64,000 bases of DNA from Candidatus Firestoneibacteriota bacterium (lineage in GTDB: Bacteria; Oederibacteriota; D2-FULL-39-29; JBBTED01): assembly GCA_038042445.1 (NCBI GenBank), contig JBBTED010000018.1, forward strand, positions 24,081 through 88,080. Reading direction: 5' to 3'. This document shows positions 1 through 64,000 of this stretch, one piece after another. The translations under genes were made by a program, and so were the position numbers. The notes below the pieces were generated by a model, which saw only the letters and a program-made list of their open reading frames with translations, ran no database searches and had not been told where the DNA came from. Numbering within the stretch: position 1 is the stretch's first letter; each line of letters begins with the position of its first letter.

Positions 1-1
1 A

Positions 2-1522
2 ATAAGAGAAGTTTGGAGTTCAATTACAGGTTCTCCTTCTTCTGAATGTAATATATATGTTAATATAAAAAGCACCCCTTTTTATTCACTAGTTAGATTT
101 TATTTATTAAAACTACCAATTCATCCACAGGTAACATTCAATATTTTTAATTTAATTATTTCTATTTTGGTTTTTTATAGTTCCTATTTATTGATAAAAT
201 TACTTTTTGACAATATCACAGCTATTAAAAGTTTGATAATTATGCTTTCGTTCTATGGTTTATACACTGTAACCAGGTTTTCAGGCAGAGGATATATGGT
301 TATAGGTTTGGTTTTTATACTTTTTGGCTGTTATTTTATTTGGAAATCTATTCTTTCAGGAAAACAACACTATCTGATTTATGGTGGTGTTTTTATGGGT
401 CTTTCGTGGAATACAGGTAATAATATGACGAAATTAACTCCGGGGTTTTTATTAATAACATTAATATTTTATATAATACACTATTTAAAGCAAAACAAAT
501 TTTCATTTAAAAAAATATTTGACTTAGTTTTAAATATTTTACTTTTTAGCGGATTTTTAATTGTTACAAGTGTGTTTGTTGCTAAAATCATTGCATATAC
601 ATTTGAGGTAGATACTAATTTCTGGTCTTTTCTTCTCAATAAAGAATTTAGAAAAGATATACCCGTGACAGCATCTTTTAATGTAGGTTTTAATGAAATA
701 TTCAGAAGGTTGCGTTTGTTTATATTTTTCCCTAAATTTAATGATGTTATTAATCATATGGATGAATTTTTTTACAACCAAGCTCTAATACCTGAATTTT
801 ATGTAGTGTTTTTAATTCTATCAATATTTTATTTAAAGAAGAATTTTAGAACATCACCTTTAAAATTTAGCTATATAGCAGTTTTTACTCTTGTGCCATT
901 TGCATTAATTTTTACCTTATATCCTCAATGGGAAATACGATATCAACTTATATTTTTACCTTTTTTAGCTTTACTTGTAGTATTGGGAATGCAATATTAT
1001 TTTGAAGTTTTAGCAATTAAAATAAAAAAAGAAATTTATAGAAGGATTATATCAGGAGTCATAATAATTATTGTAGGTGTAATATTTTTAAGCAAAATAT
1101 ATAACGTTACTTTTGGTGATTATGCTAAATCATGGAATAATTGTCAAAGTATGGCTGGTCATAGATTTACATCAGATGCTTTAAAAGTGATGTATAAAAA
1201 ATATGATAAAACTATGACGCTTATGCAGGATTTTATGTATTCAGAGGGTATATGTGCATATCTAGGTTTTGATATTAATCATAGATATAAAATGTTAGGT
1301 TCTTGTGCTCCAACAACAGAAGATTCTATATCTAAGTTTTTTGATCAATATACAAAAGAAAATGGCAAAGTGTTTATTGTTGTAGCAGATGGTTGGCATT
1401 ATGGAAGGCTTGTTGGGTGGTATCCAAATATAAAATTAGAATTAATCAAGAAAATAAAATTGCCAAAGGTAAGAAGTTTTCATGGAACAGGTTTAAGCTT
1501 GTATTGTGTAAATGGAATTTAA
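2..1522 (+). CDS. Paralog 1 (5'-truncated at the window edge) of a tandem family of polytopic membrane proteins with a C-terminal soluble domain. Topology resembles GT-C-fold glycosyltransferases (ArnT/PMT-like).
   Basis: The frame stays open from nt 2 with no upstream stop. The protein is collinear with the next three ORFs, including the conserved core ...LIKLLFDN..AIKSL..LSFYG.YTVTRF.GRGY... and the C-terminus GKVFIVVADGWHYGRLVGWYPNIKLELIKKIKLPKVRSFHGTGL.LYCVNGI. It has many hydrophobic helices. Confidence 0.5.
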   Translation: MREVWSSITGSPSSECNIYVNIKSTPFYSLVRFYLLKLPIHPQVTFNIFNLIISILVFYSSYLLIKLLFDNITAIKSLIIMLSFYGLYTVTRFSGRGYMVIGLVFILFGCYFIWKSILSGKQHYLIYGGVFMGLSWNTGNNMTKLTPGFLLITLIFYIIHYLKQNKFSFKKIFDLVLNILLFSGFLIVTSVFVAKIIAYTFEVDTNFWSFLLNKEFRKDIPVTASFNVGFNEIFRRLRLFIFFPKFNDVINHMDEFFYNQALIPEFYVVFLILSIFYLKKNFRTSPLKFSYIAVFTLVPFALIFTLYPQWEIRYQLIFLPFLALLVVLGMQYYFEVLAIKIKKEIYRRIISGVIIIIVGVIFLSKIYNVTFGDYAKSWNNCQSMAGHRFTSDALKVMYKKYDKTMTLMQDFMYSEGICAYLGFDINHRYKMLGSCAPTTEDSISKFFDQYTKENGKVFIVVADGWHYGRLVGWYPNIKLELIKKIKLPKVRSFHGTGLSLYCVNGI

Positions 1523-1542
1523 AATGATGGAGGGTATTTTTT

Positions 1543-3285
1543 ATGATTAATATTATTGTAAATAAATGGTTTGCAGGAAAAAATAATCAAAAATTTTATT
1601 ATATTCTATTCTTTGTGCTTTTCGGATTATTTTTTGTTTTTAATTTATTAAGTTTACCAAAAGAAATGGATGAGCGAGGTATGTTTGATGAGAATATTAG
1701 ATTTTTAGAATATAAAAATACTAATAATTTAAGTTTAGAAAAAGCATTTGAAGATTGGGATGCAATTATTGGTGAAAAAAGTCGTTCTTTATACATAACT
1801 ACATATATAACTGGTTCTCCTTTTTATTCACTAATCAGGTTTTATTTGTTGAAATTACCAATTCATCCAGTGGTAACTTTTAACATATTTAATTTAATTG
1901 TGGCAATTTTATTTTTCTATGCAGCGTATTTATTAATTAAATTACTTTTTGACAATATTATTGCTATTAAAAGTTTAATAATTATGCTTTCATTCTATGG
2001 TGTATATACTGTAACAAGATTTTCAGGCAGAGGATATATAGTTATAGGATTAGCATTTATTCTTTTTGGTTGTTATTTTATTTGGAAATCTATGCTTTCT
2101 GGAAAACAATACTATTTAATTTATGCTGGTATTTTTATGGGGCTCTCATGGACAGCAGGTAATCATATGACAAAATTGACTCCAGGCTTTTTAATAATCA
2201 CATCAATATTTTATACATTTAATTATTTTAAGCAGAATAATTTTAGTTTTAAAAATCTTTTAAAACTTTTTTTAAATTTCTTTTTTCTTGTTGGTTCATT
2301 TACCATAATAAGTGTTGTTATTATAAAAATTATGTCATATAAGTTCAATCTGGATTTTTCATCATTGTTATTACAGACAGGATTTATGAAAGACAGGGCA
2401 GTAGGTCCCGGTTCTAATGTGGTTGTTACTGAAATATTAAGACGTTTACGTTTATTTATATGTTTTCCTAAATTTAGCGATGTAATTCTCTGGTGGGATG
2501 AATTTTTTTATGGACACTCGTTAATACCAGAGTTTTTTATATCGTTTTTAATTCTATCAATATTTTATCTGAAGGAAAATTTTAAAATATATTTTTTTAG
2601 GTTTGTTTATATAACAATTTTTGCATTGTTGCCTTTTATATTTATTTTTACTCTATCAGAATGGGAAATACGGTATCAACTTATATTTTTGCCTTTTTTA
2701 GCTGTATTGATAGTATTTGGACTTAAATATTACTTTGAAGTTATAGCAGTTAAAATTGAAAACATTAGTGGCAAAACTTGCTATAAAATTTATAGAAGAA
2801 TTATATCAGGGATTATAATAATTGTTATTGCAATTATATATTCAAGCAAAATATATAATGTAGCTTTTGGTGATTATGCTAAATCATGGAATAATTCCTA
2901 TAATGGGCCTGGGCATAGGGCTACAGCAGATGCTTTAAATATTATGTATAAAAAATACGGTGAAAGCATTAAAACTATTACACTACTTCAAGATTTTATG
3001 TCTCCAGACGGTATGCTTGTATATCTTGGTTTTAATCTTGATCACAAGTATAAAATGTTAGGGGCTTGTGGTCCAACTACGGAGAATTCCATACCTAAGC
3101 TTTTTGATCAATATACAAAAGAAAACGGTAAAGTGTTTATTGTAGTAGCAGATGGTTGGCATTATGGAAGGCTTGTTGGATGGTATCCAAATATAAAATT
3201 GGAGTTGATAAAAAAAATAAAATTGCCAAAGGTAAGAAGTTTTCATGGAACAGGTTTAAAATTGTATTGTGTAAATGGAATTTAA
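1543..3285 (+). CDS. Paralog 2 of the tandem GT-C-like (ArnT/PMT-like topology) membrane protein family, 580 aa.
   Basis: It has an N-terminal TM, an ~80-aa loop, about 11 more TMs, and a ~130-aa C-terminal soluble domain. The last ~150 nt are more than 90% identical to paralog 1. Confidence 0.5.
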   Translation: MINIIVNKWFAGKNNQKFYYILFFVLFGLFFVFNLLSLPKEMDERGMFDENIRFLEYKNTNNLSLEKAFEDWDAIIGEKSRSLYITTYITGSPFYSLIRFYLLKLPIHPVVTFNIFNLIVAILFFYAAYLLIKLLFDNIIAIKSLIIMLSFYGVYTVTRFSGRGYIVIGLAFILFGCYFIWKSMLSGKQYYLIYAGIFMGLSWTAGNHMTKLTPGFLIITSIFYTFNYFKQNNFSFKNLLKLFLNFFFLVGSFTIISVVIIKIMSYKFNLDFSSLLLQTGFMKDRAVGPGSNVVVTEILRRLRLFICFPKFSDVILWWDEFFYGHSLIPEFFISFLILSIFYLKENFKIYFFRFVYITIFALLPFIFIFTLSEWEIRYQLIFLPFLAVLIVFGLKYYFEVIAVKIENISGKTCYKIYRRIISGIIIIVIAIIYSSKIYNVAFGDYAKSWNNSYNGPGHRATADALNIMYKKYGESIKTITLLQDFMSPDGMLVYLGFNLDHKYKMLGACGPTTENSIPKLFDQYTKENGKVFIVVADGWHYGRLVGWYPNIKLELIKKIKLPKVRSFHGTGLKLYCVNGI

Positions 3286-3289
3286 TCTA

Positions 3290-4981
3290 ATGAAGAATAA
3301 TAAAATTTATTATATTTTATTTTTTGTGCTTTTTGGTATTTTCTTTGTATTTAATTTATTTGGATCGCCTAAAGATAGGACAGACATTGCTTATCTTGAT
3401 ACAGGAGTTAGGGTTGTTGAATATCAAATTTGCAATAATTTAAGTTTGGCAGAAATACATAAAGTATGGCAGTTGGTTTCTGGCGATATGACTTATAAAG
3501 ATGGAGAATTTGGGCTTTATAAAGCCACTTTGTATCCATCTCCTCTTTATGCATTAGTGAGATTTTACCTATTGAAATTACCGATAGATTCAATGATAAC
3601 GTTTAACATATTTAACTTAATTGCAGCAATTTTGTTTTTCTTGGCAACGTATTTATTAATAAAATTACTTTTTGATAATGATACAGCAATTAAAAGTCTG
3701 CTAATTTTGCTTTCGTTTTATGGGGTATATACTGTAATGAGATTTGCAGGTCGTGGTTATTTGGTTATAGGGTTGGATCTTATTATTTTTGGGTGTTATT
3801 TTATCTGGAAGTCTATGATTTTAGAAAAACAACGTTATTTAATTTATGCAGGTATTTTTATGGGGTTGTCTTGGACAGTGGGTAATCATATGACGAGATT
3901 AACACCTGGATTTTTATTAGTCACATTGATATTTTATATTATGGATTATTTTAAACAAAATAATTTTTCAGTCAAAAATTGTTCAAAGCTTTTATTGAAC
4001 CTCTCAGTTTTTTCTGTTTTTTTTGTTGTTACAAGTGTTGTTATAATAAAAATTATATCATATAAATTTAACTTCGATTTTTATCCGCTATTATTTAATA
4101 CAGCATTTTTGAAAGATAGAGGGTTTAATATATCTCCAGTGATAGATATCTATGTGGTTTTTAGAAGACTACGGTTGTTTACAGGTTTATTTAAACTCAC
4201 CGATATTTATAGCGAACACGAAGAATTTTTGTATGGATATGCACTAATCCCTAATTTTTTTATGCCATTTTTAATTCTATCAATTTTTTATTTAAAAAGA
4301 AACTTTAAACTTAAGCCATTACAGTTTACTTATGTGTTAATTTTTGCTGCAATGCTTTTTATAGTTATGTTAATGTATCCGTTATGGGGAATACGATTTA
4401 CCATTATATTTTTACCATTTTGGGCATTGCTTGTATTTTTTGGTATTAAATATTATTTTGAAGTTTTAGCAATTAAAATTAAAAATAATAATTATAAAAA
4501 GATTGTGTCAGGCATTATAATAGTTGTTATGACAGTAATATATTTAAGTAGAATGTTCACCGTATTTTTTGGTGATTATGCTAAATCCTGGAATAATCCT
4601 CAATTCTTTGCCGGCCATAGATTTGCTGCAGATGCTTTGAGACCGATGTATAAAAAATACGATAAAACAATTACTTTATATAACGACTTTATGTATTCAA
4701 CTCTTTTGATCGCATATCTTGGTTTTAATCCAGATCATAAGTATAGGTCAATATCTGAGTGTTTGGATTTAAATGCAGAAGAATCACTGCCTAAACTTTT
4801 TGAAAAATACACAAAAGAGGGTGGAAAAGTTTTTGTTATTGTATCAGATGGTTGGCATTATGGTAGGCTTATTTCAACTTATCCAAATATCAAATTAGAG
4901 TTAATAAAAAAAATAAAATTGCCAAAATTAAGAAGTTTTCATGGGACTGGTTTAAAATTATATTGTGTAAATGGGATTTAA
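3290..4981 (+). CDS. Paralog 3 of the tandem GT-C-like membrane protein family.
   Basis: Same architecture as paralogs 1 and 2. The start is placed at the ATG at 3290 (MKNNKIYYILFF...), directly after the upstream stop. The track's 3275 start would overlap the previous gene. Confidence 0.5.
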   Translation: MKNNKIYYILFFVLFGIFFVFNLFGSPKDRTDIAYLDTGVRVVEYQICNNLSLAEIHKVWQLVSGDMTYKDGEFGLYKATLYPSPLYALVRFYLLKLPIDSMITFNIFNLIAAILFFLATYLLIKLLFDNDTAIKSLLILLSFYGVYTVMRFAGRGYLVIGLDLIIFGCYFIWKSMILEKQRYLIYAGIFMGLSWTVGNHMTRLTPGFLLVTLIFYIMDYFKQNNFSVKNCSKLLLNLSVFSVFFVVTSVVIIKIISYKFNFDFYPLLFNTAFLKDRGFNISPVIDIYVVFRRLRLFTGLFKLTDIYSEHEEFLYGYALIPNFFMPFLILSIFYLKRNFKLKPLQFTYVLIFAAMLFIVMLMYPLWGIRFTIIFLPFWALLVFFGIKYYFEVLAIKIKNNNYKKIVSGIIIVVMTVIYLSRMFTVFFGDYAKSWNNPQFFAGHRFAADALRPMYKKYDKTITLYNDFMYSTLLIAYLGFNPDHKYRSISECLDLNAEESLPKLFEKYTKEGGKVFVIVSDGWHYGRLISTYPNIKLELIKKIKLPKLRSFHGTGLKLYCVNGI

Positions 4982-4985
4982 AATA

Positions 4986-6698
4986 ATGAAAAACACCAAG
5001 ATTTATTATATTTTATTTTTTGTTCTTTTCGCTATTTTCTTTATATTTAATCTATTTAAATCACCTAAAGATATGATTGAGCCTTGCTATTTTGATACAG
5101 CAATTAGGGTTGTCGAATATCAAATTTGCAATAACTTAAGTTTAGCAGAAATGGATAAAATATGGCGTTCGGTTTCTGGTTCTACTTCTATATATTCTAT
5201 AGATGGACAATATGGTTTATATACAACGACTTTATATGGAGCACCACTTTATTCTCTAATCAGGTTTTATCTTCTAAAACTTCCATTTCATCCTATGATA
5301 ACGTTTAATATTTTAAACTTAATTGTCGCAATTTTATTTTTCTATGCATCGTATTTATTAATAAAATTACTTTTTGATAATGATACAGCAATTAAAAGTT
5401 TGCTAATTTTGCTTTCGTTTTATGGGGTATATACTGTAACTAGATTTGCAGGCCGTGGTTATTTGGTTATAGGGTTAGCATTTATTCTTTTTGGGTGTTA
5501 TTTTATATGGAAGTCTATGATTTTAGAAAAACACCGTTATTTAATTTATGCTGGTATTTTTATGGGTCTTTCTTGGACAGCAGGTAATCTTATGTCGAGA
5601 TTAACACCTGGGTTTTTATTGGTCGCATTGATATTTTATATCGCGAATTATTTTAAACAAAATAATTTTTCAGTTAAAAATTGTTCAAAGCTTTTATTAA
5701 ATCTCTCAGTTTTTTCTATTTTTTTCGTTGTTACAAGTGTTGTTATAATAAAAATTATATCGTATAAATTCAATCTGGATTTTAATTCTCTACTGCTAAA
5801 CAAGAAATTTAGAATAGATGTGGCAGTAATTCCAATGGATTATGGGGGTGTTAATGCATTGCCAAGATTATTGCGTAGATTACGTTTGCTAACAGGTTTT
5901 ATTAACTATGGTGATTATAGAGATCATACCGAAGAATTTCTCTATGGATATGCACTAATACCCAATTTTTTTGTACCATTTTTATGTTTATCAATTTTTT
6001 ATTTAAAGAAGAATTTTAAACTTAAAAAATTTCAGTTTATTTATGTATTAATTTTTGCTGCATCGCTTTTTGTAATTATGTTTGTTACCCCACAATGGTC
6101 AATACGATATACCATTGTATTTTTACCATTTTGGGCATTGCTTGTATTTTTGGGTATAAAATATTATTTTGAAGTTTTAGCAATTAAGATTAAAAATGAA
6201 ATTTATAGAAAGATTGTATCAGGAATTATAATAATTGTTATAGCAATAATATACTTAAGCAAAATACATAATGTATTTTTTGGTGATTATGCTAAATCAT
6301 GGAATAATTCTCAATTTTTTGCCGGTCATAGATTTGCTACAGATTCATTAGTCCCAATGCGTAAAAAATATAATAAAACCATTACTTTATATAATGATTT
6401 TATGTTTTCAGATCAATTGATTGCATATCTTGATTTTAGTCCAGACCATAAGTACAAGTCAATATCTTCTTGTTTAGATTTAAAGGCAGAAGAATCAGAG
6501 TCATTGCCAAAACTTTTTGAAAAATACACAAAAGAATGCGGAAAAGTCTTTGTTATAATTTCAGATGGTTGGCATTATGGAAGACTTGTTTCAGCTTATC
6601 CAAATATAAAATTAGAATTAATAAAAAAAATAAAATTACCAAAGCTAAGAAGTTTTCATGGAACAGGTTTAAAATTATATTGTGTTAATGGAATTTAA
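4986..6698 (+). CDS. Paralog 4 of the tandem GT-C-like membrane protein family.
   Basis: Same architecture. The start is placed at the ATG at 4986 (MKNTKIYYILFF...). The 5' and 3' ends are conserved with the other paralogs at nucleotide level. Confidence 0.5.
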   Translation: MKNTKIYYILFFVLFAIFFIFNLFKSPKDMIEPCYFDTAIRVVEYQICNNLSLAEMDKIWRSVSGSTSIYSIDGQYGLYTTTLYGAPLYSLIRFYLLKLPFHPMITFNILNLIVAILFFYASYLLIKLLFDNDTAIKSLLILLSFYGVYTVTRFAGRGYLVIGLAFILFGCYFIWKSMILEKHRYLIYAGIFMGLSWTAGNLMSRLTPGFLLVALIFYIANYFKQNNFSVKNCSKLLLNLSVFSIFFVVTSVVIIKIISYKFNLDFNSLLLNKKFRIDVAVIPMDYGGVNALPRLLRRLRLLTGFINYGDYRDHTEEFLYGYALIPNFFVPFLCLSIFYLKKNFKLKKFQFIYVLIFAASLFVIMFVTPQWSIRYTIVFLPFWALLVFLGIKYYFEVLAIKIKNEIYRKIVSGIIIIVIAIIYLSKIHNVFFGDYAKSWNNSQFFAGHRFATDSLVPMRKKYNKTITLYNDFMFSDQLIAYLDFSPDHKYKSISSCLDLKAEESESLPKLFEKYTKECGKVFVIISDGWHYGRLVSAYPNIKLELIKKIKLPKLRSFHGTGLKLYCVNGI

Positions 6699-6850
6699 AG
6701 CTATTATGTTTGACGAAAAATATAAACCATAGGCAAATAATTATAAATTCTCTTCTGTAGAATATACCTATATTTGCACAATAAATTTCTTGAATAAGCT
6801 TGGTTTTACTGATATAATTTCATATAGATTTTAAATGAGGCAAATCGGAT

Positions 6851-7168
6851 ATGAAAACAAAAGATTATGAAATAGCAAAACAGTTAAAAGAACAATTGTC
6901 CTTTATTGTGTCCATAATTGATTTTAGGGTTTTTGGTTCAAGGGTTCGGGGTGATGAAAATAAATTCTCTGATATGGACATTTTTATAGAAGTTGAACAG
7001 ATTAATAAACAACTGAAAAAAAAAATCAGAAATATAATATGGGAAGTAGGATTTGAAAATTCTGTTTATGTATCTCCTCTTATCTTTACCCGCTATGAGA
7101 TTGAAGATTCTCCGTTAAGAGTTTCTCCTATAGTAAAAAATATTCATGAAGAAGGAGTTAAAATATGA
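6851..7168 (+). CDS. Minimal nucleotidyltransferase (MNT) domain protein, the antitoxin-like partner of an MNT-HEPN toxin-antitoxin pair.
   Basis: It carries the motif RVFGSRVRGDENKFSDMDIFIEV, which matches the GS-x9-13-DxD signature of the Pol-beta-type nucleotidyltransferase fold. It is 105 aa long and overlaps the downstream HEPN ORF by 4 nt. Confidence 0.7.
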   Translation: MKTKDYEIAKQLKEQLSFIVSIIDFRVFGSRVRGDENKFSDMDIFIEVEQINKQLKKKIRNIIWEVGFENSVYVSPLIFTRYEIEDSPLRVSPIVKNIHEEGVKI

Positions 7169-7505
7169 CAGATAGAAACACACTTTTTTTCTATCGTTTT
7201 AAACAAGCAGAAGAGACTCTTTCAGATGCCAAAAAGATGCTGGAAAGTGGTTTAAGTCCCAGATCTATTACCAATCGTGCGTATTATTCTGTGTTTTATG
7301 CAATATTGGCTCTATTTTTGATAGAGAATTTGTGAAGACAGGAAAGATTGATAAACATTATTCGGAAATACTTCATGATATTTTTGATGCAAGACTGGAA
7401 AGTGATTATAAGGAATGTATTGAAATAACGATTGATGATGTGACAGAACATGTTAAACTTGCAGAGGAATTTCTAAAAATCATTAAAGAATTTACAGAAA
7501 AATAA
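7165..7505 (+). pseudogene. HEPN-domain toxin-like gene, disrupted by a frameshift.
   Basis: The N-terminal 56 codons (MTDRNTLFFYRFKQAEETLSDAKKMLESGLSPRSITNRAYYSVFYAILALF...) end at a TGA at 7333-7335. The reading continues in another frame (...KTGKIDKHYSEILHDIFDARLESDYKECIEITIDDVTEHVKLAEEFLKIIKEFTEK) to the stop at 7505. The shift lies at a T5 run near 7318. Confidence 0.6.
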
Positions 7506-7570
7506 AATTGCCTAAAAAAGAAGTTTTCATGGGACTAGTTTAAAATTATATTGTATAAATGGAATTTAAA
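7500..7570 (+). pseudogene. A ~70-bp 3'-terminal remnant of a further GT-C-like paralog (KIKLPK..FHGTGLKLYC.NGI*), carrying an internal 1-nt deletion.
   Basis: The sequence aaaataaaattgcctaaaaaagaagttttcatgggactagtttaaaattatattgtataaatggaatttaa aligns with the last ~70 nt of each paralog but is frameshifted. Nothing upstream of it belongs to a paralog. Confidence 0.6.
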
Positions 7571-7579
7571 AATTAATAT

Positions 7580-9085
7580 ATGAATTATTTTGATGTAGTA
7601 TTATTTTCACCACCATCGCGTATGATTAATCACTACAGGCCTCCTGTGGGTTTATTGTATATTGGTGGATATTTGACACATAAGGGATTGAAAGTAAAAA
7701 TTATTGATATTCCTTTAAAGGAACAGATAAGAACAAAAGAATTTTTTGATAATGTTGATAAAGTTATTGACGATGTGCATCAAAAAATGATTAGTGAATT
7801 TAAGCAGATAAAGACTAAAGTAGTAGGAATTTCTTGTTATACTCCTGAGTATTTTGAAGTTGTAAAATTGGCAAAAGACATAAAAAAGATAGATAATTCA
7901 GTAAAAATCATAGTTGGTGGAATTCACTCAACTTTTTACCCGCAGGATTTTTTTGATGAAGATACAGGTGTTGACATTTGTGTTCTTGGCGAAGGCGAAT
8001 TAACAATGTATGACTTATGCCAACATATTCTAAATAATGACAAAAAAGATCTAAATGAAATTAATGGAATAGCATATTTTGATAGTAGTTCGCGGAAAGT
8101 TGTTTGTGCACCAAAAAGAATTTTATCTGAAAATCTGGATGATATTTCATTTCCTGACTATAGTTTGATAGATATGGAATATTATACAAATGCAAATCCG
8201 TATGCAATAAGAGGTTGTTTTTTGAGATCAATGTATTTGTTGGCAACACGTGGATGTCCTTCGCAATGTACATTTTGTGTCGCAAAAAAATTACGGGAAT
8301 TTACAAGTTCCAGCAGGGTTCGTAGTGCTAAAAGTTTAATAAGAGAACTTGTTGAATTGAAAGAAAAATATTCTATAGATTCCTTTTATTTTATAGATGA
8401 TTTATTTACTATTAATAAAGATAATGTTAAAGAATTTTGTAGTATGTTGAAAACCAATAAATTGAATTTGCTTTGGGGGTGTTCTTCAAAAGTTGTTACT
8501 CTTAATGAAGATGTGATAAAAGCTATGTCAGAATCAGGATGTGTTCAGATAGATTTTGGTGTTGAACGGGGTTCAGATAAAGCTCTGCGGTTACTAAAAA
8601 AAGGCCAAAATGTATCAATTATAAAAAACATTTTTGGCTATTGTCATACTTATGGTATTAGAACTTTTGCAAATATGTTGACAAATCTTCCAGAGGAAAC
8701 AGAGGAAGATCTTAATGATATTCTTAAATTATTAGATGAAATAAATTCTGAGATAGTTAGTATAAATATATTTACTCCATATCCAGGTACAGAAATATAT
8801 GATAATTCAAAATTCAAATACAAAAAAGAAGAGTATGCTTATTTAACAAGGGATATTACCTGGCTTATTAAGACATATCCTGAAAGGTTTAGATATTCTT
8901 CTCATAATATTAATTTAGAAGAATGGGTTGTCCAACATAATAAACAATATAATAAAATTTTTCCAAATCTTAAATTTTATTTAAGTGGAAAGTATTTAAA
9001 TGTTCTGTTAAAATCAAAAGAAAAGATGAATTACTTAAAGCAATTTAATTTGTTATTTAGGGAGTTTTTAAATCAAAAATTTTGA
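7580..9085 (+). CDS. B12-binding radical SAM protein (class B radical SAM).
   Basis: It has an N-terminal cobalamin-binding-like domain, followed by the radical SAM motif CPSQCTFC (CxxxCxxC). It is 501 aa long. Confidence 0.8.
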   Translation: MNYFDVVLFSPPSRMINHYRPPVGLLYIGGYLTHKGLKVKIIDIPLKEQIRTKEFFDNVDKVIDDVHQKMISEFKQIKTKVVGISCYTPEYFEVVKLAKDIKKIDNSVKIIVGGIHSTFYPQDFFDEDTGVDICVLGEGELTMYDLCQHILNNDKKDLNEINGIAYFDSSSRKVVCAPKRILSENLDDISFPDYSLIDMEYYTNANPYAIRGCFLRSMYLLATRGCPSQCTFCVAKKLREFTSSSRVRSAKSLIRELVELKEKYSIDSFYFIDDLFTINKDNVKEFCSMLKTNKLNLLWGCSSKVVTLNEDVIKAMSESGCVQIDFGVERGSDKALRLLKKGQNVSIIKNIFGYCHTYGIRTFANMLTNLPEETEEDLNDILKLLDEINSEIVSINIFTPYPGTEIYDNSKFKYKKEEYAYLTRDITWLIKTYPERFRYSSHNINLEEWVVQHNKQYNKIFPNLKFYLSGKYLNVLLKSKEKMNYLKQFNLLFREFLNQKF

Positions 9086-9957
9086 ACATTATGCTTTGTA
9101 AATTATGTAGTGGTGATGCCCAAAAAATATTTGATGCTAATAATATTCATGGGCGACATATATTTTCTGTAGATGAAAAATTTGAAGTTTATAGATGCAA
9201 TAAGTGTAATGTGGTTTTTATAGCTAATGTTCTTATTGATTCAGCATACTACGGAAAATATTATCCTAAAAATTATTATAATGAACTATATGGTAAGGTG
9301 TTACAATATATAATAGAACAAATAGGTAATGTAGCAATAAGATCCAGAGAAAAACAAATTTTAAGCAATTTAAGTTTGAATGATGGAGTAAAAGCTAAAA
9401 TTTTAGATGTAGGTTGTGGTAGTGGAGGGTTTTTAAGTGGTATAAGTGACAACAATTTTGAAAAATATGGAATAGAAATCAATCCTGAAGGTTATAAAAT
9501 ATGTAAGGATAAAGGTATAAAGGTATACAATCAAGATATTAAAAATATAAGTTTTGGAGATAAATTTTTTGATGTTATTACTTTATGGCATGTGATTGAA
9601 CATATTGCTACGCCTTATGAAATAATATCAGAAATAAAAAGAATATTAAAAGATGATGGAGTATTGGTGATTACTATGCCTAATACTGACAGTTTTGGGT
9701 TTAAATACGGGCAAAAATTTTGGTTTCATTTAGATGCTCCAAGGCATTTAATTTTGTATAATATGAAAAGTTTGACTCAGCTTATGAGCAAAGCAGGGTT
9801 TAGTATTTTAAAAAAGAAGAATATGTTTTTTGAATTTCCTCTTGATTTGTTTTGGTCAATAAGGAAGTCTTGGGTAAGATATTTTATTTATCCATTTTAT
9901 CCTATGTTTAAAATCTTATCAGAAGAAACAATATTATTGGTTTGTAAAAAACAATAA
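9082..9957 (+). CDS. Class I SAM-dependent methyltransferase with an N-terminal Cys4 zinc ribbon.
   Basis: The N-terminus has CKLCSG...CNKCN. Motif I is LDVGCGSGGF. Its start overlaps the stop of the upstream radical SAM gene (ATGA). Confidence 0.75.
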   Translation: MNIMLCKLCSGDAQKIFDANNIHGRHIFSVDEKFEVYRCNKCNVVFIANVLIDSAYYGKYYPKNYYNELYGKVLQYIIEQIGNVAIRSREKQILSNLSLNDGVKAKILDVGCGSGGFLSGISDNNFEKYGIEINPEGYKICKDKGIKVYNQDIKNISFGDKFFDVITLWHVIEHIATPYEIISEIKRILKDDGVLVITMPNTDSFGFKYGQKFWFHLDAPRHLILYNMKSLTQLMSKAGFSILKKKNMFFEFPLDLFWSIRKSWVRYFIYPFYPMFKILSEETILLVCKKQ

Positions 9958-9975
9958 ATGGAGATATAATATTAT

Positions 9976-11559
9976 ATGGATATACTTTTAATTAATCCTT
10001 ATTATAGTCAACGCAAAGAATATCATTCCTTTATTGTTCCTGCTCCACCATTAGCCCTTTTATATCTTACAGGTTATTTAAGGAAATATAATGTGGATTG
10101 TAAAATATGTGAATTTGGAGTTTTTGATCCAAGCGATGCAATTAATATTGGAGAAAGAGTTAGGTTTGGAATTTCAGATGAAGAGATTAAAAAAATCATT
10201 AAAAAAGAAAATCCTAAAATAGTCGGCATAACAAGTATGTATTCTATATATTATGCTGATGTAGTTGATATTGCAAAAACTATAAAGAAAATTAACAATG
10301 ATATTAAGATTGTGCTTGGTGGTAATCATGCTTCTTCGTATTATCCATATATTTTAAAAAATCAAAATATTGATATAGTAGTTATTGGTGAAGGCGAAAG
10401 AGCATTTTTAGATTTATGTAATGTTTTGCTCAATAATGGTGCATTAAAAAATATTAAAGGTATAGCCTATAAAGAGAATGGTAATATAATAAAAAATGAA
10501 CCAGCTGAAGTATTTTCAAATTTAGATGAAATACCATTTCCTGCAAGAGATAGTATAGATTTTAAAAAATACATTCCACCTAGACATATGGTTCCATATT
10601 TGATGCGTTATCCAGCAGCAACTATTATTACAAGTAGAGGATGTCCAGGTAAATGTGTTTATTGTACAGTTAAAGCAGTATGGGGAAGAACTTGGCGAGG
10701 AAGAGGTGCTAAAAATGTTGTTGATGAGATTGAAATGCTTGTCCATGATTATGGTATAAAAGAAATTGTTGTTTTAGATGATAGTGCTAGTATTAATAAG
10801 CAAAGATGGAGTGATATATGTGATGAAATTATTAATAGGAAAATAGATATAAAATGGAGCACACCTAATGGTATAGCACATTGGACTCTTGATAAAAATA
10901 TACTTGATAAGATGAAAAAAGCCGGGTGTTATAGGGTTACTTTTGGCATAGAATCAGGTAATGCAGAAACTAGAAAATTTTTGGGTAAGCCGTATAGTCT
11001 TCAGCAGGCAAAAGAGATGTTAAAATATGCCAATAAAATTGGAATGTGGACAATTTGCACCAATATTTTAGGGTTTCCTTATGAAAAAGAAGATTCAATT
11101 CGCGACACAATTAATTTTGCAAAAAAATGCGGGACAGATTTTGCGACATTTTACCTTTTAATTCCACAGCCTACATCTGATGTATACGGTTATTTTAAAA
11201 AAGAAAATCTCTTAAATCTTGATGCTTTTTTTGAAAATGAAAATCCAGATTGGTATGAATTTGAAAAAATTAACTATATTTTGAGTGAAACAGGGACAGA
11301 TACAATGTTTTTTAAAAAAGAAGAACTTAGAAGGTTGCAAAAAAATGCTTATCGCTCTTTTATAATATACAGATTTCTATCTTATGCTTTTGTTCCATGG
11401 AAAATATTGCATAAATTAAATAGCTGGGAGGATTTTCTTTATTGCATGAAATTATTTAAAAATGGAGCATTAATTTTGTTTAGGCTATTAAATCCATTTA
11501 AAATAGGAACTGTGCATTTTTTATACAAAAAAGGCCACGTAAAAAAAGATACCAAATAA
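9976..11559 (+). CDS. Second B12-binding radical SAM protein.
   Basis: Motif TSRGCPGKCVYC. The domain order matches 7580..9085, but the sequence is divergent. Confidence 0.8.
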   Translation: MDILLINPYYSQRKEYHSFIVPAPPLALLYLTGYLRKYNVDCKICEFGVFDPSDAINIGERVRFGISDEEIKKIIKKENPKIVGITSMYSIYYADVVDIAKTIKKINNDIKIVLGGNHASSYYPYILKNQNIDIVVIGEGERAFLDLCNVLLNNGALKNIKGIAYKENGNIIKNEPAEVFSNLDEIPFPARDSIDFKKYIPPRHMVPYLMRYPAATIITSRGCPGKCVYCTVKAVWGRTWRGRGAKNVVDEIEMLVHDYGIKEIVVLDDSASINKQRWSDICDEIINRKIDIKWSTPNGIAHWTLDKNILDKMKKAGCYRVTFGIESGNAETRKFLGKPYSLQQAKEMLKYANKIGMWTICTNILGFPYEKEDSIRDTINFAKKCGTDFATFYLLIPQPTSDVYGYFKKENLLNLDAFFENENPDWYEFEKINYILSETGTDTMFFKKEELRRLQKNAYRSFIIYRFLSYAFVPWKILHKLNSWEDFLYCMKLFKNGALILFRLLNPFKIGTVHFLYKKGHVKKDTK

Positions 11560-11572
11560 TTTAATTTAAAAT

Positions 11573-14500
11573 ATGAAAAATTTGCTTAAAAAAATAAATA
11601 GTTATTTTTTTTGTGCATTTATTTTTGCAATTTTACTTGCAGCTGTATTATTACCGTATTATTCTAATGGTAATATTATTTTAGGTGGTGAAGGAAATTA
11701 TGTTTTAGATTTTAATGTGCTTCTTGGAAAATTAAATTATACCTGGCAAAATTGGGGTGTAGGTTTTCCAGCTACCAGTTCAAATTATAATTATTTTATT
11801 GTATTCTTTTTTGCATTTCTTCAAAAAATAATTCCAGATATTCAAGTTGTAAATTTCATTTTTATATTTATTTTGTATTTTTTGCCATTTTTTTCCGCTT
11901 TGTTGGTTTGTCGAGTTTTAAATTTAAAACCATTCTTGTCATTTTTAATTTCGTATTTCTATGTTGTTAATCCTTTTTCGTTATACTACTTAGGAACATG
12001 GGTAAATCATTGGAATTCCTTAGTTTTGTTTATTATACCACTATATTTCTTTATTATATTTAAATATTATGAAAAAAACAAATTGCTATTTTTATTTTTT
12101 GGATTGAATTCTGCGCTTTGTGCTTTTACAAATGCAAATCCTCCATTGATGGTAGTAAATCAAATTTCTATTATTATATCACTTGTTTTTACTGGTATTT
12201 ATAAAGACCCGAATTTTTCATTTAATAAGTTTGCAAAAAAATATTTTGTTGTTTTAACGTCATTTTTTCTTTTTAATATTTGGTGGATTTTGAACTGGAT
12301 GAGTGTAATGGTCGATATCCCACAGATGTATTCTACAGGATTTGCATTAGGATGGGCTGATTCGTTTAAAATTTTTCCTAACCTAATATGGAGAAATTTT
12401 ACATTTACATCTTTATTCCCTATTAATTTTTCTGTAGATTTTGTCATAAATTTATACAGTTCTAACTTTAGTTTTTTAATAGTAACAATCCCTATTATAA
12501 TTGTTATATATTTTGTTATGAAATATAAATCATATTCTCCAGTTGTTAAATTTCTTCTTGTTTGTATACTTATTACACTATTTTTAATGAAGGGTATATT
12601 GCCACCATTTGGATTTATATATAAGTTTATGATTATATATATCCCATTTTTTAGTGTTTTTAAAACTCCAATAGAAAAATGGGGAGTTCTATATCTTTTT
12701 CTTTTTATTTTGTTGTTCATAATTCTTTTGAAAGATAATGATAAGAAAAAGGAATATAAATTTTTGTTAGGATTATTTTTGTTTTATCTGTCCTATGTGA
12801 GTTTTCCTTTTGTAACAAGTAAATTTATTTCAGACTATAAAATGTTTGATGGTAACATTGCGACACGTAAATATATTGATAAAAAAGAATATAAAGATTT
12901 GAGGAAAAACCTTAGTAATGATCCAGTTGATTATAGAGTATTTAGTCTCCCTGGAAGTTTAAATTATCAGATAGCACTTACAATGCCCAACGACAAATTT
13001 TATACAGGAATGGATCCTGTTTTAAATAGTATAAACAGACAGTTTATTGCTCAATACAGTAATACTTTAATAAATAACTTTGATGTATTGTACGATAATA
13101 TTTCAAGTGAAAAATTTTCTCGTTTATTAGCATTATATAATATTGGTGCAATTGTTTTAAATAGAGATATACTTCCTTGGTTTGGTTTTAAAGAAAAAGA
13201 AGAAATGCAGGATTTGGAAAATATATTTAATAATGAAAAAATATATAAAAAAGAGCAATTAATTCCAGGAACAGTTTCTTTGTATAAATTACAAAATGAG
13301 CATTTTTTGCCTCATATATATTCTTCTGCATCGATTGTGCCAATTGTAGGAAAAAATCGTTCTTTGTCATCATTAACTTATACTACTTATCTTGATAGCT
13401 ATCCTGCAATTGCTTTTACATCTCAAGTCTTAGAAAAAGGTAATTTTGAAAAAATCATTAAAGATAATATATTGTTTGTAAATTCACAACTTTCGGATTT
13501 AGCACTTGATTTTGTCGATAAAAATAAATCTTTGCAATTATTGTTGGATGAACAAGGGCAAGCTGAGTTTAAAATAAAACAAAGCGCTATTTATGAAGTA
13601 TTGGTACAATTTAAAAGTTCGGTTTCAGATAAAAATGATAAAACATTAATTTTAATAGTTGATAATAATATATTGCCATTACCTGGTAATTGTTTCCAAA
13701 ATCAGCAATGGATAAGATTTGAAAGTGTTTCTCTAAATAAAGGAAAACATAGGATCAGAGTATTTTTCAGAAATGACAGAGGAAAAATCGAAAGCATTAA
13801 AATAGTTCCCCAAAAAATGATGCAACAAATATTGAATGAAACTGATGTATCTTTTAAAAATAATGAGATCCAAACGACCTATTTATTTTATAAAGATGAA
13901 ACATATTTTCAGGAGCAAAATGATAAATATAGATGGAATATTTTAAAACCCAGTAATTATAAAATAAAAATGATACTTTCTCCTAAGGCAGAGTTTATTA
14001 AACAAAAAGATACTGAAAAAGATACATTTTGGCATCTTACAGATTTTAATGAAAATATTTTGAATGCTGATATGCAAAAGCATAAAAGCATTGGAACGAA
14101 TAGTTCTAATGTGTTTTCTGAAAATGATGAAAATATACCATTATCTGTAAATCTTGATTGGAATCATAATAATGAGAAGTCTGAAAAAATAATACAGAAA
14201 TCTTTTAAAAATTTAAAACTAAACAATTTGCCGTATTTTTCTATGATTTTCAAAAAGGATGATTCAGTAAAAGATGTTGCAATTAAATTTTTTGTAAGTA
14301 AATATAAAAATGGATTTTTAAAGAAAAGTTTTACTTTGGAAAATCAGTATTCGAATCATTTTTTTATATCTTCTACTCAAACTTTTATTGCTGATATTTA
14401 CAAAGAAGCAGTAAAAGTATTGAGATTGCCTGTAGATGCAGACTGTTTTTTGATGAAAATAGAGATTAGCGTAATTCGAGTTAAAAAGGGGGAATATAAG

Positions 14501-15604
14501 ATATTGAGTCCTCACAAGTTTGAAATTTATAATGCTGAATTTCATACAGAACTGCCTTTTATAATTGAGAATTCTCCACTTGATGAGAAAAAATTGCAAG
14601 GTAAAGGTATTGATACATTATCTGAAATTTCGTTCGGCAAAGATAAAATCTTAAAATTGCAGTTAGAAACCAAGTCGTATGTAGATTTAAAAACTGATTC
14701 TCAACTTAGAATGATTTTTAAAAAACCAGAAGAGAAAATAAAAAGTAGAGAAAATTTAAAAAATCTTAGATTGTTACTTGATTTGGATTTTGATGGAGAT
14801 GGTAAAAGTGACAAAAAGGCTGAATATGAAGTTCCTATTATGCTTATTCAATCTGATTATGTAATGATTTATTTTGACGTTTATGATGCAGTAAAATCTG
14901 AATTTCCCGGTAAAAAAAATTATCATTTGAATGCATTAAAAATCTCTAAAAATTCCGATATTGATAAAAAGTGGTATAATACACCAATAGTAGTGAGTCG
15001 TACATGGTTAAAAAAGAAACTAATTGATTGTAAGGATTGGAATATGAGCGCCCCAATTTTTGAATTAAATAATAAAAAGTATTATTTAAAGAATATGAAC
15101 ATGAAAAAAATGGAAAATGGAAAATTGTATTTGGAAATTGATTCTATTTATTTTCCAAAAGGGGAACATTTGTTTTCTACAATTGTTAATTCTCAATGGC
15201 AAGTGAATTTTGCAGAAATTGAACCTGTTAGTATAGATGTTGAAAATAAATGGAAAAATAGTGATAATTTGCATTTACCAAAAATCTCTTTTAAAAAGAT
15301 CAATACTACGAAATATGTTGTTGATGTTGAGACCAGTAAACCTTGGACATTGGTATTTAGTGAGGCATATCATCCAAAATGGGAAGCATTCATAAATGGT
15401 GAAACAGTATCTTCTAAAAATCATTTTGTGGTTAATGGATATGCAAATGGATTTTGTATTGACAAAACAGGCAAATATCAAATTGTTATTGAGTATGCAA
15501 CTCAGAAATATTTTAATATAGGTTTAATTGTTTCTGCTATTACATTATTAAGTTGTGTTGGCTATTTGGTCGTAAGAAAACGCAGTGGCAAGTTATTGCT
15601 ATGA
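11573..15604 (+). CDS. Very large (1343 aa) polytopic membrane protein with a YfhO-like / GT-C-like topology. It has ~400 aa of N-terminal TM helices, a large extracytoplasmic domain, and one C-terminal TM.
   Basis: This is a hydrophobicity pattern only. The C-terminal helix is IGLIVSAITLLSCVGYLVVRK. No catalytic motif was recognised. Confidence 0.45.
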   Translation: MKNLLKKINSYFFCAFIFAILLAAVLLPYYSNGNIILGGEGNYVLDFNVLLGKLNYTWQNWGVGFPATSSNYNYFIVFFFAFLQKIIPDIQVVNFIFIFILYFLPFFSALLVCRVLNLKPFLSFLISYFYVVNPFSLYYLGTWVNHWNSLVLFIIPLYFFIIFKYYEKNKLLFLFFGLNSALCAFTNANPPLMVVNQISIIISLVFTGIYKDPNFSFNKFAKKYFVVLTSFFLFNIWWILNWMSVMVDIPQMYSTGFALGWADSFKIFPNLIWRNFTFTSLFPINFSVDFVINLYSSNFSFLIVTIPIIIVIYFVMKYKSYSPVVKFLLVCILITLFLMKGILPPFGFIYKFMIIYIPFFSVFKTPIEKWGVLYLFLFILLFIILLKDNDKKKEYKFLLGLFLFYLSYVSFPFVTSKFISDYKMFDGNIATRKYIDKKEYKDLRKNLSNDPVDYRVFSLPGSLNYQIALTMPNDKFYTGMDPVLNSINRQFIAQYSNTLINNFDVLYDNISSEKFSRLLALYNIGAIVLNRDILPWFGFKEKEEMQDLENIFNNEKIYKKEQLIPGTVSLYKLQNEHFLPHIYSSASIVPIVGKNRSLSSLTYTTYLDSYPAIAFTSQVLEKGNFEKIIKDNILFVNSQLSDLALDFVDKNKSLQLLLDEQGQAEFKIKQSAIYEVLVQFKSSVSDKNDKTLILIVDNNILPLPGNCFQNQQWIRFESVSLNKGKHRIRVFFRNDRGKIESIKIVPQKMMQQILNETDVSFKNNEIQTTYLFYKDETYFQEQNDKYRWNILKPSNYKIKMILSPKAEFIKQKDTEKDTFWHLTDFNENILNADMQKHKSIGTNSSNVFSENDENIPLSVNLDWNHNNEKSEKIIQKSFKNLKLNNLPYFSMIFKKDDSVKDVAIKFFVSKYKNGFLKKSFTLENQYSNHFFISSTQTFIADIYKEAVKVLRLPVDADCFLMKIEISVIRVKKGEYKILSPHKFEIYNAEFHTELPFIIENSPLDEKKLQGKGIDTLSEISFGKDKILKLQLETKSYVDLKTDSQLRMIFKKPEEKIKSRENLKNLRLLLDLDFDGDGKSDKKAEYEVPIMLIQSDYVMIYFDVYDAVKSEFPGKKNYHLNALKISKNSDIDKKWYNTPIVVSRTWLKKKLIDCKDWNMSAPIFELNNKKYYLKNMNMKKMENGKLYLEIDSIYFPKGEHLFSTIVNSQWQVNFAEIEPVSIDVENKWKNSDNLHLPKISFKKINTTKYVVDVETSKPWTLVFSEAYHPKWEAFINGETVSSKNHFVVNGYANGFCIDKTGKYQIVIEYATQKYFNIGLIVSAITLLSCVGYLVVRKRSGKLLL

Positions 15605-16281
15605 AAAATTTTGATAAAAATATTTTTTTAAATGGCAAGTTAATTTATTTATTAATTGCTGACATAATAATTTCCATTTTTTCATGGAGTTTGGCAATTT
15701 ATTTATATAATATTTTTGGTGAAAAAACGCTGACTTTTGAAGTTCTGACTAGACATTCTTATATTATTCTAATTGTAAGCGGTGTTTTGGGATATATATT
15801 AACATTGGGAGGATTTAGAGTTGTTTCCTTAAAAAAGATGCAAGATGTTTTTTTGTATAAAAGTAGGATTTTAATTGCTATAATTTTGTATTGTAGTATT
15901 ATAGTTTTATTTTTTTGTTTTACACCTCCACATTCTATTAGGGCATGGATAGTTTTACTGGTTTATCTGACATCTATTTCTGTTTTTACTTTTATATGGC
16001 ATAAATGGGGAAAATATATATATCAATTGTTTTGTGTTACTTTCTTGGAACAGGATTTTAAAAGATATGTTCCTCCTATTTTATTTGAAAGATTTCCCAA
16101 AGGAAAAGAAAATTCCGGAAAAATTTTTATTGGAATTTTTATTGTACTGATTTTATTTTGTACATTATTGCTAATGTTTCAAAATAAGGAATTGGCTGAT
16201 TATGTAGATGATTATGCCTATTTTTCATTGGTTATCGGTGTTGGAATAGAATTATATAGGGGTAGAAAACATTCTAAATGA
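15601..16281 (+). CDS. Small polytopic membrane protein of unknown function.
   Basis: Start is assigned to the ATG at 15601, which overlaps the upstream stop (ATGA). It has several TM helices. Confidence 0.4.
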   Translation: MKNFDKNIFLNGKLIYLLIADIIISIFSWSLAIYLYNIFGEKTLTFEVLTRHSYIILIVSGVLGYILTLGGFRVVSLKKMQDVFLYKSRILIAIILYCSIIVLFFCFTPPHSIRAWIVLLVYLTSISVFTFIWHKWGKYIYQLFCVTFLEQDFKRYVPPILFERFPKGKENSGKIFIGIFIVLILFCTLLLMFQNKELADYVDDYAYFSLVIGVGIELYRGRKHSK

Positions 16282-17807
16282 TTAAATATTTCTATTTGCC
16301 ACTTCTATTATTTGTCGTAATCGCAATTTTTCAAAAAATTTTTAATAAGTCCAATAGTGTAAATCATAGTTTGTCATCTGCGGAGGCTTTGCAATTACAA
16401 AATAAATTATTTTATATATTGTGTGCATTGTATATTGTTATTTTTGGAGTATTAAGTATTTTGAGATATGTTTCACTGCATAGTACTTTTTGTGATATGG
16501 GAATTTTTGAAAACACAATATGGAAGATAGCATATAATAAGGATTTTTATTTGATTTCATTTGGACATTTTTGGCCAATTTTACTTGTTTATGCATTAAT
16601 TTATAAAATATTTTCATCAGGTATAACTCTTCTTTTGCTTCAGACAATTGCAATTACTGTAGGTGCATATCCACTATATAAAATAGCTCAAAAGCATTTA
16701 AAGGGGGTATTCCCAATAGTAATTGTTTTGTCATACTTCTTGTATTTTGGAGTCGAATATAATAATTTATTTGATTTTCATCCAGACCATCTTTTTATGA
16801 CACTATTACTTTTCGGGTTTTATTTTCTGGAAGAAAAAAACATCAAAGGTTTTATGGTTATTTCTGTTTTAGCTTTATTTATTAAGGAGCCTTTGCTTTT
16901 GTCCCTTAGTTTGTTTGGTTTATATGCAGGAATAAAACACAAAAATTACAAAGAAGGGTTTTTTATTTTTGTTATAGCTATACTGTTTTTTATTGTAGTT
17001 ACGCAAATTACTATACCTTTTTATTTTAAAGGTAAGTATCCTTTTGCCAGCAGTGCAATTTCTTCTAAATTTAACTTAGGTTTTTTAGAAATTATCAAAA
17101 GTGTTATTTTGCATCCATCCAGTTTGATAGTAGAATTGTTTTCTTGTAAAGAAAAATTAATTTATCTTTTTTGCATATTTGCTCCACTATTGTTTGTTCC
17201 ATTGCTTTCACCTTTAGCGCTTTTGCCAACCTTGCCTATGATATTTATAGCTATTTTATCTCAGGCATATAATTATTATTCTTTGCAAAGTCATTATTCT
17301 GCAAGTATTATTCCAGGCCTATTTGTGGCATTTATTTATGGATTAAAAAAAATAGAAAAAGTAAAATGGCTTGCTGTTTATGTTGTAAGTTTTTCAATAT
17401 ATTTTAATGTGGTATTAAGTTCTTCTCCTTCGTCATTATTATTCTGGGAAGGTAAGGATTGGATATATTCAAAGAATGCGTATTTGACTACTAATAGAGA
17501 TAAAATGATAAATGTTGCAATAAAAAAATATATTCCTGTGGATTCAAAAATCAGTGTTACTACACAAAATTCAATTAATAGCGGTAAATTAGCTAAAAGG
17601 GACAAATATTTATTATTTCCTCAATCACAAGATTTTAATAAAAGTGATTATGTAATATTAGATTTAAAAAGGGCGCTTTTTGCCGTGGATAGAACTGATG
17701 GGGAAAAAATTGTTAATGATATTTTAAAAACACGAAAAATACTTTTTGAAGAAGACGGTTTTTATATTTTGACAAAAAAATGTGGTTTGGTGGAAAAAGA
17801 TGACTGA
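16278..17807 (+). CDS. Polytopic membrane protein (about 12 TMs) with a C-terminal soluble domain. It resembles DUF2079/GT-C-like membrane proteins.
   Basis: Hydrophobicity pattern. It is co-directional with the cluster and overlaps it. Confidence 0.35.
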   Translation: MIKYFYLPLLLFVVIAIFQKIFNKSNSVNHSLSSAEALQLQNKLFYILCALYIVIFGVLSILRYVSLHSTFCDMGIFENTIWKIAYNKDFYLISFGHFWPILLVYALIYKIFSSGITLLLLQTIAITVGAYPLYKIAQKHLKGVFPIVIVLSYFLYFGVEYNNLFDFHPDHLFMTLLLFGFYFLEEKNIKGFMVISVLALFIKEPLLLSLSLFGLYAGIKHKNYKEGFFIFVIAILFFIVVTQITIPFYFKGKYPFASSAISSKFNLGFLEIIKSVILHPSSLIVELFSCKEKLIYLFCIFAPLLFVPLLSPLALLPTLPMIFIAILSQAYNYYSLQSHYSASIIPGLFVAFIYGLKKIEKVKWLAVYVVSFSIYFNVVLSSSPSSLLFWEGKDWIYSKNAYLTTNRDKMINVAIKKYIPVDSKISVTTQNSINSGKLAKRDKYLLFPQSQDFNKSDYVILDLKRALFAVDRTDGEKIVNDILKTRKILFEEDGFYILTKKCGLVEKDD

Positions 17808-17890
17808 AAGGAGTACTGGAAGTGCAAACCATAGTTTTAAAAATGAAGCAATTGACAGAAGAATGATTTGGTTATATAATTTAGAGATTA

Positions 17891-17934
17891 TGGTATATAC
17901 CATAGCTAAAAAATTAGAATTCATAATTTGAATT
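17891..17934 (+). promoter_or_regulatory. The palindrome GGTATATACC plus the 17-mer TATACCATAGCTAAAAA, and a second palindrome AATTCA-N5-TGAATT, upstream of the PTS operon.
   Basis: Read directly from the sequence. It is shared with the 29688 region. Confidence 0.4.
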
Positions 17935-17952
17935 AGAGAGGGGGATTATATA

Positions 17953-18417
17953 ATGAGAATATTAGATTTTTTAGTTGAAGATGCTATAAAAATAAATTTG
18001 GAAGCAAAATCCAAAGAAGAGGTGATAAAAGAGTTAGTGAAATTGTTGAAAGAAGCTGGAAAAATCAGTGATGAAAAGAAAGCGTTGCAAATTTTGATGG
18101 AGAGAGAAGAGCTTGGAAGTACAGGTGTAGGACAGGGGGTTGCAATTCCACATGGTAAAACTATTGCAGTGTCTGATTTGGTTTCTGCATTTGGTTTATC
18201 TAAAGAAGGTGTGGATTTTGATGCTCTTGATGGTGCGCCGGTTCACTTGTTTTTCTTGTTATTAGCTCCAGAAGGTGCTGCGGGTTCACATCTTAAAGCA
18301 TTGGCACGGATTTCAAGCTTACTCAAAGATAAATATTTTAGAAAGGCGCTTATAGATGCTAATAGTTCAGCAGATGTATTAAAAATAATTCGTGAGGAAG
18401 AGGAGTTAAGGCATTAA
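17953..18417 (+). CDS. ptsN: PTS EIIA of the fructose/nitrogen type (PtsN-like).
   Basis: It contains the GVAIPHGKT active-site His motif and is 154 aa long. Confidence 0.75.
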   Translation: MRILDFLVEDAIKINLEAKSKEEVIKELVKLLKEAGKISDEKKALQILMEREELGSTGVGQGVAIPHGKTIAVSDLVSAFGLSKEGVDFDALDGAPVHLFFLLLAPEGAAGSHLKALARISSLLKDKYFRKALIDANSSADVLKIIREEEELRH

Positions 18418-18830
18418 TGGTTAATGTATTAGTTGTTTCACATGGCTCATTTGCAAAAGCATTGCTAAAAACAGCAGAGATGATAATTGGTAAGCAAGCG
18501 AATGCTATTAGTGTGTCTATTAATACAGGTGAAGGATTAGATGAATTGAGAGATAAAATGAATACAGTTCTAAAGAGATTTAAAGGAGAAGTGTTGATTT
18601 TATCGGATATGTGTGGGGGGAGTCCATCATTGGTTAGTTTATCTCTTGTTAAAGAATATAATAATGTGGAAGTTATTGTAGGTGTAAATTTGCCGGTTCT
18701 TTTAGAAGTAATGCTTAATAGAGATAAGAGTTTAAAAGAACTTGCAAAGCTGGCAGTTAAAAGAGGTTTGGAAAGTATAGGTAATATTACGCAGAAGATG
18801 AATACGTTAAAAAAATGCAGTTCATTTTAA
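18417..18830 (+). CDS. PTS EIIA component, mannose family.
   Basis: The N-terminus is MVNVLVVSHGSFA, which includes the phosphorylatable His. Confidence 0.75.
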   Translation: MVNVLVVSHGSFAKALLKTAEMIIGKQANAISVSINTGEGLDELRDKMNTVLKRFKGEVLILSDMCGGSPSLVSLSLVKEYNNVEVIVGVNLPVLLEVMLNRDKSLKELAKLAVKRGLESIGNITQKMNTLKKCSSF

Positions 18831-18854
18831 ATACGGTGGACTACTAGTTAAAAA

Positions 18855-19370
18855 ATGCAAATCGTTTTAGCACGAATAGATGATAGATTAATACATGGAC
18901 AGGTAGTAGTTGGATGGGTGACTTATACTGGGGCAAATCATATAGTGGTTATAAATGATACAGTTGCTAAAAATGAAATGCAAAGAACTTTGCTTGAAAT
19001 TGCAGTTCCAGTTCATTTAAGAGTTACAATCTGTACAGTTGATGAGGCACCATCTAAAATTAATGATGTAGAATTTAAAAATGACAAGGGACTATTGCTT
19101 TTTACTAATCCTATTGATGTGCAAAAATTACTCGGAAAATGCAATGCATTTGAAAGTCTGAATGTTGGTGGAATGAAATTTTCTCCTGGAAAAAAAGAAG
19201 TATTAAAGTCTGTGTATCTAAATACACGAGATGCTATTACTTTGCTGAAGTTGAATGAATGTGGAATTGAGATTGAAGGGAGAATGGTTCCTACAGATAA
19301 AAAAGTAGATGTAGTAAAATATATAAAAGATCATAGAGAAAATTTCTTAGGAAAGAATGAAAAAAATTAA
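18855..19370 (+). CDS. PTS EIIB component, mannose/sorbose family.
   Basis: It has the ARIDDRLIHGQVVV His motif. Confidence 0.8.
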   Translation: MQIVLARIDDRLIHGQVVVGWVTYTGANHIVVINDTVAKNEMQRTLLEIAVPVHLRVTICTVDEAPSKINDVEFKNDKGLLLFTNPIDVQKLLGKCNAFESLNVGGMKFSPGKKEVLKSVYLNTRDAITLLKLNECGIEIEGRMVPTDKKVDVVKYIKDHRENFLGKNEKN

Positions 19371-21519
19371 TTTAATATTTGGCACACATAATCATCAGCC
19401 AGTTGGAAATTTTGACTCAATTTTTGAAGAAGCGTATAGTAGGGCGTATTTGCCATTTATTGAGACTCTTATAAAATTTCCAAGTATAAAGATTACTGCT
19501 CACTATTCTGGAGTATTGCTTTCCTGGATATCAAAAAAACATCCGGATTTTATCGATAAACTCAAAAATTTGGTTAATGCAAACAGAATAGAATTTATTG
19601 GTGGTGGTTTTTATGAACCAATTTTTTCAATAATACCAGATTCAGATAAAATAGGACAAATAAAGATGCTTTCAAGTTTTTTAAAAAACAATCTGAATTA
19701 TTCACCAAAAGGAATGTGGCTTACTGAAAGAATATGGGAGCCACATCTTGCAAAACCGATACAGGAAGCAGGAATTGAATATACAATATTAGATGATTCT
19801 CATTTTAAATCTGCAGGTCTTCCTGCAGATAAGATGTATGGTTATTTTACAACTGAAGAACAATCCTGTTTGCTTAAAATTTTCCCTATAAGTCAGCAAC
19901 TCAGGTATTTTATTCCATTTAGACAACCACAGGAAGTAATAGAATTTTTAAGAAGCATCGCTACAGAATCAGGAAATAATACTGTTGTTATTGTTGATGA
20001 TGGAGAGAAATTTGGGATATGGCCGCATACTTATGAATGGGTATACGAAAAAAAATGGCTGGAAAACTTTTTTTCTGCATTAGAATCAAATAAAGAATGG
20101 TTAATTACTACGACATTTGCTGAAAATATGCAAAATTTTCCACCACTTGGGCGTTTTTATATTCCATGTGGTTCTTATGCAGAAATGATGGAGTGGGCGT
20201 TGCCTGCAGAAACAACTTTAGAATATCAATTATACATGGAAGAACTTAAAAAAACAGGAAAATATGAAAATGTTGGTAAATTTTTTAAAGGTGGATTTTG
20301 GAGAAATTTTCTTGTGAAATATCCAGAAGCTAATAATATACAAAAAAAGATGTTTTATGTTAGTAGTAAAGTGAATAAATTAATAAAAAAAACAAGAAAA
20401 ACATCCCCAAATATGCCTGTATTGGAAAAAGCACAAGATGAATTGTGGAAAGGACAGGCAAGTTGTGCATATTGGCATGGAATATTTGGAGGGATATACC
20501 TCAATCATCTTCGTTATAGTTTATATAATCATTTAATTAATGCAGAAAATTTGATTGATACAATTAACTATGGCAATGTAGATTGGCAAAAAACTGAAGA
20601 AATTGATTTTGATTGCGATGGATTTACCGAAGTTTTGATAAATTCAAACAAGTTAAATATATATGTTGATCCCTTAGATGGTGGGTCAATTTTTGAAATG
20701 GATTGTAAGCCTTATGGATTTAATATTTTAAATACACTTGCAAGGCGAAAAGAAGCTTATCATAAAGATTTATCTTTTGATAAATTGCATACTTCGGCAA
20801 CTTCTTTAACTAATGCTGGCAGTATTCATGATTTGTCACGTACATTTGAAGTAGGATTGGAAAAATTGTTGAAATATGATTGGTATCGTAGAGTGTCTCT
20901 TTTGGACCATTTTTTGGGAAATAATACTAAACTTGAAGATTTTGCTGGATGTAACTACAGTGAGCAGGGCGATTTTATTAATCAGCCTTATAGTTATAAA
21001 ATAACAAAAGCAGATGACAAATTATTATTAGAGTTAGTTCGTGATGGAAACGTATGGGTTTCTGATAGAAAATATCCTGTAAAAATAAAAAAAATAATAC
21101 AGGTTGCAAAAGGTGAATCAAAATTAAAAATTAATTATGAATTAACAAATTTATCCGTAAGTGACATAAATTTATGGTTTGGAGTGGAATTTAATTTGTC
21201 AATGTTGACAGGTGATGCTTCAGATAGGTATTACAAATTTACAAACATAAATATTAAAGATCGAACTATGGGAAGTGTTGGAGAGATAGATTGTGTGAAA
21301 GAATTTAGGGTTGTAGATGGGTGGCATAAATTTGAGATGATATTTGAATTTAATAAAGATATAAAATTATGGCGTTTTCCAATAGAAACAATTTCACAAT
21401 CTGTCGGTAAATTGGAAAAATCTTATCAGAGTTCTGTTATTTTTCCAAACTGGAAATTTAGTCTTAAACCAAATGAAAAGTGGAATGTAGTAATTACTCA
21501 GGAATTCAAAGGATTATAA
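19357..21519 (+). CDS. Glycoside hydrolase family 57 protein (4-alpha-glucanotransferase/amylase-like), 720 aa.
   Basis: The N-terminus is MKKINLIFGTHNHQPVGNF...EEAY, which is the GH57 region-I signature. Confidence 0.85.
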   Translation: MKKINLIFGTHNHQPVGNFDSIFEEAYSRAYLPFIETLIKFPSIKITAHYSGVLLSWISKKHPDFIDKLKNLVNANRIEFIGGGFYEPIFSIIPDSDKIGQIKMLSSFLKNNLNYSPKGMWLTERIWEPHLAKPIQEAGIEYTILDDSHFKSAGLPADKMYGYFTTEEQSCLLKIFPISQQLRYFIPFRQPQEVIEFLRSIATESGNNTVVIVDDGEKFGIWPHTYEWVYEKKWLENFFSALESNKEWLITTTFAENMQNFPPLGRFYIPCGSYAEMMEWALPAETTLEYQLYMEELKKTGKYENVGKFFKGGFWRNFLVKYPEANNIQKKMFYVSSKVNKLIKKTRKTSPNMPVLEKAQDELWKGQASCAYWHGIFGGIYLNHLRYSLYNHLINAENLIDTINYGNVDWQKTEEIDFDCDGFTEVLINSNKLNIYVDPLDGGSIFEMDCKPYGFNILNTLARRKEAYHKDLSFDKLHTSATSLTNAGSIHDLSRTFEVGLEKLLKYDWYRRVSLLDHFLGNNTKLEDFAGCNYSEQGDFINQPYSYKITKADDKLLLELVRDGNVWVSDRKYPVKIKKIIQVAKGESKLKINYELTNLSVSDINLWFGVEFNLSMLTGDASDRYYKFTNINIKDRTMGSVGEIDCVKEFRVVDGWHKFEMIFEFNKDIKLWRFPIETISQSVGKLEKSYQSSVIFPNWKFSLKPNEKWNVVITQEFKGL

Positions 21520-21520
21520 A

Positions 21521-22303
21521 ATGCAAAAAGCAATAATTGTAGGAATTTTAGGTGGGTTATTTAATTTAGAGGGCAGAGCGATTGGTGAGCTAATGTTTTC
21601 TCAGCCATTGGTTGCTGGAACAATAACAGGATGGTTGTTGGGGGATATACATACAGGTTTGATTATTGGTGCAATACTACAGTTGATATGGATAAATATG
21701 CTTCCAGTTGGAGCAAGTATTCCTCCTGATTCATCTTTGGCATCTGTGTTAGGTGTGACATTTGCTATATCTTTACTTTCTAGTCATAAGTTGCCTTCTG
21801 ATATCATAATGGCATATTCAGTGGCATTAGCAATTCCATTGGGTCTTGTTGGTAAATGGATGGATTTTCATTTAAGGGAATTCAATGCGAATTTATCGCA
21901 TAGAGTTTCTATGTATGCATCACAGGGAAATACAGTTGCTATTGATTTAATCACTGGAGCGGCAGTAGTGCTTTCATTTTTTAAGGGGTTTATACTATGT
22001 TTTATTGCAACACTTCTGGCAGATAGAATTTTGTTGGATATATTGGTATCACTGCCGCATCAGATTAAAGATGGATTGAGGTTATCCTGGAAATTTTTTC
22101 CTGCGATAGGAATTGCTGTGATAATAAATATGTTTTGTGTAAAAAAGTTTATTTCATTTTTTATTGGAAGTTACCTATTTGTTGTTATTCTTTTAGCAGT
22201 AGCAGGGTTTAGCAAGATAATTTTATTTTTAATTGTGTTATCTATTGCAATATTGATGGCATTTGAAATGAGAAAATTTCAAAAAGATGGAGAGATTTGC
22301 TAA
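21521..22303 (+). CDS. PTS EIIC component, mannose family.
   Basis: Membrane protein with IIC-Man-like sequence (GILGGLF...GWLLGD). Confidence 0.75.
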   Translation: MQKAIIVGILGGLFNLEGRAIGELMFSQPLVAGTITGWLLGDIHTGLIIGAILQLIWINMLPVGASIPPDSSLASVLGVTFAISLLSSHKLPSDIIMAYSVALAIPLGLVGKWMDFHLREFNANLSHRVSMYASQGNTVAIDLITGAAVVLSFFKGFILCFIATLLADRILLDILVSLPHQIKDGLRLSWKFFPAIGIAVIINMFCVKKFISFFIGSYLFVVILLAVAGFSKIILFLIVLSIAILMAFEMRKFQKDGEIC

Positions 22304-23076
22304 TGAAACTTTCTAGATTCGATTTAATAGTTACAATGTATCGCTCGCTTTTTGTTGAAACTGTTTGGAATTTTGAAAGAATGCAAAGTGTTGGATTTTT
22401 ATATGCGATTATTCCTGCAATAAGGAAACTCTATCCAAATAAAATAAAAAGGATTTCTGCATTAAAGAGACATTTGAAGCCATTTAGTACACATCCATAT
22501 ATGACTGGTATAATTTTGGGGGTTATCCTTAAAAAAGAAGAAGAGATAGCCTGTGGCACAGAGGAAAATACAAAAGTTATTGATGATATTAAATCAAATA
22601 TGATGGGTCCTTTAGCTGCACTTGGGGATTCATTTTTTTGGTCAGCATGGCGTCCTTTAATTGCTCTTTTAGGAACAACGATAACTATGCTTTCTGTGAA
22701 AAATCAATGCAGTATTATCTTGGGTCCTGTAGTTTTTTTAATAATATACAATATTCCTCATTTTTATTTGCGATGTATAGGATTTATAAAAGCGTATAAC
22801 AGTGGTTTGGGGATAATATCAACCATAAGAAATTTGAATATTCAAAAACTTGTGGAAAGATTATATCTTATTGGTGCAATTATGGCAGGATGTGTTATTG
22901 CATTGCTTTTTTCATGGGATAAATTTAAACTTTTAGACATAGAATTTATTAGGAATATATTTTTTTTTAGCGTTATTCTTTTGCTAACAGTTGCGTTAAA
23001 GTTCCAAATAACAGCAACAAAGCTTTTATATATAATAATAATAATATGCACAATTAGCGTATATTTTGGATTTTAA
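22297..23076 (+). CDS. PTS EIID component, mannose family.
   Basis: Its N-terminus is IID-Man-like (LFVETVWNFERMQSVGFLYAI). Confidence 0.75.
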   Translation: MLMKLSRFDLIVTMYRSLFVETVWNFERMQSVGFLYAIIPAIRKLYPNKIKRISALKRHLKPFSTHPYMTGIILGVILKKEEEIACGTEENTKVIDDIKSNMMGPLAALGDSFFWSAWRPLIALLGTTITMLSVKNQCSIILGPVVFLIIYNIPHFYLRCIGFIKAYNSGLGIISTIRNLNIQKLVERLYLIGAIMAGCVIALLFSWDKFKLLDIEFIRNIFFFSVILLLTVALKFQITATKLLYIIIIICTISVYFGF

Positions 23077-23103
23077 TAAATATGATAATGATAAAAAAAT
23101 ATT

Positions 23104-23391
23104 ATGACAACTAAAGCTAATTATTTAGAGAAAGAAGTTGAGATAGCAAATAAACTTGGATTGCATTTGCGTGCTGCTGCACTTTTTGTTAAACTTGCAA
23201 ATCAGTATAAAAGTGAAGTATTTGTGAAAAAAGGCGTCCAGCAGGTAGATGGTAAGTCTATAATGGGGATAATGACTTTAGCAGCTCCGTTTGGTTCTAA
23301 AATAAAAATAATGTCAAAAGGGTCAGATGCAAACGAAATGCTTAATGCTTTGGAAAAACTTATAAAAATTAAATTTGGAGAAAAAGAATAA
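23104..23391 (+). CDS. ptsH: Phosphocarrier protein HPr.
   Basis: It has GLHLRAAA (His15 region) and GKSIMG (Ser46 region), and is 95 aa long. Confidence 0.85.
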   Translation: MTTKANYLEKEVEIANKLGLHLRAAALFVKLANQYKSEVFVKKGVQQVDGKSIMGIMTLAAPFGSKIKIMSKGSDANEMLNALEKLIKIKFGEKE

Positions 23392-23425
23392 TGGCAAGGA
23401 TTTCTATGAAATGGCAGGAATTATT

Positions 23426-25180
23426 ATGAATGAATCAAATACTTTAAAGGGTATTTCTGCATCTGCCGGGATAGTTATAGGGAAAGCTTTTATATATAGT
23501 CCGGAAGATATTGTTATTTCTAAATATTCAATAGATATATCTGATGTAAAAAATGAAATTACCAGATTTCAAATTGCTTTAAAAAAAACCAGGCAGGAAA
23601 TAATAGTATTAAAAGACAAGCTTGGTAAAGAAATAGGGAAAGTGCACGCTAATATTTTTACAGCGCATCTATTAATACTTGATGATCCTATGCTTACTGC
23701 TGATACAATAAACGAAGTAAAAAAATCAAAATTCAATATTGAACACGTATTTTCTCAATCTTTGGCAAAGCTTACTCAAATGATAGAGTCTGTAGACGAC
23801 CCATATTTTAAAGAACGTGGAAATGACATAAAAGATGTAGGCAGACGTGTCCTAAAAAATCTTGTTGGTAAAAACAGAGAAACATTGGTTGATCTTAAAG
23901 AAGAAGTCATAGTTTTTGCAAAAGATCTTTCACCTTCGGATACTGCAACTATGCACAAAGAAAAAGTTATAGGTTTTGCAACTGATATTGGCGGCAAAAC
24001 TTCACATACTGCAATAATGGCACGTGCATTGCAAATTCCGGCAGTTGTGGGTTTAGGTAATGTTACTGAGAAAGTAACAGAGGGTGATATTGTAATAGTT
24101 GATGGCAATAGGGGTATAATTTTAATAAATCCAGATGAAGAAACTATTAAAAAATATTCTATTGAGCTGGAAAAATTTATTGCATTTGAACGTGAACTTG
24201 CAAATTTAAAAGATTTAAAAGCACAGACAAAAGATGATTATCTAATAAAGATTAATGCAAATATTGAAATTCCGGAAGAAATTCCACTTGTTCATAAACA
24301 TGGAGCAGAGGGCATAGGATTATATAGAACAGAATTTTTGTATTTAAACAAGCCAAATCTTCCGAGTGAGGAAGAACAGTTTAATGCGTATAGATTTGTA
24401 GTTGAGGAAATGGCACCAAAACCAGTTATATTGCGAACTCTTGATGTTGGTGGCGATAAATTTTTATCACATTTAAATCTTGCCAAAGAGATGAATCCAT
24501 TTTTAGGATTAAGAGCAATCAGACTTTGCTTGGCGCATCCTGATATATTTAGAGTGCAATTACGTGCAATATTGCGCGCAAGTGCTTATGGTAAATTAAA
24601 AATAATGTTTCCAATGATATCAAGTGTAGAAGAATTAAAGAAAGCAAAAGAATTTTTGGAAGAGGCAAAGAAGGAATTAAAGACAGATGGTTTTGCTTTT
24701 GACGAGAATATTGAGGTAGGTGTAATGATAGAAGTTCCATCAGCAGTTTTGATTGCTGATATATTAGCAAAAGAAGTTAGTTTTTTCAGTATTGGAACTA
24801 ATGATTTAATTCAATATACTTTGGCAATTGATAGGATAAATGAAAATATTGCACATTTATACAATCCTTTACATCCTGCAATTTTACGTTCTATAAAATT
24901 AATCATTGATGCAGCGCATAAAGCAAATATAGTAGTTGGAATGTGTGGAGAAATGGCAGGAGATTCTATATATACTTCAATATTACTTGGATTAGGGTTG
25001 GATAGCTTAAGTATGTCTCCTATTGCTATTCCAGAGGTGAAAAAGATAATTCGTTCTACGACGTTAAGAGAAGCAAAAGATTATGTTGGTAAAATATTTG
25101 CAATGTCAACAGCAGATGAAGTAAAAAAATTTGTTAATAGTAGCATTACAAAAAGGTATACAGTTGTTAAAGAATTTTGA
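23426..25180 (+). CDS. ptsI: PEP-protein phosphotransferase, Enzyme I.
   Basis: The N-terminus LKGISASAGIVIGKA, the catalytic-His region GGKTSHTAIMARAL, and the PEP-utilizing C-terminal domain are all present. The start is assigned to the ATG at 23426, which follows a GGA ribosome-binding site. The track's 23375 start overlaps HPr. Confidence 0.85.
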   Translation: MNESNTLKGISASAGIVIGKAFIYSPEDIVISKYSIDISDVKNEITRFQIALKKTRQEIIVLKDKLGKEIGKVHANIFTAHLLILDDPMLTADTINEVKKSKFNIEHVFSQSLAKLTQMIESVDDPYFKERGNDIKDVGRRVLKNLVGKNRETLVDLKEEVIVFAKDLSPSDTATMHKEKVIGFATDIGGKTSHTAIMARALQIPAVVGLGNVTEKVTEGDIVIVDGNRGIILINPDEETIKKYSIELEKFIAFERELANLKDLKAQTKDDYLIKINANIEIPEEIPLVHKHGAEGIGLYRTEFLYLNKPNLPSEEEQFNAYRFVVEEMAPKPVILRTLDVGGDKFLSHLNLAKEMNPFLGLRAIRLCLAHPDIFRVQLRAILRASAYGKLKIMFPMISSVEELKKAKEFLEEAKKELKTDGFAFDENIEVGVMIEVPSAVLIADILAKEVSFFSIGTNDLIQYTLAIDRINENIAHLYNPLHPAILRSIKLIIDAAHKANIVVGMCGEMAGDSIYTSILLGLGLDSLSMSPIAIPEVKKIIRSTTLREAKDYVGKIFAMSTADEVKKFVNSSITKRYTVVKEF

Positions 25181-25207
25181 TGATAGTGAATATAAAGGAG
25201 GGTAAAA

Positions 25208-26263
25208 ATGGTTTTGAATGTTGAAGAAATTAGGAAAATAGATAAAAAAAATATGTTGAAACTGCTTATGGATTTTCCAGAGCAATGTGAATATGCTTAT
25301 AAGTTGGCATGTGATTTCAAGTTGCCCAAAAAATTAAGCAGGATATCTTCTGTTATTGTTACAGGGCTCGGTGGTTCAGCAATAGGTGGAGATTTGTTAA
25401 AAGCATATTTAAATTCTGAAACTAAAATACCAATTGTAGTTAACAGAAATTATATATTACCGTCATGGGTTAATAAAAACACACTTATATTTGCAGTGAG
25501 TTATTCCGGAAATACTGAGGAGACTATTAGTGCCTATAAAGCTGCAAGAAAAATCGGAGCAAAAATTATATGTATTACAACAGGGGGAGAGTTGTCTGAA
25601 TTATCCAAGAAAGATAATGTTCCAACGGTTTTTATTCCAACAGGGTATCCGCCAAGAACTGCTTTAGGATATTTATTCCTGCCTATATTAGTTTTGATGA
25701 ACAAGTTAGGATTAATTGATAATAAAAGAAAAGAAATTCAAGATATGATTTTTCTATTGCGAAAGCTAACAAAACAATATGCGCCAGATGTTTCAATAAA
25801 TTCAAATTTTGCAAAGAAAATAGCTACAAAATTACATAATAAACCAGTAGTAGTTTATGGAGTATCAGATTGGACAGAAGCTGTTGCTTTGCGTTGGAAA
25901 GGACAATTAACTGAAAATGGCAAGGTACTTGCTTTTGTTAGTTTATTGCCAGAAATGAATCATAATGAAGTAGTAGGGTGGGATATTTTAAAAGACAAAT
26001 TGAAAAATTTTGCAGCTATATTTTTAAGAGATGATTCAGATTTATCAAGAATAAAAAAGAGAATAGAGATAACAAAATCAATAATAACAAAAAGAGCAGG
26101 TTGTGTTCAAGAAGTGTATTCATCGGGAGGTAATTTGCTGTCTAGATTAATGTCTTTAATCTGTTTAGGTGACTTCGTAAGTATTTATGTTGCCATCTTA
26201 AATAAAGTTGATCCTACACCTGTTGCAGTTATTGATTATCTTAAAAAGCAATTAAAGAAGTGA
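25208..26263 (+). CDS. Bifunctional phosphoglucose/phosphomannose isomerase (SIS domain).
   Basis: It has SIS motifs (GLGGSAIGGDL, SYSGNTEET) and its ~350-aa length is typical of the PGI/PMI family. Confidence 0.7.
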   Translation: MVLNVEEIRKIDKKNMLKLLMDFPEQCEYAYKLACDFKLPKKLSRISSVIVTGLGGSAIGGDLLKAYLNSETKIPIVVNRNYILPSWVNKNTLIFAVSYSGNTEETISAYKAARKIGAKIICITTGGELSELSKKDNVPTVFIPTGYPPRTALGYLFLPILVLMNKLGLIDNKRKEIQDMIFLLRKLTKQYAPDVSINSNFAKKIATKLHNKPVVVYGVSDWTEAVALRWKGQLTENGKVLAFVSLLPEMNHNEVVGWDILKDKLKNFAAIFLRDDSDLSRIKKRIEITKSIITKRAGCVQEVYSSGGNLLSRLMSLICLGDFVSIYVAILNKVDPTPVAVIDYLKKQLKK

Positions 26264-27027
26264 ATTCTGTGCTGAAAAAAATTGACATTTTAGATGTCAA
26301 AGTGGATAATGTTGTTTTAAATGATGTAATAGATGTAATAAAAAAGTCTATAAAAGAAAAAAAATTTTGTAATATAGTATCAATTAATGCATTAACAGGT
26401 ATTCAGGCAAAAAGAGATAAAGAATTTAAGAAAATAATGAATACTGCAAATTTAGTTTTGGCTGATGGTATGGGAATAATATTAGCATCTAAGTTACTTG
26501 GTAAATCTTTGAAAGAAAGAATTGCCGGTATAGATTTGATTCCACGTTTATGTAAATTTTCAGAAGAAAATGGGAGTTCTATTTTCTTTTTTGGATCTTT
26601 GCCTGGAATAGTAGAAGATGCAATTTTAAAACTTAAGCAAAAATTTCCTAAAATGAATGTTTCTGGTGTTCAAAATGGATATTTTGATAAAAATATGGAA
26701 GGTGAAATAATTAATAGAATTAATTCTTCTGCTACAGATATTCTATTGGTTGGATTAGGTCAGCCAAGGCAGGAGAAGTGGATATATAATAATAGAGATA
26801 AAATAAATTCTGTATGTATTGGTGTTGGCGGGAGTTTTGATGTGATTTCTGGTAGGGTTTCGCGGGCTCCTAAAATTTTACAAGAGCTTGGTTTAGAATG
26901 GTTGTATCGTTTAATCTTGCAACCGTATAGATTTAAACGTATATTATGGTTGCCATATTTTATATGGCTGGTATTAGTTGAGTTTTTAAACGCAAAATGG
27001 AAATCGAAAAACGTAAAACTAATGTAA
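26260..27027 (+). CDS. WecB/TagA/CpsF-family (GT26) glycosyltransferase.
   Basis: It has conserved GT26 blocks (ADGMGI, LVGLGQPRQE, WLYRL). Confidence 0.75.
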   Translation: MNSVLKKIDILDVKVDNVVLNDVIDVIKKSIKEKKFCNIVSINALTGIQAKRDKEFKKIMNTANLVLADGMGIILASKLLGKSLKERIAGIDLIPRLCKFSEENGSSIFFFGSLPGIVEDAILKLKQKFPKMNVSGVQNGYFDKNMEGEIINRINSSATDILLVGLGQPRQEKWIYNNRDKINSVCIGVGGSFDVISGRVSRAPKILQELGLEWLYRLILQPYRFKRILWLPYFIWLVLVEFLNAKWKSKNVKLM

Positions 27028-27061
27028 GTTTTTAGTTTAATATAATTAAGGAGGATTAAAA

Positions 27062-28213
27062 ATGAGGAAGGATAAAAATTTTATTTTTACTTCTGAATCT
27101 GTAACAGAAGGACATCCAGATAAAGTTTGCGATCAAATTTCAGATGCAATACTGGATGCTATAATGAAAGATGATCCAATGGGGCGTGTGGCTTGCGAAA
27201 CATTGGTGACTACTGGTTTGGCAATGGTGGCTGGTGAAATTACCACGAGTTGTTATGTTGATATGCCTAAAGTTGTACGTGATACAATAAAAGAGATTGG
27301 TTATTCAGATGCGAAAATGGGTTTTGATTGGGAGACTTGTGCTGTAGTTACCGCAATACAAGAGCAATCTCCTGATATTTCTATGGGTGTTGATAAAGAA
27401 GGAGCTGGAGATCAAGGAATGATGTTTGGATATGCAGTAAATGATACTCCTGAACTTATGCCAATGCCAATAATGTTAGCACATAAATTAGTGAGGCGTC
27501 TTACTGAATTGCGTAAGAAGAATATATTAAAATATTTACGTCCAGATGGAAAATCTCAAGTTACAGTAGAATATGAAAAGGGAAGGCCTAAAAGAGTAGA
27601 TGCTGTTGTAATTGCAGCGCAGCACAATCCAAATGTTAAATATTCTACCTTAAAAAAAGACATTTTCGAAAAAGTTATAAAGACTATAATTCCTGCAAAA
27701 CTATTAGATAAAGGAACAAAAATTTTTGTTAATCCTACAGGTAAATTTGTAACTGGTGGTCCTCAAGGAGATACAGGGGTTACTGGAAGAAAAATAATTG
27801 TAGATACTTATGGTGGAATGGGAAGACATGGAGGTGGATGTTTTTCCGGGAAAGATTCTACTAAAGTTGATCGCTCTGCTTGTTATATGGCAAGGTATAT
27901 AGCAAAAAATATTGTTGCTGCAGGTCTTGCTGATGAATGTGAATTGCAGGTTTCTTATGCAATAGGAGTAGCTGAACCAACTTCAGTTATGGTTAATACT
28001 TTTGGCACAGGAAAAGCTGCGGAAGAAAAATTGATAAATCTTGTCCGAAAACATTTTCCACTTACTCCACGTGGTATAATTGATCATTTAAAATTGCGTA
28101 GACCAATATTTAGAAACACAGCTGCGTATGGTCATTTTGGAAGAACTGAACAAGAATTTACATGGGAATGGACAGATAAAGCAAAAATACTTAAAGAAGA
28201 AATAGAGGGATAG
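27062..28213 (+). CDS. metK: S-adenosylmethionine synthetase.
   Basis: It has [23 protein letters not shown] and GGGAFSGKD-like motifs. Confidence 0.9.
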
Positions 28214-28219
28214 TGAAAT

Positions 28220-28238
28220 CCCCCTTTTGCAAAGGGGG
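28220..28238. terminator. C5/G5 hairpin (CCCCCTTTTGCAAAGGGGG) between metK and ahcY.
   Basis: It has a perfect 8-bp stem. Nearly identical copies are at 34425 and 44408. Confidence 0.4.
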
Positions 28239-28261
28239 AATAAGAGAAAATAGGAGAATAA

Positions 28262-29521
<1,260 letters not shown>

Positions 29522-29562
29522 GCTAAGTGTAAAGTAATTCCTCAGTTATAGGTATTTGGTAG

Positions 29563-29615
29563 ACGCCCGGCCTATGCGGGCGTGAAATACCGCAGGCTGA
29601 AGCCTGCGACTACCA
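29563..29615. repeat. Two tandem GC-rich hairpins: ACGCCCG-N7-CGGGCGT, then the element CCGCAGGCTGAAGCCTGCGACTACCA. The second is a member of a small dispersed palindromic repeat family.
   Basis: It lies downstream of ahcY and is read directly from the sequence. Two further copies of the second element are at 61277-61363. Confidence 0.6.
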
Positions 29616-29687
29616 CTAGTAAGGACATACATTAGCTGCAATTTTAGGCTTTACATATTTAATTTTTTATATATAATATTAAATATA

Positions 29688-29726
29688 TGGTATATAGCAT
29701 ACGTTATATACCATAGCTAAAAACTT
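29688..29726 (+). promoter_or_regulatory. A palindrome GGTATATA-N8-TATATACC followed by the 17-mer TATACCATAGCTAAAAA, upstream of the ABC permease operon.
   Basis: The 17-mer is identical to one at 17899-17915, upstream of the PTS operon. Confidence 0.4.
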
Positions 29727-30641
29727 ATGATTTCAAAAAAATTACGACAGAATTTAATTGGGTTTTCTTTTTTAGCACCCAACATGTTAGGTTTTTTTAC
29801 ATTTACCTTCCTTCCTGTTTTGGCTTCTCTTATGTTATGTTTTACTGATTGGGATATACTTACAGAGATAAGATATATAGGATTTTCTAATTTTATAAAT
29901 TTACTTGGTTTTCATCGTGATATAGTTGCTAATACATTAGTAGCAAATGATCCGTTGTTTTGGAAATATTTAGGGAATACTCTTTTCTTTGTTTTAGGTA
30001 TACCTATAGGGATGACAGTTTCTCTTGCTTTAGCTTTGTTTATGAATCAAAAACTTAAAGGTATAATAGTATTTAGAACAATTTATTTTTTACCTGTTAT
30101 ATCATCACTGATTGCGTGTGCTTTGGTATGGAGGTGGATATACAATCCTGATTTTGGTTTGTTGAATAGTTTTTTAGCGAAATTTGGAATTAGAGGTCCT
30201 GATTGGCTTTCAAGTACTGTATGGGCAAAACCTGCTTTGATGATGATGGGGATATGGAAAGGCGCAGGTTATAATATGCTTTTATATCTTGCAGGTCTTC
30301 AAGGGGTTCCTGAAGAATTTTATGAAGCTTCATATATAGATGGAGCCAGTGAAAGGCAGCAATTTTTTTACATTACTTTTCCCATGCTTGCACCTGTCCA
30401 CTTTTTTATAATAATAATGGGAATGATAGGAACTCTACAAATTTTTGGTGAAGCTTTTGTGATGACAGGTGGTGGTCCAGCTGGGGCTACAACTACAATT
30501 GCATACTATATATATAATAATGCATTTCAATGGTTTAAAATGGGTTACGCAACTACAATTGCATGGGTTTTGTTCTTTTTAGCTTTTAGTGTAACTATGT
30601 TTCAATGGAAATTTTTAGGTAAAAAGGTACACTATCAATGA
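29727..30641 (+). CDS. ABC transporter permease (MalF/UgpA-like, carbohydrate type).
   Basis: It has six TMs and an EAA-loop-like region. Confidence 0.75.
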   Translation: MISKKLRQNLIGFSFLAPNMLGFFTFTFLPVLASLMLCFTDWDILTEIRYIGFSNFINLLGFHRDIVANTLVANDPLFWKYLGNTLFFVLGIPIGMTVSLALALFMNQKLKGIIVFRTIYFLPVISSLIACALVWRWIYNPDFGLLNSFLAKFGIRGPDWLSSTVWAKPALMMMGIWKGAGYNMLLYLAGLQGVPEEFYEASYIDGASERQQFFYITFPMLAPVHFFIIIMGMIGTLQIFGEAFVMTGGGPAGATTTIAYYIYNNAFQWFKMGYATTIAWVLFFLAFSVTMFQWKFLGKKVHYQ

Positions 30642-31459
30642 AAAAAAGTTTACTAACTAAAATAATACTATATGCTATGTTATTAACAGGAAGTATAATT
30701 ATGATTATGCCATTTTTATGGATGTTGTCTACTTCTTTAAAAGAATCCGGTGATGTATTTACTTTTCCTCCTAAATGGATACCAAATCCAATAAAATGGG
30801 AGAACTATATAAATGCCTGGAACGCAGTTCCATTCGGTATGTTTTTCATCAATAGTGTAATTATTGCTATTTCTGTTACATTTGGAAAAGTAGTGACTTC
30901 GTCATTAGCTGCATTTGCTTTTGCGCGGCTTAAATTTTTTGGAAGGGATAAATTGTTTCTGGCATATTTAGGGACTATGATGGTTCCAGGCCAGGTTACA
31001 ATGATACCTGTTTTTATTTTATTAAAAAAATTAAACTGGATTGATACATATCAGGCGCTTATTTTGCCTGGCCTTTTTACTGCTTATGGTACATTTATGT
31101 TAAGGCAATTCTTTATGACTATACCTATAGATTTAGAAGAAGCGGCTATAATAGATGGATGCAGTACTTTTAGAGTATACTGGAACATAATAATACCTCT
31201 TTCTAAACCAGCATTGGCAACTTTAGCTACTTTTGTATTTTTAGGTAGTTGGAATGATTTTATGTGGCCATTAATTGTTACCAATTCTATGGAAATGAAA
31301 ACACTGCCAGTTGGTCTTGCTTCTTTTCAGGGTTTATATAGCACAGATTGGACGTTACTTATGGCAGCTGCGACTATAGTATTGATACCTGTTTTAATTG
31401 TATATATCTTTAATCAGAAATTCTTTGTCCGCGGTATAGTTTTAAGTGGTATAAAATAA
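30638..31459 (+). CDS. ABC transporter permease (MalG/UgpE-like).
   Basis: It has the EAA motif DLEEAAIIDGCS. Confidence 0.75.
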   Translation: MKKSLLTKIILYAMLLTGSIIMIMPFLWMLSTSLKESGDVFTFPPKWIPNPIKWENYINAWNAVPFGMFFINSVIIAISVTFGKVVTSSLAAFAFARLKFFGRDKLFLAYLGTMMVPGQVTMIPVFILLKKLNWIDTYQALILPGLFTAYGTFMLRQFFMTIPIDLEEAAIIDGCSTFRVYWNIIIPLSKPALATLATFVFLGSWNDFMWPLIVTNSMEMKTLPVGLASFQGLYSTDWTLLMAAATIVLIPVLIVYIFNQKFFVRGIVLSGIK

Positions 31460-31588
31460 ATCTATGGTTTTGATAAAATGAAGTTATATGTGATAAACTT
31501 CGGAAAGGAGACGATATATTGAAAATTTAGGAGTGTGGTAAAATAATGAATTCAAAAAAAGTAACGATTCAAAAAAAACAAGACTAAA

Positions 31589-33226
31589 ATGTTATCCAAA
31601 ATTCCAACAAGAATCCTAATAATTGATAATAATCAAGTCCAAAACGAATTATATTCTAAGTTAAAAAATAAAGGTTATGAAGCAATAGTTGTTTCTAATT
31701 CTGATGAAGGGATAAAAACAATAAAAGAGAACAAATTTGGTGTAATTATTATTAATACAAAGATAGTAGACAAAAAAACTATTAGCGTAATGAGAAAGAT
31801 AAAAGAAATGGACTCCAGAATAGAAAGAGTTGTAATTTGTAAGAATACTAAAGATGCAAAAATGGAATATTTTGACCGAATTATTAATAAATCTATGAAT
31901 GTTGAGGATGTGGTTGTTATAATAGAAAAAACATTAGAAAAATACCAATTGAAAGAAATGGTTGCTATGTATGAAAGAACGATGGATGTTTTTTCAACTT
32001 TAGAGTTCAATGAGTTGCCGAAGGTTATTATTGATTCTACTGTAGAAGAATTGAGAGCTGATGATGCTTCTTTAATGCTTTTTGATGATAACAAAAAACA
32101 ACTATATATTGTTGATTCAAATGGTTTATCTAAAGAAATTATAAGTGCAACCAAAATGTCTGTTGGTGAAGGAATATCCGGGTATGTAGTAAAAAATAGG
32201 AGACCACTGCTTCTAATAGATGGTTTAGAAAATGATCCAAGATTTAAACATATAAAACAAAAAGGTGTGCAAAGGAAAAATCCTATAACATCTTCTATTG
32301 TTGTGCCTTTGATAAAAAATAATAAAGTATTAGGGATTTTAAATATTAATCGTAGAAATATTATTGAGCATTTTACTGAGCATGATTTACATAAGGCAAA
32401 TACAGCTGCTTCTTTGATAAGCGTTGCAATTGAAAATGCAAAGATGCATTCTCATATTAAGAAAACCGGGGAACAGGAATTATTGAAAGTCCATGATGAA
32501 CTTCAAGAAGCATCTGAAAAGATAAGACAGATGCAGGTGCAACTCATTAGAGAAGAAAAGTTTTCCTTGCTGCATAAATTGACTTCATCTCTTGTGCATC
32601 AATTACGTACTCCTTTAAGTATAATTGATTTATCAGCTCAGTTTTTAAAAAAAGAAATTCAAGGTTCAGAAAAAATCATTTCAACTTTAAATACTATACA
32701 AAGAAATATACAACGTGCTAGTGATATTCTTCAGGATATGTTTGAGATGGTGCTTATTAAGGCTGAGACAATGAAATTTGAACGGTGTAGAATAGGAGAG
32801 ATACTGGAAAAAGCAATAGAAATAATGCAACCAAAATTAAATGGAGCAGGAGTTAATGTTAGAATGAAATGTGCAAAAGAAGAATTGCAATACATAAATA
32901 TAAATAAACATTATTTGGAGCATGTGGTTGTAAACTTAATTTCTAATTCAATAGATGCTATGTCTGAAGGTGGAGAAATAAATATTGACTTAAGTGTAGA
33001 TCCAAAAAGCGAAAAAATTGTTATGACTTTTGTTGATACAGGTAAAGGTGTTAAAGAAGAACATTTAAAAGAATTATTCACTCCTTTTTTTACAACCAAA
33101 GAAAAAGGTATAGGACTTGGGCTTTTTACAGTATTACAAATTATTGAAGCTCATCGTGGCGATATTAAAGTGAAAAGTGAATTAAATGTAGGAACAACAT
33201 TTATTATTTCCCTTCCAATTAAGTAA
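31589..33226 (+). CDS. Sensor histidine kinase with an N-terminal degenerate receiver-like domain and a GAF domain.
   Basis: The H-box is LVHQLRTPLS. The HATPase_c region has NLISNSIDAM...DTGKGV...GIGLGL. The receiver-like N-terminus lacks the canonical phosphoacceptor context. Confidence 0.75.
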   Translation: MLSKIPTRILIIDNNQVQNELYSKLKNKGYEAIVVSNSDEGIKTIKENKFGVIIINTKIVDKKTISVMRKIKEMDSRIERVVICKNTKDAKMEYFDRIINKSMNVEDVVVIIEKTLEKYQLKEMVAMYERTMDVFSTLEFNELPKVIIDSTVEELRADDASLMLFDDNKKQLYIVDSNGLSKEIISATKMSVGEGISGYVVKNRRPLLLIDGLENDPRFKHIKQKGVQRKNPITSSIVVPLIKNNKVLGILNINRRNIIEHFTEHDLHKANTAASLISVAIENAKMHSHIKKTGEQELLKVHDELQEASEKIRQMQVQLIREEKFSLLHKLTSSLVHQLRTPLSIIDLSAQFLKKEIQGSEKIISTLNTIQRNIQRASDILQDMFEMVLIKAETMKFERCRIGEILEKAIEIMQPKLNGAGVNVRMKCAKEELQYININKHYLEHVVVNLISNSIDAMSEGGEINIDLSVDPKSEKIVMTFVDTGKGVKEEHLKELFTPFFTTKEKGIGLGLFTVLQIIEAHRGDIKVKSELNVGTTFIISLPIK

Positions 33227-33233
33227 TACTTAT

Positions 33234-34844
33234 ATGCCTACCATTCTTATTGTTGATGACGAAAAAGATTTTTGTAATTCCCTTTCTGATTTACTTCAAA
33301 GTGAAGGATATGAAACTATAAGTGCATTTGGAGGCAGAGAAGCTATTTTCATATTAGAAAACAAATCTATAGATTTAGTATTTTTAGATATTAATCTTCC
33401 TGGAATGAAGGGAATTGAAGTTTTGGAGAAAATTAAAAATATAGAAGAAAGTCTACCTGTTATAATGCTTACAGGTTATGGAGAGATAAAATCAGCTGTT
33501 GACTCAATGAAAAAAGGAGCCTTCCATTACCTGACCAAACCATTTAACAATGACGAGTTGTTAATTGTGATTAAAAAAGCTATTGAAATTAAAAAATTAG
33601 GCAGAGAGGTTTATTTACTTAAAGAAAGATTACAGAAGCATGAAGAAAAAACAAAAATTATTTGTAAAAGCGAGAAAATGGAAAGGATGCTTGATGAAGT
33701 GAAACGCGTTGCACCAACGGATATGACAGTAATAATTCAAGGTGCTTCTGGTACAGGAAAAGAGTTGATTGCAAGATTTATTCATGAACTAAGTAAAAGA
33801 AAAACAGGCCCATTTATAGCGATAGATTGTGGGGCATTGCCTGAAAATTTAGTTGAGAGTGAACTTTTTGGTTATGAGAAAGGTGCTTTTACAGGCGCTG
33901 ACAAGGTGAAGCCTGGACATTTTGAACTTGCAGATGGGGGCACTTTATTTCTTGATGAAATTAGTAACTTATCACAAACTGTTCAAATGAAGTTGTTGCG
34001 TGTTTTGCAGGAAAAAAAAGTTCAACATCTTGGAGATAAAAAAGAAATAGGGGTTGATATTCGTATAGTTGTTGCAAGCAATATAAATCTTGATGAACTA
34101 ATGCCCAAAGGTCTATTTCGTGAAGATTTATATCACAGGTTAAATGAATTTACTATTAATTTGCCGTCACTCAAGGAAAGAAAAGAAGATATACTAATAT
34201 TAGTTGAACATTTTTTGAAACAAGCCAATTGTGAACTTAGCAAGAAAATCAAAGGTGTTGCTCACAATGCAATGGAAATTCTCAGTGAGTACAGTTGGCC
34301 TGGTAATGTGCGGGAGTTAAAAAATACTATTAAAAGAGCAGTATTATTAACAGAGGGAGATATAATTCTTCCGGAGCATATTAAATTGACAGATAATGCT
34401 TTGTCACATAAAATCTCCCTTAATCCCCCTTTGCTAAAGGGGGAAATTTCCTTAAAACAGATGCTTAATGCAATTGAGAGGGAATTGCTGATAAAAGCTT
34501 TAATGCAAACGAATTATCATAAAAGTAAGGCATCAAAACTTCTTGGAATAGATAGAAGTGTATTGTCTGATAAAATTAAAAAATATAAAGTATCTTCATC
34601 GAGTTTTTTAAAAAATTTCAGATATACAAACAATTTAAAAATAGGTAGTAAACATAGTCTTAAAAAAATAATTGATGATATAGAAAAACAAAAGATTACT
34701 GATGTTTTAAAAGAAGTAAATTATAAAATAGCCCAAGCATCAAAAATTCTTAAAATCACAAGAACAGATATTTATTACAAAATCAAAAAACATAATATAA
34801 CATTACCTATTGCAAATAAGTCTGTTGTCAGGCATCCTGCCTGA
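33234..34844 (+). CDS. Sigma54-dependent response regulator (NtrC family) with an unusually long C-terminus that carries two Fis-type HTH modules.
   Basis: The REC domain has DLVFLDINLPGMKG. The AAA+ domain has GASGTGKE, the GAFTGA motif in ESELFGYEKGAFTGA, and RVLQE. There are two C-terminal HTH-like segments. Confidence 0.85.
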   Translation: MPTILIVDDEKDFCNSLSDLLQSEGYETISAFGGREAIFILENKSIDLVFLDINLPGMKGIEVLEKIKNIEESLPVIMLTGYGEIKSAVDSMKKGAFHYLTKPFNNDELLIVIKKAIEIKKLGREVYLLKERLQKHEEKTKIICKSEKMERMLDEVKRVAPTDMTVIIQGASGTGKELIARFIHELSKRKTGPFIAIDCGALPENLVESELFGYEKGAFTGADKVKPGHFELADGGTLFLDEISNLSQTVQMKLLRVLQEKKVQHLGDKKEIGVDIRIVVASNINLDELMPKGLFREDLYHRLNEFTINLPSLKERKEDILILVEHFLKQANCELSKKIKGVAHNAMEILSEYSWPGNVRELKNTIKRAVLLTEGDIILPEHIKLTDNALSHKISLNPPLLKGEISLKQMLNAIERELLIKALMQTNYHKSKASKLLGIDRSVLSDKIKKYKVSSSSFLKNFRYTNNLKIGSKHSLKKIIDDIEKQKITDVLKEVNYKIAQASKILKITRTDIYYKIKKHNITLPIANKSVVRHPA

Positions 34845-34901
34845 CAAATTATATGATTATGAATATTTCATGTCCATATTGTGTCAAATATAACCACATA
34901 G

Positions 34902-34940
34902 CTGTAAAATTTTACAGCATTTAGCTGTATTATTTTACAT
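34902..34940. promoter_or_regulatory. Tandem palindromic upstream activator sites (candidate enhancer): CTGTAAAATTTTACAG and CTGTATTATTTTACAT. Both have the form TGTA-N6-TACA, with centres 23 bp apart.
   Basis: The sites lie about 85 and 108 bp upstream of the sigma54 -24 element, directly downstream of the NtrC-like gene. Confidence 0.55.
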
Positions 34941-35015
34941 ATTTGGGTTAAATATTTTCATCTCTTAAAACCCCTTTGTTTTATTAGAGTTTAATTCGCA
35001 TTTTCTATGTAATAT

Positions 35016-35031
35016 TGGCACGAAAATTGCA
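35016..35031 (+). promoter_or_regulatory. Sigma54 (-24/-12) promoter, TGGCACGaaaaTTGCA.
   Basis: It matches the consensus TGGCACG-N4-TTGCW perfectly. It lies upstream of the OMP/giant-adhesin genes. Confidence 0.7.
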
Positions 35032-35044
35032 TTATATAATAATC

Positions 35045-36457
35045 ATGGTAAAAATTACAAAATGGGGTAGGGGTAGAGACGTATTGCAATGCTTTTCTAC
35101 ATTTATAATTTTATCATTTTTTTCTTCAATTGGTTATGCTGATTTTGAGGATCTTGGTGTTGGGGCAAGATCATTTGGAATGGGTAATGCTTTTTCTGCA
35201 TTGGCAAATGATGCGAGTGCGATTTATTATAATCCAGCAGGACTTACTAATATTAAAAATGCTCAAATAATGACTGCTTATGACAGACTTTACCTTGGAC
35301 TTTCTGATAAAAGTATTTTAGGGGATGGATTTGTATCGGTTGTTTCTCCTCTTGATGAGGTTACTGGTATTGGAATAAGTTATGTAAATTTTCATCTTGT
35401 TAATTATTATCAGGAACATACGTTTGTTCTTTCTTATGGCAATAAGATATTTTCTCAGTTGTCTGCCGGTATAAATGTTAAAGGTTTATCCAGAGGTTTA
35501 AGTGAAGATATCTATACAAAAGTTGACCCATTATTTTTGGAAAAAGGGTATACAAAAACAAATTTTAGTTTTGATACAGGTTTGCTCTATAGACCATTTC
35601 CAAGTTATTCATTTGCACTTACAGCTTATAATATAAATCAACCGGATTTAGGTTTAAAAGACAAAGATATTGTTCCTATGAGTTTAAAATTAGGTTTTGC
35701 GTATCGTTATCATGCAAGCGATTTTGTTGTAGATTTTGCATATACTAATAAAGATTGGGATGTATATTTTGGAACTGAGAACTGGTTTTTTGAAAGATGT
35801 TTTGCACTAAGAGGCGGTGTTAAAACTGGAAGCAGAGCAGACAATGATTTGAGTGTTGGAATCGGATATAATTCTGGAAACATACAGTTTGATTATGCAG
35901 TTCAATATCCATTAAGTGGAATAAAAAATACTTTTGGTTCACATCGCATTTCTTTTGGAGTGAAATTTGGAGATGTGCTTCCGGAGTCAGATGATGAATT
36001 CGGATATATTCCTATGGTACCAAAAGAAGAAATTGAAAAAATCCAAAAAGAAGCAGAAGAGTCTGCACAAATGGTTCAAAAACTAAAAGAGGAGATTGAA
36101 AACTATAAAAAGAATTTAGAAGCCCTATCTGCAGAAAATGAAAAAAATAAAGAAAAAGAAGCAGAAGAATTAACAAAAAAAATTGAGCAATATAATAAAG
36201 AAATGACAAAAGCTCTAAAATCTGAAGTAGATGCAAGAGAAAAATTAAATAAAATAACTGTAAAAAATACAACATCTATAAAGGTAGATAAAAATACTTA
36301 TGTAGTTGAAAAAGGTGATACTTTAAAATCTATAGCAATAAAGTTATATAATGATGAATCTCGGTGGGTTAGTATTTATAATCTTAACAAAGATAGAATT
36401 AAGCAAGGGATTGTTGAGTCTGGGCAGATTTTGATTTTACCTGAGGAGAGGAAATGA
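35045..36457 (+). CDS. Outer-membrane beta-barrel protein (FadL/PorV-like N-terminal signature) with a C-terminal coiled coil and a LysM domain.
   Basis: It has a signal peptide. The motif VGARSFGMGNAFSALANDASAIYYNPAGL resembles the FadL-family N-terminal block (GRA..G.A..A..A....NPA). A KE-rich coiled coil follows. The LysM is YVVEKGDTLKSIA...ILILP. The start at 35045 was chosen because the track's TTG start overlaps the promoter. Confidence 0.6.
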   Translation: MVKITKWGRGRDVLQCFSTFIILSFFSSIGYADFEDLGVGARSFGMGNAFSALANDASAIYYNPAGLTNIKNAQIMTAYDRLYLGLSDKSILGDGFVSVVSPLDEVTGIGISYVNFHLVNYYQEHTFVLSYGNKIFSQLSAGINVKGLSRGLSEDIYTKVDPLFLEKGYTKTNFSFDTGLLYRPFPSYSFALTAYNINQPDLGLKDKDIVPMSLKLGFAYRYHASDFVVDFAYTNKDWDVYFGTENWFFERCFALRGGVKTGSRADNDLSVGIGYNSGNIQFDYAVQYPLSGIKNTFGSHRISFGVKFGDVLPESDDEFGYIPMVPKEEIEKIQKEAEESAQMVQKLKEEIENYKKNLEALSAENEKNKEKEAEELTKKIEQYNKEMTKALKSEVDAREKLNKITVKNTTSIKVDKNTYVVEKGDTLKSIAIKLYNDESRWVSIYNLNKDRIKQGIVESGQILILPEERK

Positions 36458-36501
36458 ATAACAGGTTAGCGGTTCTAAAAATATCCAATGTTATTGTAGC
36501 C

Positions 36502-36564
36502 GCAGAGCGAAGCTCTGCTAAAAAAGTAGTTGCAAGGTTAAAGACAGCAAAGCTTACGCTTTGC
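36502..36564 (+). promoter_or_regulatory. Two intercistronic hairpins, GCAGAGC-GAA-GCTCTGC and GCAAAGC-TTAC-GCTTTGC, between the OMP gene and the giant-protein gene.
   Basis: Both have perfect 7-bp stems. They lie upstream of the probable start of the giant CDS at 36589. Confidence 0.4.
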
Positions 36565-36588
36565 AGCTACATAAATCATATCAAATAT

Positions 36589-39500
36589 ATGAGTTTGTTG
36601 AATTTTAGAATGGTTAATCTATTACCTATTGCTTTTATTTTACTATTAACGGGCCAGGTTTTTGCAACAAGCAGAACAATGAGCGGTACCGTATACACGG
36701 ATGAGGGAGTGACTAATATTGGTTCTGGCAAAAATATGGCAATATCAGTTAATGGTGGTGTTGCAACTACTTTTGTAACAGGAGCAAATGGTGTTTATTC
36801 AGTAGCTGTAAATGTTACTACTAATGACAAAATATGTGTTTACTTAGATAATGAAACAGAAAAAGCTACTTTAGTTACTATAATTCTTGATGCTGACTTA
36901 AGTGGATTTAATTTGTACCAAAATCATTTAATTTTGCGTAAAGAAACAGGTGGTGCTGGAATTAACAATACTGATTTATCAGGTGCAGATAATGGTGATG
37001 CTGATATTCTTTATAATGTAAGTGGAGCTAATTTAACTGTTAATGCAGGAGTTGAATTGTATGTTTGGACAGGACATACTTATGCGTCTGATGGTAATAT
37101 TAATGCTGATGCAATAAAAATTAACGGGATTTTTACTAATACGACTGCAGGTTCAATAATTACTTGTGATGATGCAGGAAGTATTACTGTGAATGGAACT
37201 TGGACATTAACTGGAGGTGTAGGCAATTTAATTTCTTTAAAGTCTGATTTAGCAGGAAGTCAGTTTGATGTAATTAATAACGGTACAGTAAATTTGAGTT
37301 ATGTTGATTTAAAAGATTGTAATGCTTCTTCTTCGATTATTGTGACTGATGGAAATGATAGTGGAAATAACACATACGTTATTTTTCAGCCTGCTGTATA
37401 TGATGGTGCAGTGTTAACAGGAGATGGTGCTGGAAGTAATTCAGTATCTATTGATTCAATAAGTGGTGTTACAACAGGTGTTCAGATACTTTGCTTTAAA
37501 ATCAGTAATCCTGCGAGTACGGGAAATCAGGCAATAAAAATAGATCAGTTCACAATACATTTAGATGGCTCAAGTACAGCAGTAATTACTAATATTGCAG
37601 AAATTGCATTATCAGGTGCAGTAACTTCAACAGTTACTACTCCTGTTTCTAATGATATTACCTTTGGGACTCCTAATGTAGGTTTTGATGGTGGCATATT
37701 GAGTGTTTCTAATAATACTACTTCTTCTGATATTGTTGTGAAAATTAAATTAAAAACTACTTTAACTGCTACAGAAACTCAATTCTGGAAATTCAATGTT
37801 GATGATGATGATGTTTCAGAGTCAAATTTGACATCAGATATGATGGGTACAACTGGAGTAGATATAGCTGGTTCAAGTTGTGCATTATCAATTGTTGCTA
37901 CGAAGTTAGTATGGACAACGCTTCCTGCAGACACCAGAATAGTAGACGTAAGTGATGAAGTAGTGAGTGGGTTAGTATGGCAGACACAGCCTGTAGTAAA
38001 GGCAGTGGATGCAAATAATAATGTAGATATAGATTCAGTAGAAACAGTAACATTAAGTTTGGTAGGTGGAGCAGGAACATTTGCTGGAACATTAACAGAA
38101 GGATGTGTAAGTGGAGTGGCAAATTTTGTTGGTAATGGAATAAAGTATACAGTAAGTGGAAATAATGATGGTGAAGGATTTGTCCTAAGAGCAAGTGGAG
38201 GTGCATTAACAACAGCAGATACAAGTGGATTATCAGCAGATGTAGTAGCAACGAAATTAGTATGGACTACAGTTCCAGCAGATAGCAGGAGAGTAGATGT
38301 AAGTGATGAAGTAGTAAGTGGATTAGCATTTGAGACACAGCCAGTAGTAAAGCCAGAGGATGATGATAATAAAGTAGATGCAGATTCAACGCAAATAGTA
38401 ACATTAAGTTTAATAAGTGGAGTAGGAACATTTGCAGGAACATTAACTAAAGCTTGTGTTCTTGGGGAAGCAAATTTCAGTAGCAATGGAGTAAAGTATA
38501 CAGTATCAGGTAATAATGAGGGGGAAACATTTGCAATAAGAGCAAGTGGAGGTAGTTTAACAGCAGCAGATACTGGTTTATTATCATCAGATATAGTAGC
38601 AAGTCAGTTGGTGTGGACACAATCAGCAAGTCATAGTGGAGTACCGAATGGAGACATAATAAGTGGAGTAGTATTTAATACACAGCCAAAAGTGGAGACA
38701 AGAGATGCAGATAATAAGTTGGATACTGATTATGTGAGTTCAGTAGTTTTAAGTGAGACAGGTGCTGGTTTTTTAAGTGGCACAACATCAGTAGCAGCAG
38801 TAAGTGGAGTGGTAACATATACTGGGATAGCATATAATGTGAATGCGGACCAGGAGAGTTTCACATTAAAAGCGGACAGTGGAAGTTTAACACAAGGGTC
38901 AGATACAAGTAAGGTGGCAGATGTAGTAGCAACGAAATTATCTTTTACTGTCCAGCCACAAGAGACAGGGCAAGCAGCAAATACAATAGTATCAGGTAAT
39001 GTATTTGACACACAGTCTCAAGTAGAAGCAAGGAATAATAGTGATAAAAAGGATGTAAATTTTATAGATACAGTTACAGTAGTTGAAACAGGAACAGGTA
39101 GTTTAAGTGGAACAAGTTCAGTAGCAGCAGTGGCAGGTGTAGTAACATTCACTAATTTAGTATATACAGCGGTTGTAGACAATGAGATGTTTAAGTTAAG
39201 TGCAGATGATACTCCTGGAGGGCAGGAAGGAAATTTAACCGGAACATTTGAGTCTGCGAATACAACAGCGAATGTCCTTGCAACAAAATTAGTGTTTGAT
39301 GTCCAACCTTCATCAAGTGTAGTTATGAATATTGATGTGGTAATTCATCCTGTCCTTAAAGCTTTAGATGCAAATAATACAATAGATGTTAATAATACTG
39401 ATACACTTACGATTAGTGCAGTATTATCAGCAGATTTGTCACCTGCCCCAGGAATTCTTACCATAACACCTTCTTCTGGTAGTAATATGATAAGTGGTAG

Positions 39501-42387
39501 TTGGACATCTACACTATTAAGACATAATACTCCAAATTTAATTAAGATAAAAGTTATTGGAAGTACTGTAGTTGGGCCTTATTATTCTAATGATATAAAT
39601 GTACTTTTAGATACAACTTTACCATCTTCAATTATGGATCTTAGTGCTTCTACAGGAGCTCTTGAAGGAGAAATAAATCTAACATGGACAGCACCAGGTG
39701 ATGAGGGAAATAGTGGGACGGTTACAGGTTATCTTGTCCGATATTCAACAAGTCCGATAAATAATCAAACTGATTTTGATAATGCCACTACTTATACACA
39801 AAGTTGGTCACCTTTATCGTATGGTAATACTGAAAATCAAACTATTACTATGCCAGTAAATGGTGTTACTTATTATATTGCTATTAAAGGTTTTGATGAG
39901 GTGCCGAATTATGCTCCATCATTTAATACTACAGGCAATAGTGCAGTATCACAAATAGATAGTGTGGCACCGTCTAACATAACTAATTTAGTTGTTACTA
40001 CAGGTGCTTTGAAGAGTCAGCTTAATCTAAACTGGACATCTGTTGGTGATAATGGAAATAGCGGGACAGCAACAAGTTATATTGTCCGATATTCTACTGC
40101 TCCTATTCTAAATCAGAATGATTTTAATAATGCATCAATTTATGTTCAAAGTTGGACTCCTTTAGCAACAGGAAATGCTGAAAGTAAAGTTATTTCTGGG
40201 CTTCAATCAGGTGTTCTTTATTATGTTGCTATTGAAGCAAAAGATGAGGCTGGAAATCAAGCAGGTCTTTCTAATACAGCCAATGCTAATGCTACGACTC
40301 AGATTGATGTGGCACCACCTGCTGCTATTATAAATTTAGCTGCAACTACTGGTTTGCAACATACTCAGATAAATTTAACATGGACAGCTACAGGTGATGA
40401 CCAGGATGTAGGAACAGCATCAAGATATATTGTCCGATATTCAACAAGTGCGATAAGTAATCAAACAGATTTTAATAATGCTAATACTTATGTGCAGAAT
40501 TGGGTTCCATTATCAGCAGGTAATCTAGAAACCAAGATACTTGCAGGATTAACAGCTGGTGTTACTTACTATATTGCTATTGAAGCAGTAGATATCGAAA
40601 GTAAGCAGGGAGCTATTTCAAATACTACAGGTAATAGTGCAGTTGCTAAAAATGATATTACTGTTCCTAGCAATATTGGTGATTTAGTAGCTACTACTGG
40701 TTCAATTGAGGGAGAAATTAATTTGACATGGACGGCATCAGGTGATGATGGAAATATTGGGACAGCTACGGGATATATTGTCCGATATTCAACAAGTGCG
40801 ATAAGTAATCAAACAGATTTTAATAATGCTAATACTTATGTTCAGAGTTGGGTTCCTTTATCAGCAGGTAATGTGGAAACCAAGACACTTACAGGATTAA
40901 CACCTGGTGTTACTTACTATATTGCAATTGAAACAATAGACGAAAAACCAAATCAAGCAATTGATTTTAATAAAACTGGAAATAGTGCAATGGCTCAATT
41001 GGATGTTACCAAACCGTCTGCTATTACAAATTTATCTACTTTTATTAGTGAAAATGATGAAAAAGGAGCAATTCATCTGACATGGACAGCATCAGGTGAT
41101 GATGGAAATATTGGCACAGCTACAGGATATCTTGTTCGATATTCAACAATCGCGATAACTAATCAAACAGATTTTGATAATGCAACTACTTATCAAAATA
41201 CTTGGGTTTCTTTGCCTACAGGTCAGAAAGAAGAAAAAACTATAACTGGTTTTTTGCCGGGTGTCCAGTATTACATTGCTATTGAATCAGTAGATGATAG
41301 AGGGAATACATCTGATTTATCTAATATTGCTGAAGGGACTCCACGAATTGATTTGATTCCACCATTAGAGCCAATAGGTATAAAATGTGATTTTAATGCT
41401 TCTGGTTATTTTGTTATTAACTGGAAAGCACCAAATAGAAATGAAGATGATAGTGTTCTAAATGATTTATCTGAATATCATATTTACCGTACGGCTAATA
41501 TTGATGGTGAATATGTATTGAAAAGTTCTGTATCTAAAGATACATTGAATTGGGTAGATATGGAAGTAACAACTACTACATCTGAAACATATTATTATAT
41601 CATAAAGGCAGTAGATTATTTCGGTAATGAGAGTAAATTATCAATGCAAATAAGTAATATAAATAAAGAAATTAGTATTGCTTTTAATGATGAAATTACT
41701 TTAAAATTACCTATAGAGATGAACAAATTGATTTATGGAGAATCTAATAAATATAAAGAAGACATTCGTTTTCAGTTAAAAAAGAAAATTGATGATGGAA
41801 AAAGAGTTTTAGGTAGTTATGAAATAAAAGCGATAAAGGAAAAAAATGGTGCAGAAATTAATAATTTCACTTTTGACAAACCAATTGAAATTGCTTTTAA
41901 ATATAGAAATAATAGTAGAGCACAAATGTTCAAAGCTTCTTTTATTCAAGAGGACTTTAAACCTACGGTTTTTGTGCATAATGGAGTTGAGTGGGTGAAA
42001 TTAGGTGGAAAAGTGGATAATAATTTAGAAAAAGTTGTTATAAAAACATCTAAGTTAGGAAATTTTATGCTTAAAGCTTCTGCTTCTTTAACTGAATTTA
42101 CTATTGTTCAGATTACTCCTTCTAAAATATTTACACCAAATGGAGATGGACAGTGGGATGTAATTGAGTTCTACTTTGAAAATCCACGTGATACTTATGT
42201 TAATTCAACAAAAATTTTTGATATTACCGGAGCTGAAGTTTGCGATATGCAATTAAGCAGTACAGGTAATTCTTATGTTTGGGATGGAAAAAATAGAAAT
42301 GGAGAAATTGTTTCTAATGGAGTTTATATTTACCAGATAGAAGTTGAAGGTAAAGTTTTAAATGGCACTATAATAGTAGCAAAGTGA
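36589..42387 (+). CDS. Giant secreted surface/adhesin-like protein of about 1930 aa. In order it has a signal peptide, a G/N/T-rich beta-helix-like N-terminal region, Ig-like repeats, about 7 FN3-like ~116-aa repeats, and a C-terminal T9SS type-B-like (gliding motility-associated) sorting domain.
   Basis: The signal peptide is MSLLNFRMVNLLPIAFILLLTGQVFA. The FN3-like repeats read LTWTA.GDDGN.GTATGY.VRYSTS.I.NQTDFNNA. The C-terminus FTPNGDGQWD...WDGKNRNGEIVSNGVYIYQIEV resembles the FxPNGDGxND...WDG...GVY.Y type-B CTD signature. Confidence 0.7.
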   Translation: MSLLNFRMVNLLPIAFILLLTGQVFATSRTMSGTVYTDEGVTNIGSGKNMAISVNGGVATTFVTGANGVYSVAVNVTTNDKICVYLDNETEKATLVTIILDADLSGFNLYQNHLILRKETGGAGINNTDLSGADNGDADILYNVSGANLTVNAGVELYVWTGHTYASDGNINADAIKINGIFTNTTAGSIITCDDAGSITVNGTWTLTGGVGNLISLKSDLAGSQFDVINNGTVNLSYVDLKDCNASSSIIVTDGNDSGNNTYVIFQPAVYDGAVLTGDGAGSNSVSIDSISGVTTGVQILCFKISNPASTGNQAIKIDQFTIHLDGSSTAVITNIAEIALSGAVTSTVTTPVSNDITFGTPNVGFDGGILSVSNNTTSSDIVVKIKLKTTLTATETQFWKFNVDDDDVSESNLTSDMMGTTGVDIAGSSCALSIVATKLVWTTLPADTRIVDVSDEVVSGLVWQTQPVVKAVDANNNVDIDSVETVTLSLVGGAGTFAGTLTEGCVSGVANFVGNGIKYTVSGNNDGEGFVLRASGGALTTADTSGLSADVVATKLVWTTVPADSRRVDVSDEVVSGLAFETQPVVKPEDDDNKVDADSTQIVTLSLISGVGTFAGTLTKACVLGEANFSSNGVKYTVSGNNEGETFAIRASGGSLTAADTGLLSSDIVASQLVWTQSASHSGVPNGDIISGVVFNTQPKVETRDADNKLDTDYVSSVVLSETGAGFLSGTTSVAAVSGVVTYTGIAYNVNADQESFTLKADSGSLTQGSDTSKVADVVATKLSFTVQPQETGQAANTIVSGNVFDTQSQVEARNNSDKKDVNFIDTVTVVETGTGSLSGTSSVAAVAGVVTFTNLVYTAVVDNEMFKLSADDTPGGQEGNLTGTFESANTTANVLATKLVFDVQPSSSVVMNIDVVIHPVLKALDANNTIDVNNTDTLTISAVLSADLSPAPGILTITPSSGSNMISGSWTSTLLRHNTPNLIKIKVIGSTVVGPYYSNDINVLLDTTLPSSIMDLSASTGALEGEINLTWTAPGDEGNSGTVTGYLVRYSTSPINNQTDFDNATTYTQSWSPLSYGNTENQTITMPVNGVTYYIAIKGFDEVPNYAPSFNTTGNSAVSQIDSVAPSNITNLVVTTGALKSQLNLNWTSVGDNGNSGTATSYIVRYSTAPILNQNDFNNASIYVQSWTPLATGNAESKVISGLQSGVLYYVAIEAKDEAGNQAGLSNTANANATTQIDVAPPAAIINLAATTGLQHTQINLTWTATGDDQDVGTASRYIVRYSTSAISNQTDFNNANTYVQNWVPLSAGNLETKILAGLTAGVTYYIAIEAVDIESKQGAISNTTGNSAVAKNDITVPSNIGDLVATTGSIEGEINLTWTASGDDGNIGTATGYIVRYSTSAISNQTDFNNANTYVQSWVPLSAGNVETKTLTGLTPGVTYYIAIETIDEKPNQAIDFNKTGNSAMAQLDVTKPSAITNLSTFISENDEKGAIHLTWTASGDDGNIGTATGYLVRYSTIAITNQTDFDNATTYQNTWVSLPTGQKEEKTITGFLPGVQYYIAIESVDDRGNTSDLSNIAEGTPRIDLIPPLEPIGIKCDFNASGYFVINWKAPNRNEDDSVLNDLSEYHIYRTANIDGEYVLKSSVSKDTLNWVDMEVTTTTSETYYYIIKAVDYFGNESKLSMQISNINKEISIAFNDEITLKLPIEMNKLIYGESNKYKEDIRFQLKKKIDDGKRVLGSYEIKAIKEKNGAEINNFTFDKPIEIAFKYRNNSRAQMFKASFIQEDFKPTVFVHNGVEWVKLGGKVDNNLEKVVIKTSKLGNFMLKASASLTEFTIVQITPSKIFTPNGDGQWDVIEFYFENPRDTYVNSTKIFDITGAEVCDMQLSSTGNSYVWDGKNRNGEIVSNGVYIYQIEVEGKVLNGTIIVAK

Positions 42388-42400
42388 CGCGAAGCGTCAC
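42384..42400 (+). terminator. Hairpin GTGACGC-GAA-GCGTCAC that overlaps the stop codon of the giant gene.
   Basis: It has a perfect 7-bp stem with a GAA loop and no clear U-tract. Confidence 0.35.
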
Positions 42401-42515
42401 TTCCGCATGTAGTAAGCGGGAATCCAGTGTCTTTTATTGGTAGTAGTACGCTTAGGCGGACGAAGTATGTAGTTGCCGATTTATCGGCATATTGTTTTAG
42501 GAGGGGGATTTTAAA

Positions 42516-44396
42516 ATGTCTGATTTTAAATGGAAGTTTTCTGAACATCTGAAATTTGTGCCAAGATTATCAGGTGTAGAAAAAAACAAGATGGAAAAGA
42601 CTACTGATATACAAAATACGATTAAACAATTGAGATTGAGTGAATTGCAAATGTTATATATAGAAAAAGTAGAGGAATCACGCAAGTTAATGGATAAAAC
42701 AGAAGACTTAGTTAAGTTGATAGAAGAAAAAAATAATAACTGGAATGACAAATTAGAATCATTAAGACAAAAAGAAAGTGAAATAAGTTCTTTGTCTGAA
42801 AGGTTAGAAACAAAAGAGAAAATTGCAGATAAATTTGTTGATGAGGTGAAATCTAAAAAAGATAAATTGGAGATAAATGCAGAAGAAATAAATAGATATA
42901 ATAAAGAATTAGTATCGTTACTGGTAGAATTAAAAGGGAAACAGTATAGTAAAGAATTTGAGCAAATAGATAAACTTAATAAAGAATTGCGTCTATTAGC
43001 TGAGGAAAGAGATATAGCAGTTACGAGATGCGAAGAAAAAACACAGGAAGTTGAACGTGTTAGATGGGAGTTGCAGTCTTTAGCTATACAGTTTGAAGAG
43101 AGGGAGAAGAATTGGAATGAGAAAATTAAGATGTATGAGCCTGATAAGGAAAAGTTAGAGAAGCAGAATGCAGATAAAGGACAGCAGATAGATAGATTAA
43201 AAAAAGAATTGCAGGCATTGATAGAGGAGAGAAATATACTAAATACCAATTACGAAGAAAAAATACAGGAAGTTAAACGGCTTAAAGATGAGTTGCATTT
43301 TTTAAACATACGGTTTGAAGAGAAAGAGAATAATTGGAGTGAGAATATTAAGTTATTTAGGCAGGAGCAGGTAGAATTAAACAGGCAGAATGCAGATAAA
43401 GGACAACAAATAGATAGATTTAATAAAAAATTACAGGCATTAGCAGAAGAGAAAAATACAGTAAGTACGAAATATGAAGAAAAAGTAAAAGAAATAGATA
43501 GATTAAATAGTGAATTCAAAAAAACACTTGAAAGATTTAGGGAAAATGAAAAAGTAGGAGAAAAAAATAGTGAAGAGTTAAGGGATAAGAAAAGGGAATT
43601 AACATTAAAGGAACAAGAAATAAATCAACTTAAAGAAAAATTAAAGATATTAGAGGGAAAGAAAGATGTGGATGGGAAAATAAATGATACAAACGTTCAA
43701 GAAAAAACTAAACAAATTGAAGAAATGTTAAAAGTGGAAAGAGTAGTTATGAAAGAATTAATTTTTGGTGTTGTTCACCAAATACGTAATCCATTGGGAA
43801 TAATTAGTACAAATACTCAATTCCTTTTGAAAAAGAAAAAATATAAAAAGGGTGAAGACAAATTATTGCAAGTGATTTTTAATACTGTTGAAAGTTTTAA
43901 TAGGAAAATTGATATATTTCTTGAACTTGCCAATCCAATAGAATTGTTTACACAGGTTGTTTCTTTAAGTAAGGTTTTAGATGGGATTTTTTCAATTGTT
44001 GAAGAAAAATGTAAAATGCAAAATATTAAGTTAATAAAAGGTTATCCTGCAGACTTACCTAAAGCAGAGGTTGACGCTAATAAATTGAGTCAGGCATTGC
44101 TTAATATTTTCTCCAATTCTTTGTTTGCTACTCCTGAGGGAGGTACTATTGAAGTAAATACACATTTGGATTTTGGAAAAAAAGAAGTTGCGATTAGATT
44201 TGTAGATAATGGTAGTGGAATTTCTCAAGTGTATATTGATCAAGTAGGGATACCATTTTTTACCACAAAGAAAGACGCATTAGGATTGGGAATTTTTTCT
44301 GCAAAACGTATTATAATTTCTCATAAAGGGCATATTAAAATCGATACCAATTCTGACAAAGGAATAACTGTAACTGTATTTTTGCCATATTGTTAA
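42516..44396 (+). CDS. Cytoplasmic histidine kinase with an N-terminal coiled coil (~400 aa, internally repetitive).
   Basis: It has no TM segments. The H-box is VVHQIRNPLGIIS. The HATPase_c region has DNGSGI...GLGLGI. Confidence 0.75.
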   Translation: MSDFKWKFSEHLKFVPRLSGVEKNKMEKTTDIQNTIKQLRLSELQMLYIEKVEESRKLMDKTEDLVKLIEEKNNNWNDKLESLRQKESEISSLSERLETKEKIADKFVDEVKSKKDKLEINAEEINRYNKELVSLLVELKGKQYSKEFEQIDKLNKELRLLAEERDIAVTRCEEKTQEVERVRWELQSLAIQFEEREKNWNEKIKMYEPDKEKLEKQNADKGQQIDRLKKELQALIEERNILNTNYEEKIQEVKRLKDELHFLNIRFEEKENNWSENIKLFRQEQVELNRQNADKGQQIDRFNKKLQALAEEKNTVSTKYEEKVKEIDRLNSEFKKTLERFRENEKVGEKNSEELRDKKRELTLKEQEINQLKEKLKILEGKKDVDGKINDTNVQEKTKQIEEMLKVERVVMKELIFGVVHQIRNPLGIISTNTQFLLKKKKYKKGEDKLLQVIFNTVESFNRKIDIFLELANPIELFTQVVSLSKVLDGIFSIVEEKCKMQNIKLIKGYPADLPKAEVDANKLSQALLNIFSNSLFATPEGGTIEVNTHLDFGKKEVAIRFVDNGSGISQVYIDQVGIPFFTTKKDALGLGIFSAKRIIISHKGHIKIDTNSDKGITVTVFLPYC

Positions 44397-44443
44397 ATAA
44401 TTTATTTCTTCCCCTGATAAGGGGGAGATAGAGGGGGTTATAA

Positions 44444-45667
44444 ATGTATAATATTCTTATTATAGATGATGAACAGGAGATGATTGATGCACTTAGAAAT
44501 ATTTTAGAGCAAGATGGATATACTGTTACTGCTACAACTGATGGTGTAAGTGCATTAAAAAAAGTAGAAAACAATAATTTTGATGTTGTTTTATTAGATG
44601 TTCGCATTCCTGGTATGGATGGTATTCAGATTTTAGAACAGATTAAAAAAACAAATAAAAATCTTCCTGTTATTATGGTTACAGGCTATGGAGATACAAA
44701 AACTTCAGTACAGGCAATGAAATTAGGAGCATTTGATTATATTTCTAAGCCTTTTAATTATGAAGAATTAATTAATCTTATTGAGAAAGCTGTTCAAATG
44801 AATAAATTAGAAGGGAAATCTGGAATATATGAAAACCAATTGACAAGGAAACCTGAAGGGGCTCGGGCAATTGAAAAGGAGAAAGAGAAAAAAATAGCTC
44901 AAGAAAGTGTGCCTTATATCAAACATAATCGAATCCAGTTGAAAGTAGTATTTGCAATTTGTTTGAGCGTAATAATTTTATCACTTGGTATTTTTTATTA
45001 TTTGCAAATTTTTTCCGGCAAAACACAAATCTATTTGACTACTTGTACTAATCCTTCTGCTATAACATGTGACAAAGAATATCTTTGGATAAATGACTGG
45101 GTTACAAATATAATATATAAACATAAACTAGTTAAACAGCTTCCTGTTGTAAAAAAATATAGCTTTAACAATTTACACCTAACAGGCATAGCATTAGCAG
45201 GGAATATGATTTTTACATGCGATATTGAAAATAAGAAAATTTATAAGCATAATATTGATGATAACCTGACAATTATTGATACTTATCCTAGCCCTGGTAT
45301 TAGTCCATCAGGTATTTTCTGGGATGGGAAATATCTTTGGTCATGCGATGCTGAAAGTGATAAGATATACAAACAATATTTTGACGGTAAAAATCTTGTT
45401 GTTATTGAAACATATCCAAGTCCTTCAACACATCCTATAGGTGTTGCTTATTATAAAGAATATTTATGGTCTGCTGATGCTGATACAAATAAGATATATA
45501 AACATGAATTAGATAAAACTCTTTCAGTTGTAGACACGTATTATATACCTAAAGAAGAGGCATCTATTTCCAGTTTTACATTAATAGACGGTAAAATATG
45601 GGTTGTTACTGAAGACAATAATAAAGTATTTTCATATAGTTTATCACATATTATGAAGAATAAATAA
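44444..45667 (+). CDS. Response-regulator receiver domain fused to a single TM helix and an extracytoplasmic domain of about five ~47-aa beta-propeller-like repeats.
   Basis: The REC domain has DVVLLDVRIPGMDG. The TM is VVFAICLSVIILSLGIFYYL. The repeats have the form ...GI.WDGKYLW..D....KIYKH. Confidence 0.65.
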   Translation: MYNILIIDDEQEMIDALRNILEQDGYTVTATTDGVSALKKVENNNFDVVLLDVRIPGMDGIQILEQIKKTNKNLPVIMVTGYGDTKTSVQAMKLGAFDYISKPFNYEELINLIEKAVQMNKLEGKSGIYENQLTRKPEGARAIEKEKEKKIAQESVPYIKHNRIQLKVVFAICLSVIILSLGIFYYLQIFSGKTQIYLTTCTNPSAITCDKEYLWINDWVTNIIYKHKLVKQLPVVKKYSFNNLHLTGIALAGNMIFTCDIENKKIYKHNIDDNLTIIDTYPSPGISPSGIFWDGKYLWSCDAESDKIYKQYFDGKNLVVIETYPSPSTHPIGVAYYKEYLWSADADTNKIYKHELDKTLSVVDTYYIPKEEASISSFTLIDGKIWVVTEDNNKVFSYSLSHIMKNK

Positions 45668-45709
45668 AGGAGAATCTGTCATTGCGAGAAAGATAGAAGG
45701 GAGAATATA

Positions 45710-47191
45710 ATGATCCAGTGTCCAAAATGCAAAACAGAAAATAATGACATAGCCAAATTTTGCCAAAACTGTGGAAGAAAGCTAGGACATTCTTCATCAG
45801 GGGTTTTCTTAAAAACAGTTATTGCGATAATATTGGTTTTGGCTATAGGATTTGGGGCGTACTATTTTAATGCGTCTAAAACTTTGCCCAGTCGTGCTGA
45901 TTTAATGATTAAATCAACGGAAAAAAAATCAAAAGAAATAGAAATAATTGGGATAAAGGAGGTTTTTCAGGAACAATTTAATGAGGGAAATAAATTGTTG
46001 CGGGAAGCTAAGGAATTATATTATGCCGGTAAATATACAAAGGTATTGAAAACAGCAAAAAGAGCTAATGAAGTTATTGATAAAGTAAAATTAGGAATAA
46101 GAGATTTTGTTGATATTGAATATGGGCGATTATTTGTGGAAGGAGAAGAACAGATACAAAGTGGTAACTACGAAAAAGCACTTGAATGTTTTGAGAAAGC
46201 TATGGAATGTAGGAAAGGCGATATTCCATCTACAGGAAAAATAGAGCATTGTAAAAATAATCTTTATGAAATGTATTTTAAAAAAGGGCAGGAATATGTT
46301 CCGAATTTATTATGGGATGAGGCAATAAATGCGTATCAAATAGCGCTGAAATATAAACCTGATGACAAACAAGCAGAGGATGAATTAAAAATTGTGCAAG
46401 CAAAGAAGGAAGAAGCATATAAAATAGAGGAAGCAAAAGCAAAGGCAATAGCAGCAGCAGAGAAGAAGAAATATGAAAATATGGTATACATACCAGCAGG
46501 AGAATTTGAAATGGGAAGCAATGATTGTGTTGATGAGAAACCAGTTCATAGAGTATATCTTGACGGATACTATATAGACAAATACAAAGTAACGAATGAG
46601 CAATATGCGAAATTTTTGAATGAATGGGGAAAGACAATAGACAGGAATGGCAATGAAATGATTGACATAGAAAATAGCGCAATATCAAACGAAGGAGAAA
46701 AATTTGTTATTCAATCTGGCTATGAGAAATACCCTGTTATATATATAAGTTGGTATGGAGCCAATCAATATGCGAAGTGGTGTGGTAAAAGATTACCAAC
46801 AGAAGCAGAATGGGAGAAGGCATGTAGTGCTGGAAGTAAAACAAAATATTGTTTTGGGGATGATGAAAATAAACTTGGTGAATATGCATGGTATAAAGAT
46901 AATTCAGATGGACGGACACATCCAGTAGGAAAGAAGAAACCAAACAAATGGGGATTATATGATATGCATGGTAATGTATGGGAATGGTGTTCTGATTGGT
47001 ATGATGAAAAATATTATGAAAAGAGCCCTAAGGATAATCCTAAAGGATCTAACACGGGGACTAGTAAAGTTCTTCGTGGTGGTACGTGGGATTTCATTGC
47101 TAATGATTGTCGGTCATCTTATCGCGGCAGCGGCACGCTGGTCAGCTGGGGCGATCTTGTAGGTTTCCGTTGCGTGCGAGTAGCGAAATAA
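45710..47191 (+). CDS. Membrane-anchored protein with an N-terminal zinc ribbon, a TM helix, TPR/coiled-coil regions, and a C-terminal FGE-sulfatase (SUMF1-like) domain.
   Basis: It has CPKCKTEN...CQNCG, then a TM, then the FGE-domain blocks GSNDCVDEKPVHRVYLDGYYIDKYKVTN, HGNVWEWCSDWY and RGGTWDF...GFRCV. Only one Cys is present where the canonical FGE has a Cys pair. Confidence 0.7.
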   Translation: MIQCPKCKTENNDIAKFCQNCGRKLGHSSSGVFLKTVIAIILVLAIGFGAYYFNASKTLPSRADLMIKSTEKKSKEIEIIGIKEVFQEQFNEGNKLLREAKELYYAGKYTKVLKTAKRANEVIDKVKLGIRDFVDIEYGRLFVEGEEQIQSGNYEKALECFEKAMECRKGDIPSTGKIEHCKNNLYEMYFKKGQEYVPNLLWDEAINAYQIALKYKPDDKQAEDELKIVQAKKEEAYKIEEAKAKAIAAAEKKKYENMVYIPAGEFEMGSNDCVDEKPVHRVYLDGYYIDKYKVTNEQYAKFLNEWGKTIDRNGNEMIDIENSAISNEGEKFVIQSGYEKYPVIYISWYGANQYAKWCGKRLPTEAEWEKACSAGSKTKYCFGDDENKLGEYAWYKDNSDGRTHPVGKKKPNKWGLYDMHGNVWEWCSDWYDEKYYEKSPKDNPKGSNTGTSKVLRGGTWDFIANDCRSSYRGSGTLVSWGDLVGFRCVRVAK

Positions 47192-47267
47192 AATCTACTT
47201 TACATAAAATCATTATAAGTGCTATAATTCCTATTATTTTATTAATGTATTTAATAATTAAAAAATT

Positions 47268-48257
47268 ATGATAGAACAGAAAAAAGAAAGTACAGAAATA
47301 GATTCATGGGTAACGTATAGACCTGAAATCAAAATTTTGGATTGTACTGTTCGTGATGGCGGTTTAATTAACGACCACAAATTTGACGATAAATTTGTAA
47401 AGGCTGTTTATGATACCTGTGTTTTGGCTGGTGTAAATTATATGGAGCTTGGTTATAAGGCTTCAAAAAAAATATTTGCTCCAAATCAGTTTGGTAAGTG
47501 GAAATATTGTGATGAAGATGATATCCGTAGTATTGTTGGTGAAAATAAAACCTCACTTAAGCTTTGTGTGATGGCAGATGCAGAAAGAACAGATTATCAT
47601 GAAGATATATTGCCTAAGGAAAAAAGTGTATTTGATTGTATTCGTATAGCTACTTATATTCACCAGATTCCTACAGCTATTGATATGGTAAAAGATGCAC
47701 ATGATAAAGGTTATGAAACTGTAATGCAGCTTATGGCAATTTCTGTGGTGCAGGATAGAGAACTAAATGATGCACTTGAGGTAATAGCTAAGACACCAGT
47801 GAGTGCTATTTATCTTGTGGATAGTTTTGGAGCTTTGTATTCTGAACAAGTAAGGGATTTAATAAAAAAAATGCTGCATTATACAGAAGGAACTGGTAAA
47901 GAAGTAGGAATGCATGCTCATAATAATCAACAACTTGCTTATGCAAATACAATAGAAGCTTTAATTGTTGGAGCTACCCGGTTAGATGTTACAATTAATG
48001 GGTTAGGTCGTGGTGCGGGAAATTGTCCTATGGAATTACTTCTCGGTTTTCTTAAAAATCCGCGTTTTAATTTAAGGCCTGTGCTTGAATGTGCCCAAAA
48101 TATATTTGTTCCATTAAGTGAAAAAATAGATTGGGGATACAGTATACCATATATGATAACAGGTCAGTTAAATCAGCATCCACGTGAAGCTATAAAATTA
48201 AGGTCAAGTGATAAGAAAAATAATTATGTAGAGTTTTATGACCAGATGATTGAGTAA
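47268..48257 (+). CDS. HMGL-like / DmpG-type aldolase-family TIM-barrel protein.
   Basis: It has ILDCTVRDGG, DSFGALYSEQV, and GMHAHNNQQLAYANTIEALIVGATRLDVTINGLGRGAGNCPMELL, which match the pyruvate carboxyltransferase/HMGL fold motifs. Confidence 0.55.
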   Translation: MIEQKKESTEIDSWVTYRPEIKILDCTVRDGGLINDHKFDDKFVKAVYDTCVLAGVNYMELGYKASKKIFAPNQFGKWKYCDEDDIRSIVGENKTSLKLCVMADAERTDYHEDILPKEKSVFDCIRIATYIHQIPTAIDMVKDAHDKGYETVMQLMAISVVQDRELNDALEVIAKTPVSAIYLVDSFGALYSEQVRDLIKKMLHYTEGTGKEVGMHAHNNQQLAYANTIEALIVGATRLDVTINGLGRGAGNCPMELLLGFLKNPRFNLRPVLECAQNIFVPLSEKIDWGYSIPYMITGQLNQHPREAIKLRSSDKKNNYVEFYDQMIE

Positions 48258-48267
48258 TATTAAATGT

Positions 48268-48343
48268 GGGGCTGTAGCGTAGTTGGGAGCGCGTCTCCTC
48301 GGCAGGGAGAAGGTCACGGGTTCAAATCCCGTCAGCTCCACCA
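48268..48343 (+). tRNA. tRNA-Ala (anticodon GGC).
   Basis: The sequence folds into a cloverleaf by hand. It has a G3:U70 pair, A73 and an encoded CCA. The anticodon loop is TCGGCAG, with an unusual C33. Confidence 0.7.
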
Positions 48344-48363
48344 AAAACAATCAAAATTTTTAT

Positions 48364-49317
48364 ATGGACTTATTTGTTTCAATCATTATACCTTTTAAAA
48401 AATTCAATTCTTTTGTAGAAGAATGTGTTCAATATTGCAATAGTCTTGATTATTCTAATTACGAAGTGATTCTTCTGCCAGATGAAGATGAAAAGAAACA
48501 ATTCCCGAAAGTAATAATTCATCCTACAGGTGATATAGGTCCTTCTGAAAAGCGAAATATTGGTATGAAAATTGCAAAAGGCGAAATTCTTGCTATGCTT
48601 GATGATGATGCTTATCCTGTATCTCAATGGTTAAAAAAAGCAGTGCAAAATTTTGCTGATCCTGAAGTTGCTGCTGTTGGGGGTCCTGCAGTTACACCTG
48701 ATTCAGATGATTTTATGCAAAAAGCGAGTGGTTTAGTTTATTCATCAATTATGGCAAGTGGTGAGTATACATATCGTTATTTGCCAAAAGCAAGAAGGGA
48801 AGTTGATGATTATCCAACTTGTAATTTAATAATTAGACGTTCAGTTCTTGAAGAAATAGGTGGTTTTGATAAGAAATACTGGCCAGGTGAAGATACAATA
48901 ATATGTTTAAAAATTACAAAGGAATTACACAAGAAAATAATATATGACCCGAAAGTTTTTGTTTATCATCACAGAAGAAGATTGTTTTTATCCCATTTAA
49001 AACAAGTTGCAAGTTATGCCCAGCATAGAGGAAATTTTGTTAAGAAGTTCCCAGAAACATCAGCAAAATTATCATATTTCATTCCATCGTTTTTTGTTTT
49101 ATGGCTTATAATAGGTTTTATATTATCAGTATTTGTTTCCCAAATAACAATAGTTTATCAAATAATTTTAGCTGTATATCTATTATTGCTTTTATTTTTT
49201 ACCAGCTTTACTAATCTGAGGTTGTATCTAATTACTATGCTTGGTATATATATAACTCATTTTACTTATGGAGTTTATTTTCTTATAGGCTTATTTACAA
49301 GAGAGCTTAAAAGATGA
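48364..49317 (+). CDS. Family 2 glycosyltransferase with C-terminal TM helices.
   Basis: The start was placed at MDLFVSIIIPF, after the tRNA. There is a DDD(AYP) DxD-like motif and two or three C-terminal TMs. Confidence 0.7.
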   Translation: MDLFVSIIIPFKKFNSFVEECVQYCNSLDYSNYEVILLPDEDEKKQFPKVIIHPTGDIGPSEKRNIGMKIAKGEILAMLDDDAYPVSQWLKKAVQNFADPEVAAVGGPAVTPDSDDFMQKASGLVYSSIMASGEYTYRYLPKARREVDDYPTCNLIIRRSVLEEIGGFDKKYWPGEDTIICLKITKELHKKIIYDPKVFVYHHRRRLFLSHLKQVASYAQHRGNFVKKFPETSAKLSYFIPSFFVLWLIIGFILSVFVSQITIVYQIILAVYLLLLLFFTSFTNLRLYLITMLGIYITHFTYGVYFLIGLFTRELKR

Positions 49318-49324
49318 TAGATAA

Positions 49325-50026
49325 TTATTTTGTAGCAGTATGGATTGAAATTGAACCAAAAAGTAGTGGGTAATGTTTTACATCTTTAAAACCAAATGAG
49401 AGTAATATATTCTTAAGTTCTAATGGGGTGTGAAAATCTATTATAGAATTTGACAAATATTTATAAGCTTGTTTATTCCCGGAAATAAAATAGCCAAACC
49501 AAAATATAAACCATTTACTATATAAATGAAAAAATTTTCTTATTATTTTGTTTTTAGGTTGACTTGACTCTACTATAACAAATTTACCATTATAAGACAG
49601 AACCCTGAATATTTCTTTTAAATAAATTGCTATTAATGGATTTTTATATGTTATATTTCTAAAAGCAAAAGATATGCCAATACAATCAAAGTATTCGTTA
49701 GAAAACGGTAATTTTGAAGCATCTTCCTTAATAAATGAAATAATTTTTGAATTATTAGTTTTTTGTTTTGCTACATCTAGCATTTGAGCACTGTAATCCA
49801 AACCAATAATCCTTGTGTTTTTATCTGCTAATTTTGCTATATTAATTGCTAAATCACCTGTTCCACAACAAATATCCAAGACTGTTTTTGGTGATATACT
49901 AAAGCACTCTTTTGCTGCTTTAAATCGCCATTTGTTATCCAATCCTAAAGTTATAACTTTATTTATAAAATCATATTTGTTTGTTACAGATGTAAATATA
50001 TTATATAGAAAATTTGATTTTATCAT
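49325..50026 (-). CDS. Class I SAM-dependent methyltransferase of the UbiE/MenG family.
   Basis: It has VLDICCGTGDLA, plus post-I and motif II blocks. It is 233 aa long. Confidence 0.7.
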   Translation of the reverse strand: MIKSNFLYNIFTSVTNKYDFINKVITLGLDNKWRFKAAKECFSISPKTVLDICCGTGDLAINIAKLADKNTRIIGLDYSAQMLDVAKQKTNNSKIISFIKEDASKLPFSNEYFDCIGISFAFRNITYKNPLIAIYLKEIFRVLSYNGKFVIVESSQPKNKIIRKFFHLYSKWFIFWFGYFISGNKQAYKYLSNSIIDFHTPLELKNILLSFGFKDVKHYPLLFGSISIHTATK

Positions 50027-50033
50027 TATATTT

Positions 50034-50294
50034 GATTGGGGGGGTAGATGAGGGAACTTTTTCTCCTTCGCTCGTTTCTCTTGCTCCTCCGAAACCTGCC
50101 ACCCTTACTTTATCCTCGCTATCGCTTGGCGTTCGGGTTGGCTTCAAGTCCCTTTTATATTTGATTTGGGGTGGATGAGGGGACTTTTTCTCCTCCGTTC
50201 GCTTTGCTCACTCTTCCGAAACCTGCCACTCCTCACTTTTTCCTCGCTTTGCTCGGCGTTCGGAGTTGGCTTCAAGTCCCTTTTATATTTGATT
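50034..50294. repeat. Two tandem copies (the first degenerate) of a ~129-bp unit. Each copy begins with a 20-nt duplicate of the tRNA-His 3' end (TGGGGTGGATGAGGGGACTT on the + strand).
   Basis: The unit GGCTTCAAGTCCCTTTTATATTTGATTTGGGGTGGATGAGGGGACT recurs at about 50141 and 50270, with a degenerate copy at about 50034. The third occurrence is the tRNA-His gene itself. Confidence 0.7.
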
Positions 50295-50372
50295 TGGGGT
50301 GGATGAGGGGACTTGAACCCCCAGCCTCACGGGCCACAGCCATGCGCTCTAACCAGTTGAGCTACATCCACC
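50295..50372 (-). tRNA. tRNA-His (anticodon GTG) with an encoded G-1.
   Basis: The cloverleaf was folded by hand. The anticodon loop is CTGTGGC. The extra 5' G pairs with C73. Confidence 0.8.
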
Positions 50373-50383
50373 ATTTTACTTCA

Positions 50384-50460
50384 TGGTGCGCCCGAGAGGA
50401 TTCGAACCTCCGGCCAATTGATTAGAAATCAATTGCTCTATCCAACTGAGCTACGGGCGC
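50384..50460 (-). tRNA. tRNA-Arg (anticodon TCT).
   Basis: The cloverleaf was folded by hand. The acceptor stem is GCGCCCG/CGGGCGC. The anticodon loop is TTTCTAA. Confidence 0.8.
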
Positions 50461-50479
50461 ATATTTAAAATTTTAAGAT

Positions 50480-50557
50480 TGGTCGGGGCGCTCGGATTTG
50501 AACCGAGGGCCTCCTGCTCCCAAAGCAGGCGCGCTAAGCCAGCTGCGCCACGCCCCG
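50480..50557 (-). tRNA. tRNA-Pro (anticodon TGG).
   Basis: The cloverleaf was folded by hand. The acceptor stem is CGGGGCG/CGCCCCG. The anticodon loop is TTTGGGA. Confidence 0.8.
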
Positions 50558-50770
50558 ATTGTAAATTTAGATTCTACCCAAAAAAAAGTTTAAAGTCAAA
50601 ATATTTTTATGACAAATATTTTTTAAAACTAAATTTAAAAGATGCATTTATTCTAATAAAAATGTTATAATGACATAATTTTTTACTAATTTGGTAATCT
50701 TTCCGTATAAGGAAGTAAAACAAAATTATAGTATTCATTCTACGAATGATGAAAGGAAGGAAAGTAATTT

Positions 50771-52627
50771 ATGAAAAGGGATAACATAAGAAATGTTGCG
50801 ATAATCGCGCACGTGGATCATGGCAAGACAACATTGGTTGATGCAATGTTAAAACAGACACACTCAGTAAAGATTGGCGTAGCGTCTACAGATTTGATTA
50901 TGGACAGTATGGATCTTGAGCGGGAACGGGGTATTACGATTAAAGCAAAAAACGCTTCGTTAATGTATAAAGGAATTAAGATTAATATTGTTGATACTCC
51001 TGGGCATGCTGATTTTGGTGGCGAAGTGGAACGTACATTAAGAATGGCTGATGGAGTGTTGTTATTGATAGATGCAAAAGAAGGTCCTATGCCGCAGACC
51101 AAGTTCGTTCTAAAAAAAGCAATGGAACTTGCACTCAAAGCTATAGTTGTGATTAATAAAATTGACAAACCTAATGCGCGAGTAGATGAGTCTGTAAATA
51201 AAACCTTTGATCTTTTCGTAAAATTGAATGCGAATCATCTTCAGCTAGATTTTCCTATCATTTACGCTTCTGGTATTCGAGGACTGGCATCGAAATCTGC
51301 AGAGGATCTTCTTGCTAAGCTTGCAAACAGTGATACTCCTCCAGATATTTTCCCTTTATTTGAAACTATCATAAATAGCATACCTGCACCTGAAGTTGAA
51401 ATAAACGATTCTTTTACTATGCAGGTATTGGCTTTGGCTTACAATAATTACAAAGGACGAATGGGTATAGGAAAAGTGAAATTTGGGAAAATAAAAATTA
51501 ACCAGAATATGATGTTAATAAAACCAGACAATAGCAGGACAACTGATCAGATTAAAAGTTTGCAGATGTATGAAGGTTTAAATCAGGTGGATGTTGAGGA
51601 AGCCGAGGCCGGTGATATAGTGGCAATTGGCGGATTTTCGGATGTTCACATTGGAGATGTTATAACAGATCCTATAAATCCCAAAATTCTTCCTGCTGTA
51701 CAAATTGAACCGCCAACTATAAAGATGACTTTTGGCGTTAATACTGCACCTGGTTCTGGCAAGGAAGGTAAATTTGTGACTTCGCGAAATCTGCGTGATC
51801 GTTTAATCAAAGAACTTGAAACTAACGTGGCTTTGAAGGTTGAAGGATTAGATCAAGGGACTGATACTTTTTTAGTTTCCGGAAGAGGTGAGCTTCATTT
51901 GGCAGTATTAATAGAAACTATGAGAAGAGAAGATTTTGTATTGCAAGTCGGACAGCCAAAAGTTATTTTTCATGAAGAAAATGGCGTAAAGCTTGAACCT
52001 TACGAAAATCTTTTTATTGATGTACCTCGCGAACATCAGGGAACTGTCATTGAAGAACTTGGGAAACGCGGCGGTGAGATACTGCATATGGACGCAACTA
52101 TTGGTGGTGATATCCATGCCGAATATTTGATTCCTACACGCGGATTGCTTGGTTTGAAAAACCTACTGATGAATCGCACGCGAGGAACTGTTGTAATAAA
52201 CAACCTATTTGATTCATATAAACCTGTGCATGATATTGATCTGCGTGATAACGAACATGGCTCCCTTATAGCTAGCGAACCGGGAATATCTAATGCATAT
52301 GGATTGAATAATGCTCAAGAACGAGGTGCTTTATTTATAAATCCTAGTGTTGAAGTTTACGAAGGTATGGTAGTAGGCAGACATAACATTGAAAGTGATC
52401 TTGAGATAAACGTATGCAAAGGTAAAAAACAATCTAATATGAGAGCTTCTGGTACTGACGAGGCTATCGTTCTTACTCCTCCTGTTGATGTGACTCTGGA
52501 TTTTGCCCTGGAATACGTAGGCGCTGATGAATTGGTGGACGTAACACCGAAAAACATTCGTATTCGCAAGCAAGTTTTAACCTCAGTGAATAGAAAAAGG
52601 CAAAGAAGAAACGAGAAGGAGCGATAA
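50771..52627 (+). CDS. typA: Translational GTPase TypA/BipA.
   Basis: It has AIIAHVDHGKTTLVD, DTPGHADF and NKID, and is 618 aa long. Confidence 0.9.
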   Translation: MKRDNIRNVAIIAHVDHGKTTLVDAMLKQTHSVKIGVASTDLIMDSMDLERERGITIKAKNASLMYKGIKINIVDTPGHADFGGEVERTLRMADGVLLLIDAKEGPMPQTKFVLKKAMELALKAIVVINKIDKPNARVDESVNKTFDLFVKLNANHLQLDFPIIYASGIRGLASKSAEDLLAKLANSDTPPDIFPLFETIINSIPAPEVEINDSFTMQVLALAYNNYKGRMGIGKVKFGKIKINQNMMLIKPDNSRTTDQIKSLQMYEGLNQVDVEEAEAGDIVAIGGFSDVHIGDVITDPINPKILPAVQIEPPTIKMTFGVNTAPGSGKEGKFVTSRNLRDRLIKELETNVALKVEGLDQGTDTFLVSGRGELHLAVLIETMRREDFVLQVGQPKVIFHEENGVKLEPYENLFIDVPREHQGTVIEELGKRGGEILHMDATIGGDIHAEYLIPTRGLLGLKNLLMNRTRGTVVINNLFDSYKPVHDIDLRDNEHGSLIASEPGISNAYGLNNAQERGALFINPSVEVYEGMVVGRHNIESDLEINVCKGKKQSNMRASGTDEAIVLTPPVDVTLDFALEYVGADELVDVTPKNIRIRKQVLTSVNRKRQRRNEKER

Positions 52628-52770
52628 AAAAGTACAGCTAAAAACTTTACTGATGTGGTGCGATGTGGTGCGAATAAGCTTGTATTTTGACTTACCTTTA
52701 AGATATAATAAACTTTAATATGAATCATATTCAGAATGCAAATAAAATGACTAAAGGAGATGGTGTAATT

Positions 52771-53985
52771 ATGAATTCAACACAAAATAATTTTTCTGGG
52801 CTTGGTATAGCTCCGGGATTTTTTGAAGTACTCGAAAGATTAAAATTTCACGTACCAACTCCAATTCAGCATAAGGTTATACCTATAGCAATTGAGGGTA
52901 AGGATATTATTGGGGTTGCTCAGACTGGTACAGGTAAGACTCTTGCTTTTGGTATTCCAATGATTCAACGTCTTACTCAGAAAAAAGGTAAAGGTTTGGT
53001 TCTTGTTCCTACGAGGGAACTTGCCATTCAGGTAAACGAGGCTATTATAAAGTTTGCTTTGGCATTTAAGATGAGAACATCTGTGCTTATTGGTGGGGAT
53101 TCTATGTACACACAAACTAAGTCTTTGAGAAATGAACCACGTATTATTGTTGCAACTCCTGGGCGTCTTATTGATCATATTACTCGTCGTAATGTACGTC
53201 TTGATAATGTAGGCATTCTTGTTCTTGATGAAGCAGATCGTATGCTTGATATGGGCTTTGCTCCACAAATAGAACGTATCTTGAAGCTTGTTCCAAGAGA
53301 TCGCCAGACCATGCTTTTTTCAGCTACAATACCAACCAGTATAGTTAATATAGCAGCTACATATATGCAGTTGCCTGTACGTACTGAGATCGCACCTTCC
53401 GGGACAGCAGCTGAACTTGTTTCTCAGGAGATGTTTATTGTAAGTAAGGAATTGAAAAGCAAGCTTCTTGGAGAATTGCTTAAACAATATACAGGTTCTG
53501 TGCTTTTGTTTATGCGAACAAAAATAGCAGCGCAGAAAATTACACGTACTTTGCGAACAATGGGATATGCTGCAGCTGAAATTCATTCAGATAGAAGTTT
53601 GGGGCAACGTAAGGAAGCATTGCAAGGTTTTAAATCTGGTAAATATCGTATTCTTGCTGCAACTGATATTGCATCGCGAGGTATTGATGTGATAGGAATT
53701 GAATTAGTTGTAAATTATGATTTACCTGATGATCCAGAAAATTATGTTCATAGAATAGGTCGTACTGGAAGGGCTGGAATAAAAGGTCATGCTATTACTT
53801 TTGCAACTCCAGACCAAGGCGGAGATGTGCGAAATATAGAAAGAATTATTAGAACATCAATTCCTTTGTCTAAACATCCGGAAATTCCTGTAGAACGTTT
53901 TTCAGCCATAACTAAGACATTTGCATGGAAACATAAAACTTATCGAGGTAAACGAAACAGTTTTCATAGCCGTTTCAAAAGATAA
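52771..53985 (+). CDS. DEAD-box ATP-dependent RNA helicase.
   Basis: It has the Q-motif, AQTGTGKT, DEAD (VLDEADRML), SAT and HRIGRTGR. The start was placed after the strong SD AAAGGAG. Confidence 0.85.
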   Translation: MNSTQNNFSGLGIAPGFFEVLERLKFHVPTPIQHKVIPIAIEGKDIIGVAQTGTGKTLAFGIPMIQRLTQKKGKGLVLVPTRELAIQVNEAIIKFALAFKMRTSVLIGGDSMYTQTKSLRNEPRIIVATPGRLIDHITRRNVRLDNVGILVLDEADRMLDMGFAPQIERILKLVPRDRQTMLFSATIPTSIVNIAATYMQLPVRTEIAPSGTAAELVSQEMFIVSKELKSKLLGELLKQYTGSVLLFMRTKIAAQKITRTLRTMGYAAAEIHSDRSLGQRKEALQGFKSGKYRILAATDIASRGIDVIGIELVVNYDLPDDPENYVHRIGRTGRAGIKGHAITFATPDQGGDVRNIERIIRTSIPLSKHPEIPVERFSAITKTFAWKHKTYRGKRNSFHSRFKR

Positions 53986-54804
53986 TTAACTTCTGTTAAA
54001 ATTTATTATTGCTAAAATACTGGTAATAACACTAAAGGTTATTAATACTGATAAAGAAAGAATAACAGGAAATTGATTTGTTCCAAGCATGATGTGCCTT
54101 AAAATATCAACTCCGTAAGTAAGTGGATCTATTTTTACAAAAGTACTAAGCCATGAAGGCAATTTAGTAATTGGAAACATTGAACCGCTTAAGAAAAAAA
54201 TCGGCATTACAACAAAATTCATAATACTTCCAAATCCTTCTGCTGTTGTCATTCTGCTTGCAATTAATATTCCAAAAGAAGTAAAAGCAAATGAAATCAG
54301 AAACATTAAAACCATTACTTTCAAAACAATTAATAATGTAAGTTTTACGCCTACAAATGGCGCTAATATTAGAACTATAGTTCCTTCTAATAGTGCTAAT
54401 GTGCTTCCACTTATAGTTTTTCCTGCTACTATAGAAGTTCTGGAAATTGGTGCAACAAGAATTTCTTTTAAAAATCCAAATTCTCTATCCCATACAATGG
54501 TTATGGCTGAGTGCATTGAAGTGAAAAGTATAGCCATAGTTATAATTCCGGGAAAAATGAATTGGGTATAATTTATTCCTCCAAATCCGATGAAAGAACT
54601 TTTTAATCCATACCCCATTGTAAAAAGCCAGAGTAAAGGTCTGGCAAGAGAAGATAATAAATGTGTTTTATCTCTATAAAAACGTTTAATGTCTCTGAGC
54701 CATATCATATATATAATTTCTAAATACATTTCAAAGCCTTCTTTTTGCCATAACAATTCTTTTTGTAAATTCTCCGGAATCATTTGTGGTGTTTTTAACT
54801 TCAC
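53986..54804 (-). CDS. ABC-2 type transporter permease.
   Basis: It has six TMs and an ABC-2 pattern. The track start is a GTG that overlaps the upstream ATPase by 74 nt, so the true start may be an internal Met. Confidence 0.65.
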   Translation of the reverse strand: MKLKTPQMIPENLQKELLWQKEGFEMYLEIIYMIWLRDIKRFYRDKTHLLSSLARPLLWLFTMGYGLKSSFIGFGGINYTQFIFPGIITMAILFTSMHSAITIVWDREFGFLKEILVAPISRTSIVAGKTISGSTLALLEGTIVLILAPFVGVKLTLLIVLKVMVLMFLISFAFTSFGILIASRMTTAEGFGSIMNFVVMPIFFLSGSMFPITKLPSWLSTFVKIDPLTYGVDILRHIMLGTNQFPVILSLSVLITFSVITSILAIINFNRS

Positions 54805-55516
54805 GTCCTATTAATTCTAAAAATACATCATTTATGGTGGATTTGCCTGTTTGTTTTTTTAAGCTGTCTGGTGTATCTAATGCAATAATTTTTCCATAAT
54901 TTATTATTGCGATTTTATCGCAGTTTTCTGCTTCATCCATATAATGCGTTGTAAGAATAACAGTTATTCGATCTTTACGCTGAATATCTTTTATAAACTC
55001 CCATATATGATTTCTTGTTTGTGGATCCAATCCTAAAGTTGGTTCATCCAGAAAAAGAACTGGTGGGCGATGCATTAATCCTCTTGCTATTTCCAACCTT
55101 CTTTTCATTCCGCCAGAAAAAGTTCTAACTAAACATTTTCTCCTGGTAGTAAGATTAACCATTTCTAAAACTTCGTCTATTCTTTTTCTTCTTAAATCCT
55201 TTTTCATTTTGTAGATAATTCCATGAAATTCCAGATTTTCTTGTGCAGTTAAACGTTCATCTAAACTGGGGTCCTGAAAAATAATTCCAATTGATTTTCG
55301 GACATCTGAAGGATGTTTCTGAATGTTGTATCCATTTACAAAAGCTGTGCCAGATGTTGGCTTAAGCAAAGTACATAACATTTTTATAGTCGTAGTTTTT
55401 CCTGCACCATTAGGACCTAAAAACCCAAATATCTCTCCCTTTTTAACATCAAAAGATATGTTATCTACAGCAATTATATCCTTATATTTTTTTGTTAAAT
55501 TATGTATTTCAATCAT
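54731..55516 (-). CDS. ABC transporter ATP-binding protein.
   Basis: Walker A is GPNGAGKTT. The signature is LSGGMKRRL. Walker B is VLFLDEPT. Confidence 0.85.
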   Translation of the reverse strand: MIEIHNLTKKYKDIIAVDNISFDVKKGEIFGFLGPNGAGKTTTIKMLCTLLKPTSGTAFVNGYNIQKHPSDVRKSIGIIFQDPSLDERLTAQENLEFHGIIYKMKKDLRRKRIDEVLEMVNLTTRRKCLVRTFSGGMKRRLEIARGLMHRPPVLFLDEPTLGLDPQTRNHIWEFIKDIQRKDRITVILTTHYMDEAENCDKIAIINYGKIIALDTPDSLKKQTGKSTINDVFLELIGREVKNTTNDSGEFTKRIVMAKRRL

Positions 55517-55636
55517 ATTTATTTATTTTTTAATCATTCAAACAAATATTTTATCAAGTTCTAACTCTCTAGACAACAAAAAACACAAAAATTTAAAAAT
55601 GGGTCAGTCTTGTGTTTTTTTTGTTATATCGCGTAG

Positions 55637-55691
55637 GGGCGGATTTATCCGCCCAATAATTAAGGGCTGGCAAGTCAGTTCCTACTGACTT
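55637..55691. repeat. Two tandem GC-rich hairpins, GGGCGGAT-TT-ATCCGCCC and AAGTCAG-N6-CTGACTT, in the divergent intergenic region.
   Basis: Both are perfect palindromes in otherwise AT-rich DNA. They sit between divergently transcribed genes. Confidence 0.5.
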
Positions 55692-55765
55692 ATTCCAATA
55701 GCAATGCGAATAATCTTGAATTAAAATTTATATTCAAGGTATAATAAAGATTGGGGTGATAAAAA

Positions 55766-56512
55766 ATGATTTCTTTTATTGCATTTATTGGAGTTTTTTC
55801 TGTGATTGTACTTGTTCACGAATGTGGGCATTTTATTGCAGCTAAAAGATTCGGCGTAAAAGTTTATGAATTTTCCATAGGGTTTCCATTTGGCCCCCGT
55901 GTTTTTCTTTTTAAACATAAAGAAACAGAATTTACTTTGAGATTGTTTCCATTGGGTGGATTTGTGAGTTTTTCAAAAGAAGGTGATGAAAATACAGGGA
56001 ATTTATTTGAAGTTTCTAATTTAAATCGTGCATTAATTGTTTCTGCAGGTTCTTTTTTTAATATTATTTTTTCCTTTATAGTTTTTACAATGGTATTTTT
56101 TATTGCCAGACATCTTAATTTTATTGATGCTATAGCATTAACAGCTAAAACTATGGGAATAATATTATCCGGTACTATAACTACCATTTTAAATATTATT
56201 TCTGGAAAAGGTTCTATGGAAGCATTCATAGGGCCTGTAGGTATTGCTGTTATGGCAGGACAAGTAGCAAATAAAGGGATTTTAGATTTATTGTATTTTT
56301 CTGGTATATTAAGTATGAGTCTTGGAATAATGAATTTTATCCCATTTCCTGCTTTAGATGGTGGACAGTTATTTTTACTTCTTATAGAGGCAGTTAAGAA
56401 AAAGAAATTGAGTTTAAAAACATATCAAATAATCAATTCTATTGGTTTTTTACTATTTATTCTTTTAACAATTATAGTAACTTATAAAGATATTATTAGA
56501 TTTATCGCCTGA
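55766..56512 (+). CDS. M50-family (site-2 protease-like) membrane metallopeptidase, 248 aa.
   Basis: It has HECGHF (an HExxH in a TM) and a downstream ...LDGG motif. Confidence 0.7.
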   Translation: MISFIAFIGVFSVIVLVHECGHFIAAKRFGVKVYEFSIGFPFGPRVFLFKHKETEFTLRLFPLGGFVSFSKEGDENTGNLFEVSNLNRALIVSAGSFFNIIFSFIVFTMVFFIARHLNFIDAIALTAKTMGIILSGTITTILNIISGKGSMEAFIGPVGIAVMAGQVANKGILDLLYFSGILSMSLGIMNFIPFPALDGGQLFLLLIEAVKKKKLSLKTYQIINSIGFLLFILLTIIVTYKDIIRFIA

Positions 56513-56513
56513 A

Positions 56514-57692
56514 ATGACAGAAACAAAAATGCCTGTTGCGTTTCATATTATGCTTAAGCCAAGCGGTCCCGCTTGCAATTTAAATTGTGCTTACTGTTTT
56601 TATCTTGATAAACGATATTTATATCCAGATACTACTTTATTTCGTATGTCCGATGAGGTCCTTGAAGAATTTACAAAACAATATATAACTTCTCAGGAAG
56701 TTCCTGAGATAAATTTTGCATGGCAAGGTGGTGAGCCTACTTTAATGGGTTTAGATTTTTTTGAAAGAGCTGTGAGCCTGCAAAGAAAATATTTACCTCC
56801 AAGAACGCGTATATTTAATTCATTCCAGACAAATGGTATATTAATTGATGAAAACTGGTGTAAATTTTTAAGGGACAACAATTTTCTGGTTGGTTTAAGT
56901 TTAGATGGTCCTGCTCAGTTGCATAATGCCAATCGTATGGATAAAGGTGAAAAAACTACTTTTGATAAGGTACTCAATGCTTTAAAGCTTATGCAGGAAC
57001 ATAATGTTGAATTCAATGTTCTTTGTGTAGTGAATTCCGTTAATGCTAAGTGTCCAGTAGAGGTTTATAAATTTTTCAAACAGCAAGGAGTTAAGTTCAT
57101 TCAATTCATACCTGCTGTGTATCAAAAATCTGATGGAACTGTAACAGATTGGACTGTCCGACCATTACAGTATGGCAAATTTCTATGCGATATTTTTGAT
57201 GAATGGGTAAAAAAAGATGTAGGCGAAATATTTGTGCAGATTTTTGATGTTGCATTAGGCTCATGGCTTGGAATGGAACCTAATCTTTGTGTTTTTGCTA
57301 AATCTTGTGGAAAAGCACTTGCTATGGAACATAATGGAGATTTGTATTCCTGTGACCATTTTGTATTTAAAGAGAATTTACTTGGAAATATTTTAAAAAC
57401 ATCTGTTAAAGAATTGGTTTATTCGGATTTTCAGAAAAAATTTGGAACAGACAAATATGATGCTTTGCCAGAATACTGTAAAAAATGTTCAGTGTGTTTT
57501 GTATGCAATGGAGCGTGTCCTAAAGATAGATTTCGTAAAACTCCTGATGGTGAAGCTGGATTAAATTATTTATGTGACGGATATAAACAGTTCTTTACAC
57601 ATATTGATAAGCCAATGCAAATAATGGCTGATGAATTAAAAGCCGGTCGCTTAGCCGCAAATGTAATGCATCTATATAATTATAGTGTTTGA
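56514..57692 (+). CDS. Radical SAM/SPASM-domain enzyme resembling anaerobic sulfatase-maturating enzyme (anSME).
   Basis: The N-terminus is FHIMLKPSGPACNLNCAYCFY. The C-terminus has Cys-rich clusters (CDHF, CKKCSVCFVCNGACP). Confidence 0.75.
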   Translation: MTETKMPVAFHIMLKPSGPACNLNCAYCFYLDKRYLYPDTTLFRMSDEVLEEFTKQYITSQEVPEINFAWQGGEPTLMGLDFFERAVSLQRKYLPPRTRIFNSFQTNGILIDENWCKFLRDNNFLVGLSLDGPAQLHNANRMDKGEKTTFDKVLNALKLMQEHNVEFNVLCVVNSVNAKCPVEVYKFFKQQGVKFIQFIPAVYQKSDGTVTDWTVRPLQYGKFLCDIFDEWVKKDVGEIFVQIFDVALGSWLGMEPNLCVFAKSCGKALAMEHNGDLYSCDHFVFKENLLGNILKTSVKELVYSDFQKKFGTDKYDALPEYCKKCSVCFVCNGACPKDRFRKTPDGEAGLNYLCDGYKQFFTHIDKPMQIMADELKAGRLAANVMHLYNYSV

Positions 57693-57734
57693 CGCAATGT
57701 GATTTTATTTATATAATTAAAATTGAGGTGATAA

Positions 57735-57959
<225 letters not shown>

Positions 57960-57965
57960 AAGAAT

Positions 57966-58325
57966 ATGCGTTTTCTAATAGACGAGAATCTTCCAAGAAG
58001 TATTGTTGAAAAACTTATTACTTGTGGTCATGATGCTATTGATCTTAGAACAATAGGGAAATTAGGTATTTCTGATGAAGAAGTTATGTTTATTGCACAG
58101 AGAGAGAATAGAATCGTAATTACTGCTAATTATAAACATTTTGCAAATCTTATTCTTTTTCCTCCACAAAAATTTCCTGGTATAGTGGTTGTAAAAATGC
58201 TTCAATGTACTATAACAACAGTGATAAATAAAACTATAAGTTTTTTATGTTCAGCTGCAGAAGATACTCTTTTAAACACAACTGTTATTATAGAACCTCA
58301 TCGTGTTCGTAGAAGAACATTTTAG
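57966..58325 (+). CDS. DUF5615-family PIN-like domain protein (putative toxin-like).
   Basis: The N-terminus MRFLIDENLPRSIV is characteristic of DUF5615. It lies 6 nt downstream of the DUF433 gene. Confidence 0.55.
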   Translation: MRFLIDENLPRSIVEKLITCGHDAIDLRTIGKLGISDEEVMFIAQRENRIVITANYKHFANLILFPPQKFPGIVVVKMLQCTITTVINKTISFLCSAAEDTLLNTTVIIEPHRVRRRTF

Positions 58326-58490
58326 TAACAATGTTGATAATTCCCTTTTGCATATATAATATTTTGCTCAAAATCTAATAAAAGTCCAATACTTTTTCTG
58401 CCATCTTTGAAATCTAGAAATTTGTTGTAAAATATTTGAGATTTGATACAATAGCTACCAGAGTAATATCATAAAATAAATACAAAAAAG

Positions 58491-60541
<2,051 letters not shown>

Positions 60542-60547
60542 ATCCTG

Positions 60548-61252
60548 ATGAAAGCAAGTTTAATGATTTTAGTATTGATTTTTTATTGTGCGTTTGGAAA
60601 TACTGCTTTTGTTTATCCTATAAATGTCATAGTTTTAGATGCCGGGCATGGCGGAGATGATATTGGCGTAATAGGAATAAATGGAACAAAAGAAAAAGAT
60701 GTAACTTTAAAATTTGCATTGGCTATCAAAAAAAATTTTGAAAATATGCCAGAAACTAAATTAATATTAACACGTGATTCAGATATAAATTTAAATAGTC
60801 GTGATAGAATAGTTATGGCAAATATGAATAGCGGTAATATTTTTGTAAGTTTGCATGCAAATGCTTCATTTTCCAAGTTGTATTCAGGATGTGAAATATA
60901 TCACAATGCTTTTGTTTTATCTGGAAATGAGACCGAAGGGAATACTGGAAGTAAAAATTTGCCGGGAGGTTTTGTTTTCTGGAAATCAGCTCAAAATAAA
61001 TTTGTTGATGATAGTGCCGTATTTGCAAAAAAAATATTAGATGAACTTAATTCTGAATTTGCTGTGCAAGGAGAAACAGGCATAGTTAAAAATATCAGAG
61101 ATATTCCACTTGCTGTATTACAGGGTTTAAAAATGACGGCTGTAGTTATTGAAATTGGTTATATTGACAATTCTGTTGATGAAGCTAAGCTTGCAGACGA
61201 AAATTTTATAAACAAATTTGCATCAGCGATTACACGAGCTGTATCACATTGA
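60548..61252 (+). CDS. N-acetylmuramoyl-L-alanine amidase (Amidase_3 family).
   Basis: It has VIVLDAGHGGDD, FVSLHANA and a signal peptide. Confidence 0.75.
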   Translation: MKASLMILVLIFYCAFGNTAFVYPINVIVLDAGHGGDDIGVIGINGTKEKDVTLKFALAIKKNFENMPETKLILTRDSDINLNSRDRIVMANMNSGNIFVSLHANASFSKLYSGCEIYHNAFVLSGNETEGNTGSKNLPGGFVFWKSAQNKFVDDSAVFAKKILDELNSEFAVQGETGIVKNIRDIPLAVLQGLKMTAVVIEIGYIDNSVDEAKLADENFINKFASAITRAVSH

Positions 61253-61276
61253 AATAAAATATGATTTTGTATAAAA

Positions 61277-61363
61277 GGTAGTCGCAGGCTTTAGCCTGCG
61301 GATTCTGTTAGGGATGAAAAAATACTAATAGATAAGAACGCAGGCTAAAACCTGCGACTACCA
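61277..61363. repeat. Two inverted copies of the CCGCAGGCT..AGCCTGCGACTACCA palindromic element flanking a ~36-bp spacer. The structure is MITE/REP-like.
   Basis: The left copy (61277-61301) is the reverse complement of the right copy (61338-61363). Both match the copy at 29590-29615. Confidence 0.65.
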
Positions 61364-61390
61364 AAACTAAAGAATTTTAACAATATTGAA

Positions 61391-61990
61391 GTGAAATCGG
61401 AGGCAACGGTAATTATGAATAAAAAAAACATTATCAAAATACTAATACTTATCGTATTACTTGGTTTTTTTGGATATATAATAAAAAGAATTATAGTACC
61501 TGATTCAACAGGTGTAATTCCACCTGTAATTACAGGAAAAGAAGAGCTTATTCCGGTAAATTTATATTTTGCTTCTTTAGATGAAAATTATTTGATTCCG
61601 GAAGAGAGGAATATTTATAAAACCGAAAGTATAAATGATCGTGCAAAACAGGCAATAATTGAACTTATTAAGGGACCAGTAACTCCTAATTTGTCAGTGA
61701 CTATTTCTAAAGGAACATATTTGAGAGAACTTTATATAGATGCCCAAAAAATTGCTTATGCTGATTTTTCAAAAGAATTGAAAGAAGGTCATCCAGGTGG
61801 AACATCTGCTGAAATCATTACAATTTACTCTATTGTGAATACATTAGCAAAAAATTTTCCTTTGGATATATCTAAGGTTCAAATACTAATAGAAGGTAAT
61901 CCTGTAGAGACTTTAGTTGGGCATTTAGATTTAAGTTCGCCATTGGGTTTAAATGATTCATTGATAAAGGAATCAAAAGAGGTAAAATAA
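61391..61990 (+). CDS. GerMN-domain lipoprotein-like protein.
   Basis: It has a signal/TM and the pattern NLYFASLDENYLIPEER...AIIELIKGP. Confidence 0.6.
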   Translation: MKSEATVIMNKKNIIKILILIVLLGFFGYIIKRIIVPDSTGVIPPVITGKEELIPVNLYFASLDENYLIPEERNIYKTESINDRAKQAIIELIKGPVTPNLSVTISKGTYLRELYIDAQKIAYADFSKELKEGHPGGTSAEIITIYSIVNTLAKNFPLDISKVQILIEGNPVETLVGHLDLSSPLGLNDSLIKESKEVK

Positions 61991-61994
61991 TTTT

Positions 61995-62783
61995 ATGTGT
62001 ATTGGTATATTTGATTCAGGGCTTGGCGGTTTGACTGTGGCAAAGGAGATATTTAAGAATTTGCCATACGAAAGAATTGTTTATTTGGGAGATACTGCTC
62101 ATTTACCTTATGGTTCAAAATCTAAAGAAATTATTACAATGTTATCTGTTAGAAACGTTGAATTTCTGCTTAAATCTAATGTAAAAGTCATAGTAATTGC
62201 CTGTAATACTGCATCGAGTTTAAGCTACAATTCACTTAAGAAAAAATTTGATTTGCCGATAATAAATGTTATATATCCCGGTGCAAAAGCAGCTGTTCTT
62301 GCTACAAAAAATAAAAAAATAGGAATTATCGGAACACTGGCTACAATTGGCAGTGGTTCTTATGAAAAAGCAATACGTAGTATTTCTTCGGATATTAAAG
62401 TTTATTCTAAAGCCTGTCCTTTGTTTGTACCGCTTGTGGAAGAAGGGAAATTACAAGATGAGATTACACGTTTTGTTGTGAGAGATTATCTTTTGCCATT
62501 TAAAAAATTTGGAATGGATGTTTTGATTTTGGGGTGTACTCATTATCCATTGTTGAAATCTATGATACAAGAGGTAATGGGGAAGGATGTTAAATTGATA
62601 GATTCTGCAAGTGAAGTATCTTTGGAAGTAAAACGTGTATTAACACAGAAAAATTTGCTTCAAAAGAACAAGAAGAATAAAACCCATAAATTTTTCGTTA
62701 CAGATTTTCCACAGCAGTTTGAAAAACTCGGAAAAATATTTCTGGGCAGTAAATCTTTTAATGTGAAAAAAGTTGAAATATAA
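61995..62783 (+). CDS. murI: Glutamate racemase.
   Basis: It has IGIFDSGLGGLTV and ACNTAS. Confidence 0.85.
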   Translation: MCIGIFDSGLGGLTVAKEIFKNLPYERIVYLGDTAHLPYGSKSKEIITMLSVRNVEFLLKSNVKVIVIACNTASSLSYNSLKKKFDLPIINVIYPGAKAAVLATKNKKIGIIGTLATIGSGSYEKAIRSISSDIKVYSKACPLFVPLVEEGKLQDEITRFVVRDYLLPFKKFGMDVLILGCTHYPLLKSMIQEVMGKDVKLIDSASEVSLEVKRVLTQKNLLQKNKKNKTHKFFVTDFPQQFEKLGKIFLGSKSFNVKKVEI

Positions 62784-63625
62784 TGCGTAAAATTTTTGCT
62801 AAAGATATAACGTCTGTAGTTGCTGCGTTGTGTATTAAATCAAACTATGAGATGCGAAGTGATTTGCAAAAAGCATTAAAAAATGCTTTTAATTCTGAAA
62901 AAAATAAATTATCCAAGGAAATCCTATCAAAACTTCTTGAAAATGAACAGATTGCTTATAATGAAAAAATACCAATGTGTCAGGATACTGGAATGGTTAT
63001 TGTTTTTTTGGAATTGGGACAAGATGTTCATATTTGTAATGGTAATTTATATGATGCAATTAATGATGGAGTACGGAAGGGTTATAAAAATGGTTATTTG
63101 AGAAAATCAGTAGTATCAGATCCTATATTGCGAAAAAATACAAATGATAATACTCCTGCAGTTATTTATACGGAAATTGTTCCCGGGAATAAACTTAAAA
63201 TAACAGTAATGCCAAAGGGATTTGGAAGTGAAAATAAAAGTAGTGTTAAAATGTTAATTCCATCAGATGGTGTGGAAGGTATAGAAAAATTTGTTTTAGA
63301 AACTGTCCGAAATGCAGGTCCTGATTCATGTCCTCCTTATGTAGTTGGTGTTGGAATAGGAGGAACAATGGAAAAGGCAGGTTTTTTATCCAAAAAAGCA
63401 CTTTTAAGAAAACTTGGTGGATTTAATAAATTATCACATATTGCAAAGTTGGAGAAAAAGCTTTTAAAAGAAATAAATAAACTTAAAATTGGTGTGCAGG
63501 GATTTGGAGGTAAAATCACTGCTTTAGCTGTTAATGTAGAAGTTTATCCTACACATATTGCAGGTTTGCCAGTTGCAGTTACACTTTCCTGCCATGCTTT
63601 TCGTCATGAGGAAATTATAATATGA
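62783..63625 (+). CDS. Class I (Fe-S) fumarate hydratase / tartrate dehydratase-type hydro-lyase, alpha subunit.
   Basis: It has CQDTGM and the conserved alpha-subunit blocks. Confidence 0.75.
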
Positions 63626-64000
63626 AAATATCAACTCCATTAACCGCAAAAAATATTTCATATTTGAATAAAGGGGATAAAGTTTTAATAACCGGATATA
63701 TTTATGTAGGTCGTGATGCAGTTCATAAAAAATTTTCAGAAATAATTGCTGCTGGTAAAAATATTCCAGTTTCACTTGAAGGGCAAATAATTTATTATAT
63801 GGGGCCTACTCCTGCGAAACCGGGCAAAATAATAGGTTCTGCAGGTCCAACTACAAGTAGTAGAATGGATAAACATACGCCAAGTTTATTAAAACTTGGG
63901 CTTAAAGGTATGATAGGTAAAGGCAATAGATCAGTTGAAGTTGTCAGGTCAATACAAAAACATAAAGCAATTTATTTTGTAACTATAAGTGGTGCAGGTG
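63622..64000 (+). CDS. Class I fumarate hydratase beta subunit (3'-truncated by the window end).
   Basis: The open frame [38 protein letters not shown]...GMIGKG runs to the window edge. Its start overlaps the alpha-subunit stop (ATGA). Confidence 0.65.
   Translation, partial: MKISTPLTAKNISYLNKGDKVLITGYIYVGRDAVHKKFSEIIAAGKNIPVSLEGQIIYYMGPTPAKPGKIIGSAGPTTSSRMDKHTPSLLKLGLKGMIGKGNRSVEVVRSIQKHKAIYFVTISGAG

Follow-up and report, generated by a model that had tools for sequence, protein, structure and literature searches.

Several described systems resemble parts of the locus studied here. GtrABC and CsbB/GtcA/YfhO are multi-component extracytoplasmic glycosylation systems (reviewed in PMC8035078), and in the three-component polyprenyl-phosphoribose synthase/MATE/GT136 systems auxiliary epimerases serve as extra enzymes that alter the lipid-linked donor sugar before GT-C transfer (PMC11127046). 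The mycobacterial arabinofuranosyltransferase AftD (PF11847, PDB 6W98) joins a polytopic N-terminal GT-C region to a very large extracytoplasmic portion, with further membrane helices at the C terminus, and its residues D41, K361 and D474 are essential (bioRxiv 10.1101/2019.12.22.885152). HpnJ, involved in hopanoid cyclitol ether formation, and the calditol synthase Cds are radical SAM enzymes for which remodeling of a sugar on a lipid has been proposed (PMC13459092). A further radical SAM enzyme, the 1,2-diol dehydratase AprD4 (PDB 6FD2), acts on an amino-sugar. GenK and GenD1 of the gentamicin pathway and Fom3, which acts on CMP-hydroxyethylphosphonate, are class-B radical SAM methylases of sugars and activated alcohols; they methylate unactivated carbons of carbohydrate or nucleotide-activated substrates and share the two-domain class-B architecture of the enzymes described below. 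They serve actinomycete secondary metabolism, however, whereas the present enzymes belong to apparent envelope glycan loci of uncultivated phyla.

The locus lies at positions 7580–17807 of the window, the whole 64-kb stretch of DNA analyzed, which derives from a MAG of Candidatus Firestonebacteria, an uncultivated groundwater bacterium. Translation of the open reading frames placed all six genes on the + strand at the coordinates claimed in an earlier, sequence-only reading. They are co-oriented and tightly packed, and encode two radical SAM enzymes (R1 and R2) with a methyltransferase between them, a 1343-aa membrane protein (BIG), a 226-aa membrane protein (p226) and a DUF2079 protein. The intergenic distances from R1 to the DUF2079 gene are 5, 18, 13, −4 and −4 nt, the 4-nt overlaps being at 15601/15604 (BIG/p226) and 16278/16281 (p226/DUF2079). 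The same reading had the three enzyme genes all overlapping translationally, which was not the case: the R1 stop is at 9085 and the methyltransferase ATG at 9091, while the methyltransferase stop at 9957 and the R2 start at 9976 leave an 18-nt gap. An alternative TTG start at 9082 is the only one at which the methyltransferase gene would overlap R1. A promoter-like site (12/12) was present only past the DUF2079 stop, and independently assembled contigs of this organism from ENA, NCBI and Logan showed an identical gene order. On balance, and with modest confidence, MAG sequences and gene context lead us to favor a role for the locus in cell-surface glycan biosynthesis, of which it would form the tailoring and transfer part. 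The pairing of R1, the methyltransferase and R2 with a GT-C protein probably makes a cell-surface glycan decoration, and the locus is a good experimental lead.

R1 (7580–9085, +; 501 aa) and R2 (9976–11559, +; 527 aa) carry the motifs CPSQCTFC and CPGKCVYC, respectively, and both domains of a class-B radical SAM enzyme were found in each, in agreement with the sequence-only reading: Pfam B12-binding and Radical_SAM scored 74.0 bits (cut-off 32.1) and 75.1 bits (cut-off 29.5) for R1, and 68.5 and 102.2 bits for R2. Neither protein reached the cut-off of a curated NCBIfam family (BchE, HpnJ, PhpK and others). The best matches were ApyD/BchE for R1 (~ 167 bits against cut-offs of 750/481) and the P-methyltransferase family Sden_1168 for R2 (190 bits against 575), for which PhpK scored too, and HpnJ was within the top three for both (159 bits for R1 and 154 bits for R2, against 577). 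The best PDB sequence match of both was AprD4 6FD2 (70 and 57 bits), but the similarity covers mainly the radical SAM core and the NCBIfam AprD4 scores were 72–78 bits against a cut-off of 500. Weak similarity to HpnR, HpnJ, the ladderane-type 'lipid biosynthesis B12 rSAM', ApyD and RiPP C-methyltransferase models also stayed below cut-off throughout. The earlier reading had named a profile search as its check, and membership of a housekeeping family such as BchE as what would count against it. Since R1 and R2 score below all curated-family cut-offs, their sequences indicate that they are not housekeeping enzymes; R1 belongs to an unnamed subfamily, and R2 is a member of a large family, also unnamed, that is conserved across phyla.

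An AF2 model of R2 (pLDDT 90.4) matched the folds of TsrM, MgmA, AprD4, OxsB, CysS and TokK, with AprD4 giving the top TM-score (TMq 0.64). The C-methylation chemistry that had been proposed gained nothing from this comparison, which does not split methylases (TsrM, MgmA, TokK and CysS) from non-methylases (AprD4 and OxsB). Cobalamin use, radical chemistry and substrate are what we infer for both enzymes. The protein encoded between them (9091–9957, +) is, as had been suggested, a class I SAM methyltransferase with an N-terminal CxxC...CxxC Zn-ribbon (Pfam Methyltransf_23, 94.9 bits). Its orthologs lie directly or nearly directly 5' of R2 in seven related loci (L005, L006, L009, L016, L018, L019 and L033), and R1 orthologs (442–742 bits) were found in eight (L006, L009, L010, L012, L018, L025, L031 and L034).

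BIG (11573–15604, +) consists of an N-terminal membrane region of residues ~ 1–600, a variable extracytoplasmic insert, a conserved C-terminal domain and a final TM helix, with ~ 10 hydrophobic helices at the N terminus and one at the C terminus. The N-terminal 600 residues were modeled (pLDDT 88.9, pTM 0.90), and the best PDB match of the model was AftD 6W98 (E 6e-7, TMq 0.59), followed by STT3, PglB, AglB, AftA, DPY19 and ArnT. BIG is predicted to have a GT-C glycosyltransferase fold nearest to that of AftD because this model matches mycobacterial AftD best. The giant protein had been called YfhO-like with GT-C topology; the model bears out the fold, but the YfhO label does not hold, with AftD closest and Pfam YfhO matching neither the whole of BIG nor its C-terminal 233 aa. 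BIG shares with AftD the domain plan outlined above, and the invariant residues of its family, E40, K369 and D481, occupy sequence positions very close to those of the essential residues of AftD (bioRxiv 10.1101/2019.12.22.885152). The two proteins are, however, only 13% identical, BIG itself has no Pfam match and its insert has no recognizable CBM, unlike AftD. The host is also non-actinobacterial, and genes for arabinan or decaprenyl-phosphoarabinose are absent here.

The distribution of R2 was studied across genomes. Among 8000 candidates scored, 1940 homologs were found at E ≤ 1e-20, the best 120 of which were 52–67% identical along their entire length. Scanning a single genome for each species gave 39 R2 loci (39–62% identity), all from MAGs or SAGs. 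By sequence, then, the family is large, well conserved and unnamed, at 40–67% identity, and it spans eight or more bacterial phyla and two lineages of archaea. The hosts include Omnitrophota, Planctomycetia, Verrucomicrobiota, Victivallales, Spirochaetia, Deltaproteobacteria, Bdellovibrionales, Nitrospirae, Patescibacteria, Gammaproteobacteria, Rhodospirillales, Woesearchaeota and Methanoperedens. Genes near R2 encode GT2 and GT4 glycosyltransferases, epimerases, DegT, AsnB, Wzm/Wzt, a WecB-like 2-epimerase and a carbamoyltransferase, and NUDIX, DegT and epimerase genes lie upstream on the window's own contig.

Adjacency to large polytopic proteins (at least 500 aa and at least 7 TM helices) was counted in 34 loci, excluding the window, and compared with the number expected around a non-GT-C gene picked at random from these loci. 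Such a protein was present within two genes of R2 on either side in 23 of the 34 loci (8.7 expected, a 2.6-fold excess) and one or two genes downstream in 19 (4.4 expected, 4.3-fold); these loci are related by descent rather than independent, and those with the adjacency represent ~ 17 distinct architectures. The partner varies among four GT-C families, namely AftD-like, PMT_2+TPR, YfhO and DUF6311. BIG homologs were present in ~ 20 R2 loci, and four of the more distantly related among them, beside R2, passed Pfam GT-C_AftD (29–41 bits, cut-off 26). The BIG position is held by a PMT_2+TPR protein in Patescibacteria and Gammaproteobacteria, by a YfhO protein in L017 (41 bits) and by a DUF6311 protein in L026. 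When the comparison was started from BIG, the homolog P0140 was found directly preceded by GT2, R2, methyltransferase and B12 radical SAM genes. The sequence-only reading would have been weakened by a lack of any link to membrane proteins in homologous loci, and instead the GT-C adjacency is retained across many phyla.

In the interpretation that we favor, R1, the methyltransferase and R2 would modify a sugar or small activated alcohol on the cytoplasmic side. The substrate would probably already be on its carrier, either linked to polyprenyl phosphate or nucleotide-linked just before loading. In the most likely chemistry, the B12 radical SAM enzymes would methylate an unactivated carbon and the class I enzyme would O- or N-methylate. 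The modified lipid-linked donor would then be flipped across the membrane, and BIG, as an AftD-like GT-C enzyme, would transfer it, on the outward side of the membrane, to a surface glycopolymer held as acceptor by its large extracytoplasmic domain. The DUF2079 protein and the PMT_2-like paralogs encoded upstream may attach further lipid-donor-dependent residues. Like the multi-component systems, this scheme has a GT-C protein that draws on a lipid-linked single-sugar donor to decorate a surface glycopolymer outside the membrane. The auxiliary epimerases are a precedent for altering such a donor ahead of transfer, and the proposed roles of HpnJ and Cds are one for radical SAM enzymes acting on a sugar carried by a lipid. 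A GT2 of ~ 300–350 aa is encoded just 5' of R2 in L018, L020, L022, L027, L035, L036, L044 and L071, and small 3–4-TM proteins follow BIG in L005, L030 and L071. The window operon differs in lacking both a GT2 polyprenyl-phosphate sugar synthase and a recognizable flippase (GtrA, MATE or GtcA type), the closest membrane-anchored GT2 being encoded at 48364–49317, 30 kb away. The donor modifiers would also differ, being B12 radical SAM enzymes and a methyltransferase, and a literature search found no description of such donor modification for multi-component glycosylation systems. HpnJ resembles R1 and R2 in its BchE-like architecture of B12 domain and radical SAM domain, and the sugar on which HpnJ and Cds act is likewise already on a membrane lipid. 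That lipid is structural, however, whereas here it would be a transient polyprenyl carrier, and hopanoid and GDGT genes are absent.

It could be that the locus is of the same type while R1, R2 or both perform another chemistry, with the class I enzyme as sole methyl donor. They would catalyze a radical rearrangement of a sugar or an elimination from it, for example HpnJ/Cds-like contraction of the ring into a carbocycle or AprD4-like 1,2-diol dehydration, a deoxygenation. This is unlikely, if not negligibly so. The HpnJ rankings speak for it, as do the sugar-acting AprD4 as best match by both sequence and TM-score and the remodeling of lipid-linked sugar proposed for HpnJ and Cds. SDR/epimerase-type genes also adjoin R2 in several loci (family c19 in L010, L012 and L032), a parallel to the pairing of AprD3 with AprD4. 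All of these matches are nevertheless far under family cut-offs, the AprD4 similarity lies mainly in the radical SAM core, and both enzymes have a strong canonical B12-binding domain (PF02310), which in characterized enzymes mostly accompanies methylation. The tight pairing with a class I methyltransferase and the many methyltransferases in R2 loci also fit methylation. Quite unlikely, in turn, is that the radical SAM and GT-C genes are merely co-located in a generic polysaccharide locus, R1, the methyltransferase and R2 tailoring a nucleotide sugar or finished polymer independently while BIG moves an unrelated residue or acts as polymerase or ligase. All R2 loci are indeed crowded glycan loci with many gene families together, about one-third have no GT-C gene within two genes of R2 (L021, L023/L046, L038, L040/L042, L041, L043 and L045), and the window operon lacks a lipid-sugar synthase. 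In L070, moreover, a full-length BIG homolog occurs without R2 or any other B12 radical SAM enzyme, accompanied instead by a GT2, two methyltransferases and a radical SAM enzyme of the SPASM type. Against this stand the adjacency excess in the within-locus control, greatest directly downstream, its persistence through four GT-C families in bacteria and archaea, and the mere 13 nt between R2 and BIG in the window.

Phosphonate tailoring, in which the B12 radical SAM enzymes would methylate a cytidylylated phosphonate before its attachment to a glycan, by Fom3-like C-methylation of CMP-hydroxyethylphosphonate or PhpK/Sden_1168-like P-methylation, is very improbable. The best NCBIfam match of R2 points this way, but the P-methylase scores are one-third of the cut-off. 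In the loci nearest the window in architecture (L005, L071 and L030), and in L024 and L027, some or all of a phosphonate-type set lies directly upstream: a CTP-transferase/PEP-mutase fusion, phosphonopyruvate decarboxylase, Fe-ADH, NTP-transferase and CDP-alcohol phosphotransferase, a set that we take to mirror Fom1, Fom2 and FomC. Such genes are missing from ~ 29 of the 34 loci, however, and no PEP mutase or other phosphonate gene was found in the 64-kb window or 3 kb upstream. The slightest chance is left to membrane-lipid tailoring (hopanoid, ladderane or tetraether-type methylation or cross-linking) or RiPP maturation. The weak similarities to HpnR, HpnJ, ladderane-type, ApyD and RiPP models would suit these roles, but none reaches cut-off, and it is glycosyltransferases and sugar-nucleotide enzymes that are conserved as partners. 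Neither the window locus nor the 34 related loci contain squalene, hopene, fatty-acid or isoprenoid-lipid genes, or precursor peptides, peptidases or RiPP transporters. The sequence-only reading had proposed modification of a lipid or cell-surface polymer rather than a RiPP. The polymer part is supported because the neighbors in R2 loci and on the window contig are glycan genes, and the lipid part loses ground with no lipid-synthesis gene in any locus; adjacency and surroundings together therefore favor a cell-surface polymer over RiPP or lipid tailoring.

Downstream of BIG, the sequence-only reading had counted two further polytopic proteins, and helix counts agree. p226 (15601–16281, +; ORF also given as 226/242 aa) has ~ 6 TM helices and no family; speculatively, it is an accessory protein or flippase, and a weak homolog stands at the equivalent position in L025. 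The DUF2079 protein (16278–17807, +; 509 aa, at least 10 TM helices; Pfam DUF2079, 198 bits) weakly matches the AZOBR_p60025 'cell surface glycopolymer formation' family, and DUF2079 genes also occur in L005, L025 and L028.

The paralog array reported upstream is present, and was corrected to four copies and a degenerate 3' remnant, all on the + strand. Paralog 1 (1–1522), a divergent PMT_2-type GT-C membrane protein, was read from contig and translation as 563 aa in full; its start is ~ 169 nt ahead of the window. Paralogs 2 (1543–3285; 580 aa, ~ 9 TM helices), 3 (3290–4981; 563 aa) and 4 (4986–6698; 570 aa) follow, the copies being 61–69% identical. Paralog 4 has a weak PMT_2 match below cut-off (E 0.0034), and the family is a near-orphan whose distant relatives score above the Pfam PMT_2 cut-off. 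An inserted toxin–antitoxin cassette that is outside the pathway (6851–7505, +) comprises an MNT-type nucleotidyltransferase (6851–7168) and a HEPN gene split into 7165–7335 and 7332–7505. Adjoining it, the stretch at 7505–7567 (+) retains, in degenerate form, the last ~ 20 codons of an array gene (KLPK..F.G..L.LYC.NGI*), as read directly against the paralog C termini, and suggests that the array formerly extended to R1.

Six co-oriented open reading frames are present within 7580-17807, as the sequence-only reading had claimed, in DNA that originates from a Hainich groundwater metagenome and was binned as Candidatus Firestonebacteria (GCA_964358285.1). The first gene, R1 (7580-9085), encodes a 501-aa class-B radical SAM protein with a CPSQCTFC motif. 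It is followed by a methyltransferase gene, MT (ATG at 9091, end at 9957), whose product matches Pfam Methyltransf_23 and has an N-terminal CxxC...CxxC pair, and by a second class-B radical SAM gene, R2 (9976-11559, 527 aa, CPGKCVYC). Downstream lie the genes for a 1343-aa membrane protein, BIG (11573-15604), for p226, a membrane protein of 226 aa and ~ 6 TM helices with no Pfam or NCBIfam match (15601-16281), and for a 509-aa membrane protein (16278-17807) in which DUF2079 (Pfam PF09852) was detected over residues 63-471 with a score of 198.1 bits (cut-off 28.2). The junctions measure, in order, 5, 18 and 13 nt, followed by two 4-nt overlaps. The operon is tightly packed, but R1, MT and R2 do not all overlap translationally as had been proposed, the two junctions between them being the 5- and 18-nt gaps.

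The window is AT-rich, with a GC content of 25-28% across the first 18 kb vs 30-39% elsewhere, and the low-GC stretch (1-18000) spans the whole envelope locus. A contrast of this kind is typical for horizontally exchanged surface-polysaccharide loci. A scan for promoters and terminators was swamped by the AT-rich background (108 sites vs 85 expected), and the only notable site was a perfect 12/12 sigma-70-like sequence (TTGACA-17-TATAAT) at 17852-17880, just 3' of the DUF2079 stop codon. This promoter-like site marks the start of an unrelated PTS/GH57 block.

Both radical SAM proteins carry canonical Pfam domains. Radical_SAM (PF04055, cut-off 29.5) scored 75.1 bits in R1 and 102.2 bits in R2, and B12-binding (PF02310, cut-off 32.1) scored 74.0 bits over residues 21-145 of R1 and 68.5 bits over residues 23-146 of R2. 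No universal sequence motif for base-off cobalamin binding is known for class B, and no cob or btu genes were found in the 64-kb window. Many class-B NCBIfam models were matched by both proteins, every one well below its curated cut-off: BchE, HpnJ, HpnR, PhpK/Sden_1168, ApyD, the RiPP C-methyltransferase, the ladderane-lipid radical SAM and AprD4. The cut-offs for the MCR Gln methylase, BzaD and TIGR04295 were likewise not reached. The best scores were ~ 167 bits for R1 with ApyD and BchE (cut-offs 750 and 481) and 190 bits for R2 with Sden_1168 (cut-off 575), and on these whole-protein scores R1 and R2 lie outside housekeeping families such as BchE. Five further B12 radical SAM proteins from related loci also reached no NCBIfam cut-off. 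The mutual score of R1 and R2 was only ~ 179 bits, and the two therefore represent distinct subfamilies. Among the candidates scored, R2 has 1940 homologs at E<=1e-20, of which the best 120 share 52-67% identity with it along the entire length. The names given to R2 homologs at source go no further than 'radical SAM protein', or are the wrong label 'BchE'.

An AlphaFold model of R2 (53 homologs; pLDDT 90.4, pTM 0.88) aligned over 430-500 columns with TsrM, MgmA, OxsB, CysS and TokK. The superposition was about equally good on TsrM, MgmA (the MCR glutamine methylase), AprD4, OxsB, CysS and TokK (TMq 0.56-0.64, 16-20% identity), which confirms the class-B architecture and means that the fold gives no verdict on chemistry. 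R1 and R2 were also scanned by hydrophobic moment for an amphipathic helix at the C-terminus, which would hint at a lipid-linked substrate, and nothing distinctive emerged. The best PDB matches of MT were anonymous structural-genomics methyltransferases and were uninformative as to subtype.

BIG itself gave no Pfam, NCBIfam or PDB sequence match (PDB profile search to E<=10), and a Pfam scan of 43 members of its family returned only scattered weak matches. Its 55 homologs at E<=1e-5 are conserved in two regions, the first ~ 600 residues and a C-terminal domain of ~ 130 residues that includes the final TM helix, and vary in between. The segment 1-600 was modeled with confidence (pLDDT 88.9, pTM 0.90) and compared with the PDB using Foldseek. 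The top 19 matches were all GT-C enzymes, the first being mycobacterial AftD (6W98; E 6e-7, TMq 0.59), followed by STT3, PglB, AglB, AftA, DPY19 and ArnT. On the strength of this model, BIG is predicted to be an AftD-like GT-C glycosyltransferase. The Pfam family GT-C_AftD (PF11847, cut-off 26) was not matched by BIG or its 42 closest homologs. Distant BIG relatives that adjoin R2 do pass this cut-off, in loci L030 (35.9 bits), L044 (40.8 bits), L035 (29.3 bits) and L022 (33.3 bits), and the remotest BIG matches (P0163, P0165, P0167, P0171 and P0175) also carry the domain.

Three residues, E40, K369 and D481, are invariant in 43 members of the BIG family, with E40 placed just after TM1. In AftD, K39, D41, E251, K361 and D474 are essential by mutagenesis (bioRxiv 10.1101/2019.12.22.885152). 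E40, K369 and D481 of BIG would correspond to D41, K361 and D474 of AftD by their near-equal positions along the sequence, a likeness of position only. The membrane protein had been described as of GT-C/YfhO topology. YfhO (Pfam PF09586) was not detected in full-length BIG at E<=0.01, nor in its C-terminal 233 aa at E<=1; together with the GT-C fold matches of the model, this makes the first half of the description right and 'YfhO-like' imprecise.

The genomic neighborhood of R2 was then considered across other organisms. One genome per species was scanned for R2 relatives, and open reading frames were called in all loci, searched with the window proteins and clustered. The scan found 39 loci with R2 relatives (39-62% identity), all in MAGs or single-cell genomes. 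The hosts belong to Omnitrophota, Planctomycetia, Verrucomicrobiota, Victivallales, Spirochaetia, Deltaproteobacteria, Bdellovibrionales, Nitrospirae, Patescibacteria, Gammaproteobacteria, Rhodospirillales, Woesearchaeota and Methanoperedens. Homologs of BIG are present in ~ 20 loci, almost always one or two genes downstream of R2, and often with a third B12 radical SAM gene in between. MT orthologs lie immediately, or almost immediately, upstream of R2 in seven loci (L005, L006, L009, L016, L018, L019, L033), and R1 orthologs (442-742 bits) were found in eight (L006, L009, L010, L012, L018, L025, L031, L034). In a search starting from BIG, the homolog P0140 was found behind GT2, R2, MT and B12 radical SAM genes. 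The only full-length BIG homolog, P0151 (29% identity), has no R2 and is preceded by genes for a SPASM radical SAM, two methyltransferases and a GT2.

It could be that the radical SAM and GT-C genes are simply co-located in a crowded polysaccharide locus. Loci that lack a BIG homolog often have another GT-C family in its place: PMT_2+TPR proteins in Patescibacteria and Gammaproteobacteria (L029, L031, L032, L034, L047), DUF6311 in L026, and a genuine YfhO protein (41.1 bits) 3' of R2 in L017, which shows only a 28-bit local similarity to the C-terminal domain of BIG. Such swapping of GT-C families at the same position argues against pure co-location, as does a within-locus control in which any protein of at least 500 aa with at least 7 TM helices was counted as GT-C-type and the expectation was taken from random non-GT-C genes of the same loci. 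A GT-C-type protein was found within two genes of R2 in 23 of 34 loci vs 8.7 expected, and at +1 or +2 in 19 vs 4.4 expected, the loci being non-independent because several pairs share an architecture; the adjacency is seen in ~ 17 distinct architectures. About one third of the R2 loci have no GT-C adjacency. The link between radical SAM enzymes and membrane proteins is conserved in homologous loci. R2, usually with the Zn-ribbon MT and a second B12 radical SAM, forms a conserved module, clearly delimited as to families, beside a GT-C protein, with ~ 40 genomic examples in bacteria and archaea, all of them never cultivated. In some Omnitrophota (L006/L009, L010/L012, L026, L037), three to six B12 radical SAM genes were observed per glycan locus, together with SPASM radical SAMs, and none of these B12 radical SAMs reached a curated family cut-off.

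The commonest neighbor families of the module are GT4, GT2, NAD-epimerases/dehydratases, DegT aminotransferases, AsnB-type amidotransferases, Wzm/Wzt-type ABC transporters, UDP-GlcNAc 2-epimerase, carbamoyltransferase, acetyltransferases and SPASM radical SAMs, a setting of glycan biosynthesis. The mechanism that we infer has three steps. R1, MT and R2 would modify a carrier-bound sugar or an activated alcohol at the cytoplasmic side, the modified donor would be flipped across the membrane, and the AftD-like GT-C protein would then move it onto a surface polymer. The logic would be the same as in extracytoplasmic glycosylation systems where auxiliary enzymes can alter the donor first, such as GT136 (PMC11127046) and GtrABC and CsbB/GtcA/YfhO (PMC8035078). 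Unlike those three-component systems, the window operon has no donor-making GT2 or PRTase, none being found between the upstream NUDIX gene and 17807, and no known flippase was recognized in it; in many related loci, a GT2 gene adjoins R2 or BIG. Action of R1, MT and R2 on a carrier-linked sugar would also resemble the remodeling of lipid-linked sugars proposed for the radical SAM enzymes HpnJ and Cds (PMC13459092). A bolder, tentative reading, which we consider rather unlikely as it stands, is that R1, MT and R2 constitute a widespread and hitherto undescribed route for the remodeling of a carrier-linked sugar by B12 radical SAM enzymes, ahead of its export onto the envelope by a GT-C protein. 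The remodeling could be C-methylation at an unactivated carbon or a carbocycle-forming rearrangement.

C-methylation would be the favored chemistry, because the B12 domain matches are canonical, most characterized class-B enzymes are methylases and the loci are rich in methyltransferases. It could instead be that R1 and R2 perform AprD4/HpnJ-type chemistry, as both have their closest solved relative by sequence in AprD4, a dehydratase that acts on sugars, although the scores are only 57-70 bits. Phosphonate tailoring is a further reading, attractive for five of the related loci most like the window (L005 168-7613, L071 1-3058, L024, L027 and L030), which carry Fom1/Fom2/FomC-like genes and a CDP-alcohol phosphotransferase ahead of the module. 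The gene set before the module there comprises a Fom1-like CTP-transferase/PEP-mutase fusion, phosphonopyruvate decarboxylase, Fe-ADH, NTP-transferase and the CDP-alcohol phosphotransferase; PEP mutase and the decarboxylase are both present in L005, L024 and L027 and in part in L071 and L030. This suggests phosphonate-decorated glycans in those five loci. Neither PEP mutase nor phosphonopyruvate decarboxylase occurs in the window or in the 3 kb upstream of it, and most R2 loci also lack PEP mutase. The phosphonate reading was rejected for the window because it has no PEP mutase, and is still viable for L005, L071, L024 and L027. In L024 and L030, a gene for a 757-759-aa Phosphodiest+PAPS_reduct fusion lies directly upstream of R2.

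The sequence-only reading had placed the locus in an unusual lipid or cell-surface polymer pathway rather than a RiPP pathway. Neither the window locus nor the conserved neighbors in 34 loci include a RiPP precursor peptide, peptidase, transporter or RRE. The RiPP and membrane-lipid readings were both rejected because their partner genes are lacking, and of the original pair the envelope polymer is retained on account of the glycan neighbors. The main line of that reading, an envelope glycopolymer and not a RiPP, is accordingly supported with its details corrected, and the chemistry is unproven. The radical SAM of the Campylobacter HS:19 capsule is unrelated.

The established settings of class-B radical SAM enzymes are antibiotics, cofactors, lipids, RiPPs and the modification of proteins. 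No curated family was found for R1, R2 or BIG, and the locus combines known enzyme classes in a way that is real, conserved and undescribed. Literature searches found no paper joining radical SAM enzymes with AftD- or YfhO-type transferases, nothing on the module of R2 and GT-C among work on B12 radical SAMs with O-antigen, polysaccharide or GT-C, and no papers on DUF2079. A 2026 review of B12 radical SAM enzymes nowhere mentions sugars, glycans or polysaccharides. If the bolder reading is true, class-B radical SAMs would here have a first role in assembling the polysaccharides of the cell envelope, and the surface glycans of Omnitrophota, Patescibacteria, DPANN archaea, Firestonebacteria and others would carry a sugar modification of a new class. 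Should the coupling to GT-C be right, surface sugars would carry radical-installed modifications uncatalogued by current glycan chemistry, and the module would offer new enzymes for carbohydrate C-H functionalization and a testable marker of envelope diversity in candidate phyla. Should it be wrong, the locus would be an ordinary one for polysaccharide synthesis, albeit unusually rich in tailoring genes.

Upstream of R1 lies an array of four tandem paralogs of ~ 565 aa (1-6698, plus ~ 169 nt beyond the window start), with 61-69% mutual identity, preceded on the contig by NUDIX, DegT and epimerase/dehydratase genes. The paralogs form a near-orphan family, with three clusters among 5.8 billion proteins and 16 matches, mostly fragments, among 1.84 billion representatives; a profile search of PDB sequences gave zero matches even at E<=10. 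Their distant relatives match Pfam PMT_2 above its cut-off, and the paralogs are therefore regarded as GT-C-type. Taking DUF2079 as a family of the GT-C clan, the locus would comprise six GT-C-type proteins around the cytoplasmic tailoring trio of R1, MT and R2. Between the array and R1, at 6851-7505, lie a gene for an MNT-type nucleotidyltransferase (NTP_transf_2) and a HEPN gene broken into two ORFs (56 and 57 aa), the split being identical in independent assemblies. This cassette probably represents the insertion of a decayed type VII toxin-antitoxin pair into the glycan locus. The interval between the HEPN gene and R1 (7505-7567) contains the degenerate last ~ 20 codons of a paralog gene (KLPK..F.G..L.LYC.NGI*), which suggests that the cassette displaced a fifth paralog and left this stump, in an array that formerly reached R1 directly.

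Other genes of related interest were observed elsewhere in the window. Genes for a WecG/TagA-type glycosyltransferase, SAM synthetase (MetK) and SAH hydrolase (AhcY) are consecutive at 26260-29521, 8-11 kb downstream of the operon; the proximity of these SAM-recycling genes to a locus with a presumed high SAM demand may be coincidence. A membrane-anchored GT2 with two to three C-terminal TM helices is encoded at 48364-49317, 30 kb from the operon, and could be a polyprenyl-phosphate sugar synthase. Its start was placed at the ATG at 48364, and a longer call, starting at 48283, overlaps tRNA-Ala (48268-48343). A class I methyltransferase gene lies just after the end of the GT2 gene at 49317, on the opposite strand. 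At 55766-57692, a Peptidase_M50 gene is followed immediately by a radical SAM/SPASM gene, possibly a peptide-maturation pair unrelated to the R1/MT/R2 operon, and an ABC-2 transporter pair is present at 53986-55516 on the strand opposite to it. Finally, a 1977-aa protein encoded at 36454-42387 gave faint fn3 and Pur_ac_phosph_N matches and a weak CHU_C match, and its gene is preceded by those for a family-less 470-aa protein and a sigma-54 two-component pair.

Follow-up and report, generated by a model that had tools for sequence, protein, structure and literature searches.

A predicted sigma-54-controlled module encoding a PorV-like outer-membrane barrel and a giant surface protein in Candidatus Firestonebacteria

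Positions 31589-42387 of the 64-kb stretch of DNA analysed here (the window), from an uncultured groundwater bacterium of the Candidatus Firestonebacteria, most likely constitute a signal-controlled expression module, in which a regulatory operon is followed by a target operon. This reading draws on domain content, DNA motifs, protein fold and gene order, all of which are conserved across related loci. All elements listed in a first-pass annotation of this DNA were recovered, none of them more than 1-2 nt away from the position given there. The regulatory logic is textbook and teaches nothing new; the modestly novel parts are the cargo pair, found here outside the Bacteroidota, and the predicted near-leaderless sigma-54 mRNA. 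The regulatory part comprises the following features.

31589..33226, + strand: sensor histidine kinase HK1, 545 aa, with a degenerate N-terminal receiver, GAF, HisKA and HATPase (Pfam)
33234..34844, + strand: NtrC-class sigma-54 enhancer-binding response regulator, 536 aa, with REC, AAA+ with GAFTGA, and two tandem Fis-type HTH_8 (Pfam, NCBIfam)
34825..34847, + strand: GC-rich hairpin with a perfect 10-bp stem, TTGTCAGGCA tcc TGCCTGACAA, across the activator stop codon (inverted repeat, 100% complementary)

The GAF-histidine kinase proposed earlier at 31589-33226 is borne out by Pfam matches to GAF_2 (5e-15), HisKA (4.9e-9) and HATPase_c (8.8e-24). To these we add an N-terminal receiver, matched by Response_reg at 26.9 bits, which is below the cut-off; in this pseudo-receiver an Asn takes the place of the phospho-acceptor Asp (IIINT in the translation). 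HK1 is presumably cytoplasmic, because no membrane segment is evident. Its orthologs lie upstream of the bEBP gene in two of the related loci (L005 and L087).

The NtrC-type activator is equally recognizable, with matches to Response_reg (1.3e-30), Sigma54_activat (1.6e-68, spanning profile positions 1-167 of 168) and HTH_8. The GAFTGA loop is intact (ESELFGYEKGAFTGA in the AAA+ domain), and the REC residues D8, D9, D52, T80 and K102 can all be read from the translation. HTH_8 is matched in two stretches of the C-terminus, which adds a second, tandem Fis-type HTH domain to the earlier description. Among the best 120 database relatives of the activator none is longer than 484 aa and none has a second tandem HTH_8; the ortholog in L004 is 66% identical, second HTH included, and its HTH helices are near-identical to those of the window. 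In NCBIfam the activator comes closest to AtoC, PEP-CTERM RR and NtrC without reaching the equivalog cut-off of any, and we therefore regard the protein as a member of the family and not as an ortholog of AtoC, NtrC or ZraR. The hairpin across its stop codon, which is without a clear U-tract, may form the 3′ terminus of the regulatory operon or act as its terminator.

With NtrB/NtrC-type systems (AtoSC, ZraSR) this arrangement shares the adjacent genes for a kinase and a REC-AAA+-HTH_8 activator, the GAFTGA loop, and dyad-symmetric sites approximately two helical turns apart, ~80-135 bp upstream of a GG-N10-GC promoter. It differs from them in possessing a soluble kinase, with a pseudo-receiver and GAF instead of PAS or a periplasmic sensor, in the two tandem HTH_8 domains of the activator, and in a promoter that abuts the start codon, with a predicted leader of 3-6 nt. 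The sites in question are found in the spacer between the activator gene and the next gene.

34882..34895, no strand: weak third site S0, TGTCAAATATAACC, 21 bp upstream of S1 (read from the sequence)
34903..34916 (core), no strand: predicted upstream activator site S1, TGTAAAATTTTACA, within the CTGTAAAATTTTACAG of the first-pass annotation (sequence, inverted repeat)
34926..34939 (core), no strand: predicted upstream activator site S2, TGTATTATTTTACA, within CTGTATTATTTTACAT (sequence, inverted repeat)
35016..35031, + strand: predicted sigma-54 promoter, TGGCACGaaaaTTGCA (= TGGCACGAAAATTGCA), with GG at 35017-18 and GC at 35029-30 (perfect consensus match)

The -24/-12 element had been described as perfect, and it agrees with TGGCAC-N5-TTGCW at 12/12 consensus positions, GG and GC being 10 bp apart. 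With no mismatches allowed, the 64 kb contain two such matches, versus none in 100 shuffles. The other one, at 24018, was considered as a regulon member and rejected: it lies inside ptsI on codons for the conserved EI motif MARALQ, and is probably coincidental for that reason. Two TGTA-N6-TACA palindromes with centres 23 bp apart are found in the 200-bp spacer, as had been claimed, and the centres of S1 and S2 lie 106.5 and 83.5 bp, respectively, upstream of the start of the -24 element. The motif occurs four times in the window, where 1.67 occurrences are expected, and two of the four are in this spacer. The weaker S0 is in register with a three-site array in L004 (TGTAAAATTTCACA, TGTCAAAAATAGCA and TGTTTTATTTGACA; TGT-N8-ACA-type, with 21 and 23 bp spacing), while the motif class of S1 is also found in L004 and L007 (TGTAAAAATATACA). 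Scanning the spacer for IHF sites yielded just matches with two mismatches, which are meaningless in AT-rich DNA.

The usual geometry of sigma-54 promoters gives a predicted start site at ~35042, approximately 3 nt ahead of the ATG at 35045. This near-leaderless geometry, which the first-pass annotation had pointed out, recurs with 3-6 nt in four loci: the -12 element is 13 nt from the ATG in the window, 15 nt in L004 and in L087, and 16 nt in L170, and no Shine-Dalgarno sequence precedes the ATG in any of them. A TTG at 35084 was considered as the true start and rejected, because the signal peptide would be left without its charged N-region and because the L004 and L170 genes possess no alternative in-frame start codon.

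Both kinds of DNA element are conserved in orthologous loci, an outcome that favours the first-pass reading. A -24/-12 element is located 13-27 nt upstream of the ATG of the corresponding gene in six of them (L004, 12/12 positions; L170 and L169, 11/12; L087 and L005, 10/12; L007, 9/12), the background rate of such motifs being 2.2e-5 per position. In the variants found in L010 and L105 the -12 dinucleotide reads GT, and the element is absent from ~150 more distant loci that have no adjacent activator gene. Wherever the contig reaches far enough, the element-bearing loci have a bEBP gene upstream. In the window, L004, L005 and L087 it directly precedes the barrel gene, and it is also upstream in L007, L010 and L105, with a small receiver gene (L007) or a CTD gene (L105) in between. 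For the palindromes, conservation holds inside each sub-clade but not from one sub-clade to another: one motif class is shared by the window, L004 and L007, and the others are TGTAGA-N6-TCTACA in L005/L169, TGTCC-N8-GGACA in L087/L170 and TCGG[CT]A-N6-TGCCGA in L010/L105. A common HTH recognition helix is present in the activators of L010 and L105 (IGYRTLYNKMKKYGL), as is also the case for the window and L004; the palindromes are kept exactly where the HTH helices are kept (these two pairs) and are different where the helices differ. An alignment of 24 barrel relatives proved too divergent to provide search patterns, and one of seven sequences was used with success. No relative was found when GTDB genomes were searched with the barrel protein alone, from which it follows that the species is absent from that collection.

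Sigma-54 and its activators co-occur in genomes, and the common theme of sigma-54 regulons is the cell exterior (Francke et al. 2011, PMC3162934); the predicted promoter ahead of an operon for an outer-membrane protein and a surface adhesin is congruent with the latter. Given the co-occurrence, the intact activator of the window lends indirect support to the presence of rpoN in this genome. In one marker-gene tree the phylum nearest to Firestonebacteria is that of Elusimicrobium minutum (PMC7031533), which lacks sigma-54 and also lacks the activators (PMC3162934). An RpoN-box motif search did not find rpoN in the 64-kb window, in ~15 kb of further contig or in any of the fetched loci. Our literature search returned no paper tying sigma-54 to T9SS-type cargo or PorV-like barrels.

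The target operon and the genes downstream of it are as follows.

35045..36457, + strand: outer-membrane protein, 470 aa, with a signal peptide, a 14-stranded PorV/FadL-type barrel (~aa 33-310), two long helices (aa 327-408) and a putative C-terminal LysM (aa 418-466) (NCBIfam, AlphaFold2)
36454..42387, + strand: giant surface protein, 1977 aa, with an N-terminal region, six ~100-aa Ig-like repeats, at least six fn3 repeats and a C-terminal CHU_C (nt 42121-42384) (Pfam, translation)
36458..36588, + strand: 131-nt stretch between the barrel stop and the adhesin signal peptide (sequence)
42474..42489, + strand: hairpin TGCCGATTTATCGGCA with a T-rich tail, resembling a terminator and located between the adhesin gene and the kinase gene that follows it (consensus match only)
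42516..45667, + strand: second two-component pair, HK2 (626 aa) and RR2 (407 aa), beyond the region covered by the first-pass annotation (domain matches)

The first product had been called FadL/PorV-like, and structure comparison confirms a PorV-like fold. The AlphaFold2 model shows 14 strands at a mean pLDDT of 84.5, and its best PDB matches are 8gl6_F and 6h3i_F from type 9 translocon complexes (E 2e-12, target TM-score 0.64-0.65, rmsd 4.0-4.7 Å, 15-17% identity), with FadL next. We take chain F of both entries to be PorV, the T9SS shuttle protein of Flavobacterium johnsoniae. The NCBIfam model PorV_fam (NF033709) is matched over profile positions 8-326 of 326 with 65.4 bits (6.6e-18), short of the curated cut-off of 90, and PorV/PorQ models match all 24 barrel relatives examined (best E 8e-29). 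The PorP/SprF model TIGR03519 gives no match to the window barrel at E <= 0.01 and matches 11 of the 24 relatives weakly. At its C-terminus the protein carries a coiled coil and a putative LysM, which are additions to the earlier description. The LysM match (PF01476) scores 18.6 bits where the Pfam gathering score is 20.9; residues 418-464 of the model form a compact strand-helix-helix-strand unit, 20 of the 24 relatives match an NCBIfam LysM protein model, and many carry a precomputed PF01476 match. TPR or OmpA takes the place of LysM in some barrel relatives. PorV of F. johnsoniae is thus the best structural match and has the same number of strands, but the window barrel differs from it in its ~160-aa predicted periplasmic coiled-coil and LysM extension, in scoring below the curated family threshold, and in the adjacency of its gene to that of a single specific cargo, PorV being a general component.

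The second product was described as a ~1930-aa FN3-repeat protein; the fn3 repeats are there (1.3e-21), and the ORF has 1977 aa from an ATG (36454) which overlaps the barrel stop codon (ATGA) and is preceded by GAGGAG. A length of ~1932 aa results solely if translation starts at the signal peptide (36589). The 131 nt between these two points either extend the N-terminus by 45 aa or form a structured RNA between the two cistrons; as RNA they fold with a predicted -54.9 kcal/mol (z = -5.6). No other copy of this stretch was found, and L004 does without it, the adhesin signal peptide there beginning at the overlapping ATG.

A T9SS type-B-like CTD at the end of the adhesin was also rightly predicted: CHU_C (PF13585; gathering score 27) is matched by the full protein with 29.5 bits and by the domain taken alone with 37.4 bits. 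Against TIGR04131 the CTD scores 22.8-29.5 bits, under the cut-off of 35. All of the 25 related CTDs match CHU_C, and 20 of them also match the type-A model TIGR04183 weakly. Over its C-terminal 713 aa the adhesin shares 47% identity with the CTD protein of L006. A gene for a CTD protein of the same family is present in 40 of the 168 fetched loci, usually directly beside the barrel gene; the pairing occurs whether the CTD protein is 130 or 2000 aa in length, and with either gene first. A database search with the CTD alone returned five small CHU_C proteins, and is uninformative on taxonomic spread.

Binding of type-B CTD proteins to PorP-like barrels has been shown, as has binding of PorP to PorE, a periplasmic protein associated with the outer membrane (PMC9143113); PorE has TPR and OmpA_C-like domains (PMC12773672). 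The window resembles the PorP/SprF and type-B CTD protein arrangement of the Bacteroidota T9SS (SprF-SprB; PorP-PorE-PG1035) in the adjacency of barrel and CTD-protein genes, in the 14-stranded FadL/PorV-type barrel, in its giant repeat adhesin with a CHU_C-family CTD and in its predicted link to peptidoglycan, a role filled in P. gingivalis by the OmpA_C-like domain of PorE (PMC12773672). There are also differences. T9SS is described as specific to Bacteroidetes (PMC7463736), whereas our host belongs to Firestonebacteria/Elusimicrobia. None of the T9SS core genes (SprA/Sov, PorK/L/M/N, PorU and others) were seen in the window or the contig flank; the only GldK-like match was rejected as a core gene, being a generic FGE-sulfatase domain with 97.9 bits against a cut-off of 350. 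The window barrel is closer to PorV/PorQ than to PorP/SprF models, and the putative peptidoglycan-linking module (LysM) is fused to it, whereas PorE is a separate linker in P. gingivalis. The CTD falls below the TIGR04131 cut-off and has type-A resemblance as well. We found nothing in the literature on T9SS in Elusimicrobia or Firestonebacteria.

Downstream of the adhesin gene, HK2 is composed of a 400-aa coiled coil and HisKA-HATPase, and RR2 of REC, one membrane helix and a ~210-aa extracytoplasmic repeat domain. By gene order, this second two-component pair is recurrently linked to the barrel/CTD cassette: RR2 orthologs adjoin such cassettes in L006 (40% identity) and L171 (37%), and a similar arrangement is found in L172. 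In sister lineages the same cassette is located beside genes for a FliF/FliG-fusion-like protein and MotA/MotB. Elsewhere in the window, the ORFs at 167-6698 and 11573-15604 have no Pfam or NCBIfam matches, and an Rfam scan of the window revealed tRNAs only.

In the mechanism that we propose, a cytoplasmic ligand or partner would act on the GAF or pseudo-receiver module of the kinase, which would then phosphorylate the activator at Asp52. Activator dimers on the phased TGT-N8-ACA sites (S1, S2 and the weak S0) would assemble an active AAA+ ring ~85-135 bp upstream; the ring would contact the RNA polymerase-sigma54 closed complex at TGGCACG-N4-TTGCA and open the promoter through ATP hydrolysis. 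Transcription would begin at ~35042, and an mRNA starting there would have just ~3 nt before its AUG and no Shine-Dalgarno sequence, so that its translation would be essentially leaderless. The PorV/PorP-like 14-stranded barrel would be tied to peptidoglycan by its periplasmic coiled coil and LysM, and the CHU_C CTD of the ~1,950-aa Ig/fn3 adhesin would be the handle for receipt or surface anchoring by the barrel. In this putative barrel-CTD contact the pair would parallel SprF-SprB and PorP-PorE-PG1035 of the Bacteroidota.

Could the operon instead be read from an overlapping sigma70-type promoter (-35 TTGGCA, -10 AATAAT), the palindromes serving something else as terminator or operator and the activator having its target elsewhere? 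A sigma70-like match, TTGGCA-17-AATAAT (10/12 positions, 35015-43), does overlap the sigma-54 promoter, a weak hairpin resembling a terminator, with a T-rich tail behind it, can form from the right half of S1 and the left one of S2, and AT-rich DNA yields many sigma70- and terminator-like matches. Such sigma70-like matches are, however, barely enriched (93 versus 76.6 in shuffles), and a start 7 nt past this -10 would fall beyond the ATG. The orthologs keep TGGCA[CT]-N5-TTGC and no -10 hexamer, the corresponding positions reading TGAACC in L087 and AATTAA in L005, and the hairpin with its T-tract is not kept in L004, L005 and L169, where the palindromes are. We consider this explanation very improbable. 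Somewhat less so, though still improbable, is that the sigma-54 promoter is real and is activated by another enhancer-binding protein, or that the adjacent activator works without the palindromes, which would be incidental or bind another factor. The palindrome sequence varies between sub-clades, and the palindrome of L170 is preceded by a transposase gene, with no activator gene seen on that contig. Yet seven loci have the activator gene upstream of the barrel gene, separated from it by no more than one small gene, the palindromes are always located between the upstream gene and the promoter, and their conservation tracks that of the HTH helix (window/L004, L010/L105), as does their divergence.

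The partnership of barrel and adhesin can likewise be questioned, in that the former might be a FadL-type transporter of hydrophobic substrates that is merely co-transcribed with an unrelated surface protein. FadL and TodX also match strongly in the structure comparison, the barrel has a weak Pfam match to Toluene_X, and the family scores lie under the curated PorV and type-B cut-offs. On the other hand, the lowest rmsd values belong to chain F of 8gl6 and 6h3i (4.0-4.7 Å versus 9-11 Å for FadL), the PorV/PorQ models recognize every one of the 24 relatives, and the gene for the same CTD protein accompanies the barrel gene in 40 loci. Furthermore, FadL transporters are not known to carry a LysM, TPR or OmpA tail in the periplasm. 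We hold the transporter explanation to be quite improbable, and retain the sigma-54-switched pair of PorV-like barrel and CTD adhesin as the preferred reading. A far-reaching extension of it, which we offer tentatively and regard as unlikely, is that the barrel and CHU_C-CTD pair serves Firestonebacteria and Elusimicrobia as a self-contained module for surface display or secretion, doing without the T9SS core of the Bacteroidota, or that it represents an ancestral form of that system. Its tether would be fused to the barrel, in the sub-clade of the window it would be sigma-54-switched and expressed from an essentially leaderless mRNA, and the motor genes of the sister lineages would point to a hitherto undescribed motor-coupled adhesin machine.

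With one kinase, one activator, three sites, one promoter and two products in 11 kb, the circuit is directly testable, and the natural variants in the related loci already amount to a mutational series. If the prediction holds, it would provide a first handle on gene regulation in a phylum without a cultured member, and would place a T9SS-like cargo and barrel pair under sigma-54 control outside the Bacteroidota. It would also supply a conserved case of a sigma-54 transcript almost without a leader, raising the question of how such mRNAs are translated.

Open reading frame mapping and domain scans returned the gene order proposed in the first-pass annotation (kinase, activator, spacer, barrel, adhesin) in a window of ~30% G+C. 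The features discussed here are:

31589-33226, HK1, histidine kinase (degenerate receiver, GAF, HisKA, HATPase)
33234-34844, bEBP, NtrC-class activator (REC, sigma-54 AAA+ domain, HTH_8)
between the bEBP and barrel genes, spacer of 200 bp
34903, palindrome S1 in the spacer, TGTAAAATTTTACA
34926, palindrome S2 in the spacer, TGTATTATTTTACA
35016-35031, predicted sigma-54 promoter in the spacer, perfect consensus match, TGGCACGAAAATTGCA
35045-36457, outer-membrane protein (barrel)
36454-42387, fn3 protein (adhesin), 1977 aa
42516-44396, HK2, coiled-coil kinase
44444-45667 (+), response regulator: REC, one membrane helix (~aa 165-195), extracytoplasmic repeat domain of ~210 aa

The barrel has exactly the sequence of AABY84_01865, a hypothetical protein from a Candidatus Firestonebacteria MAG (88-kb contig, Hainich groundwater). 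The earlier observation as a whole was confirmed, and its interpretation as a regulatory circuit is supported.

The domains of the proposed GAF-histidine kinase and NtrC-type activator were both found. HK1 has no evident membrane segment, and Asn occupies the phospho-acceptor Asp position of its N-terminal receiver. The activator possesses receiver residues D8, D9, D52, T80 and K102, a complete sigma-54 interaction domain with an intact GAFTGA motif, and two Fis-type HTH domains at its C-terminal end. Its best family matches are AtoC, the PEP-CTERM response regulator and NtrC; because each scores under its equivalog cut-off, we regard it as a family member rather than a named ortholog. The double HTH is also found in the activator ortholog (66% identity) of L004, one of the loci fetched around barrel relatives, and in none of the 120 best database relatives (441-484 aa).

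The perfect sigma-54 promoter consensus is present as claimed; such matches occur twice in the 64 kb, versus none in 100 shuffles. The second, TGGCACG-N4-TTGCA at 24018-24033 (+), lies inside ptsI (enzyme I). There it coincides with the codons of MARALQ, a conserved motif of the active-site region, so we regard it as probably coincidental, arising from the encoded protein and the codons used; a sigma-54 site internal to the gene is less likely. For comparison we used 80 loci of GTDB genomes, 80 metagenomic loci and several more retrieved by exact look-up. In six of them a -24/-12 element is located directly 5′ of the barrel gene:

L004, TGGCACGatatTTGCT
L170, TGGCACttgagTTGCT
L169, TGGCACtattaTTGCA
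L087, TGGCATaattaTTGCT
L005, TGGCATtataaTTGCA
L007, TGGCATaagaaTTGCC

The -12 element reads TTGT in L010 and L105. Motifs matching at 10/12 or better have a background of 2.2e-5 per position (2.7 Mb of strand), and a chance match in a 40-nt window is therefore expected at ~1e-3 per locus. L004, L005, L087, L007, L010 and L105 each have an activator gene upstream. On the L170 contig an IS200-type Y1 transposase gene (1115-2008, -) lies upstream of the conserved palindrome and promoter; no activator gene is seen there, as the ORF beyond the transposase is not an activator.

The two palindromes, with centres 23 bp apart as described, account for two of the four TGTA-N6-TACA sequences in the window (1.67 expected). 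Together with a weak site, TGTCAAATATAACC, 21 bp 5′ of S1, they reproduce the three-site register of L004, where TGTAAAATTTCACA, TGTCAAAAATAGCA and TGTTTTATTTGACA are spaced by 21 and 23 bp; L007 carries TGTA-N8-TACA and TGTA-N6-TACA, 21 bp apart. The dyads TGTAGA-N6-TCTACA (L005/L169), TGTCC-N8-GGACA (L087/L170) and TCGG[CT]A-N6-TGCCGA (L010/L105) are kept within sub-clades and differ between them. Palindrome sequence follows the recognition helix: activators that share helices go with the same sites, and those with different helices go with different sites; the helix IGYRTLYNKMKKYGL is common to the L010 and L105 activators. A hairpin plus T-tract flagged in the window is not conserved, which speaks against a terminator role. 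The palindromes behave as cognate activator sites would, which supports them as candidate sites.

With the C of the -12 GC at 35030, we infer a transcription start at ~35042, 3 nt before the ATG. This near-leaderless geometry, also claimed earlier, recurs: the ATG follows the -12 element at 13 nt in the window, 15 nt in L004 and L087, and 16 nt in L170. All four barrel genes lack a Shine-Dalgarno sequence, and in L004 and L170 this ATG is the only in-frame start ahead of the signal-peptide core. In L005, L169 and L007 the gap is 26-27 nt, just room for AGGAGG, GGAGGG or GGAAGG. About half of the window's genes have a Shine-Dalgarno-like sequence. A sigma70-like match overlapping the promoter lacks conservation, and a transcript from it would begin beyond the ATG.

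Neither the motif nor a neighbouring activator gene is present in about 150 more distantly related loci, most of them from Elusimicrobia; only L008 departs from this, with a sigma-54-like site. Given this absence, predicted sigma-54 control is a trait confined to a narrow sub-clade. No rpoN was found by RpoN-box motif in the window, the fetched loci or the contig flank. PtsN-like EIIA often accompanies rpoN in other bacteria; the PTS cluster at 17953-25180 (+) encodes a PtsN-like EIIA_2, enzyme I and mannose-family EIIA/B/C/D, with a GH57 glucanotransferase gene lying among the mannose-family genes, and rpoN is not adjacent to it. Sigma-54 and its activators co-occur in genomes, both being absent from Elusimicrobium minutum (Francke et al., PMC3162934), and the intact activator thus argues for rpoN in this genome. 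A surface operon is an expected target, since the cell exterior is the central theme of sigma-54 regulons (PMC3162934).

Elsewhere in the window, three tandem paralogous ORFs of ~575 aa each (1543-6698, +), the second and third with near-identical sequences just 5′ of their ATGs, and a separate 1343-aa ORF (11573-15604, +) have no Pfam or NCBIfam match. Four tRNA genes lie at 48268-48340 (+) and 50298-50557 (-). The mechanical TTG start (48283) of a glycosyltransferase ORF falls within the tRNA gene at 48268, so this ORF probably begins further downstream.

The proposed FadL/PorV-like character of the barrel was borne out by an AlphaFold2 model (pLDDT 84.5) in which a 14-stranded barrel is followed by a pair of long helices and a small C-terminal domain. 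Among PDB entries it comes closest to the chain-F barrels of 8gl6 and 6h3i, two Flavobacterium type 9 translocon complexes; we take these barrels to be PorV. FadL and TodX rank next. The barrel scores 65 bits against the NCBIfam PorV/PorQ model, under the cut-off of 90; this model is matched by all 24 relatives, PorP/SprF by 11 of them and a LysM protein model by 20. Tails seen on relatives are of the LysM, TPR or OmpA type.

The giant adhesin combines Ig-like repeats and six or more fn3 repeats with a C-terminal domain (CTD) that passes Pfam CHU_C; the type-B-like assignment stands to that extent, the TIGR04131 cut-off not being reached. A CTD-family protein (PNGDG...WDG...GVYIYQ...NGTVVVAR) of 130 to ~2000 aa occurs in 40 of 168 loci, usually directly beside the barrel gene, with either gene first. 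Proteins P0118-P0122 and the product of L105 2588-2986 (~130-150 aa) hold little beyond a signal peptide and CHU_C-like CTD; the L105 gene separates a sigma-54-like promoter from the barrel gene. In the window, the 131 nt from the barrel stop codon to the adhesin signal peptide (36458-36588, +) fold very stably (-54.9 kcal/mol, z = -5.6) and are missing from L004; they could be an intercistronic RNA element instead of a 45-aa N-terminal extension.

The barrel-CTD gene pairing resembles that of Bacteroidota, where type-B CTD proteins pair with PorP-like barrels and PorP also binds periplasmic PorE (PMC9143113), whose domains include TPR and an OmpA_C-like domain (PMC12773672). Unlike PorP-PorE, the predicted tether is here fused to the barrel. 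We found no T9SS core genes in the window or its flank. Literature searches turned up no description of a T9SS in either Elusimicrobia or Firestonebacteria, nor of T9SS cargo being controlled by sigma-54.

Downstream of the adhesin gene, HK2 and the membrane-helix regulator form a second two-component pair. The regulator's repeat (YLW..D...IYKH) is propeller-like, and the protein has no family or PDB match beyond REC. Orthologs of the pair adjoin barrel/CTD cassettes in L006, L171 and L172, the regulator being 40% identical in L006 and 37% in L171 with a coiled-coil kinase alongside. A histidine kinase gene is a neighbour in 36 of 76 Elusimicrobia-type loci, and 13 of the 76 (L012, L014, L015, L019, L022, L028, L033, L039, L042, L047, L050, L051, L056) carry a FliF/FliG-fusion-like gene, with or without MotA/MotB, after the barrel/CTD cassette (e.g., L014 4985-9088). 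The product (480-585 aa) has a signal/membrane segment, a weak FliF-like part, FliG_M and FliG_C; MotA and two MotB/OmpA genes come next in three loci. The window has no FliG or Mot genes, and one single-cell genomics study reports that flagellar genes are clearly missing from Elusimicrobia and Firestonebacteria (PMC7031533). Cassette and FliF/FliG-like gene may constitute a motor-coupled surface machine.

The regulatory design is textbook NtrC/sigma-54. What is unusual is the double HTH of the activator, the predicted near-leaderless sigma-54 mRNA, and the occurrence outside Bacteroidota of a predicted T9SS-like pairing of barrel and cargo whose putative peptidoglycan tether is fused to the barrel.

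Follow-up and report, generated by a model that had tools for sequence, protein, structure and literature searches.

Secretion of type B proteins by the T9SS requires cognate PorP/SprF shuttles (PMC12618676). SprF binds SprB. PorP binds PorE as well as the type B protein PG1035, and PorE in turn binds peptidoglycan through its OmpA_C domain; the authors of that study postulated a wall anchorage by way of PorP-PorE for those type B proteins that do not move (PMC9143113). PorE has also received a different interpretation, as a general tether (PMC12204202). SprF is linked to the track by its periplasmic C-tail, which carries a Cys-X-Cys motif and forms a disulfide to GldK (PMC12635249). A complete T9SS was found only in Bacteroidetes by the TXSScan survey (PMC4793230), and reviews place the system in the FCB superphylum.

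Two other kinds of wall-connected barrels resemble the protein described here. In the OmpM/SlpA tethers, an alpha-helical stalk likewise links an outer-membrane barrel to a domain that binds the wall, but the domain order is opposite, this domain is SLH and not LysM, the barrel is a 16-stranded trimeric porin, and there is no cargo partner. Inverse autotransporters (intimin/invasin, type Ve) likewise have a LysM in the periplasm, a barrel in the outer membrane and a long rod of Ig-like repeats on the cell surface. All three, however, belong to one polypeptide, in which the barrel has 12 strands and the LysM is N-terminal. Their barrels are not homologous to the present one, whose passenger is a separate protein that would be recognised through its C-terminal domain (CTD).

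We analysed a 64-kb stretch of DNA, referred to as the window, in which a barrel gene with a LysM-encoding 3' end is followed by the gene of a giant surface protein. The host is a Firestonebacteria MAG and not a member of the Bacteroidota.

Architecture of the barrel-LysM protein

The open reading frame running from ATG 35045 to the stop codon at 36457 (+ strand) encodes a protein of 470 aa, which is listed at NCBI as a "hypothetical" protein of a Candidatus Firestonebacteria MAG (MEK6645409.1, locus tag AABY84_01865). The MAG comes from groundwater of the Hainich well H52. The start codon ATG 35045, chosen in the earlier note, is the right one; the alternative TTG 35015 falls in a perfect sigma-54 -24/-12 element. 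The reading frame is real, and its four-part organization into signal peptide, barrel, stalk and LysM domain was confirmed (Table 1).

Table 1. Features of the barrel-LysM locus (coordinates refer to the window)
Feature	Coordinates	Strand	Basis or remark
Sensor histidine kinase (receiver-like, GAF, HisKA, HATPase)	31589..33226	+	Pfam; encoded upstream of its partner, the sigma-54 activator
Sigma-54-dependent response regulator, NtrC-type enhancer-binding protein	33234..34844	+	Sigma54_activat 230 bits, Response_reg, HTH_8
Two tandem 18-nt palindromes, TAGCTGTAAAATTTTACA and TAGCTGTATTATTTTACA, spaced 23 nt	34899..34939	+	Sequence
Sigma-54 promoter TGGCAC-N5-TTGCA, TGGCACGAAAATTGCA	35016..35031	+	Exact -24/-12 consensus; 14 nt before ATG
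Signal peptide of barrel protein, aa 1-32	35045..35140	+	Predicted cleavage after GYA
Plugged 14-stranded FadL/PorV/PorP-type outer-membrane barrel, aa 33-310	35141..35974	+	AF2 model, fold search, profiles
Periplasmic KE-rich alpha-helical stalk, aa 316-407	35990..36265	+	AF2 model, composition
LysM peptidoglycan-binding domain, aa 418-466	36296..36442	+	Profiles, AF2 model
Giant Ig/FN3-repeat surface protein, 1,977 aa as called	36454..42387	+	ORF call, Pfam
Type-B-like sorting domain at the C-terminus of the giant protein, aa 1868-1977	42055..42387	+	CHU_C above Pfam threshold
Terminator-like hairpin followed by T-rich tail, end of two-gene operon	42474..42489	+	Sequence
Histidine kinase with long coiled-coil N-terminus, in conserved module	42516..44396	+	Pfam
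Response regulator (receiver, one transmembrane helix, periplasmic 5-bladed beta-propeller), in conserved module	44444..45667	+	

The AF2 model of the 470-aa protein has a pLDDT of 90.6. It places a hydrophobic helix of the signal peptide at aa 9-25, a short helical region that forms the plug at aa 41-69, and 14 beta strands across aa 74-307. The junction between the signal peptide and the barrel (YA followed by xFEDLG) is kept across the aligned homologues. Two long helices, aa 327-363 (37 residues) and aa 369-407 (39 residues), both modelled with a pLDDT of 85-97, make up the stalk, and K, E, D and R account for 45% of this helical stretch. Among homologues with a LysM-sized tail, the length of the stalk in the alignment varies from 65 to 259 aa.

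Domain statistics of the barrel family were computed on 43 homologous sequences. On its own, the window protein scores 18.6 bits against the LysM model, just under the Pfam PF01476 threshold of 20.9, and its assignment to LysM rests on three observations taken together: Pfam matches in 22 of the 43 homologues (best E 1.7e-17), matches of the barrel family profile to LysM proteins in the PDB (Kbp and a phage protein, E 1e-5), and the beta-alpha-alpha-beta fold modelled for aa 418-464, as in LysM. The C-terminal LysM domain and the KE-rich coiled coil of ~90 aa, both proposed from the sequence beforehand, were recovered in this way, the latter as the two-helix stalk. The only cysteines of the protein are at aa 16 and 252, so that the tail has none; 41 of the 43 homologues also lack a cysteine after the barrel.

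Family and fold of the barrel

A search of the PDB with Foldseek returned PorV chains at ranks 1-2 of 1,093 matches (8gl6_F, E 5e-12; 6h3i_F, E 6.6e-12). This PorV, solved as part of the SprA translocon complex, superimposes on the window barrel with a target TM-score of 0.64-0.65 and an rmsd of 4.0-4.5 Å. The best curated sequence model, NCBIfam PorV/PorQ NF033709, aligns over positions 8-326 of its 326 (E 6.6e-18), with 65.4 bits against a cut-off of 90, and the barrel family profile matches PorV by sequence with an E of 3.7e-7. Among the barrel homologues, of which there are at least 117, conservation is highest in the N-terminal motif GARSFGMGNAF..ALANDASAIYYNPAGL; residues R42, N63, P64 and A65 are invariant across the 43 aligned sequences. 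Toluene_X/FadL (PF03349) matches this motif only (aa 45-78; E 0.009, 15 bits against 29.7). The earlier note had suggested a FadL/PorV-like barrel from the resemblance of this block to the FadL signature and had called for a predicted structure; the model indeed contains a 14-stranded barrel closest to PorV, and NF033709 covers the whole of it, although below its cut-off.

The window protein lies below the curated thresholds for the PorP_SprF, PorV and FadL families, and neither Pfam PorP_SprF (PF11751) nor Pfam PorV (PF19572) matches it at E <= 0.1. Among the 43 homologues, PF11751 matches nine (best E 5.6e-12) and PF19572 two, and the relatives in loci L027 and L033 exceed the PF11751 threshold (38.5 and 38.9 bits against 22.3). 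Where the window protein carries its LysM, barrel relatives carry LysM, TPR, OmpA or TPR+LysM tails. The barrel-LysM family is populous yet uncharacterised. The fusion, which the earlier note had called not standardly described, is not unique: it belongs to a large metagenomic family, and for the link from barrel to peptidoglycan PorP-PorE is a described equivalent in trans (PMC9143113).

The barrel gene is paired with a gene for a CTD protein

Related loci were gathered with a profile made from a 14-sequence barrel alignment, which gave 84 loci with 93 barrel genes in 1.135 Mb. For 69 of the 93 barrel genes (74%), a gene with a terminal CTD lies within 350 nt on the same strand, whereas a pairing of ~3% is expected; the background is one CTD ORF per ~12 kb. 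The pairing is statistically overwhelming, and it is the linkage known for sprB/sprF. The CTD gene is upstream of the barrel gene in 64 of the 69 pairs; the barrel-first order of the window occurs in five. The two genes overlap by 4 nt in 21 pairs, and as called, the stop of the window's barrel gene and the start of the giant gene also overlap (36454-36457).

Orthologues of the giant protein adjoin barrel-LysM genes in L004, L006, L010, L012, L013, L015 and L016, and one with the same C-terminal sequence is found beside barrel-LysM genes in Elusimicrobia. Several barrel-CTD pairs per genome are present in L008, L013, L023 and L048. Elusimicrobiota genomes that carry such pairs include GCA_020523885.1 and GCA_016929635.1, both complete or nearly so. 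The pairs occur in Elusimicrobia, Firestonebacteria, Spirochaetes and Dependentiae, and also in the FCB-group phyla Ignavibacteriales, Zixibacteria, Calditrichaeota and Cloacimonadota.

The signal peptide of the giant protein begins at M46 (ATG 36589). Its gene contains tandem repeats of 351 nt, and Pfam finds five FN3 matches in the product. Its CTD scores above the CHU_C (PF13585) threshold of 27, with 29.5 bits for the whole protein and 36.7 bits for the isolated 115-aa domain, and below the TIGR04131 cut-off of 35 (22.8 and 28.8 bits, respectively). Of 30 CTDs, CHU_C matches 28, TIGR04131 24, the type A model 27 and FlgD_ig 21. Since the type A and FlgD_ig models also recognise these domains, 'type B' is the best fit, not an exclusive one. 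A CTD HMM matches 94 ORFs in the related loci, or 95 if the duplicate in L001 is counted, and the match is almost always at the very C-terminus. Two further expectations of the earlier note, a type-B CTD cargo gene next door and its pairing with a dedicated PorP/SprF-like barrel, are thus borne out, the first as a type-B-like domain and the second across the related loci; the note had proposed to look for co-occurrence in other genomes.

A sigma-54 promoter in front of the barrel gene

The -24/-12 element upstream of the barrel gene is rare: the pattern TGGCA[CT]N5TTGC[AT] matches the same strand only four times in the 1.135 Mb of related loci. In L007, TGGCATAAGAATTGC stands 43 nt before the barrel gene. 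Orthologues of the NtrC-type activator (E 1e-145 and 1e-149) are directly upstream of the barrel-LysM genes in L007 and L009, and orthologues of the preceding kinase hold the same position there. The tandem palindromes, ~80-115 nt upstream of the sigma-54 element, are probably binding sites of the activator. No strict sigma-54 pattern was found upstream of those modules in the related loci in which the giant gene comes first; sigma-54 control therefore seems specific to loci with the activator upstream.

Proposed role of the protein and alternative explanations

From the observed fold, domain order, CTD type, gene pairing, promoter sequence and alternative TPR, OmpA and LysM tails, we consider it probable that the barrel-LysM protein is a dedicated carrier of the PorV/PorP/SprF superfamily and, at the same time, an anchor that ties its cognate giant adhesin to peptidoglycan. 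The overall interpretation of the earlier note, an outer-membrane barrel tethered to peptidoglycan that serves a neighbouring cargo protein, is supported. In the model that we propose, the adhesin would first be exported by Sec and cross the outer membrane by a route assumed to be a T9SS-like translocon. Its type-B-like CTD would then be captured by the 14-stranded barrel and stay bound, so that the Ig/FN3 rod is displayed on the cell surface. The ~90-residue stalk and the LysM would occupy the C-terminal position at which SprF has its Cys-X-Cys link to the GldK track. Binding of the LysM to peptidoglycan would fix the adhesin-carrier complex to the sacculus, making it immobile and load-bearing. 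One polypeptide would thus do the job of the Porphyromonas PorP barrel and the peptidoglycan-binding lipoprotein PorE, being in effect a fused PorP+PorE. The barrel and adhesin genes would form a sigma-54-dependent operon under the adjacent kinase/activator pair.

No T9SS core gene (SprA/Sov, PorK/L/M/N, PorU) was found within the 64-kb window, and a literature search found nothing that links Elusimicrobia or Firestonebacteria to T9SS. Together with the confinement of T9SS to Bacteroidetes in the TXSScan survey and the wide occurrence of the pair in phyla with no reported T9SS, this speaks for self-contained display, in which the barrel, perhaps with BAM, exports and retains the cognate CTD protein in Firestonebacteria and Elusimicrobiota, in the manner of a split inverse autotransporter. 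The tight translational coupling of the pair is also reminiscent of two-partner systems. However, a plugged 14-stranded barrel is narrow for the export of a 200-kDa protein, and in the only systems studied the homologous barrels are SprA-dependent carriers (PMC9143113, PMC12618676). Divergent SprA or PorKLMN homologues could escape the published profiles, and the same pairs are present in the FCB-group phyla, where T9SS is placed by reviews. We therefore regard export by the barrel itself as unlikely. A bolder version of it, which we hold to be rather unlikely, is that the pair with the conserved kinase and the propeller response regulator constitutes a complete T9SS-independent display and anchoring system of Firestonebacteria and Elusimicrobiota, with phosphorylation control across the inner membrane; such a system would represent carrier-mediated secretion in a minimal or ancestral state, later recruited as the type B branch of the Bacteroidota T9SS.

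The protein could also be a general outer membrane-peptidoglycan tether or porin of the OmpA/OmpM kind with no specific tie to the neighbouring adhesin. Its barrel-stalk-LysM order mirrors the SLH, coiled coil and barrel of OmpM, OmpM1 (8bys) is among the fold matches, one barrel relative (P0037) carries an OmpA domain, and the view of PorE as a general tether (PMC12204202) points the same way. The OmpM match is weak, however (TM 0.29-0.40), in comparison with PorV, and the operon appears from its promoter to be sigma-54-regulated and not constitutive. The 74% linkage to CTD genes and the several paralogous pairs per genome indicate cognate partners rather than a housekeeping tether, which makes this explanation improbable. 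A FadL-type transporter whose hydrophobic substrates are aromatics or long-chain fatty acids, and whose LysM tail is incidental, is very hard to credit. It would account for the Toluene_X match to the N-terminal motif and for FadL, TodX and TbuX among the strong Foldseek matches (E 1e-9 to 1e-11), but the FadL superpositions are poor (rmsd 9-10 Å, against ~4 Å for PorV), the window barrel is ~100 residues shorter than FadL, the nearby genes include none for fatty-acid or aromatic catabolism, and the conserved partner is a CTD protein.

Comparison with T9SS carriers

With PorP of P. gingivalis and SprF of Flavobacterium johnsoniae, the window protein shares a 14-stranded FadL-family outer-membrane barrel, a gene linked and often translationally coupled to a type-B-like CTD gene, the presence of several cognate pairs per genome, and a periplasmic C-terminal tail that serves to connect the barrel with an internal structure; some of its relatives pass PF11751. 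It differs from them in missing the PF11751 threshold, in the inverted gene order at its locus, and in its Firestonebacteria host phylum, which has no known T9SS. Unlike SprF, it has no Cys-X-Cys tail, and its helical stalk and LysM would bind the static wall, not the moving GldK track. In PorP-PorE-PG1035 of P. gingivalis and the porP-like/porE-like pairs of F. johnsoniae, a type B CTD protein is held by a barrel that is likewise bridged to peptidoglycan, but by a lipoprotein partner, whereas the bridge here is covalent, within one polypeptide. The domains found as tails in the family (TPR, OmpA-like, LysM) are partly those that make up PorE (TPR, beta-propeller, CRD, OmpA_C); the window protein has LysM in place of OmpA_C and a helical stalk in place of the propeller and CRD. 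PorV (LptO), the type A CTD shuttle, is the best match in structure and among curated sequence models, and the two proteins have the N-terminal plug motif and the motif of the C-terminal strand in common. In contrast to the window protein, PorV is a general shuttle, unlinked to cargo genes and devoid of a periplasmic extension, and it is ~100 residues larger.

Fusions of PorP-like carrier barrels with TPR, OmpA and LysM modules have arisen repeatedly and have the character of a "Rosetta stone"; independently of experiment, they support the proposal that PorP-PorE fixes non-mobile type B cargo to the wall. They suggest that the periplasmic C-tail of the barrel is a general connector slot, used for a disulfide to the track in SprF and for a wall-binding domain here. 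Pairs of type-B-like CTD proteins and carriers are abundant in phyla supposed to lack T9SS (Elusimicrobiota, Firestonebacteria, Spirochaetota and Dependentiae); either the spread and divergence of T9SS have been greatly underestimated, or another export route can make use of carrier barrels. The dedicated-carrier reading also offers a concrete function for a large family of "hypothetical proteins" and for the giant adhesins of groundwater bacteria about which little is known.

Other genes in the window

In at least 10 loci, barrel-LysM genes are followed by a homologue of the coiled-coil histidine kinase that lies downstream of the operon here. The adjacent 407-aa response regulator was considered as a PorX-like protein and rejected, as only its receiver domain matches. 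An FGE-sulfatase protein (45710-47191) was likewise rejected as a relative of GldK/PorK or GldJ: it reaches 98 bits against the GldK cut-off of 350, scores equally with EgtB, has an N-terminal zinc ribbon and not a lipoprotein signal, and is not kept near the module in other loci. The window also contains an Amidase_3 gene (60548-61252), which indicates that peptidoglycan is present in the organism.

Domain layout and barrel type of the window protein

The window protein (470 aa) is identical to MEK6645409.1 ("hypothetical protein AABY84_01865") of a Candidatus Firestonebacteria MAG, from 88-97-kb contigs of Hainich groundwater. Its ORF starts with ATG; a longer frame from TTG 35015 is not credible, because a perfect sigma-54 promoter has this TTG as its first base. 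All the features that the earlier note had listed are confirmed, since the ORF and a confident AlphaFold2 model (mean pLDDT 90.6, alignment of 43 homologues) show each of them in place. Charged residues make up 45% of the stretch containing the two long helices.

Features of the window and of related loci (aa, residues of the window protein; other positions in nucleotides)
Feature	Position	Strand	Description
Barrel-LysM ORF	35045-36457	+	ATG to stop
Signal-peptide helix	N-terminus		AlphaFold2 model
Short helical segment	N-terminal		AlphaFold2 model; invariant GAR..GMG....A.D.....YNPAGL block
Fourteen beta strands	aa 74-307		AlphaFold2 model
Two long helices	aa 327-363, 369-407		AlphaFold2 model
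LysM domain	aa 418-464		AlphaFold2 model; beta-alpha-alpha-beta
Sigma-54 promoter	35016-35031	+	consensus -24/-12, T-TGGCAC-GAAAA-TTGCA; ~80 nt past palindromes
Giant gene	36454-42387	+	1,977 aa, Ig-like and FN3 repeats
351-nt tandem repeats	37900-38602, 40378-41193		in giant gene
Perfect 7-bp hairpins	36503-36519, 36547-36564		between ATG 36454 and ATG 36589
Response regulator	44444-45667	+	407 aa; cytoplasmic receiver, TM helix, C-terminal 5-bladed beta-propeller
FGE-sulfatase protein	45710-47191	+	zinc ribbon, TPR repeats, FGE-sulfatase domain
Unmatched ORFs	167-6698, 11573-16281		four tandem paralogues (450-580 aa), 1,343-aa ORF, 242-aa ORF
Tiny CTD ORFs	L025 9399-9833; L029 4631-4993; L036 2507-2905; L037 9525-9923; L041 5220-5645; L043 9502-9921; L046 9507-9923; L052 7600-7995		in related loci

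The barrel had been proposed to be FadL/PorV-like, and the structure check bears this out: the model has 14 strands, and Foldseek against the PDB ranked PorV first (chains 8gl6_F and 6h3i_F; E 5e-12, target TM-score 0.64, rmsd 4.0-4.5 Å). PorV is the type A carrier of Flavobacterium SprA translocon complexes. FadL, TodX and TbuX ranked next, with E-values like those of PorV but an rmsd of 9-10 Å. The NCBIfam PorV/PorQ model spans the entire barrel (E 6.6e-18; 65 bits, below the cut-off of 90), and the barrel-family profile matches PorV in the PDB at E 3.7e-7. Among the 43 homologues, Pfam assigned TraF_2 to 26, Toluene_X to 17, UPF0164 to 8 and PorV to 2; PorP_SprF matched nine (best E 5.6e-12), and two relatives of about 33% identity exceeded its gathering threshold across the full model. 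The best description of the window protein is a carrier barrel of the PorP/SprF-PorV superfamily joined to LysM by a helical stalk.

Pairing of barrel genes with CTD proteins

The neighbouring giant gene had been suggested to carry a C-terminal domain (CTD) of type B. This holds for Pfam CHU_C, the type B sorting domain (29.5 bits for the whole protein and 36.7 for the isolated domain, threshold 27), and not for TIGR04131, whose cut-off of 35 was missed (22.8 and 28.8 bits, respectively). The C-terminal end of an Elusimicrobia orthologue is nearly identical (...GVYIYQIEAEGKVINGTIMVVR).

Co-occurrence was examined in 80 loci with barrel relatives from species-representative genomes and three found by contig look-ups, using a CTD HMM seeded by the window sequence and then iterated. 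Across 1.135 Mb of loci it matched 94 ORFs, with hits nearly always at the very C-terminal end. A same-strand CTD-protein gene lay within 350 nt of 69 of the 93 barrel ORFs, against about 3% expected under random placement, which upholds the suggested pairing of a cargo gene with a dedicated PorP/SprF-like barrel. The CTD gene is upstream in 64 of these pairs and downstream, as in the window, in five; the two genes overlap by 4 nt in 21/69, and four loci (L008, L013, L023 and L048) hold two or three tandem pairs. The pairing matches the genetic signature of type B cargo and cognate PorP/SprF shuttles in Flavobacterium (PMC12618676). Most loci come from Elusimicrobiota, with more distant pairs in Spirochaetota, Dependentiae, Desantisbacteria, WOR-3, Zixibacteria, Calditrichaeota, Ignavibacteriales, Marinimicrobia and Cloacimonadota. 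With the fold and the CTD neighbour, this conserved pairing supports the overall interpretation of the earlier note, and the window protein is best seen as cognate to the giant type-B-like adhesin next to it.

In many Elusimicrobia loci, a TPR-type barrel gene has directly 5' of it a tiny ORF of 120-185 aa that amounts to hardly more than a CTD behind a signal-like N-terminus, often with a large CTD protein also close by. Such ORFs may encode 'cap' proteins comparable to PG1035 on PorP. Close barrel homologues (up to 45% identity) with CTD partners also occur in several MAGs labelled 'Clostridia bacterium' (L011, L014, L019-L021, L023), which are probably mis-assigned Firestonebacteria- or Elusimicrobia-like genomes.

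The C-terminal extension and proposed wall anchoring

In a 14-stranded outer-membrane barrel both termini are periplasmic; therefore, the stalk and LysM of the window protein should be periplasmic as well. The position after the barrel is a swap site throughout the family: extensions of more than 120 residues are present there in 63 of 93 barrels, mostly TPR arrays, whereas one or two LysM domains mark one subclade (17 ORFs in the loci), and OmpA (P0037) and FN3 tails occur in one protein each. TPR and LysM are combined in P0002, the closest homologue. The fusion had been considered a possible novelty; its family is uncharacterised, but the fusion is not unique. The family is populous, since 1.84 billion representative proteins, searched exhaustively, gave 413 clusters at E <= 1e-30, with LysM included in the alignment for at least 50 of the best 150.

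In Porphyromonas gingivalis, PorP binds PG1035, a type B protein, and PorE, a peptidoglycan-binding lipoprotein built from TPR, beta-propeller, CRD and OmpA_C domains, and in F. johnsoniae six of ten porP-like genes adjoin porE-like genes; it was postulated that PorP-PorE anchors non-mobile type B proteins to the wall, whereas mobile SprB uses SprF alone (PMC9143113; PMC7192894). The periplasmic tail of SprF bonds through Cys-X-Cys to the moving GldK track (PMC12635249). The window protein, in contrast, has no cysteine after the barrel and carries a putative wall-binding module at the position of this motif. On this analogy, the simplest reading is that it is a fused equivalent of PorP and PorE; read so, the gene fusion corroborates the PorP-PorE wall-anchoring model. 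The carrier barrel would grip the adhesin via its CTD and staple the complex to the sacculus, and the stalk, two helices of ~5.5 nm each, would act as a spacer, either a hairpin or, if extended or oligomeric, a ~11 nm rod.

Regulation of the operon

The genes 5' of the barrel gene encode a histidine kinase with a GAF domain and a sigma-54 activator of the NtrC type. In the 200-nt intergenic region before the barrel gene lie a pair of 18-nt palindromes, TAGCTGTAAAATTTTACA and TAGCTGTATTATTTTACA, with a spacing of 23 nt, and the sigma-54 promoter; across the 1.135 Mb of loci, the strict promoter pattern has just four matches on that strand. Two Elusimicrobia loci share the gene order (kinase, activator, barrel-LysM, giant gene) and have TGGCAT-N5-TTGC, or a weaker version, ahead of the barrel gene. 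Since just 14 nt separate the end of the promoter from the barrel ATG, the mRNA would have almost no leader, or translation may start from a TTG inside the ORF (codon 14); both starts yield the same mature protein. The giant gene is followed by a hairpin with a T-rich tail.

A strong Shine-Dalgarno sequence (GAGGAGAGG) accompanies the called start of the giant gene, ATG 36454, but the signal peptide starts 45 codons downstream, at ATG 36589. The segment between them, with its two hairpins, either prolongs the protein ahead of its signal peptide or is an intercistronic region for regulation or processing. In other assemblies from the same site (L002 5055-8309 and L003), the same barrel gene precedes a 1,084-aa rather than 1,977-aa version of the giant gene, reflecting either assembly collapse of repeats or strain-level variation in repeat number.

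In at least ten loci (E 1e-60 to 1e-85), the coiled-coil histidine kinase and 407-aa response regulator encoded downstream are kept beside barrel-LysM genes, and orthologues of the regulator adjoin such genes in Elusimicrobia. Its strongly hydrophobic TM helix (aa ~164-190) is found in 46 of 49 family members, and its propeller comes closest, among solved folds, to glutaminyl cyclases of bacteria and plants (3mbr, 2iwa; 11-13% identity). It is unusual for a regulator to be anchored in the membrane and to carry its output domain in the periplasm.

Secretion route and remaining window genes

Profile annotation of the genes in the 64-kb window revealed no T9SS core genes. A published survey detected T9SS in Bacteroidetes only (PMC4793230), reviews widened its range to the FCB superphylum, and the literature searched held nothing linking it to Elusimicrobia or Firestonebacteria. 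The adhesin may cross the outer membrane by a divergent, undetected translocon or by an autonomous mechanism, and the barrel-CTD pair raises the testable question of type 9-like secretion beyond Bacteroidota. Two genes past the adhesin operon, the FGE-sulfatase protein shares the fold family of GldK, PorK and GldJ; it was rejected as GldK, scoring far under the cut-offs for all three, and its gene showed no conservation near the barrel module in other loci.

The other genes of the window code for PTS components, GH57, SAM-cycle enzymes, ABC permeases, radical-SAM enzymes and the like. Neither Pfam nor NCBIfam matches the four tandem paralogues or the 1,343-aa and 242-aa ORFs; interspersed among them are genes for two B12-binding radical-SAM enzymes, a methyltransferase and a DUF2079 membrane protein. 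GC content over these 18 kb is 25-28%, compared with 30-39% elsewhere in the window.

Follow-up and report, generated by a model that had tools for sequence, protein, structure and literature searches.

The window analysed here, a stretch of 64,000 nucleotides from a Candidatus Firestonebacteria groundwater MAG, carries three open reading frames in one shared orientation; these and all features given below lie on the forward strand. They encode a soluble histidine kinase (42516–44396, 626 aa), a REC-TM-propeller response regulator (44444–45667, 407 aa) and a Zn-ribbon-TM-TPR-FGE-sulfatase-fold protein (45710–47191, 493 aa). The original prediction had taken the three for one signalling module; its coordinates proved exact, and every sequence motif quoted in it was found in the window.

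The kinase was assigned from its HisKA (aa 414–472) and HATPase_c (aa 520–624) matches, with a DHp domain containing H421 at 43731–43955 and a CA domain at 44058–44393. The H-box HQIRNPL (H421), the G1 motif DNGSGI at 564 and the F-box FFTTK at 581 are present, and the best NCBIfam matches are AtoS and ZraS. Known sensor domains and hydrophobic segments are absent, in agreement with the predicted lack of membrane segments. The N-terminal ~405 aa (aa 1–405, 42516–43730) are rich in E, K and L and form the long coiled coil of about 400 aa that had been described. The repeats within it (42961–43498), previously put at 60 aa, have an actual period of 74 aa (222 nt) with about 2.5–3 copies, and NADKGQQIDR is found twice, beginning at residues 218 and 292.

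The second protein begins with a receiver (44444–44803; aa 4–113 in Pfam REC, E 1e-36), in which D8/D9, the acceptor D52, T80 and K102 are complete and for which the best NCBIfam matches are AtoC and NtrX. It is followed by a flexible K/E-rich linker (44804–44929), a single TM helix (44930–45013; aa 163–190 in the structure model) and five repeats of ~42–47 aa, modelled as a five-bladed, four-stranded β-propeller (45026–45664; pLDDT 95, pTM 0.91). Basic residues precede the TM segment, so an N-in orientation fits. TM prediction and the structure model bear out the proposed REC-TM topology with five extracytoplasmic repeats: the receiver, with its complete set of phospho-acceptor residues, must be cytoplasmic, and the single predicted helix places the propeller in the periplasm. 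The linker of ~40 residues between REC and TM varies in length among relatives and has pLDDT <50 at 128–162. This makes rigid conformational coupling across the membrane unlikely and leaves mechanisms based on oligomerisation or tethering. About 50 sequence clusters share the REC-TM-propeller architecture, of which no description was found in the literature searched. The window propeller has no family-level match in Pfam or NCBIfam, and the blades of this protein and its close relatives give weak scores to SGL, NHL, Vgb_lyase and DUF6923. In structure, Foldseek matched it to the type I glutaminyl cyclases 3mbr, 2iwa, 3nol and 3nok (TM-score 0.76–0.78, with 0.78 to 3mbr and 3nol; E ~1e-10 to 2e-11). 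Type I glutaminyl cyclases are five-bladed propellers (PMC7948796), and the four-stranded fold is shared with them, unlike the sequence, of which only 10–13% is identical.

The third protein combines, by Pfam and TM prediction, a Zn-ribbon (aa 4–25, 45710–45790), a TM segment (aa ~33–54, 45806–45871), TPRs (aa ~142–222, ~45992–46384) and an FGE-sulfatase-fold domain (aa 256–490, 46475–47179; E 6e-63). This domain had been thought to keep one of the two FGE catalytic cysteines. A HMMER alignment to Streptomyces FGE (6muj/2q17) revealed that neither is retained in register: a three-residue deletion falls at the first, Ala stands at the second, and NDCRSS has its Cys opposite the Tyr of RYR instead of a catalytic Cys. 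With both catalytic cysteines apparently lost, the suggested non-catalytic role finds more support than its own wording claimed. Non-catalytic FGE folds include PorK/GldK, PvdO, TvpA of T. denticola and kinase-fused FGE proteins. The present protein resembles them in its strong fold match, the loss of catalytic Cys, the predicted periplasmic location and the fusion to further modules, seen likewise in thousands of relatives, whereas it scores far below the equivalog cut-offs of PorK/GldK, EgtB and PvdO.

Two genes upstream of the kinase complete the picture. The first (35045–36457) encodes, by NCBIfam and Pfam, a PorV/PorQ-like outer-membrane β-barrel followed by a coiled coil and a C-terminal LysM (E 2e-3), with a signal-peptide-like N-terminus. 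The barrel portion (aa ~1–315, counted from M at 35045) covers positions 8–326 of the 326 in NCBIfam PorV_fam NF033709 with E 6e-18, a match of 65 bits that is below NCBI's cut-off of 90. The listed TTG start (35015) overlaps the promoter (see below) and the ATG at 35045 is therefore the likelier start. The second gene (36454–42387) encodes a giant secreted fn3-rich surface protein of 1977 aa (Pfam fn3 1e-21), the conserved C-terminal region of which (aa ~1600–1977) has a T9SS type-B-like tail, a CHU_C/FlgD_ig-like sorting domain (42121–42384; CHU_C 29.5–35.4 bits, cut-off 27). T9SS core genes were not seen in the window. The barrel-LysM protein is likely the outer-membrane anchor of the giant protein.

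Synteny was examined in 27 related loci, most of them from Elusimicrobiota and the others from Firestonebacteria and a single Ignavibacteria genome. In 17/27 the propeller gene is immediately preceded by the kinase core, in 14 a protein with 30–45% identity to the C-terminal ~390 aa of the giant protein is encoded upstream of it, and in 15 a PorV-like barrel or LysM gene, homologous to the barrel protein of the window, belongs to the cassette; many of the loci without a given partner are truncated contigs. In none of the 27, the closest Firestonebacteria relative included, was an FGE-domain gene found within ~10 kb of the one for the propeller. This means that the predicted three-gene module stands for the adjoining kinase and propeller genes and falls for its third member, with which the synteny expected of the triad in related genomes was not seen. 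Judged by gene neighbourhood, the conserved partners of the pair are the two upstream genes, which lie outside the coordinates of the original prediction. The resulting envelope cassette recurs in all three lineages, and no conserved DNA-binding or other cytoplasmic output was present in it across the related loci examined.

Within these neighbourhoods the propeller is the invariant element of the cassette. Its other contexts are a pseudo-receiver with a coiled coil, TPRs, or a membrane anchor alone, and the giant protein adjoins it in all four variant loci examined (L033, L035, L042 and L043). In L042 a 255-aa propeller protein that has only an anchor comes after the giant gene. The order in L033 and L035 is giant, PorV-LysM, then a protein of 693–697 aa with coiled coil, pseudo-REC, TM and propeller, and the kinase is absent. 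L043 encodes a TPR-TM-propeller protein and keeps the kinase although TPRs replace the receiver, an observation that counts against control of the surface from inside the cell. Because of these four variants, the propeller is, as far as gene arrangement tells, a core periplasmic component independent of cytoplasmic signalling. Fusion evidence tying the kinase to the propeller protein comes from L009, where the N-terminal coiled coil of the kinase resembles the N-terminal end of the ~690-aa fusion class (composition-corrected blastp, E 4e-11 to 1e-6, 11 fusion-class members matched).

Ahead of the cassette lie a REC-GAF-HisKA-HATPase hybrid kinase (31589–33226; Pfam HATPase_c 9e-24, GAF 5e-15, HisKA 5e-9, REC 6e-6) and an NtrC-type sigma-54-dependent regulator, REC-AAA+-HTH_8 (33234–34844; Sigma54_activat 2e-68, Response_reg 1e-30, HTH_8 3e-21). 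The hybrid kinase, outside the conserved cassette, is likely the partner of this adjoining activator, itself a candidate transcriptional activator of the cassette. Directly after the activator gene, an intergenic sigma-54 promoter-like site with perfect −24/−12 consensus, TGGCACGAAAATTGCA (35016–35031), lies 14 nt before the ATG at 35045. It is one of two perfect matches in 64 kb; with one mismatch permitted, 7 sites were observed against 1.7 expected. As the perfect site stands beside the NtrC-type gene, transcription of the cassette appears to be under separate control by the two. Between the giant and kinase genes, a 128-nt spacer contains a terminator-like hairpin, TGCCGATTTATCGGCA, with a T-rich tail (42474–42489), a consensus match only, which is a possible attenuator reducing expression of the downstream signalling genes. 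Hairpins had been claimed for all spacers of the three genes. The 47-nt kinase-regulator spacer has a convincing one with a 9-bp stem and GAUA loop (44407–44428), just before the SD-like GAGGGGG of the regulator gene (−16.9 kcal/mol; 12/200 shuffles as stable; z −1.8), whereas the 42-nt regulator-FGE spacer folds weakly (−5.1 kcal/mol; 26/200 shuffles as stable). No terminator was found between the kinase, regulator and FGE genes, and a good sigma-70-like promoter for the gene after the FGE gene lies at 47199–47228. The FGE gene is probably co-transcribed with the kinase/propeller pair here, outside the conserved cassette.

Comparison with known systems places the pair near the NtrB/AtoS-NtrC class of HisKA two-component systems: the DHp H-box, CA domain and receiver acceptors are intact, and the genes are adjacent and co-oriented. 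Unlike in that class, the kinase has a repetitive coiled coil instead of any sensor or TM domain, and the regulator lacks AAA+ and DNA-binding output, being TM-tethered to a periplasmic propeller. The cassette also recalls the PorE-PorP-type-B-cargo anchoring complex, in which propeller, TPR and peptidoglycan-binding domains are found (PMC9143113): a CHU_C/type-B-like surface protein gene adjoins an outer-membrane barrel gene, and periplasmic propeller, TPR and peptidoglycan-binding modules recur. Nevertheless, the barrel here is PorV/PorQ-like (below cut-off) rather than PorP/SprF-like, peptidoglycan binding would occur via a barrel-fused LysM and not OmpA_C on PorE, and the propeller is inner-membrane-anchored and receiver-fused, in hosts that are Firestonebacteria and Elusimicrobiota.

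We give an even chance to the reading in which the kinase and the REC-TM-propeller protein form a genuine cognate two-component pair within the conserved envelope cassette and act as a phospho-switch on the display or anchoring of the giant adhesin. Every functional link in this proposal derives from gene neighbourhood and from the logic of the domains, and the flexible linker of variable length, the PorV_fam score below cut-off and the lack of T9SS core genes in the window count against it. In the periplasm, the propeller would bind or handle either the conserved C-terminal region of the giant protein or its barrel-LysM anchor. The coiled-coil kinase would then phosphorylate the tethered receiver and so change how the propeller oligomerises or how available it is, and adhesin display, anchoring or release would be switched from inside the cell. 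The sigma-54 promoter and the adjoining NtrC-type regulator would control transcription separately, and the FGE-fold protein would be a periplasmic binding protein specific to the lineage, added to the operon in the present genome. For LapD-LapG-LapA, control of a giant adhesin from the inside out is described (PMC3032545, PMC3032553). The proposed logic would be similar, by analogy only: in LapD an inner-membrane protein reads an intracellular signal through its cytoplasmic domain and its periplasmic domain governs adhesin retention. It would differ in its input, aspartyl phosphorylation in place of c-di-GMP, in having a propeller instead of the LapD output domain on the periplasmic side, and in the absence of a LapG-like protease.

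The signal might also run outside-in, which we consider rather unlikely. The periplasmic propeller, the pair's one domain outside the cytoplasm, would sense the giant C-terminal domain, the state of secretion or anchoring, or an external ligand. Ligand-induced clustering would alter how the tethered receiver takes phosphate from the kinase or allosterically regulates it; the kinase would signal to a regulator encoded elsewhere, which would make the membrane receiver a regulated phosphate sink or kinase modulator. The orthologous kinases of the related loci (228–1186 aa) are all soluble, none has a sensor domain or TM segment, and two are bare DHp-CA cores of 228–231 aa; where the kinase is such a core, the cassette offers no source of cytoplasmic input, which favours the propeller as sensor. 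PknD is one example of a kinase with a propeller as sensor domain. Receiver and kinase alike belong to the NtrB/AtoS-NtrC type, and an NtrC-type regulator is nearby in the window. A precedent is the PorX-PorY system, also devoted to secretion and surface display, in which the PorY kinase senses a periplasmic ligand, the C-terminal domain of the T9SS cargo PorA (PMC12152298), but there sensing at the membrane falls to the kinase, with a cytoplasmic regulator (REC-PglZ), the inverse of the arrangement here. Against this direction of signalling, a cytoplasmic output regulator is not conserved with the cassette, the sigma-54 regulator already has its adjoining REC-GAF kinase, and the anchor-only and pseudo-receiver propellers of the same cassette cannot signal by phosphorylation.

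A mainly architectural role, as a trans-envelope tether for adhesion or surface motility, seems improbable. The chain would run from cytoplasmic coiled coil through membrane protein, periplasmic propeller, LysM-bound peptidoglycan and outer-membrane barrel to the giant adhesin, and kinase-receiver docking would merely attach the coiled coil as a regulated joint. The kinase-less fusions of L033 and L035, which join coiled coil, pseudo-receiver, TM segment and propeller in one polypeptide, the homology of the L009 coiled coil to that of this class, the periplasmic coiled coil and LysM that the barrel protein itself carries, and coiled-coil lengths from 0 to ~950 aa across the related loci are consistent with a tether. 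The two kinases without any coiled coil argue against it, as do the match of the window coiled coil to the closest relative only and the lack of any sign of a cytoskeletal or motor partner.

The triad itself, with the FGE fold as a periplasmic ligand-binding co-receptor, could draw on the co-orientation, short spacers and missing terminators of the three genes, on the periplasmic domains that both membrane proteins would expose, on the loss of both FGE cysteines, and on the T9SS, where PorP interacts with PorK, a protein of FGE fold. As a conserved module it is largely refuted by the 0/27 count, and we regard it as highly improbable. The FGE domain is highly promiscuous (at least 7943 matches at E<1e-10, fused to many domains). 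The Zn-ribbon-TM-TPR-FGE architecture is rare, with a few full-length relatives; relatives that share it adjoin Ser/Thr kinase genes, and one relative adjoins a bAvd gene. That the propeller is a membrane-anchored, phosphorylation-regulated glutaminyl cyclase-like enzyme modifying exported proteins is barely credible: besides the structural matches, a distant relative (P0035) matches Pfam Glu_cyclase_2, but neither the window protein nor its close relatives do so, identity is low, conservation falls on the repeated structural blade motif DG..LWS.D....IYKH, and the two neighbouring exported proteins are predicted to begin, once mature, with Asp and Thr rather than Gln.

To return to the phospho-switch at the envelope, the propeller travels with a sensor-less kinase, a giant protein and its likely anchor, and for this reason the REC-TM-propeller protein probably controls the cell surface and not gene expression.

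The window belongs to a Candidatus Firestonebacteria MAG of Hainich groundwater. The three open reading frames, encoding a kinase (42516-44396, 626 aa), a REC-TM-propeller regulator (44444-45667, 407 aa) and an FGE-fold protein (45710-47191, 493 aa), lie exactly where the original prediction had placed them. In the kinase, Pfam locates HisKA and HATPase_c in the C-terminal third; HisKA reaches 26.3 bits, slightly below its cut-off of 26.9, and HATPase_c (PF02518) reaches 57 bits against a cut-off of 26.4. Residues 363-608 align to AtoS with an E value of 2e-46. The H-box HQIRNPL of the DHp domain with the phospho-acceptor H421, the G1 box DNGSGI at 564 and the F box FFTTK at 581 are present. 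The kinase had been described as free of membrane segments and, indeed, no hydrophobic segment was found. Its N-terminal ~405 residues, rich in Glu, Lys and Leu, are repetitive as predicted, but the period is 222 nt, or 74 aa, and not 60 aa. The kinases adjoining propeller genes in related loci range from 228 to 1186 aa; all are without TM segments and known sensor domains and vary solely in the length of the N-terminal coiled coil, which is missing altogether in two of them.

The regulator opens with a complete receiver (PF00072, 125.7 bits), in which the acidic pocket (D8 and D9), the acceptor D52, T80 and K102 are conserved, followed by one TM helix and five repeats of ~42-47 aa. Phosphotransfer from the histidine of the kinase to the aspartate of this receiver is predicted. 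The AlphaFold2 model obtained with a 24-sequence alignment (pLDDT 88 overall and ~96 across the receiver) consists of the receiver, an extended alpha-5 helix, a low-confidence linker (residues 128-162), the TM helix (163-190) and an all-beta domain. A separate model of the C-terminal domain, built from 31 sequences, has five blades of four strands each (pLDDT 95, pTM 0.91). A soluble kinase requires its receiver to be in the cytoplasm as well, and with basic residues sitting ahead of the TM helix the propeller is therefore periplasmic. Both topology and model thus bear out the repeats as an extracytoplasmic domain behind a single TM helix, with a propeller fold.

A locus search with a 6-sequence propeller alignment retrieved related loci, and the partners of the regulator were scored by tblastn of the window proteins against 27 related loci in all. 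The homologues of the propeller domain are mostly REC-TM-propeller proteins of ~385-420 aa from Elusimicrobiota and Firestonebacteria. An exhaustive search returned 3820 relatives of the blade family among 1.84 billion representatives, and about 50 of the best ~177 of these have the REC-TM-propeller architecture. A kinase core is encoded directly upstream of the propeller gene in 17 of the 27 loci, 16 with a REC-propeller protein and one (L043) in which TPRs replace the receiver. Two further genes travel with the pair: a homologue of the barrel protein (35045-36457), or its LysM tail, was found upstream of the propeller gene in 15 loci, and a homologue of the C-terminal ~390 aa of the giant protein (36454-42387, 1977 aa) in 14, the loci without a partner being mostly contigs that end just upstream. 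The FGE domain was found by tblastn in none of the 27. In the closest relative, a Firestonebacteria MAG with a regulator 48% identical, acpP-fabF follows the regulator and there is no FGE gene. From these counts, the conserved unit therefore comprises the giant, barrel, kinase and propeller proteins, and the FGE gene, which closes this operon at its 3′ end, is an addition specific to the lineage. The three-gene module proposed originally is accordingly reduced to the kinase-propeller pair, whose adjacency recurs in related genomes, and the synteny expected of its FGE member does not hold. Two further arrangements were observed among these loci. In an Elusimicrobiota locus (L029, 8245-10645), two tandem REC-TM-propeller genes stand behind one kinase. 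In three Elusimicrobia loci (L023, 2760; L025, 5577; L021, 5613-5966), the giant and barrel genes are separated by a short ORF of ~95-118 aa, which is similar only to part of the giant C-terminal ~390-aa region, at 35-42% identity; it has a sigma-54-like site ahead in L023 and L025.

The FGE protein combines a Zn-ribbon, a TM segment, TPRs and an FGE-sulfatase fold (residues 256-490; PF03781, 213 bits; match to 6muj/2q17 at E 1e-37). A true FGE has two copper-binding catalytic cysteines in C-x-x-S-Y-C-x-R-Y-R. In the HMMER alignment with Streptomyces FGE, a 3-residue deletion falls at the first of these and the second is an alanine, and Cys467, previously taken as the one catalytic cysteine retained, is aligned with a tyrosine. 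Thus neither cysteine is in register, though the suggestion of a role other than catalysis stands. Since both are gone, the domain is, judging from this alignment, a non-catalytic FGE fold like that of PorK, PvdO or TvpA. No sulfatase gene occurs among the annotated genes within ~10 kb on both sides. The domain is very promiscuous: it has at least 7943 relatives at E<1e-10, among which it is joined to CsgG, caspase, kinase, PEGA and further modules. The few that share the TPR-FGE architecture adjoin Ser/Thr kinases, and one adjoins a bAvd gene. This paralogue beside bAvd in a related MAG, and TvpA among the PDB matches of the domain, were the grounds for considering the FGE gene as the target of a diversity-generating retroelement; within the 64-kb window this was rejected, as no template-repeat copy of its 3′ end is present. 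In the related Firestonebacteria MAG (GCA_043822305.1; L014, 1-4808), two FGE paralogues, 84-89% identical, flank the bAvd and Ser/Thr kinase genes, and these could be a retroelement of this kind targeting FGE-fold proteins.

The cytoplasmic end of the propeller protein is modular. An intact receiver is found in the majority, a degenerate one in P0021 and P0022 (hhalign E 3e-12 to the receiver profile) and a coiled coil alone in P0020 and P0023. The TPR-bearing protein of L043 (P0025) retains giant, barrel and kinase genes at its locus, and P0016 has a membrane anchor only, with the giant gene directly upstream and no kinase (L042). A further class of ~690 aa consists of a coiled coil, a probable pseudo-receiver (hhalign E 1e-4, probability 54%), the TM helix and the propeller; in L033 and L035 it follows the giant and barrel genes and the kinase is absent. 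Pfam gave no match to the N-termini of this class, and the pseudo-receiver and kinase-like coiled coil were exposed only by pairwise profile and BLAST comparison. In 11 members, the coiled coil is similar to the N-terminal part of the L009 kinase (E 4e-11 to 1e-6), and this sharing is fusion evidence that kinase and propeller protein work together physically. The anchor-only, pseudo-receiver-fusion and TPR-fusion variants amount to a natural dissection of the system: the propeller is invariant and intrinsically periplasmic, and phosphorylation is an optional regulatory layer.

The barrel protein begins with a signal peptide, and its next region aligns over the full PorV/PorQ profile (NF033709, E 6e-18, 65 bits, below the 90-bit cut-off). 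A coiled coil and a C-terminal LysM follow, a pattern shared by the L009 and L011 homologues. No adjacent PorP/SprF-family barrel was found, since PorP/SprF models reach only E ~0.03, in one homologue. The giant protein contains fn3 repeats, and its C-terminal ~80 aa score 29.5-35.4 bits with Pfam CHU_C (cut-off 27) and 22.8 bits with TIGR04131 (cut-off 35). CHU_C is a T9SS type-B-like sorting domain. A PDB sequence search with the giant C-terminus gave no significant match. Pfam scans of 26 window proteins, with ORFs 17953-23076 and 49325-63625 outside the scan and no PorKLMN/Sov/PorU-specific models, named no T9SS core family. The pairing of a CHU_C-tailed giant protein with an adjoining outer-membrane barrel resembles the PorE-PorP T9SS complex, where type-B cargo PG1035 (or SprB) is anchored by PorP (or SprF), and PorE, with TPR, propeller and peptidoglycan-binding domains, bridges the complex to the cell wall (PMC9143113). 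Unlike in the PorE system, the peptidoglycan-binding module here forms part of the barrel protein itself, and an inner-membrane anchor holds the propeller.

Immediately upstream of the cassette lie genes for a REC-GAF kinase and an NtrC-type sigma-54 activator (33234-34844). A perfect sigma-54 −24/−12 consensus (TGGCACGAAAATTGCA, 35016-35031, + strand) is located in the intergenic region right after the activator gene, 14 nt before the ATG at 35045, and would imply a near-leaderless transcript; on this reading, the start that the mechanical ORF list gives, a TTG at 35015, is wrong. This suggests that transcription of the cassette has a regulator of its own, in keeping with a non-transcriptional function of the coiled-coil kinase and the membrane-bound receiver. 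Such sites were found in three related loci only, all Elusimicrobia (L021, L023 and L025), a suggestive recurrence, but not enough to regard the site as conserved. Past the giant gene, at 42474-42489 (+ strand), comes a terminator-like hairpin. Hairpins had been expected in both spacers of the module; the one ahead of the regulator gene (44407-44428, + strand) is stable, but the regulator-FGE spacer folds weakly. Behind the FGE gene there is a strong sigma-70-like promoter for the next gene. Antisense ORFs of up to 250 aa over the giant gene and the kinase coiled-coil region (37779-39011 and 42497-43519, − strand) are in all likelihood artefacts that the repeats and biased composition of the coding sequence produce.

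Elsewhere in the window, 167-6698 contains four tandem paralogues (59-76% identical, ~450-580 aa, ~6-9 predicted TM segments, no Pfam match) in a stretch of lower GC (25-28% over 1-18 kb versus 30-37% for most of the rest). Next come two B12-radical-SAM genes and the genes of a methyltransferase and a DUF2079 membrane protein, and the region may be a glycan or lipid modification island. The mechanical ORF of a GT2 glycosyltransferase (48283-49317, TTG at 48283) overlaps tRNA-Ala(GGC) at 48268-48343; gene calls on the identical public contig place the start ~80 nt later (317 aa), so the gene really begins after the tRNA. A tRNA cluster (His-GTG, Arg-TCT, Pro-TGG) lies at 50295-50557 on the − strand.

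We classify the system as a two-component pair with extracytoplasmic output and a sensor-less kinase, inside a T9SS-like cargo-anchoring cassette that occurs beyond the FCB group (Fibrobacterota-Chlorobiota-Bacteroidota). The analysis establishes the domain architecture and topology, the recurrence of the four-gene cassette and the modular nature of the propeller protein at its cytoplasmic end; the mechanism built on them is inferred. In the mechanism we propose, the propeller would bind the C-terminal region of the giant protein or its barrel-LysM anchor, and phosphorylation of the receiver would shift the oligomerisation or availability of the propeller and hence, from the inside out, the display of the adhesin. 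By analogy, such control may be likened to that by LapD (PMC3032545). LapD-type proteins have a degenerate GGDEF-EAL c-di-GMP-binding cytoplasmic module and a LapG-binding periplasmic domain, whereas the cassette has no GGDEF/EAL domain and no LapG-like protease, and the resemblance is in logic only. Taken as a whole, the system may be a hitherto undescribed apparatus that spans the envelope of Elusimicrobiota and Firestonebacteria and lets the output domain of a response regulator act outside the cytoplasm: a sensor-less coiled-coil kinase would phosphorylate the tethered receiver on Asp, the periplasmic propeller would engage a PorV-like barrel-LysM anchor and the giant adhesin C-terminal domain, and display would be controlled inside-out. 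This is a tentative proposal, with the balance of probability against it. The main rival of the proposed mechanism is outside-in sensing by the propeller, for which the action of the PorA C-terminal domain on PorY is a precedent (PMC12152298) and which the bare-core kinases favour. The lack of a conserved cytoplasmic output in the cassette, and the anchor-only and pseudo-receiver propeller variants, speak against this rival. The long, variable and disordered REC-TM linker argues against rigid transmembrane coupling in either direction.

A cyclase-like enzymatic role of the propeller is a minor possibility. It takes its support from the five-bladed fold and from Foldseek against the PDB, where the top matches are type I glutaminyl cyclases (3mbr, 2iwa, 3nol and 3nok; TM-score 0.76-0.78), followed by designed Pizza propellers, virginiamycin B lyase and WD40 proteins. 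Assignment as a type I glutaminyl cyclase was nevertheless down-weighted, because sequence identity to these structures is 10-13% and neither the window propeller nor its close relatives match Pfam Glu_cyclase_2 (PF05096) even at E<=1. At the sequence level, the blades show no more than weak similarity to the SGL, Vgb_lyase, DUF6923 or NHL types, and the sequence scan found no curated family covering the domain; the PDB profile search with the full-length regulator alignment is dominated by receiver domains and does not inform on the propeller. A purely structural trans-envelope tether is likewise only a minor possibility.

The source databases label proteins of the propeller family merely as 'response regulator' or 'CheY-like'. 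In the literature library searched, no paper on a receiver-TM-periplasmic-propeller regulator or on the cassette was found, and on membrane-bound or transmembrane response regulators nothing relevant except a membrane-anchored archaeal output domain, MetOD3. In the textbook view, response regulators are cytoplasmic effectors. Here, a family of ~50 sequence clusters joins an intact receiver across the membrane to a periplasmic propeller, is paired with sensor-less kinases, and is genetically locked to a giant surface protein and a probable outer-membrane anchor. If the proposed apparatus is real, it would give LapD-type signalling its first two-component counterpart and would constitute a T9SS-like module for cargo anchoring beyond the FCB group. 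The reach of two-component signalling would then include controlling or monitoring the envelope directly, at the post-translational level, and the system offers a testable handle on the display of giant adhesins with T9SS-like sorting domains in the poorly known Elusimicrobiota and Firestonebacteria.
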